Assembly: GCF_964355755.1 (NCBI RefSeq) | Contig: NC_092674.1 | Coordinates: forward strand, 11,346,001 to 11,410,000 | Direction of reading: 5' to 3' | Origin: Antedon mediterranea | Lineage: Eukaryota > Animalia > Echinodermata | DNA: 64,000 bases | Shown here: positions 1 through 64,000 of the stretch, in pieces | How the letters are laid out: each line of letters starts with the position of its first letter | Numbering within the stretch: position 1 is the first letter of the stretch | The notes under the pieces: generated by a model | What the model was told of the DNA's origin: nothing | The model's input: the letters and a program-made list of their open reading frames with translations, nothing else | Databases searched by the model: none | Position numbers and translations under genes: made by a program

Positions 1-1589
1 ATTCTTCTATCTATCTATTCCACTAATTAATGTAAAAATTTATTATGTGGAATCCAATTACCAACATCCAAATAAGTTTTTGTTTACTCTCCTCACTTTA
101 TCATGGTTCTCCATTCACTACCTGTATGCCAGTCACCTTTGCAAATTTCTTTTTTTTTTGTACACAAAGAACTCACATGATCAGCTGAATTGAATTCACT
201 ATACCAGACAGATCAGAAAGCAATCAGGTAAAACTTAGGTTAAATGTATCAAAAATCTTTTGTAAAGTGACAACCAAATTGAAGTAACAGGTTTTGAATT
301 TGACGTCGTGCACTGACTGAATGTGTTAATGGCGCATCAGTTCACAGATTTACGAGTAGCAAACACGTCTTCCAGTAAATGCCCATAGGCTATTGGATGT
401 GGCGTTTGTAATCTTGTCACAACGGATTGATTAAAATCATGATTAAAAACAAAAATACATAAAAATGTCTAATGAGCATATTATAATTGGATATCGCATG
501 GGTTACTTGTTATTTTAATGATACACCTGCAAGCCTTTACAATTATAAAAGTCAATTAGCATTTGTAAAACAAAAATCAAACAGAAAATGACAATGAGTC
601 TGTAGAAATTTATTCTGAAAACATTTTCAGACTTGTGTATAGTATAGTATACTGCAAGATTTTTAATAGGAAATAGGAGGCAGCAGACAATAATTTAAGT
701 TTAAATAAGGTAAGGTAGTCTTCATTGACACCGTTCAAATGCAAACCTTTCAACTCTCCCAATAATCGAGTCATCCTCCCATTAATGTATTTTGTCGCCC
801 TCTATTGTTTGGTTAGAAGACTTGAACCTGTACTGATTTTATAGATGGTTTTCCGTTCAGAGACACTTGAGTTATCAGAATGAAATGAACTTCTTCTACA
901 CAAGCCAGATGTATACTCTGACTTAAAGCTTCAGTTTAAAGTTCTTATCTGAGAAGACTTGAACCTGTGTCAATTAATAGTTATGGTTTCTTGTGCACCT
1001 GCCTACCAATTGGCCAGTCAACTCATCAGAACTATGTTTGGCAGCAGAGCTCAGTAGAAGCGCATTTGCTAACAAAAAATTAGTATTATGTCATTCATCA
1101 AAGTTGACGTACTTAGTAGGTAGTGATAATAGATAATAATTGCCAATTTTTGGTATTGTTTTTTAAATTTTAATTGATGCTGCTTACTATAAGAACATAT
1201 CAATTTGATAACCTCTCTCTTGTACTTCTGCCCTTCATTGGTTACCTAACAAATTGAATTGATTCTTGCTTACAAGGCACGGCACAGCCTCCAACTAGCT
1301 ACCTATCTAAGCTTGTGCAGATTTACTTATGTCAGACTCCAAATACTACAGAGTTTTTATAATTTTGCTGTGGCAGCTGCAAAGCTGTGCAATTCCTACC
1401 ATTTTCAACAGACATTTATTTATTTATTCTTTCTTTTGACTGGATTGCATTTTCAGTTAAAGCCCCATTCCCTACGTTTTTTAGATCTAATTTAAGATCA
1501 CAAACTATATTTAATGTAAAAATAATACTATATGGTCCTATTGCGATAACTTTTTTCGTCTTTAAACGGTTAAAAATGTGAAAAATAAG

Positions 1590-1950
1590 CCGATTCTAAT
1601 AATTATAGCGGCCCGCTATAAATCCCAAAATGCATTGCGCGCGGATTGATATTTTTGTTTTTCACCTGTAATTCGCTCACTTTTCGATCGATCGTGAGGC
1701 CAAAACAAATGGAAGACTCCTAACTTTTCAGCGAAAATACCGGGTTTTCCCCAATTTGTATCAACGGAGTCTGGCAAAAATAGAAAGACAATTAATACAG
1801 CAACTATACAACGTCAGGCTAGGTATATAGGTCGCATACGATGTTCGTACGTTTACCGATGTTTACCAGCTAGGCCTACAAAACTAAGCCTAGCTAGGCT
1901 AGGCCTAAGACCGTCCACGAGAGGTCGATCGCCGCGAGCTACTTAGGTAG
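1590..1950. promoter_or_regulatory. CpG-rich promoter-like island followed by AGGCCTAG-rich tract
   Basis: Local CpG enrichment (gcggcccgc, tgcgcgcgg, cgatcgatcg) in AT-rich DNA and clustered (T)AGGCCTA motifs at about 1810-1910; no associated CDS identified. Confidence 0.3.
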
Positions 1951-4900
1951 TGCATTGTTTCTCACTTTTTATCATAATTTACCATAAAACGTACATTTAA
2001 GACAAGGAATGACATGGTTTAATGTTTTTAAAGTGATATATATGTATTATTTTCCAAAAAACGTCCAAAATTGCAGGGAAGGGGTCTTTAAACGCAGTAC
2101 TGCTTTCCAAAATGGTCCAGTTATAAGTTTAAAAGTAAATAAAAATTATAACATAAATACACAGTAGGCCTAATTTAAAACATATATACAGAACAGTTAA
2201 AAACAAATAAAATATAAAAAAAAAAAAAATGTAGGATCACTTGGATGACATAAGAGTTGCTATATTTTTGAGTTTATAAATATGTTTCCCAGTTACTTTT
2301 GTTCTAGTTTCAGTTGGTAACACATTGTGTTGTTTGAACTATTTTAAGACACAGTTGAAAACTTTTCTGACAAGCATTAAGATCTAACATTTTCCTGTCG
2401 TAACTTGAAAGCCTACCTAAGTTATATGCAATTGCAAAAATTAACTATTTTGTAATACATCCATCGAAGAAAAAGATAGAGGAAGAATTGGCAACAAATT
2501 GGCACCTTTCTTAACAGATCATGTTTAGAATTTTCAACCATCACTATCTGTCACGTTAGACAATGGTTTTTGGTTAAACATTTATATTTTTCTATTTATA
2601 ACTGTAAAAGTGAATAACTTTATTATAACTTCAAAATGGCCTATTCAAAGTCTGATTTTATTAATCTTTATTCTTCATGTTTTTGGAAAGAAAACTTAAT
2701 ACATCTTTAATACAGTACAAGGAATTCCTTTTTCTGATATTTGATTTGAAAGAAGGCTTAGTTTCTAAAAACATCTTGTGTCAGGCAAAAGTTTGAAGAA
2801 AATGAAATATAAATAAGTAAAAAGAAAAATTACAATATATAGCATAATTAGTGGTGACCTTGAACATGAAGTTGTAATGTAATTCTTATTATTATTAATG
2901 TCAATGACATTTACTAAAAGTGAATGATGTATTGAACCTAGTCATTAGATACGCTTAATTAGTATCAAGCTTTTGAACAAAACTACACGTAGAACAAGCT
3001 TCATAAGATTTCACATCGCATGATTTAGTATAGTAGTGAGGTTAAAGGGGTAAATTTTTTATTCTATTACACTACAGTGATCAGTACACTGATGAAATGG
3101 AACATTATATCATATTATATTGCCTGCTTATAGGTGAAATATAAGATTTGACATCCATCAGTGATTTTTAATGAATATATATTTTCCTGAAGCTAAAAGC
3201 TGAAAGAAATAAAAGTTCTGAGAACAAAGTTTCGGTAAAAATAAGAGTAATCATCAAATTAAAAAACAAACTAATTTAACTGGCTAAAAGTTTTACCAAA
3301 TGAAACAAGAATGATGAAAGAGCTAAATTGCTAAAAACATGTAAAAAGCCTGCAATGTAATCGAAGTATATTTAACAGTAATCTCAACTCCCTTTATTTT
3401 TGCCAAACATCATACCCAGGCCACCTACAACTAGTCTGTATGGAATACAATTTGATATGAACTATAGGAATTGCTATAAAACTCAATTTGAAAAAAATTT
3501 GACTCTCAGAAACAAGCTAAAAACATAAATTTACACATGGTATGTACACTACCGCTACTTTATAAAAATGAGAGTTTATCCGTCATATAAACCAATAATA
3601 ATATATTAATAAAGAACCATAAAGCATTGTTAGTAATCTCATAGGTTTACCACAGGTTGATAAAGGAAATAAAAGACGTTCACATCTATATAGTTAGTGG
3701 CTAATTAAGACCATAGCCTTATTTATTATTTTATTTATTCAACTTCTCACTAACACTGTTAGTGAAGGATCGGGACCAACAGGTGGTAAACACCTCTAAA
3801 ACGGTCCAGTCCCAATTTCACAGTTTCTGTGTGTGACAAAGGTTCAACGCTTACTCGCTCCATGGTTCTGGTGGTAGGACGATTCTTCTCTAAGGATTCT
3901 AAGGACTTTAAACCGTAGGTCTAGTGTACACAAAATGCATGAACATGATGTGAAACTTGTAGCATGTAGTGAAAAGCGCAACATATAGCCTACAGTGATT
4001 TCACTACAATGATTGGTGGAATATTATTGTATTATTGTACTGTAGTTGTACACAAAACGGTACTATATAACTGTAGATTTTTACTCATTACTAAAAAATT
4101 ATGTTTGTCGGCCTACTAACAAAATACTTCATTAGCACTGTACATGTGATGAATACGTTAAATGCTTAAAAACTTTATGTTTAATTCAGATACACTCTGT
4201 ATGTCATGGGTTAATAGGAAAGGCCTTTACAACGAACTTATGGATTTAATGGCCATCATATAACCATTAAAAGCTAGTCTCTCCAGCTGCATCACACTAT
4301 ATAACCATTCATTTTGCAAACAGATTATAAATTGCCTCATCTCCAAACATCTCTAGGTTTATTATCAACAATTTCTTTTAAATGTTACATAAATAATCAA
4401 TTAAATTATCAAATAAATTTTATGAGAATATATAAAAATGCTGTTCATAGATCATTGATCATCAAGATAATTATTGATCATTTATAAAATGATTCATTTT
4501 CAATGTTTTTTATTCATTATTTATATGAATGTATGAATGAATTGGAGGAATATTTCATGTTCTATTTGAACAGGGTGGAGTCATGAGGATGAAATTTAAT
4601 TATCCCAATGCAATGAACACAGTACAAAACATTCATTATTTGTTTTGTTTACTTCTGTTTTAAAGTAAACTTTTATTTTATTCAAGTAATACAGTAGTTG
4701 ATTCCATCTTTATTAATGTCGTACAAGGCTAGGCCATTCAAAAAGGCCGTGCTAAGATTTTGGTTTTTTTAAACTATTTATTTTGTCTTTTTCTGTGGAA
4801 TAATTGTTATTAAATTTGAAAAATGGCCTATTCAAGGTCTGATTTTAATAATTTTCTTTTTTCAAGTTTTTGGGGGACAACAAATCATTAATTAGGTTAA

Positions 4901-5409
4901 TCTCAGCACAATTTTAATATATTTTATTCTGGATTAGAATGGCGATGGGTAATTCTATTCGGTAGATTCCAATTTGTTTTCTCGGCCACTTGTATCAGGT
5001 TTTTAGAACATAAACCTCTTGGTCTAATTCTTATCTTAAGAGACATTAGAAAAGTGCAGATTACACTGGGAATAAATTACAAACTTATTCTTTGGCCTGA
5101 TTGATTGCGATAAGTTTATCCTCAAATCCATGTCTTTATCAATGTTGAAGATATTGAATTTAGTCTAGTAAACATACTGATAGTATGATTTAACTAAACC
5201 TTACTAGTACAGTCAGTAATATTATCTCATGCAGTAGATTACCCTTAAATCGTGAGGCGTCGTCGTCGTGGCTTCCTTTTGTACTGTTTATTATAGTAGG
5301 CACACTTTTCACAAAAGGATAAGAAAACACAATAAACGAACCTGGATTGAAATTGAAAAAAAAAAAAACTTCTTAGATTATGTAATTGTTCGCTATGAAA
5401 TATTAGATT

Positions 5410-5530
5410 TCTCAATCTGGATCTCAATGGTGATACAAAATTACATAAACAAAAAGCTAAATCAAAATGATAAAATAAAACAGCCACAACAAGTTGAAGA
5501 GCTTTCGGGCAACACCATTCCTTCTTCATT
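5410..5530 (-). repeat. Diverged fragment of a hammerhead-bearing repeat (same family as 60690-60851)
   Basis: Shares ctggatctcaatgg..gatacaaaa..aaaagctaaatcaaaa..cagcca..gagctttcgggcaacac with 60740-60840; the minus strand reads ATGAAGAAGGAATGGTGTTGCCCGAAAGCTC, a degenerate hammerhead core. Confidence 0.6.
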
Positions 5531-5796
5531 ATACAAATTAATATTTTCATGAAGACTGGCCTTGATTTAATGATGTATTGTACCCCAAGACATAAAAAAC
5601 AAGAGCAATCAGATTTTCCTGTGCTGATGACTTCCAAAATTACAAATGATTAAGCCTCGTTTTCAAATTTATATTGTTTAAAATACCGAATCAAGGTGTA
5701 GTATAGTAGTAAACCAAAGAATGTAATATTTATCATTAAAATTGTGTAATTTGCAACAACAAAAAACAATTTAATCATCATTGCACAAACTAAAAG

Positions 5797-7095
5797 CGAT
5801 CCATAATTGGAATTCTGGTTTAGTATTGATTGGAGTCTTGTTGCAGGTATTATACCTTCCATAGGGTGGTGGTAAATGCGGAAAAGATCCATCTTGTAGC
5901 TTTGACGTATGACCTAAAATTAGTAAAACACTAAAAATGGTCCATAATTTGAATCCTGGTTCTGTATTGATTGGAGTCTTGTTGTAGATATTATACCTTT
6001 CATAGGGTGGTGGTAAATGTGGAAAAGATCCATCTTGTAGCTTTGATGTATGACCTAAATTTGTAAAACACTAAAAAGTGGTCCATAATTGGAATCCTGG
6101 TTCTGTATTGATTGGAGTCTTGTTGTAGATATTATACCTTTCATAGGGTGGTGGTAAATGTGGAAAAGATTCATCTTGTAGCTTTGACGTATGACCTAAA
6201 TTTGTAAAACACTAAAAAGTGGTCCATAATTGGAATCCTGGTTCTGTATTGATTGGAGTCTTGTTGTAGATATTATATCTTTCATAGGGTGGTGGTAAAT
6301 GTGGAAAAGATCCATCTTGTAGCTTTGATGTATGACCTAAATTTGTAAAACACTAAAAAGTGGTCCATAATTGGAATCCTGGTTCTGTATTGATTGGAGT
6401 CTTGTTGTAGATATTATACCTTTCATAGGGTGGTGGTAAATGTGGAAAAGATCCATCTTGTAGCTTTGACGTATGACCTAAATTTGTAAAACACTAAAAA
6501 GTGGTCCATAATTGGAATGCTGGTTCTATATTGATTGGAGTCTTGTTGTAGATATTATACCTTTCATAGGGTGGTGGTAAATGTGGAAAAGATCCATCTT
6601 GTAGCTTTGACGTATGACCTAAATTTGTAAAACACTAAAAAGTGCTCCAGAATTGGAATCCTGGTTCTGTATTGATTGGAGTCTTGTTGTAGATATTATA
6701 TCTTTCATAGGGTGGTGGTAAATGTGGAAAAGATCCATCTTGTAGCTTTGATGTATGACCTAAATTTGTAAAACACTAAAAAGTGGTCCATAATTGGAAT
6801 CCTGGTTCTGTATTGATTGGAGTCTTGTTGTAGATATTATACCTTTCATAGGGTGGTGGTAAATGTGGAAAAGATCCATCTTGTAGCTTTGACGTATGAC
6901 CTAAATTTGTAAAACACTAAAAAGTGGTCCATAATTGGAATGCTGGTTCTATATTGATTGGAGTCTTGTTGTAGATATTATACCTTTCATAGGGTGGTGG
7001 TAAATGTGGAAAAGATCCATCTTGTAGCTTTGACGTATGACCTAAATTTGTAAAACACTAAAAAGTGCTCCAGAATTGGAATCCTTTGTCTGTAT
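5797..7095. repeat. 141-bp minisatellite, about 9 copies
   Basis: Unit marker gtccataattgg/ctccagaattgg recurs at 6081, 6222, 6363, 6504, 6645, 6786, 6927 and 7068 (period 141), with more diverged copies at about 5800 and 5940. Confidence 0.97.
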
Positions 7096-7949
7096 TGCCT
7101 CCAGAAGTTAATGGAGTCTTCTGTGACCATATCTATACTGTGGTTTAGATTTGGTAAAGATCTTTCTTTTAGTTTGATGTTATACTCAGCTGCTAAAACA
7201 CACACAGACACTTGCAAACAAATATCACACAAACAATATAACCTCCTTGGTGGAGATAATAAAGATGATCATGATAATATAGTAGTTTTTATAAAAAGGA
7301 AAAATAAACTGTAAAATTTAACCAAAAACCTGAGAGACAATTGGCTTCTAGTTAATTAAATAACTTTTTAGTCAAAGTAAATAACTATAGTATAATATAA
7401 TGTGACATTTAAAAAAAATTCTTTAAAGAACAAAATTATCTTTAAAATTCTTTTTAAAGGGAACAAAGTGGAACTTAATTATTCTAGATTAGTGAGACAC
7501 CACAACACTACCATGATTCAAATAATCTTTAATTAAGATATAGATAGTTGTAGCAGTACGTAATTCTAGTTTAATCGATGTTTTTTAAATCTACATCAGT
7601 CCTTATCAAAATGATGAAAGAAAACCGCTACATATTATTTAAGCTAACTAAAAATTGATGACAATACAGATTTTCAGAAAGGATTTGATTCAAAGCCAAT
7701 TTGTACTATACTAATCATGGGTTCTGAAAAAACTGTATTGTTTTCAGAATTTTACTAATTTTATTTTAATTTATAAACTAAACCAATGTTTATTAAACTT
7801 GAATCTGACGAGCAGAGTTCTCACGTATCCGCACAGTATAGGATATCACGACATACCCAGTAGTCCTTTGAGTGAACAGCGCCACCTACCGTTTCAAAAT
7901 TTGTTATCCATTTTTTTGTCAAAATGAATAACTATTGAGTACAAGTTAT

Positions 7950-10080
7950 TATATGAGAAAATTATAAACATAATGGTTTTTAGTTTAAATTTAATGAGAA
8001 GTTATTTATTTAGATATAACACTTGGGTTCATATACTTGGTTATGGTAGGGGAATATAAATTACAATGTTTACATTTAGTGACTAGGGGTTTTTGGGGTA
8101 AAAAACGTTAATAAGTAAATATACTGTAGTTTTTACTAGATTATTTGTAGGGTGGTTCAGGAAAGAGGTTTAAAAAGTTAAGTTTAGAAATACATAGGAA
8201 ATAAATTTTAAAATGGCCTAATTATAATGTTTAAATCAGATTATGTAGGGTTAGGTTTAGTTAAAAAAGTTTGAGGTAGTTAGTATACTAATATTTTTGT
8301 ATAGGAATGGTTAAAACATTTATTTCTTAAATATGACATGTAAGGAATGATTAAAATTGTTTGTTTTTTTTATAATTTGTGGGAAATATTTTATATTAAA
8401 GAAAGACTTAAACACAAGTTAATGTTTATATAATTAGGGATTTGATTTTAGGAATGATTAATTAGTGTTGAAAAGGAATGCGTAGGACAGAATCTTAGTT
8501 AAAATTTAAAATGTGATTGTAGTGATCAATAAAAATAGTAAATTAATGTCATTTAATATTGAGTGTTTATTCAATACTTTGTCTATAGTACAAAACATTT
8601 TTAATAGAAAAAATATAACTCAAAATGAATAAAGCTATAGAGTGTACTATTATGAAACTGTATAATATAATCTATTTTTAAATGTAAAAATGTCTACAAA
8701 AAATATTTAAAAAACAGAAAATTGTAGTAAACAGATAAACGATATTCAGTATAATTTTTAAAGATATTAAACCTTTAACTTAATACGTGTGATATGCTGT
8801 AAGGTAGTTATGTAATCTTTTACTTGTGCAACATATTTGTTTTGTATTTGTTGTAAGTTTTTGTGGTTAAATTGTTGGTTCTGTTTTATCAGTTGTTTTA
8901 TCAAACATTGTTTTAATAAAAAAGGTTTGCTTATTATAATTATTACTGGTGACCTTTTTCTTTGGATTGTGTTTAAATTGTATCATACTGTATGTTTATT
9001 AATGAATTTAAGACTGTATCCTATCTCCTTTAATCCTAATGAAAAAAGGGTGGTAATGTGTTGAAATTCTTGCAAGATAGTAGATAGTAGATTGTATCAG
9101 TGTGATTCAGTTTTGATGATACTTTTAAATATTTCGGGGTTATGATTGGATGTTTTATAGATGTATGTATATTTTTGGTATGGTTTTTGATATATTGAGT
9201 AGTGTATTTTGTTTGTTGAAAGTGTTGTGTAGTTGATGGAAATGTGTGTGTCCAAATATATCATATTTGTGGTATTGAAAGTAAAGTTAAGTGGAATATT
9301 GTGTGGGTATATGTTGGAGATGGATTTAATGAGATTAGGAGAACTCATTTGAAGGTTTTTAATAAGTGCGTCTATGTACCGGGTGAATAAGAAGTTTGAA
9401 GGGTTAAATTCTTTTATTGGTGTCTTTGTACTTCTTAGTACTATCTTTTGTTTTTTCCTGTAATCTTTGGTATTCTTCTTTTATAGCATAGTTGATTTCT
9501 TCAAGTGCGTTGTTGTTGACGTTGGTAATTTCTCCTGTGTTAACGTCGATATTATAATTTTTATATTAACAAGTTTGTTGTCTACCATTCTGAACTGTAC
9601 ATTATTCCTGTTATTAAAAATAATTGTAGGACCGTTTGCAGCTTAAAATTTCCTTGTTGAAAGGATTCTTTTTTGTCATGGTGTATTCTTTATTCCATTC
9701 GTTGATTGACGCGATTTCGTTTATTTTGAAGTTAGAATGTATACCATGTTCTGTAAAGAATTTAGATTGTTGTTATTTATAAATGCAATGTATGTTGTGT
9801 TTAGTTGAAAAAAAATTTTTTTTTTCATTTAAATAAATTTTTAATATTAAATAAAAAATAAATTTATACAGATATCGTTCTTAAATAATGGATAGTAAAT
9901 AATGTATATGGTAGATAAGAAAGGAAAAAAGATATGTAAATTTTGATAGATTTAGTGTGTGGGGTCAGGTTATAATATAGGTGTATATAGTTTTTGTAGG
10001 CTAGTAAATTCATAATGAATTAATATTTTATATATGTATTTCGCCTTATATGGAATAAGCTATCGTTACTATCTTTCTGG
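7950..10080 (-). mobile_element. Highly decayed Penelope-like retroelement
   Basis: Minus-strand fragments: IHYEFTSL (motif A-like, about 10020), FLFTRYIDA (RYIDD motif, about 9385), IYLDTHISIN..IYQKPYQKYTYIYKTSNHNPEIFKSIIKTES (PLE thumb, ORF 9097-9348), LKEIGYS, LFPEPP linker (about 8160), CKHC and IITCT remnants; strong strand-asymmetric base composition. Confidence 0.75.
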
Positions 10081-11099
10081 TCTTGTTTTTAAACTCATTA
10101 TTACTTGTTGTCTGAAATAAGTAGTGTACTAACCGCTTGCTCCAGAAAGTCCATATGTGCGGCACTCATATTCATAATCACCAAAAGCGAAAATCTCTAT
10201 TTTCTTTCCACTGAAAATATAAAAGTACAATATAAAAGTACAATATTTATTTATTTTAAAGATATGCTTTAAGTTTAAAACTCCCTGTTTTTGACGTGTG
10301 TATAAAAAAGTGATTTAGTTTAGTAAGGTAACATCTTGAATCATTCACTTACTTCCACACCATCTTTTTAAGTTCTTCAACTTGTTGCCGAATCCTTTCC
10401 ATTCCTGTTTGCAAATTATATTTTCCTCCGATAACAAATGGTAACCGTGTTCTGTAGTGCATTTGGTCGTTCGACATTTGCAATTTGCAATATAAACTTG
10501 AATGTGCCAACCCCTTTGTACCCTCTAAGCTTTATCCAGATTTTATCTTCCGGAATCAACCAATCGTGCCATGTTAGCATGTTAAGACTGAAAGGAAATA
10601 CATTTTCTTGTTTAGATGACTTGTTTTCTCTATTTTGGGAACGCTAAGATTATAAATACAACAATAAATATCAAATAATTATTGTCACCTTTCTTGTTTG
10701 TCTAACAGTTGACAAACCTTTCCTTTTAGGCTTCTAACAAATCCCAGTGGGACATCCGTCACCATCATAGCATTGGTTCTTTCAAGTCGTCTTAAAAATT
10801 GGTCAGCTCATGGCGCTGTTTCATCCTCAACAGCGTCCTCTTCCGCTCCACTGATTATCAACCTAAGTTGTTTAATCTGTAAGATTAACATATTATTTAA
10901 ACACAATTTATTCAATTTATCTTGGGTTCACTGGTTACAAACTATAACTATATAAAATTATTTTATCTAAACAAAAATGTTACAAATTGATCTTCTTCTT
11001 TTGGTCTTATTCGATGCCACATTTGATGGCACTCGAACATTGGGAATTTGTAAATAATTGACAAGACAAAATAATAATAATAAATACTATTCAAAATAT

Positions 11100-11950
11100 A
11101 TTATTGAAAATGTTTATCTATATATAAATTTACGTAAGGGCAAAATTCGGTAAATCGCGCCTTACTTTTAGAATTTTTACTCGATGGTATGTAAAGTTGG
11201 TTCGTACTTTCGGTACTGATTTTAACCACCTGATGTAACCCTGTTTACTAATTAAATTGAGTTAGATAATTAGTTATTGACGATTAAAACGAATTTAGGT
11301 TCAACGATTTGCCCCAGATAGGGGTGTTTTCCGATCGTGGTAGGCCTATACACTGTCTAATGGATGTCCGTCTTGAAAAATACCCGCCACAAAAATGCGA
11401 GGAGGCTTCGCATTTTCCTATCTCCTCCTATGATAATTGTTTTTAATAGCTGAAAACCGGTTGAACAGCTCGAGTACAGTATCATAATGTTGAAGACAGG
11501 CCGATTTTCTTAAAAAAATACTATTTTGATAGATTTAATATACGTTTATACAAATGTATTGATTTGCGATGAATGGAACATTCCAATCTCTGTGTCGTTC
11601 CACAAGTGTCTATTCCCTCAGGCGTCGTAAAGGAAAGTACTGTATACTCATAACAGAAATTCGATCCATTTTTTTTTTCAATCTGTGCTGCAGAGGTTGG
11701 ATACAATTTTTTTTAAACGGATAATGAGCTTTTTCAGTCGCCGTAATTTAATATTTATTACCGATTAAATCGAATTTATGATTTGCCCCGAATAGAGGTG
11801 GTTTTCATAAATTGTTTAACATTATATATAAACATACGTCGTAGTGTATCGTTACATGTACTGTACTATTTCAATCGACTACGACCGTGATAGTTTCAAC
11901 AAAGTATTACATCGCAATGTTTTACTGTGTTTAGTGGTATATTATTTGTA
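11100..11950. repeat. Dispersed non-coding repeat with a second, inverted copy at about 57110-58060
   Basis: tttacgtaagggcaaaattc..ttggttcgtactttcggtactgattttaaccac..gttgaagacaggccgattt and tactatttcaatcgactac match the reverse complement of 57640-58050 and 57115-57240. Confidence 0.85.
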
Positions 11951-12096
11951 AAACATGTTAATATTTCATTACAAAATAAAGAATATATTTAAAAATTGAC
12001 ATTCTAACTGACACAAGTTACAGCAACAGACAAATAACATTGCACAAATAGATATCTGGCAGTGCAGATATAGACTGATATGGCACATCAATCAAC

Positions 12097-12121
12097 CAGG
12101 GAGGTATAAGATACCTCCCTG
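12097..12121. mobile_element. 25-bp palindromic P-superfamily-like footprint inside the RING exon
   Basis: CAGGGAGGTATAAGATACCTCCCTG flanked by aatcaac/aaccaac (7-bp duplication with 1 mismatch). Confidence 0.65.
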
Positions 12122-12896
12122 AACCAACTAAACAAGAAGGACAAGTCATAACACTAACATTGACAAAAAAGAGCTTAACACACATGTTACAAGCAACATG
12201 TTGACAAGGTAACACTACAGGACATGAACATATAACACATGAATGGACTCACAGAACCAATGATGCTGTAAGAATTGGAAATGTTGTCAATTGATGAGAA
12301 ATGTGTGCCCATTGATCTATGTATGTGCCATCCTTCTCTTGCACTCCGGAGCCCCTAGTCCACTCTTAATTTTCTTTGGTCTTCCACCTTTGAAAACAAA
12401 CAAGAAAATATTATTAATAATGATCATCTGGTAAGTTAAATGTTATTTTTGTTTCTTTCTTTATGTCGAGGACACCTTTGGAAACAAGCTTATAGGGTTA
12501 TCCTCTCATCTTGTGTTATGTATATATTTGTATGTGATAAAGAGCAACAAATAAATAAATGAATAAAAACCTTTTTTAAACTCATCCTTGCATATCTCGC
12601 AATTTTCAGTGCGTTTGTTTGGAAGCCATGATTTAAGTGGAGCAGTTTTTTTCTGTGATACATTCTTCTTTCGGGTACGGCTTAACGATCCTTAAGGATC
12701 AAAACAAGCAGGATTTGTTTGATATTTAGTCTCTGATTTCAGGTGATATGTTTTTTAAGTGTTCCTTTAATGCTTCCTCGAAAGATTCACTTTCTTCAAT
12801 GTTCTGTATATTTGGAGGTAGTTCGTTCCAGTCCCTAGTTGTTCTCGTCATATATGAGAACTTGTACGTATCAGTGCGTGTTTGGTGTTGGATAAA

Positions 12897-15800
12897 TAGT
12901 CCGGTGGCAGGAGGGGGGAATCACCACCCGAAAGGGGACAAATTGCCATCCAACTTTTCTAGACTAGAATGTTCCGTAGATTACGAATATGGAAGGTAAT
13001 CGATCAGGATAGGAAGCGTTTTCGAGATATATGAGGTCAAAGTTCAAAATTGACCAATTACAACAATGTATTATGTATATGTATTATAACAAATTTATTG
13101 AAGCACAATTTGGTCTTTTATTACATTTTTATGATTATAAGTGTCTATTCAATCACCTTATGAAAAAAAAAATCCTTTGTGATTAAGGGTCAAATGTCAA
13201 TATTGACCAATCATAGAACGTACCTAAAAAACCAAATAAAAACTAATATTTAATAAAAATTGGATGTTTTCTCATTCTGTTAATCAATCATACGCATTGT
13301 AAAAGAGCGAATACATAATTTCATCAGTTGACATAAGGTCAATTTCATCAGTTGACATAAGGTCAAAGGTCAACATTTGAATACGCGTATTAGTTAACAA
13401 ATAAATGCAAAGTTGTCCAAACTATGATATTGATGGTTTTACAAGTAATCAAATTATTTGATTAGTAAAGTGTAAATGTTATTTCATTATAATTTTGATT
13501 AATATAATTATAATACTGTATTTAATCAAATCAGACTTCGATCAGGATAGGAAGCGAATAGGAAGAAAAAAGGGGTCAAAGTTCAAAATTGACCAATTAT
13601 AACAATGTATTATATACATATGTATTATAACCAGTTTATAAAAGTTCAATTTGGTCTTTTAATATATTTGTATGGTTATAGGTATTGTATGGTGTTATTC
13701 AGTCGCCTTATAAAACAAATACTTTGCAATTAATTAAAGGTCAAATGTCAATATTAACCAATCACACAATTTGCATTTAAAACCAAATAAAAACTAACAT
13801 TTAAGACAAAATGTTATGTTTTATAATTCTGTTAAGACATCTATCAATCATACACAATCAAAAGAGCACATTTATCATTACACAAGTTGACATGGGTCAA
13901 AGGTCAACATTTGAACAAATGATATACTAAATAATGCAAAGTTATTCAAACTATGAGATCGATGTTCATAAATGTAATCACGTTATTTGATCAGTGAAGT
14001 TATGGTATTTTTATATTTTTTCTAGTGCGCATTATTTTAAATGTATTAATATAATACTGTAAAATAAATAATAAAATTAATATGACGATTAAAATGTTAT
14101 GATGTTAAAATGTTGCGCTGACCTTCAATGCTTTGCCACTATACAGTTGCATTTATTAGGGCTACAATATTCGTCTTTGGAAAATAAACTACTATTCATC
14201 AGAACCAGAGAATACAAATTTGTAAGGAGAGGGCATAGGCAGATCCAGGTGGCCAAACTCAATCCACAACTCACTACACAGACAGACCACAATTTTTATA
14301 TAGTTTGGCCCATACAGGAAAGGGTTTCCTGTATACAAAGGATTCTAAAATAACCCATGTGGATTTGCCCGAATGAACCCTCTAAGGACCCTTTTGGGAT
14401 CTATATGTGTGCTATGGGTACCTGTGGGGTAAATAGTTCATAGATGAACTATGGAATAAAACTAAATGTGCACCCTCAATCTTTAAATAACATTTATGGA
14501 TTTGCCCAAATGAACCCAAGGGCCGATCCTTCATGGACCTTTCGGGGTTCTCTATGTGGGGCTACAAGAGACCCTATATTGGAAATAATGTATGTGGTGT
14601 GAAAATGTGGGTTCATAGAGATATAATAAATATCCCTGTGCACCCTCGATCATCCATAAGGAACATTTTATGGATTTGCCCAAATTAACCCAAGGGCCGG
14701 TCGTTCTCCATGGATGGACATTAAGCCCCATAATGGAAATATAAGGGGTGACACTGTGAGTTCATATAGACAGGCGTGGCCCATGAATTAAGCTGCCTGT
14801 GCACTCTCGATCCTTAAGAAAAATTTATGGATTTGCCCAAATTAACCCAAGGGCCGGTCCTCCATGGATGGACATTAAGCCCCACAATGGAAATATAATG
14901 AGTGACACTGTGGGTTTATATAGACAGGCACATGGAATAAAGCCGCCTGTGCACTCTCGATCCTTAAGGAACACTTATGGATTTGCCCAAATTAACCCAA
15001 GGGCCGGTCATCCATGGACATTAAGCCTCATAATGGAAATATAAATATAAGGGGTGACAATGTGGGTTTATAGACAGGCACATGGAATAAAGTTGCCTGT
15101 GCACTCTCGATCCTTAAGGAACCGATTTGGATTTTGCCTAAAATGAAACAACAGCAGGTCATCTATTTAGACCCTTCTGTGGTTCTCTACTGTATGTTCA
15201 GTTCTACATTTGGCTCCTGTATCGGATCAATGCATTTGGCTACATAAGCTACTGTGTTAGAAATATATCGGGTAACTAAAACTGTAGGTTCCAATATTAA
15301 GCCATGGGAAAAGCCTGTCTGTGCACTCTCAATCCTTTTAAAAGGAACCCATATGGATTTGCCAAAATGAACCAAGTGTAACTTCTGAATTCTCTATGAG
15401 CCGTACATTCCGTTTATTGGAGATTCATGGATACCTGATTGAAATTGCTCAAATATTTCTGAAAGACATTGTACTGTATAGTAATAGTATTATTCCCCTT
15501 CCACACCTCTTTGAATTAAATCCGCCCTGATAGGCTCTTATGTACAGGATTTAAAGGCAATAATCACACTTGTATTTTTCAAACAGTATAATCTATTAGA
15601 TTGAATAAAAATATCTATTATAAACAATTTGCCGTTAGAAATCTCTGTGCCATGTCGTTATTTAGATGAGAAAAACAGGTCAAAGGTTAAAAATACAGAA
15701 AAATAGGTGTTTCAGTCACTTTTTGAAAAAAAGTTTCATTATGGCAACTATAAACATATATATTGTGAACAATTTGACACCACAATTGGCTCCTTATGAC

Positions 15801-16298
15801 AAATATTTATTAATTTATGTTTTTATAACCTTATTCAATTATGTCAAAGGTTAATAACCACACTTCCGGTCATTTTCAAGCAATATCATCTGTTATACTG
15901 AATATAAATGTATATCTTAGGAACAATTTGCTCCTATTTTTAATTCTCTCCGACCTGCCGTTACTTAGATATAGCAAAAAGGGGTCAAAGGTCAAAATTG
16001 CTAAAAATGGGGTTTCCGGCCAATTTTTCAAAGACATTTCTGTTAGAGCTAATATAAACATATACATTGTGAACAATTTGACACCAAAATTATCTCACTA
16101 CGTCCAGAATTTCCAGAGATATAGCATTTTTTTATATTGGTCAATTTTGAACTTTGACCCCTTATATCTCGAAAACGCTTCCTATCCTGATCGATTACCT
16201 TCCATATTCGTAATCTACGGAAAATTCTGGTCTAGAAAAGTTGGATGGCAATTTGTCCCCTTTCGGGTGGTGATATCCCCCCTCCTGCCACCGGACTA
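12897..16298. mobile_element. Non-autonomous 3.4-kb DNA transposon with ~165-bp TIRs (Academ-like termini)
   Basis: TAGTCCGGTGGCAGGAGGGGGG..AAAATTGACCAAT at the left end is near-identical to the reverse complement at 16135-16298; termini TAG..CTA; 3-bp TSD AAA confirmed by in-frame restoration of the flanking LINE; internal ~540-bp duplication (13001 vs 13539); no transposase ORF. Superfamily is inferred from termini and TSD only. Confidence 0.85.
14355..15380. repeat. Tandem array of ~140-230 bp units inside the TIR element
   Basis: tatggatttgcccaaa(t/a)..aacccaagggccg recurs at about 14360, 14496, 14669, 14827, 14976, 15128 and 15352. Confidence 0.85.
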
Positions 16299-16726
16299 AA
16301 ATGATTTGCTGGTTGAAGATCGACGGGTTTGCCTTTGAGCCGGCGCCAGATAAGAATGGAGTGGCAGAGCCAGATGGTGTAGCAGAGATGACAGAAAAAG
16401 GGGGATATGTTTTCATCAATATCATCTCTGTTAACACAGTACTGCTCCACTAATTTGGCATGGGCACCATCTTTATTGATTTTTGCATTGCACACCATGC
16501 AGAGTTTCCATATCTGTAAAAAAAATTTAGCAATTTTTTAACAATTATTATCTATTATACATTGTTAAAAATAAATGTTAACAAAAACTTTTTGTGTAGT
16601 TTCATAGTATATAAAAAAGGTCTAATGCTGGTGAGCATGATATGCCTAACGTTATGTTACTCATTATATATGAACTCAAACTATACTTTGAAAGAAACGT
16701 ACATACATATGTATATATATATATAT

Positions 16727-17347
16727 GAAAAAAAATACTGAAAGATGAGGGCGTATCAATTTGATCTCTGTTGCGCGTGCGTACAACTGAGGACTAGTGC
16801 TGTTCCGCCGTACCACGCCGAGAATGTTAAAGAGTCGTTATCCAATCGAGTTCGAACAATACCATGAAAGCCCCAGTGGTCTAATGGTTAGGACATCTGC
16901 ATATCAAGCAGGCGGTCCGAGTTCGAGTCTCGGTTGAAGCAACTTTTTCTCATTCTCACAGATTTCCTCATCTTTATCGTTTCAAATTAATTAATTAAAT
17001 TTCAGTATATCACCGGGCGGTTTAGAATTAATGTTCTTTGCCTGATTTGTTTATATATATATATTAATGTTCATTGCCTGATGTGTTTATATATATATAT
17101 ATATATTTATATAAACAAATCAGGCAAAGAACATTAATTCTAAACCGCCCGGTGATACACTGAAATTTAATTAATTAATTAGAAACGATAAAGATGAGGA
17201 AATCTGTGAGAATGAGAAAAAGTCGCCCCAACCGAGACTCGAACTCGGACTGCCTGCTTGATATGCAGATGTCCTAACCATTAGACCACTGGGGATGGTA
17301 TTGTTCGAACTCGATTGGATAGCGACTCTTTAACATTCTCAGCGTGA
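16727..17347. mobile_element. Fold-back pair of a tRNA-like-containing repeat within (TA)n tracts
   Basis: Plus copy about 16727-17052 and inverted copy about 17112-17347, bounded and separated by (TA)n; further copies at 60280-61045. Confidence 0.85.
16870..16941 (+). ncRNA. tRNA-like segment (A box/B box), repeat-embedded, probably not a decoding tRNA
   Basis: GCCCCAG-TGGTCTAATGGTTAGGAC-A-TCTGC[ATATCAA]GCAGG-CGGT-CCGAGTTCGAGTCTCGG-TTG; cloverleaf is foldable, but the loop gives an unusual ATC anticodon with A32; other copies at 17224-17294 (-) and 60415-60486 (+). Confidence 0.7.
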
Positions 17348-18846
17348 ATATATATATATATAATTATTGTACATTCCTAACACTAGTAACAGGGTAGGTA
17401 GTGAAATTTTATATAACATAATTTCCGCCACTTACAGCTTGGTTTAACATATACAAGACAATTACAACAACCCAGAAACACTTAAATTATGACGAAACAG
17501 ATAAAGATTGGAATTAAAAATGTCGATATGGGGATGGGCCTCATGGACTAAACTATTATAAGAAACTTAATCTACTGATGTCACCATTTTTAAGAACATT
17601 GACTCTACTAAAGGGAACACAAAGGATATTGTTATTTCTTAAATTACGGGTGGGAAAATGTGCAAATATGCCAATTTGTGAAAATAGGTTATAATAAATA
17701 AATTCAGTTACTTACTGTTATCTCGGTAAATCTAATTGGAATGAAATAGTGTTATTCTGTGCAAAAACGCCGGCAAAAATAAATTTCAAAACAAAGCGTG
17801 TCCGACACGTAGGCACAGTAATCCTGCCACTGGCGGCGCTATATTACCTGCTTCTGTAGTACGTGTTCCCAACTTGCTATTACCCTGTATTAATTTCTAT
17901 AGGCCTAGTCTGGATAAAAAGATTACAAAATTCCGTAATAGAAAATGTGAGTAGTTTTTTACGTTGCTCCATGCTGTGAAATTGCGTCGCCCAGTTTAAC
18001 CCTGTACTTCTAATCAATACTGCGTTTTGAATAAGCCTCAGATGAGCATTAGATTCTTGTGTTATAAGTTCTTTGCTATTATCAAGTACTAGGTTCTGGG
18101 CCTAGCCTAGGCCCAGCCTTAATCATTTTACTATTCACCATTGCCAAATAGGCCTTGTTAGATAAGGATTTTTGGGGATGCAATGGGTATGCAAATTGCA
18201 AAAGGTCTACATTTTAGGGTCTTTAAATATGTAAAATATTAAAAATGATATAGGCCTAGGCCAACTCTAGACTAGTCGTGTCGTCTAAGTCAAATGTAGG
18301 GGATAAGTTTATTACCTTAGACCTAGGCCTAGTTGAGAATTTTTATTACGATTTTCAATTCACACCATATATAGGGCTAGGCCTAGGCCCTGCCTAGACA
18401 GAGCCTAGCCTACTCTATTCAAACCTGAAACCTAGACAGTTAGTAATACATGGATGGATATGATGGTGTCCGGTGGGGGATAGTTTATTACATTTAGTTT
18501 AGCTATTAAGATCAAGAACTGTCAATATAGAATTTCATTAAACACATTTTTCATTTTGTTTTATATACATTTTTCTGTCATTTACGTCTCAACATTTTTA
18601 ATAATAACTCCACACTCCAAACAAAACAAATCATGCTCCCTGGCCTGCCTGCCATGGCCTGGTGTGTGGGGTAGGCTCTAGACTAGGCCTAGGCCTAGGC
18701 CTACTAGCTAGTAGGCTAGTAGGCCTATCCACATGGAGTGGGGATATCATGTATTGTAGGCCTAGGCTATTTACCGAATTCTTTGTAGTCGCCCTTCTTT
18801 TCCACTTAAAATAATGATTTCTATAATAATGTATGTAAATACTTAC

Positions 18847-18917
18847 AAAATTAAACTTCTAAAATACGTATAAAATAATAAGAGTTGGACGACCGACAAC
18901 ACCACCGCCGCCGCCAT
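18847..18917 (-). other. Candidate first exon (ATGGCGGCG.. to GTAAGT donor) with promoter-proximal AGGCCTAG-rich intron
   Basis: Reads MAAAVVLSVVQLLLFYTYFRSLI then gtaagt; dense AGGCCTAG tract at 18080-18770 immediately downstream; no confidently linked later exons. Confidence 0.4.
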
Positions 18918-19871
18918 GCAGCGCAAACAATAATCAGAAAGAAAAATAGGTCAAAAAAAGTTTGGTTCTGAAAGAGGGCGCTATTATTATTTTATTATTT
19001 AGTTGAATTGTTCATTCATAAATTACTAATGAACAGTGAAATGGTGACGAAAACGTTGCGCAATGTTAAGCGTGATGCTGTTAGCCATCATTGGTACAAT
19101 TTTTAAGTTGATACCAATGATGTTGACACCAGTCTACCACGATGAGGTAGCATCTCCGACTTCAGACTGGAAATTTTGTTTTCTTTCCAAATTAGCCAAA
19201 TTGGTGAAAAAATATTTGAAAAGAACTGTTAGGACTACTTTTGCAATTTGAAATGTGATAATTTAATAATAGCTTTATAAATAATTAATAAGCCCAATAA
19301 ACACTAATTTAATAATTATGTGTTTTCATTTAAAATTAACACGGTTTACGTTTAATTCAGTCAAATTTAGTGAAACTTATATAGGCCTATATTTGAAAAT
19401 CAGATTTTGTAGTCTTGAAATATAACTATTAATATAGTTACTTAATGTTGTTTATTTTAGATTTTATTATTCTATTACAAAATAAGGAATGGTTGGTTAT
19501 AATATTTAATAGACTAAAACTCGTCACTGATGACATATTGTTTTAACCAGGGATTTGTTAATTTGAAACAACTTCCTGGTAAAAAACTATAGATTTAAAA
19601 CTACTTACGCAGTGGTACTTTTCTCATGCAACTCCGATTCTAGAGCAGTAAACATTTATTTTGGAATGAGAGAACACTGTCGTACAATCAGGATGGGGTG
19701 TTTAAAAAAATGCCTGGGTGGATGTTTCTTTAACCCATGCTTTAACAAACCAAGGGTTTCTTCAAATTTTATTTTAACTGGTGAACTCTATACACCAACA
19801 GCTGCGAAAAGTGTTATCATATGGAATGTATTTCAGCACATAGTGCATGGCACTGAACATTGTTTTTTTTT

Positions 19872-21290
19872 AAGCTTGGTTCCCACTAGGACGCAACGCA
19901 AGTAAACGCAAGTAAGTGTGTTGACCAATGACAAGCAATAGTTCGAATAATCCATCGCTTGTGATTGGTCAACTCACTTACGTTGCGTTACGTCCTTGTG
20001 TTGCGTCTCTAGTAAAAACTAAGCATTAAGGATGAGATAGGGGAGAGAATATGTACAGTATTCTATTGAAAGTGAGAGCCATGTTTTTTTAAACGCCTAA
20101 CGTCCGATGTACGATTCCATCCATTGACCCTGTTAAGCACATGCCAGTGTTCATCGTACTACCCCAGTCTACACTCACTACTGGCGTCTTGTGGCCTACA
20201 TGGATTCTAGTGGGTTAATAGCATAGTGACCCTTAAACGTCCATCCATTTTTGTATGACAAGATGAACGTCATTCCATTATGTCTGTGATCATTGGTATA
20301 GAGAATTCTAAGGTTAAAAGGTCAATTATTGAACTTTGATCTTTTGACCTTAGATTTGTTGTTTTAGTAGTATGTACAACAAATTATACAAATATATGTA
20401 TTTTTTAATTTGATACTTTTCCTGCCATGGGGTGACTTCGTGGCACACTTCAATTTAAAGATATTATAAATTTTTTTTTTTTTTTGACTCGTCACAATTT
20501 CATGAGCATAGTGTGTGATACCACTACCAAAATTAACATCTGATAAAAGTGAGAGTAAAGCTTGGTTCCCACTAGGATGCAACGCAAGCGAGTTGACCAA
20601 TGATAAGCTACACATTGTCATCAAATAATTTATCGCCTGTAACTGGTTAAATCCCATACGTTTCGTGTTGCGTCTCTAGTGGGAACCACGCATAAATATC
20701 ACTTGGTCACAGTTTAGTACGTTGCAACCAAAATACTTTGAATAGGAGTGTTAAACACAAAATTTAAAAAGCAGAGGTGTTAACTGATGAGTATTTGACT
20801 GGGCTGTTTTGAGCAGATAATCAGCAGATCTAGCTCCTCAAACTCCTTGCTGTATATATGCCAACAGTGGGAGCAGATCACTGCAAGGTGTTTTTTAGTG
20901 TAAGTTAAATACATCTATTGAGTCAAATAAATATCTTAAAGGGTAGCTCCGAGTTTACAATTTATATTTTTAACAATAGGTCCTGTAACACCAATTTGTT
21001 ACAAAACCTGATTCACCCTTTTCTGAAAATATAGGGTGTTATTATAAATATAATTATAAATCCTTATATTGTATATTAAGCAATATGAATTTGAAACCCA
21101 GAATTCCCCTTTAAAGGTAGAAACAAGTTTTTTCATTGTTTTATTGTACATATGGGGAATTCCCTTATACGCATACAATAAGCTTGGTTCCCACAAGGAT
21201 AAAAGTAATTTGACCAATCATGATCATTCAAATTATTTTATTGTGATTGGTCATTTCACTGCGTTGCGTCCTAGTGAGAATCAAACTTTA
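19872..21290. mobile_element. Three ~110-155 bp PIF/Harbinger-like MITEs (about 19872, 20558, 21180)
   Basis: Each begins AGCTTGGTTCCCAC(T)AG, contains ttgaccaat..attggtca, and ends in a degenerate CTAGTGGGAACCAAGC. Confidence 0.7.
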
Positions 21291-22247
21291 CAAGGGATTT
21301 TCCTAAAGTGATCGATTACGAATTTGATTTAAGAAGAAAGCAATTGATTGATTTTGTAAACGGAGGGTAATTATCTTTATATTATGAGTCGTATATATTT
21401 ACATTTAATAATATTTTGCTACTTATTGCATATAAATATGCAATTCACTGTATATTGCTCTTTAGGAGTATGAGAATGGTACCAAGAAATGTATTTTCCA
21501 GAGCCTCTGTATTTATCATAGTCACTGGGATTTATTATACTCTTATCTCCAAATAAACAAAACATAAAATCTGGTAAATTATTATAATAATGTATTTATG
21601 ATAAAATTTAGTTTTTTAAGTTTATTAAAATAACATTAAACTATAAGATATTTTTTTTGTTCTGTTTAATTTTGTGCCATTTGATTTTTGAATGACTCAA
21701 AAAAACAAAAATAAAATACTGTGAACCACGTTTTCCGAAGTGACAATTAAATATAGACTCTTAATTTTGATGTTGATCGATTGTGTTTTTTGTCAATAAC
21801 TTACTGGTATGTAACCTAAATAAAATCACTTCAGCAGGACTCGAAACATTTGCTTTGGCAAAGAAGGTTATTTATATTTTATTGTTGGTTAAATTTGAAT
21901 ATAATAAGAAAACAATTTCAAACAAAAATCAACTTTAGTATTTGTTTACTATAGTTTAATTCATATATCATTTAGACTAAATTCTATATTTCAATTTAAT
22001 TCAAGGTATTTCAATTAAATATACTGTAAATTGTAATTAATTTACAGTCAAAATGTCCATAAATCCCTAGGATTTTAATTAGAAGGTTAATAATACTTAA
22101 TTTTCTTTTATTTTATTCCATTACTACAAACTGTATGCAATAACATTTTCGGTATTTTTATTGGATGAATAAGCCCACCACAACAATAACCAAACTAAAT
22201 TCAAAATGTGCACATTCCTTAACTTGTAGAGTTTTGTCTGTGACTAA

Positions 22248-26291
<4,044 letters not shown>

Positions 26292-26726
26292 GGTTAAAGA
26301 TTTCCTACTGTGTCCCGGCTAAAGTATATAATTGACTACACCCGGAGTGTTGTAGTTAGTCTATGCATTTATTTTTGAATTAACAATGTCCCCAACAACC
26401 AGCAACTTTAACTATCATATCACACTGTGTAATTTGTAATATAATAAAACAGACAATTCATGAATAAACTTAACTGCTGGTACAACATGTTAGTGACGTA
26501 CAAACACTGGTAGCTCAATAGGGATACAAGATTTTACACTAGAAATAGTGTACACAAACACACACACATAAAACAAATTTCACCACTAAGTTTACTTCAT
26601 ATATTAAATTATACTTTATTCTGATATCTCTTCAAGTTATACATAATTATAACTGTTATTATAAAATATATAGTAATTGAAACCAATTGATGTACACAAT
26701 ATGTGTAACACAATTATGTAAGAATA

Positions 26727-28345
26727 TTAAGTATATAGAGAGTTATCAGCATCAGGAATTTCATCAAGTGATGGTGGTGTGTTGTGTATGTTAAGACACA
26801 CTCTAGAGCTATGTAAGGGTGTTGGCGTTATGACGGTACTACAGCTCTCATTAACCCTCTTACGCGGCACCTTTCTTCGGCAACTCCGATCAGCATCAAG
26901 CATGTCATCTACTGACGGCAGTTCGGGTGTGTCATGAATGCTGAAACACATTCGTTTTGTGCTTTTGGTAGAAATTGTTGGCCTAACACTATTGTCATTC
27001 CAGAGCTTATCAATGCTACCAATTTCAAAACGTACCTCTTTGGTTCCCGACTTTTTGCAGTGAGGAGATGGATACTTACCAACCATCCTTTCAACATTAA
27101 ACTCAGCACTGTCTTTAAATACTACTCAACAACGTACGCATCAACTTTCTGTTTGGTTTGGTACCAGCCACATGATGTCTTAGCAAGCTCCAGTACGGTG
27201 AGTTAGTCTTTAAACATTTCTTCGACTTCTGGATGGAGTGGATGGTTCTATTATAGCGTTTCTTGCAACGCGAAGCACAAGAGAGTGGCAATAAAGATCT
27301 GTAATAAAAAGTAAGATGAACTATATTTGTAATTATTATATTATCCTTTTTGATATTTAAATTGTTACCATCATAAAGACTCTTAGCTGGTGAACGAAAG
27401 CAGGGACATGAATTGGTATCCCTTTCGTCTCTGTAGACAACACCCGTCTTTTCTTTATGGATACCTAAAATAAAACACATTGACATAATTTGTTTAAATG
27501 GCATGGTCGTAAAACAGGCCAAAGTTACACATGGGAGACGAATTTGTATCGGAAATTGGATTAGTGCTGTGATACAAATATCCTAAATTTCTATGATTTG
27601 AAAAGAAACAATGCCATTACAAGACGAAGTTAATCAGATTGTATTTAAGCAAAAATTGGTAGAAAACAAGTTACATGAGAGACGAAATTTGATTTGGACA
27701 GCCAAACAAAATATGCTAAATGACCATGATTTAAAAAGAAAAACAAAGTTATTGCTAATACAGTAGGCCGAGGGCTGATTGTATTTAAGAAGAATAATTT
27801 TATAAATATATTATATTTATACATTTAGAAATATATACTTGGTATGAAATACAGTTTACATTAGTTAGATTCTTTACTGTAACTTACTGTCAGAGTGTTG
27901 TGGAAAGTCCATATTGTAAAAAGCTGCGCGGTACATCTTTATAGCTTCTTCAACAACAACATGAGTTATCGATTCTTTTTTCTACAATAAACAAAGTATT
28001 TTCTATTGAAAAATTACCTTTAATTTAAATTAACTATAACACATATAAAAACTATAAAAAATGGAATTACATCAGGAAAAGAGCACAACAATTAACATTA
28101 ACAGTCTAACCCTATCTTAAAAATTGGCTAACGAGGTCCAAATTTGGGAATTGTATGCTGTATAACATTTCTATAAAATACACAATGCTAAAAACCATTC
28201 ACCTTCAGTTTAGTTTTAGAGCTTTTTAGTTCATTAGTAAAACATTTGCTTTCCCGCAATGGTCGTTTGATCTTGATTGGACCTGTGTGGGGTTTGTCTG
28301 ATGTTGGCTTTAAGTTTTGCCATTTTCGCTTCTTTCTGACAGAAT
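26727..28345 (-). CDS. Multi-exon gene or pseudogene of unknown function (basic, low-complexity product)
   Basis: Phase-compatible GT-AG exons 28345-28203 (DSVRKKRKWQNLKP..KTKLK), 27981-27888 (KKESITHVVVEEAIKMYRAAFYNMDFPQHSD), 27464-27369 (IHKEKTGVVYRDERDTNSCPCFRSPAKSLYD), then 27298 onward (in-phase frame stops at about 27209; separate ORF 27086-26727). Confidence 0.55.
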
Positions 28346-28584
28346 CTGTCACATGTCAAGGTATCAAATATTTATAAATGTTTAGGCCTAATGTAGCTTA
28401 CGTAGGCCAGGCTAATTAAACATTTTATTTATATGAATTAGAATCCTGAAACCCCCAACTTACGAATAATATAATAATAATCAATGTCACTATTACAATT
28501 TTGAATTGATAACTGGAGTAATTTTAGTAGTATACAACATGTAGGCCAAGGGGAAGGCTGTCTGTGGGTAAAGGGGTGTATTTG

Positions 28585-30295
28585 ATTTATATGAGGAAGA
28601 GGTACTAAAAGTTATTGAATCTCTCGATTCAAACAAAGCCCCCGGATTTGATGACATTTCAGCAAAAGTTGTAAAGGAAGTAAAATACAATATTTTAAAG
28701 CCGCTGACATATATTTTTAATTTATCACTTCAAACTGGACTAATACCAGGGAAATTGAAAATTTCCAAAGTAGTTCCCATACATAAAAAAGGGGACCGCC
28801 ATTTGGCCTCAAACTATCGTCCCATATCGCTGTTGCCCATTTTTTCGAAAGTTTTTGAAAAGATTATCCATAATCAATTATACAATTATCTTACAAAATG
28901 TAAAGTGTTAAGCAACAATCAATATGGATTTAGAAACAAACACTCAACTTCTCATGCTATGATCGACTTGGTCTATAAAATATTAAATGCATTTGAAAAA
29001 AAGGAATATGCACTTACTACCTTTATGGATTTGTCAAAAGCGTTTGACATTATCGATCACAGTATTCTGTTGAGCAAATTGGCGCATTATGATATAAGAG
29101 GCATCGTTTTAATGTGGTTTAGAAACTATTAAGTGGCCGCAAACAATATGTTTATGCCAACGGTAGATCATCATGTTTAAAAGACACCAATATAGGGGTG
29201 CCACAGGGTTCTGTTTTAGGACCACTTTTGTTTTTAATTTACATCAATGATATAAGTCGAGCAAGTAGTAAAATAGATATAATTAGTTTTGCTGACGACA
29301 CAACTTGTATAACAAGGGGAGATGACCCTACAATGTTAAACCATACTATGAATATTGAACTAGAAAAAATAAACGTATGGCTTAAAGCAAATAAGCTGTT
29401 ACTGAATGTCAGCAAAACTAATTACGTTGTTTTTAGAACTAGCCAAAAGAACTTTGACAAAAACCAGTTTAAAATAAAAATGAATAATGTGTTATTACAT
29501 AGAAAAGAAAATGTGACATTTCTAGGTGTAATTTTAAACATTTTGAAACATCACATACAGCTTATTAGAAAAAAAATGTCTAGGGCAATTGGTATACTTT
29601 TAAAAGTAAGAGAATTCTTTCCTCATAAAGTCCGTATTAGTCTTTATAACACCTTAGTATTACCTCACCTTCAGTATGGTAACTTAATATGGGGAAATAC
29701 ATACAAGAGCACGTTAGAAGTAATACTAAAACTCCAAAAGAGAGCTGTAAAATGCATTACCTTCTCTAAATCCAGACAAGCCTCAGAGCCACTGTTTAAG
29801 AAACTAAAAATATTAAACGTTTATGATATTTACAAAGTAAACGTCATAGGATTTATGGCAAACGTAAAATTCAATGAATTACCACATCACATTTTAAATA
29901 TTTTTAATTACTGTGACAGTATTAGGCCTACTCATAACCTCAGAACAGAAACTGAATTCGAAATTCCCTTCACAAGACTAACTTGCAGTCAACAGTTTAT
30001 ACACATATATGGACCAAAATTGTGGAAAGAATTCACTTGTAATGGTGGTAATAAACCGGTTATCTTAAAGAAACAAAATAAATGTATAAAAAAACAGGTT
30101 AAAAAATACTTTTTATCACTATATGCTGATTAACAACACCTTTGTTTATTTAAGTTCTATATACTTGTTCTTATGTAAAAGGGTCCTACAAAAAAATGAA
30201 GCTACAGCTTTTTTATGCAGGATCCCTGTTCTCAGTTGTACTGTAATTATGATGTACTGTAATTGATGACTAAATAAATGTGGAATAAATGTGAA
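28585..30295 (+). mobile_element. 5'-truncated L2/CR1-group LINE (reverse transcriptase ORF2) with one frameshift
   Basis: KAPGFD..NYRPISLLPIFSKVFEK..NQYGFR..DLSKAFD (28755-29132) and GVPQGSVLGPLLFLIYIND..FADD (29198-30133); a 1-nt deletion near 29130 breaks NYLSGRKQYV; 3' UTR with aataaa. Confidence 0.95.
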
Positions 30296-30390
30296 ATTTG
30301 GTTGTGCGGGCGTAAGTTTGTGTGCCAACGGTACGTATGAACCGATGTTGGAAATCATACCCAGTGTGGTGGCTTACTATACACACGTAA

Positions 30391-31593
30391 TACGGTGGCC
30401 CACAACTGTCACGCACACTATAACACAGAATCACACAATTAAAGAAGGAATTACACAGTTAAAGAAAGAATCACACAATTAAAGAAGAAATCGCACAATT
30501 AAAGAAGAAATCGCATATAAACAATAGAAAGCATGAAAATATAAAACGAAATGCACAAATAAAAAAGAAACGCGCAATTAAAGAAGAGCTAAGCACAATT
30601 AAAGAAGCCCGCAACAAATTCGAAAGCTCCTCGCACAATTAAAGAAGTCCGCAACAAATTCGAAAGCTCCTCGCACAAATCACAATTAAAGAAGTTCGCA
30701 AGAAATTCCAAAGTTCTCGCACAACTAAAGTACAGTAGTCAGTATGGAACGCCATCGCTGCCTCCGGCAGCAAACTTTAATTCTATTCGGCTCTTTTACC
30801 ATTACGTTCGGCTCTTTTAGCATTCGGCGCATTTCTATTCGGCCCATTTACCATTACGTTCGGCTCTTTCAGCATTCGGCGCATTTCTATTTGGCCCATT
30901 TACCATTACGTTCGGCTCTTTCAGCATTCGGCTTTTTTTTATTCGGCCCATTTACCATTACGTTCGGCTCTTTCAGCATTCGGCTCTTTTTTTTCGGCCC
31001 ATTTACCATTACGTTCGGCTCTTTTTTATTCGGCTTTTCTGCATTACGTTTCTGCATTACGTTCGGCTCTTTTTGATTTGGCACTTTTTACAAAGATTGT
31101 ATAGCGCCGCTACGCGGCGCAAGATAGGTAACTGGGTGAGACCTTTGTAATCCATGGACGCCATTCCGGCGGACAAGTTTGAACCGGAATAAAGTCGTTG
31201 TCAAGGCAATACCCACGATGTTTTGGTTAAAGAACGAAGTTGTCTAACCAAACATATCAATGTAAACACACAGAATTAATCGGAAAGTGTCCAGATCCCA
31301 AAGAAACTTTTATTTTACTTTGTTTACATAATTTCTTCCCTTTTCCAAGAATCAATCATAAAGATGGTTAACCACAGATACTTCGAGGCGGACCGCAAAC
31401 TTTAAACCATTTACATTTAAATCACAATAATAACCTGTCCGCCCGAATGGCGTCCATGGATTTACTGGGCGCGTAGTGTTATAAGATAGGAGCTTGGCAA
31501 CAGTTACCTATCTTGCGCCGCGTAGCGGCGCTATAATAATCTTTGCTTTTTATACGGCGCAATTAAATTCTAACCTTTTACGCGCTCTACCAT
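30391..31593. mobile_element. Non-autonomous element built of two short-repeat arrays
   Basis: cacaattaaagaag array at 30425-30730 and ttcggc(t/c)c..accattacg array at 30780-31075; candidate ends TACGGTGG..CTACCATA; no TSD established. Confidence 0.55.
31091..31545. mobile_element. P-superfamily-like MITE with perfect 7-bp TSD
   Basis: cttttta|CAAAGATT..TATAGCGCCGCTACGCGGCGCAAGATAGGTAACTG ... CAGTTACCTATCTTGCGCCGCGTAGCGGCGCTATA..AATCTTTG|cttttta. Confidence 0.9.
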
Positions 31594-32319
31594 AACACCA
31601 TAGATATAGAATAAACGTCACAATGCATTACGCGAGTGTAAGTACGCGCTATTGCTATGGTGATACTACAGATAATGCGCTCTTCTTTCTCTCATGTTCA
31701 GACAGTATAGAAAAAGCAACACGTTGTTCTGCAACTGGTGGTCTACCTGTTTGTTAGGCATTGCAGATTGTATTTTCAACAAAGCAAACGTACGTAGGCA
31801 AAAAGAAACTCCTTATAACGTCGAAGATTTGATTTAACTACTTACTATATAGGTTTATAGTGAGATAGTCGATCATAATAAATTACCAACAAAGTGCATT
31901 GTTTTCTAAATGATATGTTGGTTGTATTTATCATCTTCTTGATATAGTTGGCAAATATGTAAAATGATCAGGGCCAATGTCTAAAAAAATTTATTGGACC
32001 TTTGTGGGTTTTGTCTGATGTTGTCTTTAAGTGTTTTCATTTCCGCTTTCTCCTGTTGGTGGTGGCACTAGGATGTGACTTTCCATCAACCGTTGAATGA
32101 ACATCATAGACTCCAGAATCTGTCACATGTCAAAGTATCAAATATTTGAGATCTTGCATAATGGTCCTGCTTGTGTAATAAATGAGTTATTATGTTATAA
32201 TTTATACTGAATAAGAAGAATTCCATGAACTTTTACTTTTAAATATTAGGATAATAATACTTTCTCTGCGCTGGACATAAGGGAAGCGAAAGAAACACTC
32301 CATGTACAGTATGTCTATA

Positions 32320-33200
32320 TAGTCCATGGGATTTAGCTAAAAAATGACCCTTTTCTCACACAAATTGCAAGAAAAGGTTTTTTTGATGAAGTGTGTTCTT
32401 TAGACCCTGCTGAACACATTTATCAACGTTAGGACATTTTTCGACAACGGGAAGTAGCCTAATTTGCATAATTAAAAATGGCCGCCATTTTTAATAACGT
32501 AATCTGTATCTTGGAAACCGCTAGTCACAGATACTTAATTATGGTGTCAAAATCATTAGAATATATGTTTTTATATTCACTTTAATGAAAAAGTTTGTCC
32601 AAAAATGAATGGAAGTGCTATTTCTAACATTATTGACCTTTGACCTTGATTTATCATATCTCAGCAACCACTAATCGGAGATATACAAATTAGGGCTTAA
32701 ATTGTTCAGAAACAACACATTTATATCCAGTCTAATGGCATGTTTTTGCAAAAAATGGCGGATTCTAACATTATTGACCTTTGACCTTGATTTATCATAT
32801 CTTAGCAACCACTAATCTGAGAGACACACAATATGGCTCAAACTGTTCAGAAACTACATATTTATATTTAGTCTAATGGCATGTTTTTGCAAAAAATGGC
32901 CGATTCTAACATTATTGACCTTTGAACTTTGCACTACATAAAATCGCATAACTTTGAAAATATTGTACATATGAAATTATTTTTAGTTTCAAATTATTCA
33001 GAACATAAATGTTTCTATAGAGTCCAATGACATTATGTCCAATAATGACCTATTGTATTTGAAAAGGATTTTTAAACCCGGAATCTTCTTCATGTAGTTA
33101 GGCATTCATTAGAACATGTGATTTGGCACTACTTGTTAATTAATATGTTAATGAAGAAGGTAACCTAAAATAATGACTAATGATATTTTTACATATTTAG
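32320..33200. mobile_element. Partial non-autonomous DNA transposon with three 140-bp internal repeats
   Basis: Starts TAGTCCATGGG (same TAGTCC terminus as 12897); ttctaacattattgacctttga at about 32623, 32763 and 32903; second end not found. Confidence 0.55.
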
Positions 33201-34559
33201 TCAATGCTGATATAACGTGTCTACCTATGGTCTCCAGCAACTGGTATCTCAAGAGAATGATTATATTTAAATATTTTTGTATGCGTTTCTGTATTCGTAC
33301 TTGTAAACTGGAAGGTAATTTCCATTACTTTTTGGTAAAAAACTTGTTTATGTTGAGGAAGGTACCTATCTTGGCCATATTCTTATGTGTGATTGCAGTG
33401 ATGAGGCCAATATTCAAAGGCAGTACAGGTCTTCGTATATTAGAAGCAACTCACTCAATCGCAAATTTATGAAATGCTTTACTAATGTTAAATGTTTCCT
33501 CTTTAGATCTTATTGTATTAATCTATAATGTGCTGCCCTTTGGAGTGACTACAGTATCGTATGAAGACAATTAGATCACTTAATATATATGCTACAATAA
33601 TGCTCTGCGCTGTACAGTATGATGCTTATTGAACATGGTTTCCCTTCTTTTATTGTGTATATGTGAAAATCTATCTATAGTTTCATGCAACGTATGTTCT
33701 TTTTCAATTCAATTCGTTTATTCAATATTCAATAATTTCAGTAAATAATCTCCACATATAAAAATTCATAAAGAATAATTATATAAACACGTAAGATAAT
33801 AATTAATAAAACTTAGTATGTGTGTAAGGAAACATATGCCTATATAAGTATAAAACTTTAAGCCTAGGCTTCCAGAAAAAAAGTAACAAAAAAGTTGGAA
33901 AAAAAAGATTCAAAATACGATATATTCTAATAAAAAAAGGAAGGAGAAAGCCTAAGCGAAAAAACACCAGACAGTCAAAGATATTCGGGAAAGAACATTA
34001 AATGAAAAAGGTAATTTTCAAAGAATGCAATACCGACGATGGAGTTTAAAAAAGATAAAAATATGAGAAAATATTCAAGCACATGTATATGTGAACTTTA
34101 TTCAATCAATCGTACATTTGTTATAATGGTAACCACAATAAGATATAATATTACAGTAGATTTTTACAAAAAAACAAGACCAATATAAATATTAATTATA
34201 AAATATATACAATGATTATTTACAGTAATGATAATAATAAAAATTAATTGTTTATATTGAATATTATTGGAAACAGAAGTTGAATAATAAAATACTGGAA
34301 AGTTTAATTAGAGGTTTACAATCAATGGAAAAGATGAAAACATATGATATTGTAAGTATTAAAAGTAGCAGTGTTTAGGGAGATTACTGTATATTGGCAA
34401 CGGCACACAGTTGAACATGGTTTTAAGCAAAAGTAATATATTGATTGATTGAATCGGGCATCACTATAAGCAAAGCTTTAAAATGTGATGTCCTATGTAA
34501 CAATTAAAAATTGGAAAAAATAAATAAATAAATAAATTACAATAAAAACAATAACAATT

Positions 34560-36000
34560 AGAAAAGCAATAGAAAACATATTTTTAAACAAAATTTTTAG
34601 TCGCCATATACCGAGATCAAGGTATTTTTAAGGTTGTATTTAAAACTAAAAATTGATGGTTTGTTTGTGAAAGATGATGGAAGTAAGTACCAAGATCTGG
34701 GACCGCAATATAAGATGAAGTGACGTCTAAGATTTGAGGTGGTAAGCAGAAGTGTTGTGACTGTGAAGAGAGAAAATAGTGAAGCGATTTGAGAGCGTAA
34801 CAGAGACCAACGTAAACGGAACATAAAAAGGCAAATTTGAAACTTATTTAAATCGTAAATATTAAGAACATTATATTCCAGAAATAAGGGTTTAGTATTG
34901 GATTTAAAAGAAGTAGAAGCACAAATTCTTTTTTTAAGTCTAGACAGTTTGTCAATGTGAATTGTTTCATAACCTTACTTTTAAAATGTGTTTATAATAC
35001 CTATGTTTCTAGCAGCAATCACGATACTAATTCGATGTATATGGGCTTCCACGTAAATTTAAAATCGATAGTGGCACCCAAAAAATTGGTTTCGTTAATA
35101 TGCACAATTTCATTCTCATCGATAAAAATACGAAAGCCGTCAGAAGAGTTAGATTTAGGTAAAATATATATATATATATATATAATTAGTCTTAGAAACT
35201 TATTAACATTAAACCAATTGGAAACTTTAACAAGCTCGGAATTAAAAATTTGTAAGTGTGTTGCTTTATTGCTATGGGAAAAATAGATATTAGAATCATC
35301 GGCAAAGAGAACACAATTTAAAATGTTTGAAAAATTTGGTAAATCATTCAAATAAAGTAAGAAAAGTGGTCTGTGGAAGTTAAAATTCGTACTGTGAAAT
35401 AGGTAATTAGAATTCAGTTGAAGAGGAAGGTCTCTGATACCATAGGAATGTAGTTTTTGATAAGTATATCATGGTTAATGGTACCTCACTTAATTCTAAA
35501 AAGATACCTATTGTATATTATTTCGTTTGTAAAGAATAAGTTAACTTTTACGTTTATAAATAAAAGGTTTAAGGAGCTTAGAACAACATAATTAATAATG
35601 AAATGGGTCTATAATTGCTTTAAAAAAAACGGAGGGTCATCTTTTTTATGAATAGGAATTACTTTTGCTTTTTAATCAGGAAAGATACCATTAAGAAAAG
35701 AAATATTATGATATGACAGAGAAGTTTAGAAATCGAGTGGCCCACACCTTTTATAACTTTATTAGATAGATTGTCAAACCCACAGCTCTTCTTTCCTTTA
35801 AAAGGTTAGTTAGGTCAGTAATTTCAAATTCAAGAATGGGATTAAAAAAAAGAATTTTGAATTCGGGAAGAAAAAATGAAAAGTCAACATTTGTGCTGGG
35901 GCCAATGTTATTAAGCGTAGAACCAATGACGGTAAAGTAATCATTAAACTTATTGGATATAAGTAAAGGGTCTGTTAGTTTGGTAATGTGGGAGGATCTT
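34560..36000 (-). mobile_element. Decayed CR1/L2-group LINE
   Basis: ORF fragments NDLPNFSNILNCVLFADDSNIYFS (35019-35351) and GPRSWYLLPS..SIFSFKYNLK (34597-34824); many frameshifts. Confidence 0.88.
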
Positions 36001-36739
36001 TATTTTTTCTTTTTGCCTAGTAGTCAATATATTTTATTAATATTGTTTTTAAATAAATTAAAATGATTTTTGGAAATAGTTCTTTTTTAAAGTTGAAAGT
36101 AAGGCAGTTAACGTGTTTTTGTATAATTTTGTACGTTTGTCATTACAGTTTTGTAAGCAAGGTTAGGGTCATAGGTAATATTGTGCTTTACTCTCATTGC
36201 CTCGTCCTTCGGATGGGATGTAAAGCCGTTGGTGATCCTCTGTAGTAAACTATGTTCAATAGTTGTAATACTATTATTCTTGTTGCTTTTGTTTGCAAAC
36301 ACATGCTCCATAACTAAAATTGTAGATTGAGAAGTATCCTAGGCCTATATATATAAGCTTAGAGTTTGCGAATTGTTGATTGGTTTGTTGATATGGATGA
36401 AATTTTTCTATTGTCAACAATGACAATGCCAAAATAAATACCAATTTCGAAAATTGATAATTGAAACAAATATGTAATGGAGAGTAGTAGTTTTGGAATG
36501 CATCTAGGCTATGTAGTAACACATCTAGGCCGATGTAAATGTTGGAGGGTAGAGATATGGCTGTGGGTTAGCGGTGTATTTGGTGGTCACGAAGGGCGTT
36601 AGAGTGGCGTGGTGGTACGTATGAACCGATGTTGGAAATCATACTCAATCATGCTCAATGGTGGCTTACAAAAAGTGTATAATAAATTAGTAATTTAAGA
36701 TATTGTTCACTACCTTTTGAAGTAGTTGTGTCATTGTCT

Positions 36740-37380
36740 TTTTAGTCGCGTGGAAGTTCACTATGTCGGTCGGTCGGTCTGTCTGTCTGTCGGTCTGTCT
36801 GTCTGTCTGTCGGTCCGGTATCACTATGCGTTTTATCGCTTTCTGACCTTATCTTGATATCAGTTTAATCTAGCTAGGTCAATTTTTCACAGTATATTCC
36901 TTATGGCCAGGAATCAATGTGGTTATGTTTTCACGGTGCGCAATAAAAAATTACGCGGTCTACGCACGATTTAACGAAATCACATTTGTAATCATATCTT
37001 CACAACCATGAATCACAATTAAATAAAATTTGACCATGAGTGCGCATATTTTTGCGCGCGCACTGCGCGTTAAATGTTATTGCGCACTCTTTTTGCCCGA
37101 TTTCTGTTTTCTTGACTTACTTTTCAACTCGAAATTACGTTATACGAGCACGTAGAAAGTGACAGGCTACGCACGTGTAAATTAAAAAAATATAAATGTT
37201 TTTAAACATTTCAACATTTTTAAACATGTTCAGTAATTTCGGTCAGTATAGTTCACTATGTCGGTCGGTCTGTCGGTCTGTCGGTCTGTCTGTCGGTCTG
37301 TCTGTCGGTCTATCGGTCTGTATGTCGGTCCGGTATCACTATGCATTGTAGCACGCGACTTAATGGCTGTTGGCCTTGTT
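36740..37380 (+). mobile_element. HINE/DINE-1-like (Helentron-associated) non-autonomous element
   Basis: Sub-terminal inverted repeats AGTCGCGTG..CACGCGACT, (GTCN)n microsatellites, 3' mini-hairpin ggctgttggcc, T-rich ends; related fragments in each 4013-bp unit (e.g. 42110-42620, 43440-43540). Confidence 0.75.
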
Positions 37381-37534
37381 CTTGTTACATCCGATCATAT
37401 TCCTTAATATATGATATTAAAAATGTATACCGATTTTTCCAAATAATTTAAGAACTTTTCTGAAACGAGCTTTCTGTGATAAATATCTAATAGAAAATGA
37501 CGTCCGTTTATTCTATCGCGAGTGTAAGTACGCG

Positions 37535-37556
37535 CAAAGAACTTATAAGTTCTTTG
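37535..37556. mobile_element. 22-bp perfect palindrome with 7-bp TSD (P-like footprint)
   Basis: gtacgcg|CAAAGAACTTATAAGTTCTTTG|gtacgcg; the paralogous site at 31642-31648 has a single gtacgcg (empty site). Confidence 0.9.
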
Positions 37557-37740
37557 GTACGCGTTATTGCTATGGTGGTCCTATAGATAACGCGCTCTTC
37601 TTTCTCATGTTCAGATAGTAGAAAGCAACACGTTGTTGCTGTTTGTTAGCCGGTTTTTTCAACAAAGCAAACGTGCGTAGGCAAAAATAAAACTCCTTAT
37701 AATTCTAGTTAACACATCGGGTATTTGGTTTTAGTTACTA

Positions 37741-40090
37741 GGTTCCAATCTCGAACCGTAGAACACAATGTTGTAAAAATAAGTTCCTTCATATTTTACA
37801 GCAGTCGGGCAGCAAAGTGGTTGACCTCGCGAATTATTACCAAATCAAAATTTGAATTGCCGCCATCTTGGAATCGCGATAAAGCAAGTAGTGCGGAATT
37901 ACAAAATGCAGCAAAAAAAATTTTCAATAACATTTAAATAGCATATACATACAATTAAATTTATATTAATAAAATTCAACAAAGGAGTTTACGAAAGATA
38001 GGCTACTTAAGAAATACTGCCGAGATCGGTTCCCCCACACGGCGTAGGGTACCGCAGTGCTAAGGGGCCTAGGTAGGAAAAAATATGATTTTACCTATTA
38101 AACATGCTTGAACCAAGGCCATTTCAATATATATTATCCAGATTATATATCAAAACAAACTGATAAAAGGATTTGTTGATTTGCTTCTGATGAGAAAAGT
38201 GCCGGATTCATTTCGTTGACGGCGAATGAATACACGAATTTTCGCCATTTTCTAGCATTAGCCTTGAGTACCCAGACAGCTGATAACGATTATATTCGAT
38301 TGTCCAGACGTCTCTGCTACTGGTGCTCAATACTACAGTATGTACCATGGACCTATAGGTCCATGGTATTACTGTACATATAGTACTGTATGTTTAGTTT
38401 TTGCTTTCTTTATGGCAAAATAAATATTTAATTTTTATTATTGCTTATTTTCCTTTAACTTTATCCAAGAAGAAGTACATATTATTATATATATGCATAT
38501 TACAGTCAAGTTGCAACTGCCACGAATCCACTCCACTTTGGTTACTAACTAAATAATTAATACTAATAGTATAACACCATAACTAAAACAAATTAACAAG
38601 TTAATAAATTAACCACCATTAAATAATTTTATTTACACAAAAGTATTTTACATACATGTAATATCTTGTTTACATCGAAGTAAAATATGCCTATCAAACT
38701 ATCTTGCTCAGGCTAAAATATCAAGTTACATATGTCAATATTCGAGTTAAATCATCGCGATAATAAATTTAATTTTTTTTTTATTTTTAAAGACATCGGT
38801 TGCGTACATCAATTTACAAATATCAAAATAGCATTGTTTTTGCAGCACAAGATGAATCACAAGTCGGATAGTTTATTCTTAGAAACCTGAAAGAAAAAAA
38901 AACACCAATAATGAGCTATTCATAGTTAAATAATTTTAATGTCAACTTTAGTCATCCTAAATTTTGTCGCCATGATCACCTGTGTATATATATATATATC
39001 ATACTATGTACGACCATCCAAATTACCTCATCCTACCTACAGTCCTTCCTAGCCTAGGCTACATTATTGTCATTATATATTTACAAACCTCCAACAGCCA
39101 CAACGTATTTTCTTTTCTTTGGCAAAGCATTTCCCGTAATATAGTCCTAAATTAATTAAATAAATTGAAAGGTCTAGGCCTTTCTTTAAATATCCGACGA
39201 TATATATCTATAATTCAGTGGATATAAATTCAACATTTTAAACATAATATGGCTTCACATTGATTATAATAAGTCGGCGATATGCCACTAAAAACTAGCC
39301 TGCGGCCCTCTCTATCCCTACAAATAGCACTGGGTTTCCGTCTAATGGGCTAGGCCTAGGCCTAGATAATACAAGTTGGGTAAATTTTTTTACAACCAAA
39401 TAATCTACAATTATATTGCAATATTTACCAAACTAGCACCAAATCCAAAATAATAAAGCTACTAATAACCTATTTTGGTATATTAACTGGTTTAAAAACG
39501 GATTGCACATAGTGATTTTGAAGGATTGAAATTACTCAACCACACGGCCTGTACTAAACATACGAATCCAAGATGGAGTCTGCTTAGAATATATCCCCAG
39601 TTTTGAACGGATATTGAATCCGTCCCACAAGCTGAACCAAGCTTAAACTTTCAGAAAAGATAGATTAATAACCTAATAACCAACCACTAAGTTTTTATAA
39701 AGGTTCCGTGCTGATGAGAAAAGTGCCGGATTCCCTACGAAACCAAACAAATAAATCATGTAGCCTACCTCAACGCACACCTCCATCTGCACATATTTCT
39801 TCAATAAGGTCTGTCGTCATTTCCTGGGCTTTTTATACCAAAATTTTGTGGCAGGAATAATCTTCCATATTAGGAATAACAATTTCCAAATATAGAAAGA
39901 TATAATTTAACCCGGATGGTGGAAATTGCAGCAGATTTGTAAGGGTATTCCCATGCAAAATGCTTGCCGCGAAGTGAAAAGCGAACCGGAAGTCACTATA
40001 ACTAGTTAAAAAACAGCGTTTTAACGGTTAAATGAGCACTTTGCTGCTCGACTGACAGCATTGTGTTCCATGGGTACCAGTTTTGGAACC
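37741..40090. mobile_element. Non-autonomous element with imperfect TIRs and promoter-like interior
   Basis: GGTTCCAA..GAACACAATG..CAGTCGGGCAGCAAAGTG at the left end matches the reverse complement of 40037-40090; internal YY1-like GCCATCTTGG motif and duplicated ctgatgagaaaagtgccggattc (38187, 39711). Confidence 0.6.
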
Positions 40091-40199
40091 ATAAAACACA
40101 AAATAAGTAACGTGCGCATGATCTGTCATTACCAAACAACCACGTTACCAATATATAATACAATTTGTCCTTCAGGTCAAAGGTTAAACATTATTGCAT

Positions 40200-43100
40200 T
40201 TATCCGATAATTATCTGATTTTAGTAAGACATTATCAATTAATTTTTCTTGAGTGGAAGTCCCCTATTCCATATGAACATTAACGGTTGATTCTCGGTGT
40301 AGTTATCGGTTGTATTTTGACTGCGGAAGCACGTACAGCCTCTCTGACGATGAACATATACAATTAATTACAATAATAAATGTATAGGTTATACAGTCTG
40401 GTGTTCTATCTGTCAATACAATCTTTCTCATAAATTATAATCTCAATGACAATTTGCTCGAGTTTTGCAACAACCCTGCTTGTTGAACACCAATCCACCA
40501 GCTTATCTTATTCATAGTAGGCATAGTTGTCTTCTCGTCTCAATGCAAATCCAGAATTTCTGAAACGGATGCTTAAACTTGGGTTAAATAGTTTACCATT
40601 AATTTTAATTTTCTTAAAATGTATTATAAAAGTATGACTATGTGCCTATTTCTATTTAAAAAAAGTAAGATGAACAGTTAATAACATAATGTTGATTTCA
40701 GATGTGTCAAAAATTCAACGCAAACCATGGATGCTATATTAAATTAGCAACTCGCCAAAAGATTGTCTAAACGAAAATTTAGGTTGCTAAATAAAGTAGT
40801 ATTACGTATAACCATAGGTATATAAGGAAGATATTCGGATCTTGTGCTTGACAGACTACAGATCTGAACACTCCTAAATAATAAAACACTTTATAATAAC
40901 TAAAACTAGTTATTTATCTAGTTTATGGGGTCTGTGCATTAGTAAACATTGAACAGATAAATCAGTGATTAAATCGTTTTAGTAAATACAATTTCATAAA
41001 CGGTTAGATTGTTATAGGGGCAATATATATATAACATTAACAATGTGATTGTAAACAAATTAATAAATGTCAAGTATGCCATACAATGATCAGGAATAAG
41101 TGGTGTAATAAACCCACTGATGGTTTGTCAAGTCTATTATCAGTATAAAAGTAAACACAAGAAAACATAAATCAAAAAATTATAGAAAATGTAGTCCGGT
41201 ATGGCAATTATGATTGTAAAATTTCAATTTTGACTGATAACCAACAACAAATAAAAAGGTCGCAATTTAGTATCTTCCTTAATTTTCATGTTTTAAAAAC
41301 AACGTCCAGACGTATTAGGAAAGCTGTACAACGATTCAAAAAGGTAATTTTTATCAATTATTTCCAATAACTACACAGGTTTATACATAATTTTTGCTTT
41401 CAAAATAAATTAAAAAACAAGAAAGCAAAAAGATTTTTTATTTTATTAATGCTGTAATTTTAAGAAGGAATTGTGACAAGAATGCTTTTGGAAATGGATT
41501 TTAAATTAATCAATCTATTCAAAAACTAAAGATCTTTTATGCATGTTTTACAAACAATACAACGAGAAACTATTGGAATATTATTATTATTTCTATCATA
41601 GAGTAATAATAGTAGCCATAGTCAACATTTAGTATATTGATTTTTGTATGTAATTTTTAAAAATAGGTATGCAGACATTTTATAAGACATTATTTTTTAA
41701 ATAAAAAATTTCAATTTTTAATTAGTTAGTGAAATACGAATGAAACAAAACTATCTCACAGAGGGTAATTATATAGTTCATCGAATTTATCATTGGAGAA
41801 TGACTATAATCATTTTTGAATTATTTATCTTTATGTTTCTTGTAAACTTTATTCAATCAAACAATCAATCAGTAAACAAACATTGTATGTTTGGAAAGGA
41901 GCCTAAATAAGTTATAACAACTTTACGCAGGCTCCCAAAAATAAACAAAGTAACAATAGTTGAGCAGAAAGAGACATGATAATACTATACTATTACTGTA
42001 ATAAAAATAAGGTAAAGGAGAAACGCATATTGGACAGACGAAATCTATTCAGACAGATGATATGAAAAGAAACATTTTCAAGGAATAAGAAACCAGAAAT
42101 TATTAAATTAGTTCACTATGTCGGTCGGTCGGTAAACACTAACTTTTATCTTTGTCTTGATATCACTTTCATCTAGCTAAGTCAATTTTTCACAGTATGT
42201 TCCTTATGGCCAGGAAAGGATGTGGTTATGTTTTCACGGTGCGCAATCAAAAATTACGCGGTCTACGCACGATTTAACGAAATCACGTTTGTAATCGCAA
42301 TTAAATAAAATTTCAGGGCATAAATCATCATATGGCAATACAATTACGTTCGTAGCGCATGTAACGCATGCGTACGCGCGCTTAAAAATTTCAAAATTTA
42401 TTTTCGATGAAATAAGAGTAGGCCTACGTTTCAGGCCATTTTAAGCGTTCAAAAAATTGCCATGAGTGCGCAGATTTTTGTACGCGCATTGCGCGGTAAA
42501 TGTTATTATGCACTCTTTTTGCCCGATTTCTGTTTACAACCTTTCTTTAATAATATCATCATATTTGATTCACTTTTCAACTCGAAATTACGTTATACAA
42601 GTGACAGGCTACGCACGTACGTGTGAGTTAACAAAATGGTGAAAATATGTTAAATTTTAAAATTAATATAGATCGTCAGAATGCACCTAACAGCTATTTT
42701 GCATTTCATTTTCTTAAAGTTTATCCTATGTATGATTCATTATGAAATTAAGAGAACAAAAGTTGATTAAGTCATCATTAAATTTAAAAAAAATAATTTC
42801 GGCAATCAAACAAATTATGAAATTTTCATAGGCCGAAATAACAAACATAACATTAACTTTCTTTCTTAAAATGTTCATATAGGCCTATTAAATTTAATAG
42901 TATATAGTTTATTTATTTATTTTTTCAATTTCTGCCATATACATAACAAAGAAGACAAAACAATTATAAAAGGAGGCACGGAAAGACCAAACAGGTGCTA
43001 AACACCTATGCTAGTTGGTCAACCCAGAACAGAGAAAAATAAATAAATTACCTTCTACAATAAAAGCATCGACAAGAAAGCGACCAACTACACACATTTT

Positions 43101-46100
43101 CAATATCAAAATTATTTAAAAAATAAATATTGAGATAATTAAGTAATTTGGTTTTAAAAGAACTAACAGTGCATCATTTTTTTAATATTTTTAAAGAGTT
43201 CATCATAGTAAAAAGTTATAATTCATTGCGGTATGTAATAATCTATGTACACCAAAGTGGTTACTGCATAGTAAATACACGGAGGAATCTTTCTACAACT
43301 TTTATCAGTTGTGGTACCGAGATCGAGTCTCACCTTGGGAAACGAAACGAAATAAGAAGCTTAGAGACATAACAGCTTCCTCAAAATGTGTGCTGTTTCC
43401 AGGATGGCCAACATCTGAGCTCTTAACTTTTCATGCCATTTTTTTTTTGCACTCTAAAGCTCACAATGTCGGTCGGTTGGTCGGTCGGTCGGTAAACACT
43501 ACCTTGAGCACGCGACTGCAGCCATCTACATGGTCTTGTTAATATTGTGTTTGAAACCCAAAATAGATAGTCTGTTTGTGAGAGATGATGGAAGTAGGCC
43601 TCTAAATGGCGGTAAGATTTGGGAGGGTAATATTAAATGGATTGACGTTTAAGATTAGAAATGGTAGGTAAAATAGAAATGTAGGTTTTGGGAGGGAGAG
43701 AATTTATATTTCTATATAAGTAAATAATATCCATAATTTAACATTCTTGACGACCTCATGCATGTGCGAACATTTGAAAATAATTACTATCGAAATAAAA
43801 TGGAAGAAATATAAACAACTAACATTATATTTACTGTATCGACAGCCTGGTTCAAATACTGACCTTTTGAAAGTATAGACGATAATATACAACAATCTAT
43901 ACTGAATAAAAACAATATTTATTATTATGAGGATCTAAATTGCGATACATTGTCAGAAAATCTCCATTATTATACAAATAGATTATTAAGTTATTGATAT
44001 ATGTACACATTTCCATCTCGAAAGAAATATTTCTTACAAAAAACGCAGCTCAACTTTTTGACGTAACAGCTATAATTATTCTTTCTTCATTAAAAAAAAA
44101 TCGATATTCTATTAAATAATTTAAGAAATAATGATTTATTATTTAGTTTACAGTAAATATTCTTTGTAATCTGAAGTCTGAAATAATGCTCTATTTAATA
44201 TTTTTATTTATATTTTATCCGATAATTATCTCATTTTAATAAGAAATGATCAGTGGAAATCCCCTATTCCACATGAACATTAACGGTTAATTATCGATGT
44301 AGTTATCGGTTATATTTTGACTGCGGAAACACGTACAGCCTCTCACGCGTATTGGCGATGAACATATAAAATTAATTACAATAAAAAATGTACAGGTTCA
44401 TGCAGTCTGGTGTTCTATCTGTCAATACAATCTTTCCCATAACAAATTATAATCTCAATGACAATTTGCTCGAGTTTTGCAACAACCCTGCTTGTTGAAC
44501 ACCAATCCACCAGCTTATCTTATTCATAGTAGGCATAGTTGTCTTCTCGTCTCAATGCAAATCCAGAATTTCTGAAACGGATGCTTAAACTTGGGTTAAA
44601 TAGTTTACCATTAATTTTAATTTTCTTAAAATGTATTATAAAAGTATGACTATGTGCCTATTTCTATTTAAAAAAAGTAAGATGAACAGTTAATAACATA
44701 ATGTTGATTTCAGATGTGTCAAAAATTCAACGCAAACCATGGATGCTATATTAAATTAGCAACTCGCCAAAAGATTGTCTAAACGAAAATTTAGGTTGCT
44801 AAATAAAGTAGTATTACGTATTAACCATAGGTATATAAGGAAGATATTCGGATCTTGTGCTTGACAGACTACAGATCTGAACACTCCTAAATAATAAAAC
44901 ACTTTATAATAACTAAAACTAGTTATTTATCTAGTTTATGGGGTCTGTGCATTAGTAAACATTGAACAGATAAATCAGTGATTAAATCGTTTTAGTAAAT
45001 ACAATTTCATAAACGGTTAGATTGTTATAGGGGCAATATATATATAACATTAACAATGTGATTGTAAACAAATTAATAAATGTCAAGTATGCCATACAAT
45101 GATCAGGAATAAGTGGTGTAATAAACCCACTGATGGTTTGTCAAGTCTATTATCAGTATAAAAGTAAACACAAGAAAACATAAATCAAAAAATTATAGAA
45201 AATGTAGTCCGGTATGGCAATTATGATTGTAAAATTTCAATTTTGACTGATAACCAACAACAAATAAAAAGGTCGCAATTTAGTATCTTCCTTAATTTTC
45301 ATGTTTTAAAAACAACGTCCAGACGTATTAGGAAAGCTGTACAACGATTCAAAAAGGTAATTTTTATCAATTATTTCCAATAACTACACAGGTTTATACA
45401 TAATTTTTGCTTTCAAAATAAATTAAAAAACAAGAAAGCAAAAAGATTTTTTATTTTATTAATGCTGTAATTTTAAGAAGGAATTGTGACAAGAATGCTT
45501 TTGGAAATGGATTTTAAATTAATCAATCTATTCAAAAACTAAAGATCTTTTATGCATGTTTTACAAACAATACAACGAGAAACTATTGGAATATTATTAT
45601 TATTTCTATCATAGAGTAATAATAGTAGCCATAGTCAACATTTAGTATATTGATTTTTGTATGTAATTTTTAAAAATAGGTATGCAGACATTTTATAAGA
45701 CATTATTTTTTAAATAAAAAATTTCAATTTTTAATTAGTTAGTGAAATACGAATGAAACAAAACTATCTCACAGAGGGTAATTATATAGTTCATCGAATT
45801 TATCATTGGAGAATGACTATAATCATTTTTGAATTATTTATCTTTATGTTTCTTGTAAACTTTATTCAATCAAACAATCAATCAGTAAACAAACATTGTA
45901 TGTTTGGAAAGGAGCCTAAATAAGTTATAACAACTTTACGCAGGCTCCCAAAAATAAACAAAGTAACAATAGTTGAGCAGAAAGAGACATGATAATACTA
46001 TACTATTACTGTAATAAAAATAAGGTAAAGGAGAAACGCATATTGGACAGACGAAATCTATTCAGACAGATGATATGAAAAGAAACATTTTCAAGGAATA

Positions 46101-49100
46101 AGAAACCAGAAATTATTAAATTAGTTCACTATGTCGGTCGGTCGGTAAACACTAACTTTTATCTTTGTCTTGATATCACTTTCATCTAGCTAAGTCAATT
46201 TTTCACAGTATGTTCCTTATGGCCAGGAAAGGATGTGGTTATGTTTTCACGGTGCGCAATCAAAAATTACGCGGTCTACGCACGATTTAACGAAATCACG
46301 TTTGTAATCGCAATTAAATAAAATTTCAGGGCATAAATCATCATATGGCAATACAATTACGTTCGTAGCGCATGTAACGCATGCGTACGCGCGCTTAAAA
46401 ATTTCAAAATTTATTTTCGATGAAATAAGAGTAGGCCTACGTTTCAGGCCATTTTAAGCGTTCAAAAAATTGCCATGAGTGCGCAGATTTTTGTACGCGC
46501 ATTGCGCGGTAAATGTTATTATGCACTCTTTTTGCCCGATTTCTGTTTACAACCTTTCTTTAATAATATCATCATATTTGATTCACTTTTCAACTCGAAA
46601 TTACGTTATACAAGTGACAGGCTACGCACGTACGTGTGAGTTAACAAAATGGTGAAAATATGTTAAATTTTAAAATTAATATAGATCGTCAGAATGCACC
46701 TAACAGCTATTTTGCATTTCATTTTCTTAAAGTTTATCCTATGTATGATTCATTATGAAATTAAGAGAACAAAAGTTGATTAAGTCATCATTAAATTTAA
46801 AAAAAATAATTTCGGCAATCAAACAAATTATGAAATTTTCATAGGCCGAAATAACAAACATAACATTAACTTTCTTTCTTAAAATGTTCATATAGGCCTA
46901 TTAAATTTAATAGTATATAGTTTATTTATTTATTTTTTCAATTTCTGCCATATACATAACAAAGAAGACAAAACAATTATAAAAGGAGGCACGGAAAGAC
47001 CAAACAGGTGCTAAACACCTATGCTAGTTGGTCAACCCAGAACAGAGAAAAATAAATAAATTACCTTCTACAATAAAAGCATCGACAAGAAAGCGACCAA
47101 CTACACACATTTTCAATATCAAAATTATTTAAAAAATAAATATTGAGATAATTAAGTAATTTGGTTTTAAAAGAACTAACAGTGCATCATTTTTTTAATA
47201 TTTTTAAAGAGTTCATCATAGTAAAAAGTTATAATTCATTGCGGTATGTAATAATCTATGTACACCAAAGTGGTTACTGCATAGTAAATACACGGAGGAA
47301 TCTTTCTACAACTTTTATCAGTTGTGGTACCGAGATCGAGTCTCACCTTGGGAAACGAAACGAAATAAGAAGCTTAGAGACATAACAGCTTCCTCAAAAT
47401 GTGTGCTGTTTCCAGGATGGCCAACATCTGAGCTCTTAACTTTTCATGCCATTTTTTTTTTGCACTCTAAAGCTCACAATGTCGGTCGGTTGGTCGGTCG
47501 GTCGGTAAACACTACCTTGAGCACGCGACTGCAGCCATCTACATGGTCTTGTTAATATTGTGTTTGAAACCCAAAATAGATAGTCTGTTTGTGAGAGATG
47601 ATGGAAGTAGGCCTCTAAATGGCGGTAAGATTTGGGAGGGTAATATTAAATGGATTGACGTTTAAGATTAGAAATGGTAGGTAAAATAGAAATGTAGGTT
47701 TTGGGAGGGAGAGAATTTATATTTCTATATAAGTAAATAATATCCATAATTTAACATTCTTGACGACCTCATGCATGTGCGAACATTTGAAAATAATTAC
47801 TATCGAAATAAAATGGAAGAAATATAAACAACTAACATTATATTTACTGTATCGACAGCCTGGTTCAAATACTGACCTTTTGAAAGTATAGACGATAATA
47901 TACAACAATCTATACTGAATAAAAACAATATTTATTATTATGAGGATCTAAATTGCGATACATTGTCAGAAAATCTCCATTATTATACAAATAGATTATT
48001 AAGTTATTGATATATGTACACATTTCCATCTCGAAAGAAATATTTCTTACAAAAAACGCAGCTCAACTTTTTGACGTAACAGCTATAATTATTCTTTCTT
48101 CATTAAAAAAAAATCGATATTCTATTAAATAATTTAAGAAATAATGATTTATTATTTAGTTTACAGTAAATATTCTTTGTAATCTGAAGTCTGAAATAAT
48201 GCTCTATTTAATATTTTTATTTATATTTTATCCGATAATTATCTCATTTTAATAAGAAATGATCAGTGGAAATCCCCTATTCCACATGAACATTAACGGT
48301 TAATTATCGATGTAGTTATCGGTTATATTTTGACTGCGGAAACACGTACAGCCTCTCACGCGTATTGGCGATGAACATATAAAATTAATTACAATAAAAA
48401 ATGTACAGGTTCATGCAGTCTGGTGTTCTATCTGTCAATACAATCTTTCCCATAACAAATTATAATCTCAATGACAATTTGCTCGAGTTTTGCAACAACC
48501 CTGCTTGTTGAACACCAATCCACCAGCTTATCTTATTCATAGTAGGCATAGTTGTCTTCTCGTCTCAATGCAAATCCAGAATTTCTGAAACGGATGCTTA
48601 AACTTGGGTTAAATAGTTTACCATTAATTTTAATTTTCTTAAAATGTATTATAAAAGTATGACTATGTGCCTATTTCTATTTAAAAAAAGTAAGATGAAC
48701 AGTTAATAACATAATGTTGATTTCAGATGTGTCAAAAATTCAACGCAAACCATGGATGCTATATTAAATTAGCAACTCGCCAAAAGATTGTCTAAACGAA
48801 AATTTAGGTTGCTAAATAAAGTAGTATTACGTATTAACCATAGGTATATAAGGAAGATATTCGGATCTTGTGCTTGACAGACTACAGATCTGAACACTCC
48901 TAAATAATAAAACACTTTATAATAACTAAAACTAGTTATTTATCTAGTTTATGGGGTCTGTGCATTAGTAAACATTGAACAGATAAATCAGTGATTAAAT
49001 CGTTTTAGTAAATACAATTTCATAAACGGTTAGATTGTTATAGGGGCAATATATATATAACATTAACAATGTGATTGTAAACAAATTAATAAATGTCAAG

Positions 49101-52100
49101 TATGCCATACAATGATCAGGAATAAGTGGTGTAATAAACCCACTGATGGTTTGTCAAGTCTATTATCAGTATAAAAGTAAACACAAGAAAACATAAATCA
49201 AAAAATTATAGAAAATGTAGTCCGGTATGGCAATTATGATTGTAAAATTTCAATTTTGACTGATAACCAACAACAAATAAAAAGGTCGCAATTTAGTATC
49301 TTCCTTAATTTTCATGTTTTAAAAACAACGTCCAGACGTATTAGGAAAGCTGTACAACGATTCAAAAAGGTAATTTTTATCAATTATTTCCAATAACTAC
49401 ACAGGTTTATACATAATTTTTGCTTTCAAAATAAATTAAAAAACAAGAAAGCAAAAAGATTTTTTATTTTATTAATGCTGTAATTTTAAGAAGGAATTGT
49501 GACAAGAATGCTTTTGGAAATGGATTTTAAATTAATCAATCTATTCAAAAACTAAAGATCTTTTATGCATGTTTTACAAACAATACAACGAGAAACTATT
49601 GGAATATTATTATTATTTCTATCATAGAGTAATAATAGTAGCCATAGTCAACATTTAGTATATTGATTTTTGTATGTAATTTTTAAAAATAGGTATGCAG
49701 ACATTTTATAAGACATTATTTTTTAAATAAAAAATTTCAATTTTTAATTAGTTAGTGAAATACGAATGAAACAAAACTATCTCACAGAGGGTAATTATAT
49801 AGTTCATCGAATTTATCATTGGAGAATGACTATAATCATTTTTGAATTATTTATCTTTATGTTTCTTGTAAACTTTATTCAATCAAACAATCAATCAGTA
49901 AACAAACATTGTATGTTTGGAAAGGAGCCTAAATAAGTTATAACAACTTTACGCAGGCTCCCAAAAATAAACAAAGTAACAATAGTTGAGCAGAAAGAGA
50001 CATGATAATACTATACTATTACTGTAATAAAAATAAGGTAAAGGAGAAACGCATATTGGACAGACGAAATCTATTCAGACAGATGATATGAAAAGAAACA
50101 TTTTCAAGGAATAAGAAACCAGAAATTATTAAATTAGTTCACTATGTCGGTCGGTCGGTAAACACTAACTTTTATCTTTGTCTTGATATCACTTTCATCT
50201 AGCTAAGTCAATTTTTCACAGTATGTTCCTTATGGCCAGGAAAGGATGTGGTTATGTTTTCACGGTGCGCAATCAAAAATTACGCGGTCTACGCACGATT
50301 TAACGAAATCACGTTTGTAATCGCAATTAAATAAAATTTCAGGGCATAAATCATCATATGGCAATACAATTACGTTCGTAGCGCATGTAACGCATGCGTA
50401 CGCGCGCTTAAAAATTTCAAAATTTATTTTCGATGAAATAAGAGTAGGCCTACGTTTCAGGCCATTTTAAGCGTTCAAAAAATTGCCATGAGTGCGCAGA
50501 TTTTTGTACGCGCATTGCGCGGTAAATGTTATTATGCACTCTTTTTGCCCGATTTCTGTTTACAACCTTTCTTTAATAATATCATCATATTTGATTCACT
50601 TTTCAACTCGAAATTACGTTATACAAGTGACAGGCTACGCACGTACGTGTGAGTTAACAAAATGGTGAAAATATGTTAAATTTTAAAATTAATATAGATC
50701 GTCAGAATGCACCTAACAGCTATTTTGCATTTCATTTTCTTAAAGTTTATCCTATGTATGATTCATTATGAAATTAAGAGAACAAAAGTTGATTAAGTCA
50801 TCATTAAATTTAAAAAAAATAATTTCGGCAATCAAACAAATTATGAAATTTTCATAGGCCGAAATAACAAACATAACATTAACTTTCTTTCTTAAAATGT
50901 TCATATAGGCCTATTAAATTTAATAGTATATAGTTTATTTATTTATTTTTTCAATTTCTGCCATATACATAACAAAGAAGACAAAACAATTATAAAAGGA
51001 GGCACGGAAAGACCAAACAGGTGCTAAACACCTATGCTAGTTGGTCAACCCAGAACAGAGAAAAATAAATAAATTACCTTCTACAATAAAAGCATCGACA
51101 AGAAAGCGACCAACTACACACATTTTCAATATCAAAATTATTTAAAAAATAAATATTGAGATAATTAAGTAATTTGGTTTTAAAAGAACTAACAGTGCAT
51201 CATTTTTTTAATATTTTTAAAGAGTTCATCATAGTAAAAAGTTATAATTCATTGCGGTATGTAATAATCTATGTACACCAAAGTGGTTACTGCATAGTAA
51301 ATACACGGAGGAATCTTTCTACAACTTTTATCAGTTGTGGTACCGAGATCGAGTCTCACCTTGGGAAACGAAACGAAATAAGAAGCTTAGAGACATAACA
51401 GCTTCCTCAAAATGTGTGCTGTTTCCAGGATGGCCAACATCTGAGCTCTTAACTTTTCATGCCATTTTTTTTTTGCACTCTAAAGCTCACAATGTCGGTC
51501 GGTTGGTCGGTCGGTCGGTAAACACTACCTTGAGCACGCGACTGCAGCCATCTACATGGTCTTGTTAATATTGTGTTTGAAACCCAAAATAGATAGTCTG
51601 TTTGTGAGAGATGATGGAAGTAGGCCTCTAAATGGCGGTAAGATTTGGGAGGGTAATATTAAATGGATTGACGTTTAAGATTAGAAATGGTAGGTAAAAT
51701 AGAAATGTAGGTTTTGGGAGGGAGAGAATTTATATTTCTATATAAGTAAATAATATCCATAATTTAACATTCTTGACGACCTCATGCATGTGCGAACATT
51801 TGAAAATAATTACTATCGAAATAAAATGGAAGAAATATAAACAACTAACATTATATTTACTGTATCGACAGCCTGGTTCAAATACTGACCTTTTGAAAGT
51901 ATAGACGATAATATACAACAATCTATACTGAATAAAAACAATATTTATTATTATGAGGATCTAAATTGCGATACATTGTCAGAAAATCTCCATTATTATA
52001 CAAATAGATTATTAAGTTATTGATATATGTACACATTTCCATCTCGAAAGAAATATTTCTTACAAAAAACGCAGCTCAACTTTTTGACGTAACAGCTATA

Positions 52101-54837
52101 ATTATTCTTTCTTCATTAAAAAAAAATCGATATTCTATTAAATAATTTAAGAAATAATGATTTATTATTTAGTTTACAGTAAATATTCTTTGTAATCTGA
52201 AGTCTGAAATAATGCTCTATTTAATATTTTTATTTATATTTTATCCGATAATTATCTCATTTTAATAAGAAATGATCAGTGGAAATCCCCTATTCCACAT
52301 GAACATTAACGGTTAATTATCGATGTAGTTATCGGTTATATTTTGACTGCGGAAACACATACAGCCTCTCACGCGTATTGGCGATGAACATATAAAATTA
52401 ATTACAATAAAAAATGTACAGGTTCATGCAGTCTGGTGTTCTATCTGTCAATACAATCTTTCCCATAACAAATTATAATCTCAATGACAATTTGCTCGAG
52501 TTTTGCAACAACCCTGCTTGTTGAACACCAATCCACCAGCTTATCTTATTCATAGTAGGCATAGTTGTCTTCTCGTCTCAATGCAAATCCAGAATTTCTG
52601 AAACGGATGCTTAAACTTGGGTTAAATAGTTTACCATTAATTTTAATTTTCTTAAAATGTATTATAAAAGTATGGCTATGTGCCTATTTCTATTTAAAAA
52701 AAGTAAGATGAACAGTTAATAACATAATGTTGATTTCAGATGTGTCAAAAATTCAACGCAAACCATGGATGCTATATTACATCAGCAACTCGCCAAAAGA
52801 TTGTCTAAACGAAAATTTAGGTTGCTAAATAAAGTAGTATTACGTATTAACCATAGGTATATAAGGAAGATATTCGGATCTTGTGCTTGACAGACTACAG
52901 ATCTGAACACTCCTAAATAATAAAACACTTTATAATAACTAAAACTAGTTATTTATCTAGTTTATGGGGTCTGTGCATTAGTAAAAATTGAACAGATAAA
53001 TCAGTGATTAAATCGTTTTAGTAAATAAAATTTCATGAACGATTAGATTGTTATAGGGGCAATATATATATAACATTAACAATGTGATTGTAAACAAATT
53101 AATACATGTCAAGTATGCCATACAATGATCAGGAATAAGTGGTGTAATAAACCCACTGATGGTTTGTCAAGTCTATTATCAGTATAAAAGTAAACACAAG
53201 AAAACATAAATCAAGTAATAACAAAATTATAGAAAATGTAGTCCGGTATGGCAATTATGATTGTAAAATTTCAATTTTGACTGATAACCAACAACAAATA
53301 AAAAGGTCGCAATTTAGTATCTTCCTTAATTTTCATGTTTTAAAAACAACGTCCAGACGTGTTAGGAAAGCTGTACAACGATTCAAAAAGGTAATTTTTA
53401 TCAATTATTTCCAATAACTACACAGGTTTATACATAATTTTTGCTTTCAAAATAAATTAAAAAACAAGAAAGCAAAAAGATTTTTTATTTTATTAATGCT
53501 GTAATTTTAAGAAGGAATTGTTGTGACAAGAATGCTTTTGGAAATGGATTTTAAATTAATCAATCTATTCAAAAAGTATAGATCTTTTATGCATGTTTTA
53601 CAAACAATACAATGAGAAACTATTGGAATATTATTATTATTTCTATCATAGAGTAATAATAGTAGCCATAGTCAACATTTAGTATATTGATTTTTGTATG
53701 TAATTTTTAAAAATAGGTATGCAGACATTTTATAAGACATTATTTTTTAAATAAAAAATTTCAATTTTTAATTAGTTAGTGAAATACGAATGAAACAAAA
53801 CTATCTCACAGAGGGTAATTATATAGTTCATAGAATTTATCATTGGAGAATGACTGTAATCATTTTTGAATTATTTATCTTTATGTTTCTTGTAAACTTT
53901 ATTCAATCAATCAATCAATCAATAAACAAACATTTTATGTTTGGAAGGGAGCCTAAATAAGTTGGGCAGGTAGACCCATGATACTACTATACTATTACTA
54001 TAATAAAAATAAGGTAAAGGAGAAACGCACATTAAACAGACGAAATCTATTCAGACAGATGATATGAAAAGAAACATTTTCAAAGAATGAGAAACCAGAA
54101 ATTATTAAATTAGATTAGGAAAACAAGAAGAAAAAAAATAGTCGCCATATAGCCCTACCGGGATCAGGGAATTTTTAATATTGTCTTTGAAACTCAAAAC
54201 AGATAGTGTTTGTGAGAGATGATGGAAGTAGGCCTCTAAATGGCGGTAAGATTTGGGAGGGCATAGGATAGATTGACGTCTAAGATTAGAAATGGTAGGT
54301 AAAATAGCAATGTAGGTTTTGGGAGTGAGAGAATTTATATTCCTATATAAGTAAATAATATCTATAATTTAACATTCTTGACGACCTCATGTGCGAACAT
54401 TTGGAAATAATTACTATCGAAAAAAAATGGAAGAAATATAAACCACTAACATTATATTTACTGTATCGACAGCCTTGTTCAAATACTGACCTTTTTGAAA
54501 GTATAGACGATAATATACAACAATGTAAACTGAATGAAAAGAATATTTATTATTATGAGGATCTAAATTGCGATACATTGTCAGAAAATCGCCATTATTA
54601 TACAAATAGATTATTAAGTTATTGATATATGTACAGATTTCAATCTCGAAAGAAATATTTCTTACAAAAAACGCCGCTCAACTTTTTGACGTAACAACTA
54701 TAATTATTGTTCTTTTTTCATTCTTTTTTTTAAATCGATATTCTATTAAATAATTTAGGAAATAATGATTAATTATTTAGTTTACAGTAAACATTTGTTG
54801 TAAAGTAAAATAGAGTCTGAAATAATGATCTATTTAA
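40200..54837. repeat. Tandem segmental amplification, 4013-bp unit (three near-identical copies plus a diverged shorter fourth)
   Basis: Identical ORF-track entries at 43148/47161/51174; marker tctcaatgacaatttgc at 40441, 44453, 48466 and 52479; the fourth copy diverges and lacks the ~1.4-kb block equivalent to 42111-43540. Confidence 0.98.
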
Positions 54838-57559
54838 TCCCAAAGCAGAACCTATCGGGTATTAAATACTATTTACACCATAGAGGAAGGATTATTCATG
54901 ATAAATACCTACGCTGACTGCCAGACTAACTGCCTACATACATCTCATAGACTATCTTCTCCCAGACGTAATGTAGGGTTTGAGTATGCCCAGTTTGAGT
55001 TTCCAAATACTCATTTTTGAGCCGTAGTAAACAATAAGCTACCGTATGATAACTGTTTCCTAATGATTCCGTTCTCTTGGATATAACTGCCTAAAGGCGC
55101 GGCGCGAAAAACCCACATGTATAACTAAAGATTCTTCCACATACCATTATCGCATCAAATCCCTCAATATTTTCTTATAAGCTGACATTGTTATTGGTAT
55201 CACCAACCGTTCAATGATTTATGCAATATTTAGAAAACAAAAATCACTAAAACAAATTTCAAACAACAGAAACACAATATAAATTGTTAGGCTCCTATAG
55301 GCTACAAATATTAATGAAAATTATTTCCTAAAATATTTTTTATTCAAATAATTGATAAACACGAGCTAATGAAAAAAAAAAGAATCCGTAAAGGTACCGT
55401 ACTACTCCTCCGTGGCTCAATTCAATTCAATAAATATTTATTATCCCAAACTCTAGGGAAATTCATTTGGTAATACAATTTCATAAAAACGTTTAAAAAG
55501 TACACAAAAGACAAGCACAAGCACAACAATCATAATAAAAATCTAAAATATGATTAGAAAAAAAAAACACAAAAAAAACACAGGTTCATATTACACAGCA
55601 TAATTATCTTTTTTAGAGTACCATTGTAGGATCTAACTGCAGAAGGAATAAATGATTTTATTTTATAGCGCTCAATATTTATTTTTTGTCTCATGATCAG
55701 TAATCTGCAGCTACAATGGTATTAAACTAATGCGTAAAAGAGATTGCAATTCATCTAATAATAATTGTCACTCTGGATTTCATATAAAAAATATAGAATT
55801 GACTGTAATAAACAATTCGAGACAATAACCTTTACTATACCCGCAATAGTATAAATTAAAGCAACATAATGTAAAGAAATATAAGATACTTTATTCCATT
55901 TAAAAAAAAAAATTGCACATATATGCCTACAACAAATTAAAATTAATACTAAGGTAGCTACGAATTATAAATAAATAAATTGAAATTACTTTAAAATTTT
56001 GCAAAAATTGAGGCTCAAATTTAACTGAAATCATGAATATACCCAATACTCACAAATTCAAATATAAAAGTAAAAATAGAAGAGCTGGTTGGTCTTATCT
56101 TTTATCTTTCTTTTTTCAGTTTCTAGATTTTAAAATTCTAATTAGGTTTTCCATTTCTTCATTCATGTTTTCCAATTTAAACCATTTTATAGATTCCACC
56201 CTTCCATCTTATTTTCTCTACATGCAATATATTTTTCAATTGTAGGCCTACTTTTAATTTCCTTTGGAGAAAATTAAAGCGGTTAGAATTTATATATCAT
56301 TTGTTTAGCCAATATTAAACGAGCATTTAAAAGTATTTGAAAAGCTGAAAAGTAATACATTGTGTTTATAACTGTTTCAATCACAATCAGGTTCGGAGAC
56401 AAAGTTGTCATAGCGATGATTTATCAACCATTCAGACAGGTAACACCCCAGTGTAAGGAGATGAACTGACCCCCGAACTAACCATTACCCTGTATAAGCA
56501 AACGATAATCAATTCGATGAGGTCACGTTTTCTGGAACAAATTATTTTGAACAGTTGATATATCGGATCATGCTTCAAGTTGTTGAAGTTGTATACATAG
56601 TAGGTCTACTGTGTACAAAATGATACCGTAAAACCTCCAAGGGGGCTTCTTCTCAAAATCAAGCCCACTGAGCTTCTTTTCAATATTATAGAATGGACTT
56701 ATTTTTGAGATAAACTGTATTTGTCAACTAAAAGGAATAAAAATGTGTATGATTATGTTTATCATATCAATATGTTACTGGCCTTATTAACCTTAATTAG
56801 CTTCGCTCGCGTACCATCCTGGTCGTGCCCACAGATGGACGTTCTCGAATACACAGTAATTTCAGCTTAAAAAAACTTGCGATTTCAAATGTACGTATAC
56901 CACAGGACTATAATACGTTGTCGTTTACAGAAACGAATATTAAAATAGACACGATGATTTATGCAGTCAACCAAAATTAGCACCCTGGGAACAAACCCAA
57001 TTTGTGTTTGTATGTAACATTAAGGTTGATGGAAGGTACAAAGACGAACAATTTTTAAATATATTCTTTATCCAATCAGCAACCAAATATATTTTTATGT
57101 TTTATAGGCCTATAGATAATATACCACTAAATACAGTAAAACATTTGCGATTTAATACTTTGTTAAAACTGTCCCTGTCATAGTCGATTGAAATAGTAAA
57201 GTACATAAATGTGACGATACACCGCTACGACGTTTATATTTTTGTAATTATTAATTAATACAAACGTTAAGATGCAACTGTCAGTAATATGGTTTATTTG
57301 TGTATTATGTGTTTATAATCTAACAGTAGGGACTGCCCACACTCACAGTAATACAGTTTATTTGTATATATGTTTATATTATATCTAACAGTACCAACAC
57401 TCACAGAAAGAAATTGGTGATTCAAATTGGGATCAAAAGTGGTTAATACCTATTTATCAGTAGTGGTTAATAGGTATTTACAGTTTGTATAGTATTGCAA
57501 TACTATAAGTTTTAAGTTTATTCTCTAAAGGCCCATACATTTATCTACTTGTGTTAAAC

Positions 57560-57579
57560 CATGAAGGTATACCTCCATG
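57560..57579. mobile_element. 20-bp palindromic P-like footprint with 7-bp TSD
   Basis: gttaaac|CATGAAGGTATACCTCCATG|gttaaac. Confidence 0.8.
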
Positions 57580-58569
57580 GTTAAACCAAATAATTTTGAA
57601 TGATCCATTCATCGAAAATCAATACATTTGTATAAACGTATATTAAATCTAAAATAGTAGTTTTTAATGAAAATCGGCCTGTCTTCAACATTATGATGCT
57701 GTACTCGAACTGTTCAACCGGTTTTCAGCCATTAAAATCTATTATCGTAGCAGGAGATAGGAAAATGCGAAGCATCCTCGTATTATTGTGTACGGGTATT
57801 TTTCAAGATGGACATCCATTAGACAGTGTATACCACGATCGGAAAACACCACTATTTGGGTCAAATCGTTGAACCTAAATTCATTTTAATTGTCAATAAC
57901 TAATTATCTAACTCAATTTAATTAGTAAATAGGGTTACATCACGTGGTTAAAATCAGTACCGAAAGTACGAACCAACTTTATATACCTCTAGAAGTAAGG
58001 CGCGGATTATTGAATTTTGCCCTTACGTAAATGTATATAGGCCTATAGATAAAATGTTACACTTTACTGTTTTCCAAATAGTACTTTGATTACATCTTTT
58101 ATCTTCTTCTTGGCTGCTTCTTTGGGAAAATATGTAACATTGGCAAGGGAAAAATTCCTATTACTGTAGTAGCAATTCACAACATTTACAACATTCATTT
58201 AAAAAAGAAGCCCTTTCTTCAGTAATAACCAAAATTAGTTTATGGGGCCTATACTGTACATTGGTAAACATTGAGCAGATGAATCAGTGATTCAATCGTT
58301 TTAGCAAATACAAGTTCATGAAAGGTTAGATTGTTATAGAGACAATGTCAATGTCAAGTAGGTCATACGATGATCATAAATAAGTGGTGTAATAAACCCG
58401 CTGATGGTTTGTCAAGTCTATTATCAGTATATAGGCCTATAGGTAAACACAACGAACATAAATCAAGTAATAAATACTGGAAAATATAGTCCATATGACA
58501 TCGCTTCAATTTTGACAAAATAACATAACAAATAAAAATAAAAAGGTCGCAGTACAGTTCTTTGCCTAT

Positions 58570-58608
<39 letters not shown>

Positions 58609-58681
58609 CAAAGAGCTGCATAGGCAGGATATAGAAAAAAATCAAGATCAAATAAGTTAAAACTGCCTCAATATAGATTTA

Positions 58682-58724
58682 TTTTAACGACATGTTTCGG
58701 GCATAGCCCATCATCAGGTGAAAA
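58682..58724 (-). ncRNA. Minimal type I hammerhead ribozyme in the Penelope 3' pLTR region
   Basis: Minus strand TTTTCAC-CTGATGA-T-GGGC TAT GCCC-GAAA-CATG-TC-GTTAAAA: full core, stem II, palindromic ACATGT stem III, GUC cleavage triplet, 6/7-bp stem I. Confidence 0.85.
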
Positions 58725-58943
58725 GAATTGTAACAAAGGATAACATATAAGTCACAAAATTACATAATAAAACAAATCAACCAATCAAAGATGTTAACAA
58801 ACAAAAGGCATAGTTATAAAGGCACGCCTCCAAAAGCTATGGTGTACAAAGCAGGAATGGTTGCTTATAAAGCAGGAAATTTAAAACAAAGACAAAACCT
58901 TCAAGTGTAAATAATTGTTAATATGTGAATGTCTCTGGCAAAA

Positions 58944-60122
58944 TTAATGTTTAAAGGATCTAAATTGTACATTTATGCCGGTAGGGGCAAGAGTGCCAAG
59001 CTTTACAATTATTCTTTCTTCTATAATTCTACGAGATGTCTCAGAACCATTACATACTTTAACACCAGAAATAGTAATATCCGAAAGGGAATGCTCATTA
59101 TTACAAAAATGGGTGGCTACAGGTAATCCGGGAGTCTTTAGTTTAATAGACCTTAAATGTTCTACAAACCTATCACCTAACCTGCGTTTAGTTTCACCAA
59201 TATAAAGCATATTACATTTAGTACACGAAATACAATAAACTAGATTTCCAGTGGTGCACGTAATACGATCTGTGATCACATAATTACCAGAAGGTCCTAC
59301 TATTTGGTTTGAACATGAAACGTAATTACATGTCGAACATCTATTTCTATTACATTTGAATGTTCCAATTGATTCATTACCTTTGTTTTGTAATTTAGAT
59401 TTAACTAAAGTGTCTTTAATGCTTTGATCACGTCTGTAAGCTATCATGGGTGGTTCTTGAAAAATATCTTTTGTAGCGGATTTATCTTCAGTCAAAATTG
59501 AAAAGTTATCGCGAACAATGTTAATAACCTTCTTATTCATAGGATGATACGTGAGGACTAGAGGTATGCGGTCACAAGCATTTGTATTATGTGTAGGTTG
59601 CAATGTGTTCTCGTGCGTTAACTGGCAAACTTTTCTTAGAGATTTCACAGTAATGTCAGATGGATATTCGCGTGCATTGAAAAAATCGATCATCTCAGAT
59701 GCTTTGATGTTAAAGTCATCATCATCGCTACATAAACGTCGAAGTCTAACAAGTTGCGAATACGGTATAGCATTCTTACAAGCTGGAGGATGCGAAGAGT
59801 TGTAATTTAGATAAGTGTGCGCGTCAGTATCTTTGTAGTGGACGGATGTAGAAAGACCAGGTTTATCAATAGATAAACTAATATCAAGGAAAGGCACACA
59901 CTTGTCAGAAATTTCATGAGTAAACTTTATAGCAGGATGAAAATTGTTCACAAAGTTAATGAACTCATTAAGTTCATCTAAAGTTCCCGACATAACACCA
60001 ACACAATCATCAATATACCGTTTGAATAAATCTGGTTTTTTTCCCTTATAATCTCGTAACACATTCTGCTCAAAATACCCCATAAAGAGGCAAGCAAAGT
60101 TAGGTCCCAATTTTGTACCCAT
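58944..60122 (-). mobile_element. Penelope-like retroelement (Neptune-type), 5'-truncated RT + GIY-YIG endonuclease, 392-aa open frame
   Basis: MGTKLGPNFA (RT motif B), KRYIDD, FLDI, SSHP thumb, CNRNRCSTC linker, NLVYCISCTKCNMLYIGETKRRLGDRFVEH and GIN; element spans about 58660-60135 between (TA)n tracts. Confidence 0.96.
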
Positions 60123-60149
60123 GCTTATCCCAGAATATATATATATATA

Positions 60150-61045
60150 TATAAATACAAAGGCAAATTACTGAAAAAATGACAATGCTGTGGGTATCAG
60201 TGGCTGGATCTCAATGGAGATACAAAATAAAGCGAAAAGCTAAATCAAAACGAGAAGTAAAACAGCCAGAAAAGTTAGCCCCAACCGAGACTCGTGGTAC
60301 GGCGGAACAGTATTAGTCCTCAGTTGTACAACTGAGGACTAATACTGTTCCGTCGTACCACGCCGAGAATGTTAAAGAGTCGCTATCCAATTGAGTTTGA
60401 ACAATACCATGAAAGCCCCAGTGGTCTAATGGTTAGGACATCTGCATATCAAGCAGGCAGTCGGAGTTCAAGTCTCGGTTGGGACGACTTTTTCTCATTC
60501 TCACAGATTTCCTCATCTTTATCGTTTCAAATTAATTAATTAAATTTCATTATATCACCGGGCGGTTTCGAATTAATGTCCTAATGTGTTTTTTGTATAA
60601 ACAAATTAGGCAATGAATATTAATTCGAAACCGCCCGGTGATATACTGATATTTAATTAATTAATTTGAAACGATAATATATATATATATAAATCCAAAG
60701 GCAAATTACTGAAAAAATGACAATGCTGTGGGTATCAGTGGCTGGATCTCAATGGAGATACAAAAAAAAGAGCGAAAAGCTAAATCAAAACGATAAAGTA
60801 AACAGCCAGAAAAGTTAGCAGAGCTTTCGGGCAACACTAGCCCTTCAATAGATGAGGGTGTATCAATTTGATCTCTGGTGCGCGTGCGTACAATTTAGGA
60901 CTAGTGCTACGCCGAGAATGTTAAAGAGTTGCTATTTAATCGAGTTTGAACAATACCACTGTTAGGACAACTGCATATCAAGCAGACGGTCCGAGTTCGA
61001 ATCTCACAGATTTCCTCATCTTTATCGTTTCAAATTAATTAATTA
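60150..61045. mobile_element. Composite of hammerhead-bearing and tRNA-like repeats with internal palindromes
   Basis: Direct repeat 60150-60277/60690-60820; ~70-bp palindrome at 60293-60362; tRNA-like segment 60415-60486; inverted repeat 60519-60678; degenerate hammerhead CTATTGAAGGGCTAGTGTTGCCCGAAAGCTC on minus strand at 60821-60851. Confidence 0.8.
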
Positions 61046-61085
61046 TAATATATTATACATATTAAGTTATTTTTTTAATTGCAGG

Positions 61086-62627
61086 ATGGCTAGCAACATC
61101 AATAAGAAAGAGTGCAGCCTTCAGAATCGGGTTCAGTCTGACAATAGAAAGTCTCACAATCTGGCACAAATTACAGATCTTAACAATCTCTTGGGAAGCA
61201 TCAGACTACATGAAAACAAAGATGAAAATGTTGCGCTGTGCCCCTCTCATGCTAAACCATTAAAGATGTATTGCACAAAATGTAAAGTACCAATATGCAT
61301 TGAATGCACAGAAATAAAACACGCAGCAGGGGACGGAAAACATGAACTAATTAACATTCTAACAGCATTTGATAAATTTAAGGACACCTCAGAAGAATTT
61401 AAGCAATCTGCAAATGAATTCAAAAGAAAAACAGAAAATGTACTCAAACTCGTCGTAAAGAATTCTACAGAACTAGAACAAAGTAAAAAAACAAGTCTCA
61501 CAAAAATTGATAACCAAGTTCAAGAAATGGTACAAATAATCCATATAAAAGGAGATGAAATGAAGAAAGAAGTTGAAGAACATTATGAAAATGAAAAGAA
61601 AGTTAATGACACACAGCTTACGAAATTAACAAAAATCACTTCTGAAGTAAATACAACTATTAGTTCCCTAAATCAGTTACTAATGAGTGAACCAACAACT
61701 GCTATGAAATCAAGTGAGATTGTATTAAATATGATGGAAGAATTTAATCAATCTGAAGAAATCAAACAAAAGGACAGCAGACAAATTAACTTCATCAGAA
61801 ACCAACATCCAATTGATTTACTGAAAGAAAATAGCATTGGAAATGTGGTATTCAAACCCCTTCCTATCAATGTAAGTGGAAAGCTTAGAGGTTTAGTAAA
61901 GTGTGATGATGATTGCTTTCTTGTTTCATCTTGGACAAATGAAATTTACAAGTACAACCTATCAGGAGAACATATAAGCAAGATTACACTGCCAGAAGAT
62001 ATGAGAGTTAACAGAATGTACAGAATGAAGAATGGAAACATAGCATTCAGTGATGGCAATAATAAATGCATTCAAGTATGCGATGTGAATGGTAATGTGA
62101 TCAAATCCATTGGTAAGGGTGCATTGGAATCTCCATGGGGTTTTCACATAGATGAGTCAACTAATGTTGTATATGTAGCAGATGTGATAATTGAACGTGT
62201 GTTTATGTTTAACCTCAATAGTGGTAAGACTTTAAAGATAATAGGAGCACAAAGGAATGGATTACATGGATACTGTGATGTTGCTCTTACAAAAACTAGA
62301 AACATACTTATGACAGATGAAGGAAGCAATCAAGTATTATTGTATGATAACAAGGACAAGTCACTAAAAGTACTTATCAATGAAGGAAATGAAGATGGAT
62401 ATGTTATAGGGCCAAAAGGAGTTGTAGTTGATGTGGATGATAACATCATCATAGCAAGTAAAAACAAGCTACAACTATTTAGTTGTGACGGATATTTTAT
62501 CAAAAGAATTGATCAACAAGAAGATGGAATTAATCATCCACGTCAGTTGTGTATTGTTTCATGTAACCCACACATGGTTGCTGTACTCAACCTTGGTGAC
62601 AGAATAATTAAAATCTTCAATTATTAA
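61086..62627 (+). CDS. TRIM-NHL-like protein (B-box 2, coiled coil, NHL/beta-propeller repeats; no RING), 513 aa, single coding exon
   Basis: B-box CPSHAKPLKMYCTKCKVPICIECTEIKH; heptad-rich region; NHL-type motifs SPWGFHID..VVYVAD, GPKGVVVDVDDNIIIAS, HPRQLCI; splice acceptor ttgcag 1 nt before ATG; no internal stops. Confidence 0.93.
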   Translation: MASNINKKECSLQNRVQSDNRKSHNLAQITDLNNLLGSIRLHENKDENVALCPSHAKPLKMYCTKCKVPICIECTEIKHAAGDGKHELINILTAFDKFKDTSEEFKQSANEFKRKTENVLKLVVKNSTELEQSKKTSLTKIDNQVQEMVQIIHIKGDEMKKEVEEHYENEKKVNDTQLTKLTKITSEVNTTISSLNQLLMSEPTTAMKSSEIVLNMMEEFNQSEEIKQKDSRQINFIRNQHPIDLLKENSIGNVVFKPLPINVSGKLRGLVKCDDDCFLVSSWTNEIYKYNLSGEHISKITLPEDMRVNRMYRMKNGNIAFSDGNNKCIQVCDVNGNVIKSIGKGALESPWGFHIDESTNVVYVADVIIERVFMFNLNSGKTLKIIGAQRNGLHGYCDVALTKTRNILMTDEGSNQVLLYDNKDKSLKVLINEGNEDGYVIGPKGVVVDVDDNIIIASKNKLQLFSCDGYFIKRIDQQEDGINHPRQLCIVSCNPHMVAVLNLGDRIIKIFNY

Positions 62628-64000
62628 AATTTTACAAGAAAAACTCCTCCCCTGTATATAAACTGTATTTATTGTATTCCCTACATTGTAAATGTATATG
62701 CATACATTGAAATTTAAAACAAAATCAAATTATCAATTAATTTATAAATTAATCTTTTGTATACTTAAGACGTTGCGCAGTAATCAAAGGCAAATACGAG
62801 AACACTAAATTGAATTCCTTATGTAAAGGAAAATCGAGGTAATCATGAAAATTCCTTGTAGAGCCTCTCTATTGACCGACACGTCACCCGGAGCTACAAA
62901 TTGGAAGAAGAGGAAATTAATGTTCTATCATCACTGGTCATTCTATATTAAATTTTCGTCGAAATTGTGTTTCTTTTTCTGTTTTTGGCCCCATTGAAAA
63001 ATGTAATTTTCGGGGGCGACGTCATATACAACAATGGCATCCAATGAATTACGACATTGTTTTCCGCTTACTAATTACACATCGCTGGCGTAACACTTAC
63101 TACAAGGGAGCAACAACTCAGGGGAGCATACAACCTGAAGAACACGCCGCGGAATTGTCATTCGTTTCCATTTCAGTACACGCGAATATAACTTTCAACC
63201 TAAATTCTCTATCTCATAGCCTATTATTTCATCTCTCATGACAATCAATCTTCTTACACACAGTACTATATATAAAAAATTTGGGCCAAGAAACATTATT
63301 GAAAAAATATCTAAACACGATAATGTTTTCCCAGCGTCAAAAAGCGCCTTTCTTTTAGTAATACAAACAATGAAATGTCGAGATGATGAATGGTGTTTGA
63401 TGCACCCTGCAATTCCGAACTTAGACTACATTCCATTTTTTTTATGCTGGCCACAAATTATGGCAATTTATTTCCAATTTAAACTTAGATAAAACATCAG
63501 TAAATACCTTTAAGCGTGCGTTTAAACTGTCTCTGATCTCGATATATGGTGAGTAAATACCACTCTACTTATTTATTATTTATTATATATCATACTATAT
63601 TATATGAAACATGAAATAATTTCTTTTTTTGTATACTGCCTTACTTATTTACTCAATGCTTTTATGTTTATTGTAATTATTATTATAGTCTAAGGTTGCT
63701 TACTAGCTTAAAGATCTATGCTCTGCACAGATCTTTATACATGCATCCTCCATGTACAGTACTAGGTTGTAGTAGTTGTGTAGTATGTGGAAAATAAATT
63801 GAATTGAATGTTATACGTATGAAGGTTGATCATGGAGCTAATTGTATAGCTTTATGATTTTATCTTACCGAAAATGATCGTAAACATACCAAACGCTGAT
63901 GTGCGGCTTCGATCTCGATGTATTATGTAAAATATTGTGTCAACTGTGACGCAAACCCGGTGACATGCGTCACAGAAACACTACGCGCACACTCTCTCAC

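What the first reader, a model, noticed from the sequence alone, without database searches (positions are those of the whole stretch)
10134..16513. Hidden spliced transposase with RAG1-like architecture (N-terminal Zn domain + RING + DDE core)
Seen: seven scattered minus-strand segments join in a coherent order. KLCMVC..D..P.FCHLC plus W.P....C..C, then GGRPKK (phase-correct G|GT splice 12571>12387), a C3HC4 RING, a basic VPSNVASNKTKRRRS segment, and a core IWIKLRGYKGVGTFK..FAFGDYEYECRTYGLSGAS. Known: LCRxC..HP..FC..C..WxPH..CxxC followed by a RING is the RAG1 N-terminal region, shared with Chapaev and N-RAG-TP transposases. Inferred: the two core motifs sit where the first two catalytic Asp of RAG1/Transib/Chapaev lie (first one here apparently mutated to Tyr), but the core does not read like canonical RAG1 (KESCDG, GTGYDEK) or Transib. 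This may be a poorly described intron-rich lineage linking the RAG1 N-terminus to a distinct core, relevant to the origin of V(D)J recombinase. This copy is dead, 3'-truncated by a Penelope element, and no RAG2-like partner is visible.
Basis: partly seen in the sequence, partly recalled or inferred. Interest (0 to 1): 0.85.

Follow-up and report, generated by a model that had tools for sequence, protein, structure and literature searches.

The report
Dead RING-bearing Chapaev transposase fossil
This is the broken front 60% of a jumping-gene enzyme from the already described Chapaev family, a distant cousin of the antibody-gene recombinase RAG1; it is ordinary genomic debris, though a feather-star relative looks intact and likely moved recently.

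Summary
Ten tblastn hits on the minus strand from 16504 to 10132 match residues 11-589 of one 975-aa Antedon mediterranea protein, in order, with GT-AG splice sites. The core matches Pfam DUF1280 above its cut-off, which the literature equates with Chapaev transposases. A Hydra protein carrying the published Chapaev-4_HM N-terminus has the same two core motifs. Chapa domain + RING + core is the layout Kapitonov and Koonin (2015) describe for two Chapaev subgroups. The first catalytic Asp is Tyr here (Asp in 45 of 45 relatives). The copy also has frameshifts, deletions, a LINE-like piece, a nested 3.4-kb TIR element, and no C-terminal 386 aa. A model of a relative folds like RAG1 (Z 26.5, 14% identity), as expected for this group. 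No RAG2-like gene was seen. The scan has reported RING-bearing Chapaev pieces before on other DNA. Residual interest: the Antedon relative has near-identical copies on three contigs and an intact DDE, so it is a candidate for Chapaev biochemistry.

The parts
16379..16513 (-). First coding exon piece: likely start ATG at 16511 (acceptor AG just upstream), frameshifting deletion of about 8 codons, then the first half of the Chapa/NZD zinc domain (CxxC ... FCxxC); P0001 aa 1-2 and 11-56
   Evidence: 22/41 identical
16299..16378 (-). 5' part of a LINE-like 3'-end fragment inserted into the Chapa exon
   Evidence: one open frame runs across the site of the TIR element; the LINE label rests on recalled motifs
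12897..16298 (.). Nested non-autonomous TIR element, 3402 bp, 174-nt arms 95% identical, ends TAG...CTA, 3-bp duplication TTT; high copy
   Evidence: contig depth 37,000-188,000 against 130-580 on most exon bins in run X2, and a joint 12893 to 16299 in runs X5 and X6
12668..12893 (-). 3' part of the LINE-like fragment
   Evidence: raised depth in bin 12672-12902
12571..12667 (-). Second half of the Chapa domain (WxP, CxxC; the His of WxPH is lost), ending at a phase-1 donor; P0001 aa 58-89
   Evidence: 14/31
11984..12387 (-). Exon with GGRPKK linker, C3HC4 RING and the start of the following zinc finger; several frameshifts; P0001 aa 89-216
   Evidence: Pfam zf-C3HC4 E 0.045, below cut-off
11121..11998 (.). 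Very high-copy repeat, also at 57049-58039, at the place where P0001 aa 217-272 are missing
   Evidence: a 1046-nt contig of organism B links the RING and core exons over a much shorter distance (record 28)
10988..11062 (-). Basic segment, P0001 aa 273-297; this part of the family profile aligns with the RAG1 nonamer-binding region
   Evidence: 16/25
10689..10876 (-).
10353..10587 (-). Core exon (DUF1280, RNase H strand 1). First catalytic Asp is Tyr (codon 10520-10518); two Gly also changed; frameshifting deletion near 10437-10420; P0001 aa 432-513
   Evidence: E 5.9e-7, 29.8 bits, cut-off 25; 37/50 and 17/22
10134..10210 (-). Last surviving exon with the second catalytic Asp (GDYE); P0001 aa 564-589
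   Evidence: 23/26
8800..9977 (-). Decayed Penelope-like RT sequence that replaces the rest of the element (lower boundary approximate); copies in organism B leave the window sequence at 9977-9982

Best explanation
This is a dead, 3'-truncated, intron-containing copy of a Chapaev cut-and-paste transposase gene of the RING-bearing kind, covering residues 1-589 of a roughly 975-residue protein. Shown: domain order Chapa/NZD zinc domain, GGRPKK linker, RING, basic segment, DUF1280 core with the first two catalytic positions; disabling lesions; nested insertions. Inferred for the living element: one spliced gene between short CAC...GTG inverted repeats; the transposase binds the ends through a region like the RAG1 nonamer-binding domain, cuts with an RNase H-fold D-D-E site (P0001 D455, D574, E920) and inserts with a 3-4 bp duplication, without a RAG2 partner. 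The RING would act as a ubiquitin ligase or dimerisation module, by analogy with RAG1 (untested). After this copy landed it took point mutations and deletions, a LINE-like piece inserted in the Chapa exon, a TIR element inserted in that piece, and a Penelope-like sequence replaced the 3' end. It cannot make an active enzyme.
For: Ten collinear hits to P0001, 216 of 345 aligned residues identical over 12 pieces. DUF1280 above cut-off in the window and in 10 of 10 long relatives. DUF1280 = Chapaev transposases (PMC3985635). P0188 carries the Chapaev-4_HM N-terminus printed in PMC4411706 supplement 5 and has both core motifs. The Asp is invariant in 45 of 45 aligned relatives. Tree of 42 rows: window sister to P0001 (100/99) inside a 10-row echinoderm clade (96/91). 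A model of relative P0016 (pLDDT 84) matches RAG1 (Foldseek E 6e-16; Z 26.5, rmsd 3.5 over 452 aa, 14% identity), BbRAG1L (Z 24.4) and HzTransib (Z 22.8). The family profile finds nothing significant for the C-terminal half in the window.
Against: No CAC...GTG ends or target duplication could be found for this copy (one chance 12-mer pair), so two family hallmarks are unverified. The window core is only 34% identical to the one published family I could identify (Chapaev-4_HM) and sits in a different clade; Chapaev-1/2_BF and -1/2_NV motifs matched none of the 188 proteins held. The tree has no RAG1 or Transib outgroup. The fold evidence is for a relative, not for the window copy. No genome was available to count or compare copies.
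Confidence: 0.93

Rival explanations
1. An undescribed lineage that bridges Chapaev and RAG1: a RAG1-type N-terminus on a core that is closer to RAG1L than known Chapaevs are.
For: The model of P0016 scores higher against RAG1 than against HzTransib (Foldseek E 6e-16 against 2e-6; Z 26.5 against 22.8), and some alignments extend over the nonamer-binding domain. The echinoderm clade is well supported and separate from the Hydra Chapaev-4_HM clade.
Against: Identity to RAG1 core is 11-14%, against 34% to the Chapaev-4_HM equivalent over 125 core columns. The family profile gives no significant core match to RAG1 (domain scores -0.3 and 7.0 bits) or ProtoRAG (E 0.45). The published tree joins RAG1 with TransibSU, with Chapaev distant (PMC4411706 section 5). 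Z differences may reflect chain length and conformation.
Confidence: 0.05
2. A true RAG1-like (RAG1L/TransibSU/ProtoRAG) fossil that lost its RAG2-like partner.
For: Same N-terminal layout as RAG1: family profile against full-length RAG1 E 3.5e-14 and against the NZD structure 21WB E 2.8e-12. The closest relatives are from echinoderms, where RAG1L occurs.
Against: The core hits DUF1280 and no RAG1 Pfam family. None of the hits for which names were shown is named RAG1 or RAG1-like. TransibSU cores are over 30% identical to RAG1 and lack the RING; this family is at 11-14% and has the RING. No kelch or PHD match in 44 of the window's 46 ORFs of 85 aa or more (2 were duplicates).
Confidence: 0.01
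3. A chance mosaic of unrelated pieces (a host RING gene, repeats, a transposase scrap).
For: Most single pieces are short and have no Pfam hit of their own; over 4.5 kb of the span is other repeats.
Against: All pieces map in order to one protein at about 63% identity. One contig of organism B carries both the RING exon and the core exons (record 28).
Confidence: 0.01

Closest known systems
RING-bearing Chapaev transposases (Chapaev-1/2_BF, -1/2_NV, -4/6/7_HM; Kapitonov and Koonin 2015, PMC4411706; Pfam DUF1280/PF06918; CMC or CMCT clade)
   Same: Chapa domain, GGRPKK-type linker, RING and following zinc finger, DUF1280 core with the GGD[KH]G and GDY motifs; single gene.
   Different: This copy is dead and lacks aa 590-975 of its nearest relative. 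It belongs to an echinoderm clade, 34% identical in the core to the Chapaev-4_HM equivalent, that I could not match to a named family. Ends and target duplication not seen.
Antedon mediterranea uncharacterised proteins XP_071952536.1, XP_071955410.1, XP_071946486.1 (P0001, P0151)
   Same: About 63% identical over the surviving pieces, 72% in the core; same domain order; probably the same intron position before the GDYE exon (the P0001 model appears to retain intron sequence there).
   Different: Full length, DDE and zinc ligands intact, 974 of 975 residues identical between copies on three contigs; annotated only as uncharacterised.
RAG1 and RAG1L/ProtoRAG (PDB 9jpu, 6xnz, 6b40, 21wb, 1rmd)
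   Same: NZD + RING + nonamer-binding-like region + RNase H core in the same order; same fold in the model of a relative; GDYE aligns with RAG1 GTGYDEK and GEQGGES with the E962 motif in the profile alignment.
   Different: 11-14% core identity; no RAG2-like gene; core belongs to DUF1280.
Transib (HzTransib, PDB 6pqx, 6pqn)
   Same: Core fold (Z 22.8, rmsd 3.7 over 397 aa for the relative's model).
   Different: Transib lacks the Chapa and RING domains; 10-12% identity; canonical duplication is 5 bp.
N-RAG-TP of Aplysia (seen only as a passage in PMC8355894)
   Same: RAG1-like N-terminal sequence in a transposon.
   Different: No sequence was available to compare; the Aplysia Chapaevs in PMC4411706 supplement 5 have no RING.

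Membership tests
Chapaev (RING-bearing subgroups) | Chapaev-type DDE core (Pfam DUF1280) | tested here: met
   Window core E 5.9e-7, 29.8 bits against cut-off 25; 10 of 10 long relatives above cut-off; DUF1280 = Chapaev
Chapaev (RING-bearing subgroups) | N-terminal Chapa zinc domain | tested here: met
   Cys pattern aligns with P0001 aa 11-89 and fits the published alignment; relative P0016 hits RAG1_imp_bd above cut-off; both His ligands are lost in this copy
Chapaev (RING-bearing subgroups) | RING finger after the Chapa domain | tested here: met
   28/52 identical to the P0001 RING region; Pfam zf-C3HC4 only E 0.045; relative's model matches RAG1 RING 1rmd at Z 10.2, rmsd 3.3 over 101 aa
Chapaev (RING-bearing subgroups) | Core motifs shared with a published Chapaev family | tested here: met
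   P0188, carrying the Chapaev-4_HM N-terminus, has both motifs; 34% identity over 125 columns
Chapaev / CMC | [quoted passage not shown] | tested here: inconclusive
   In the window D1 is Tyr, D2 is present, the rest is missing; all are present in P0001/P0151
Chapaev / CMC | Terminal inverted repeats 5'-CAC...GTG-3' | tested here: inconclusive
   12-mer search of 16514-22000 against 1-10130 gave one pair, consistent with chance; the 3' end is lost
Chapaev / CMC | 3-4 bp target site duplication | not testable with these tools
   No element ends and no genome held
Chapaev | Nesting inside a named Repbase family in a core phylogeny | tested here: inconclusive
   Only Chapaev-4_HM could be identified among the hits; the window falls in a separate echinoderm clade; no outgroup
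RAG1L / TransibSU / ProtoRAG | Core over 30% identical to RAG1 core | tested here: not met
   11-14% in structural alignments of relative P0016; profile match to ProtoRAG E 0.45
RAG1L / TransibSU / ProtoRAG | Adjacent RAG2-like (kelch/PHD) gene | tested here: inconclusive
   No such Pfam match in 44 ORFs; a spliced or decayed gene could be missed and the 3' end is lost
Transib | Core-only transposase without Chapa or RING | tested here: not met
   Both domains are present

The most novel reading that the evidence does not exclude
The echinoderm RING-Chapaev clade to which this fossil belongs keeps the full RAG1 domain series (NZD, RING, zinc finger, nonamer-binding-like region, RNase H core) in one gene, is structurally closer to RAG1 than Transib is, and is still mobile in a feather star. 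It would then be the best living model of the single-gene, pre-RAG2 ancestor of the V(D)J recombinase.
Probability: 0.12. Interest if true: 0.55.

Novelty: new member of a known kind. Interest (0 to 1): 0.15.

Why it matters
The window copy itself matters little: it is a decayed member of a group described in 2007-2015 whose link to the RAG1 N-terminus is in print. The useful by-product is the Antedon relative: full length, catalytic residues intact, near-identical copies on three contigs, annotated only as uncharacterised. The 2026 NZD preprint states that Chapa-domain function in Chapaev systems has not been tested, and one search listed no in vitro Chapaev study. That protein would allow a test of whether a Chapaev cuts by hairpin formation like RAG and Transib, and of what the zinc domain and RING do on a transposase.

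Tried and rejected
No genome is held, so copy number, ends and target duplications could not be checked. Word-based homologue search with the core exon: nothing. Metagenome contig scan: 322 pattern matches, none confirmed. PDB sequence search with the first exon: nothing. The Atlas gave no answer. The profile search returned 12 proteins, all DUF1280, none RAG, so no outgroup was obtained. No RNA holder listed. Read-laying did not settle whether the copies in organism B keep the first Asp: no change at 10520 among the 40 of 64 rows shown, and a change in one of two contigs could fall under the 60% threshold. I first read the joint 12893 to 16299 as an empty transposase exon and a 7-nt repeat as the LINE's target duplication; one search showed both flanks are LINE-like sequence, so I dropped that reading. 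Row P0187 in the tree was mis-cut by my script and is ignored. The palindrome at 16814-17346 has CAC...GTG at its arm ends, but the repeat runs on past them in the second copy, so I rejected it as the transposon's 5' end. Yuan and Wessler 2011 is not held; Repbase Reports were not seen; the supplements of the NZD preprint, which hold Chapa alignments, were not seen and may bear on the type I/II assignment. A search for papers on TAG...CTA-ended elements listed nothing relevant.
Full report
Observation. A phmmer search with the 56-aa core piece (10419-10586) gave 416 hits at E 0.001 or better; the best, P0001, is 975 aa and 73% identical. It is an uncharacterised protein of the feather star Antedon mediterranea. 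tblastn of P0001 against the window gave 18 hits: 10 lie in order between 16504 and 10132 and cover aa 11-589 at 29.6-84 bits, and the other 8 score at most 23.1 bits. The best score in 20 shuffled windows was 21.6-26.6 bits. Piece by piece, 216 of 345 aligned residues are identical over 12 pieces. Introns have GT-AG ends in matching phase. In sequencing runs of a related organism B, one 1046-nt contig carries both the RING exon and the core exons (record 28). The pieces belong to one gene.

Anatomy and decay. An ATG GAA at 16511 matches the first two residues of P0001 and is followed by a frameshifting deletion that removes the first His ligand of the zinc domain. After FCHLCY a LINE-like 3' fragment is inserted (16378-16299 and 12893-12668); it reads as one open frame across the site of a later insertion (the LINE label is recalled from motifs). 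That later insertion is a 3402-bp element with 174-nt inverted arms at 95% identity and a TTT duplication. It is high-copy, and runs X5 and X6 show the form without it. The RING exon has several frameshifts. P0001 aa 217-272 are missing where a very high-copy repeat sits (11121-11998), and about aa 320-401 are deleted. In the core the first catalytic Asp is Tyr (codon 10520-10518); this position is Asp in 45 of 45 aligned relatives. A further frameshift removes aa 483-491. The gene stops after aa 589. A profile of 45 relatives finds no significant match to the C-terminal half in the window. Copies in organism B part from the window at 9977-9982, where Penelope-like RT sequence begins (29% identity, E 2e-5, to an RT ORF elsewhere in the window that has a weak GIY-YIG hit).

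What it is. The core piece hits Pfam DUF1280 above the curated cut-off, as do 10 of 10 long relatives. Majorek et al. 2014 state that DUF1280 corresponds to Chapaev transposases and place it in one clade with RAG1 (PMC3985635, passages). Motifs of the five other patterns tried (BF, 1_NV, 2_NV, 6_HM, 7_HM) matched none of 188 proteins. In a 42-row tree of the core, the window is sister to P0001 (100/99) within a 10-row echinoderm clade (96/91); P0188 is 34% identical and lies in a separate Hydra clade (no outgroup; row P0187 mis-cut and ignored). By a rough pattern test 11 of 41 relatives carry both Chapa and RING; many of the rest are partial models. So this is a Chapaev of the RING-bearing kind, from a clade I could not tie to a named family.

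Relation to RAG1. The family profile matches full-length mouse RAG1 at E 3.5e-14, through the N-terminus and nonamer-binding region, and the NZD structure 21WB at E 2.8e-12. The core domains are not significant on their own, but they align GDYE with GTGYDEK and GEQGGES with the E962 motif. An AlphaFold2 model of relative P0016 (pLDDT 84, pTM 0.62) matches RAG1 (Foldseek E 6e-16; Z 26.5, rmsd 3.5 over 452 aa, 14% identity), BbRAG1L (Z 24.4, rmsd 4.5, 451 aa), HzTransib (Z 22.8, rmsd 3.7, 397 aa), P element (Z 14.2) and Hermes (Z 9.1). It therefore works like a RAG1/Transib-fold transposase but is not a RAG1L or a Transib: identity is far below the over-30% of TransibSU, it has the RING, and no kelch or PHD match appeared in 44 ORFs. 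This relationship is known: the NZD preprint models Chapa domains and links them to RAG1 (bioRxiv 10.64898/2026.01.24.700457, part 1 of 6 and passages), and a 2025 paper groups Chapaev with Transib in a CMCT clade (PMC12730594, passages). By the preprint's ligand rule, P0001 would have a type I Chapa domain (my inference).

Mechanism. Shown: gene structure, domain order, lesions and nested insertions. Inferred from family knowledge: cut-and-paste transposition by a D-D-E RNase H site (P0001 D455, D574, E920), CAC...GTG ends and 3-4 bp duplications (PMC4079192, part 1 of 6; PMC3014272, passages; bioRxiv 10.64898/2026.08.26.747230, passages). The ends were not found for this copy. RING function is by analogy with RAG1 only. 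N-RAG-TP was seen only as a passage in PMC8355894.

Against my reading. Ends and duplication are unverified, the tree lacks an outgroup, only one published family was identified, and the model scores higher against RAG1 than against HzTransib, which leaves a small chance that this clade is closer to RAG1 than assumed. The state of the first Asp in organism B was not resolved.

Verdict. Real feature, correct anatomy, known group. Interest 0.15. The scan's own notes list RING-bearing Chapaev pieces in other genomes (unchecked here); a search by sequence found none. The lead worth keeping is the Antedon protein: 974 of 975 residues identical between copies on three contigs, all catalytic motifs present. 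A paper search for Chapaev with transposase, hairpin and in vitro listed only one review.

Noticed in passing
P0001, P0151 (Antedon mediterranea): Full-length RING-bearing Chapaev transposase with intact DDE; 974 of 975 residues identical between copies on three contigs, so likely recently active; annotated as uncharacterised. A second family, P0016, is 41% identical.
   Followed up: partly
window 12897-16298: High-copy non-autonomous element with TAG...CTA ends, 174-nt arms, 3-bp duplication and an internal 150-bp tandem array (14635-15122). The ends recall Academ elements (from memory, not confirmed).
   Followed up: partly
window 16781-17346, second copy 60293-61045: Palindromic repeat with two tRNA-like arms (ARAGORN tRNA-Asp(atc) calls; Rfam tRNA 48-50 bits), probably a SINE-derived or foldback element rather than real tRNA genes.
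   Followed up: partly
window 11121-11998, second copy 57049-58039: Extremely high-copy repeat (contig depth up to 2.4 million in run X2, against about 300 on single-copy parts).
   Followed up: partly
window 58947-60167 (-): 407-aa Penelope-like ORF piece with RT motifs and a weak GIY-YIG hit.
   Followed up: partly
window 28572-30130 (+) and 34600-35468 (-): LINE reverse-transcriptase remnants (RVT_1 E 7e-18 and 9e-15 for the first; the second by eye only).
   Followed up: no
window 60966-62624 (+): 553-aa single ORF with a B-box zinc finger and a weak NHL hit; TRIM-like gene or retrocopy.
   Followed up: no
window about 41000-53500: Roughly 4.0-kb unit repeated three to four times in tandem (identical ORFs at 43222, 47235, 51248).
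   Followed up: no
window 5792-7097: 141-bp tandem array, 9.3 copies, 96% matches.
   Followed up: no
P0110, P0169 (Branchiostoma lanceolatum): Gene models named ST8SIA1 that join a DUF1280 core to a sialyltransferase domain; probably a gene-model fusion.
   Followed up: no
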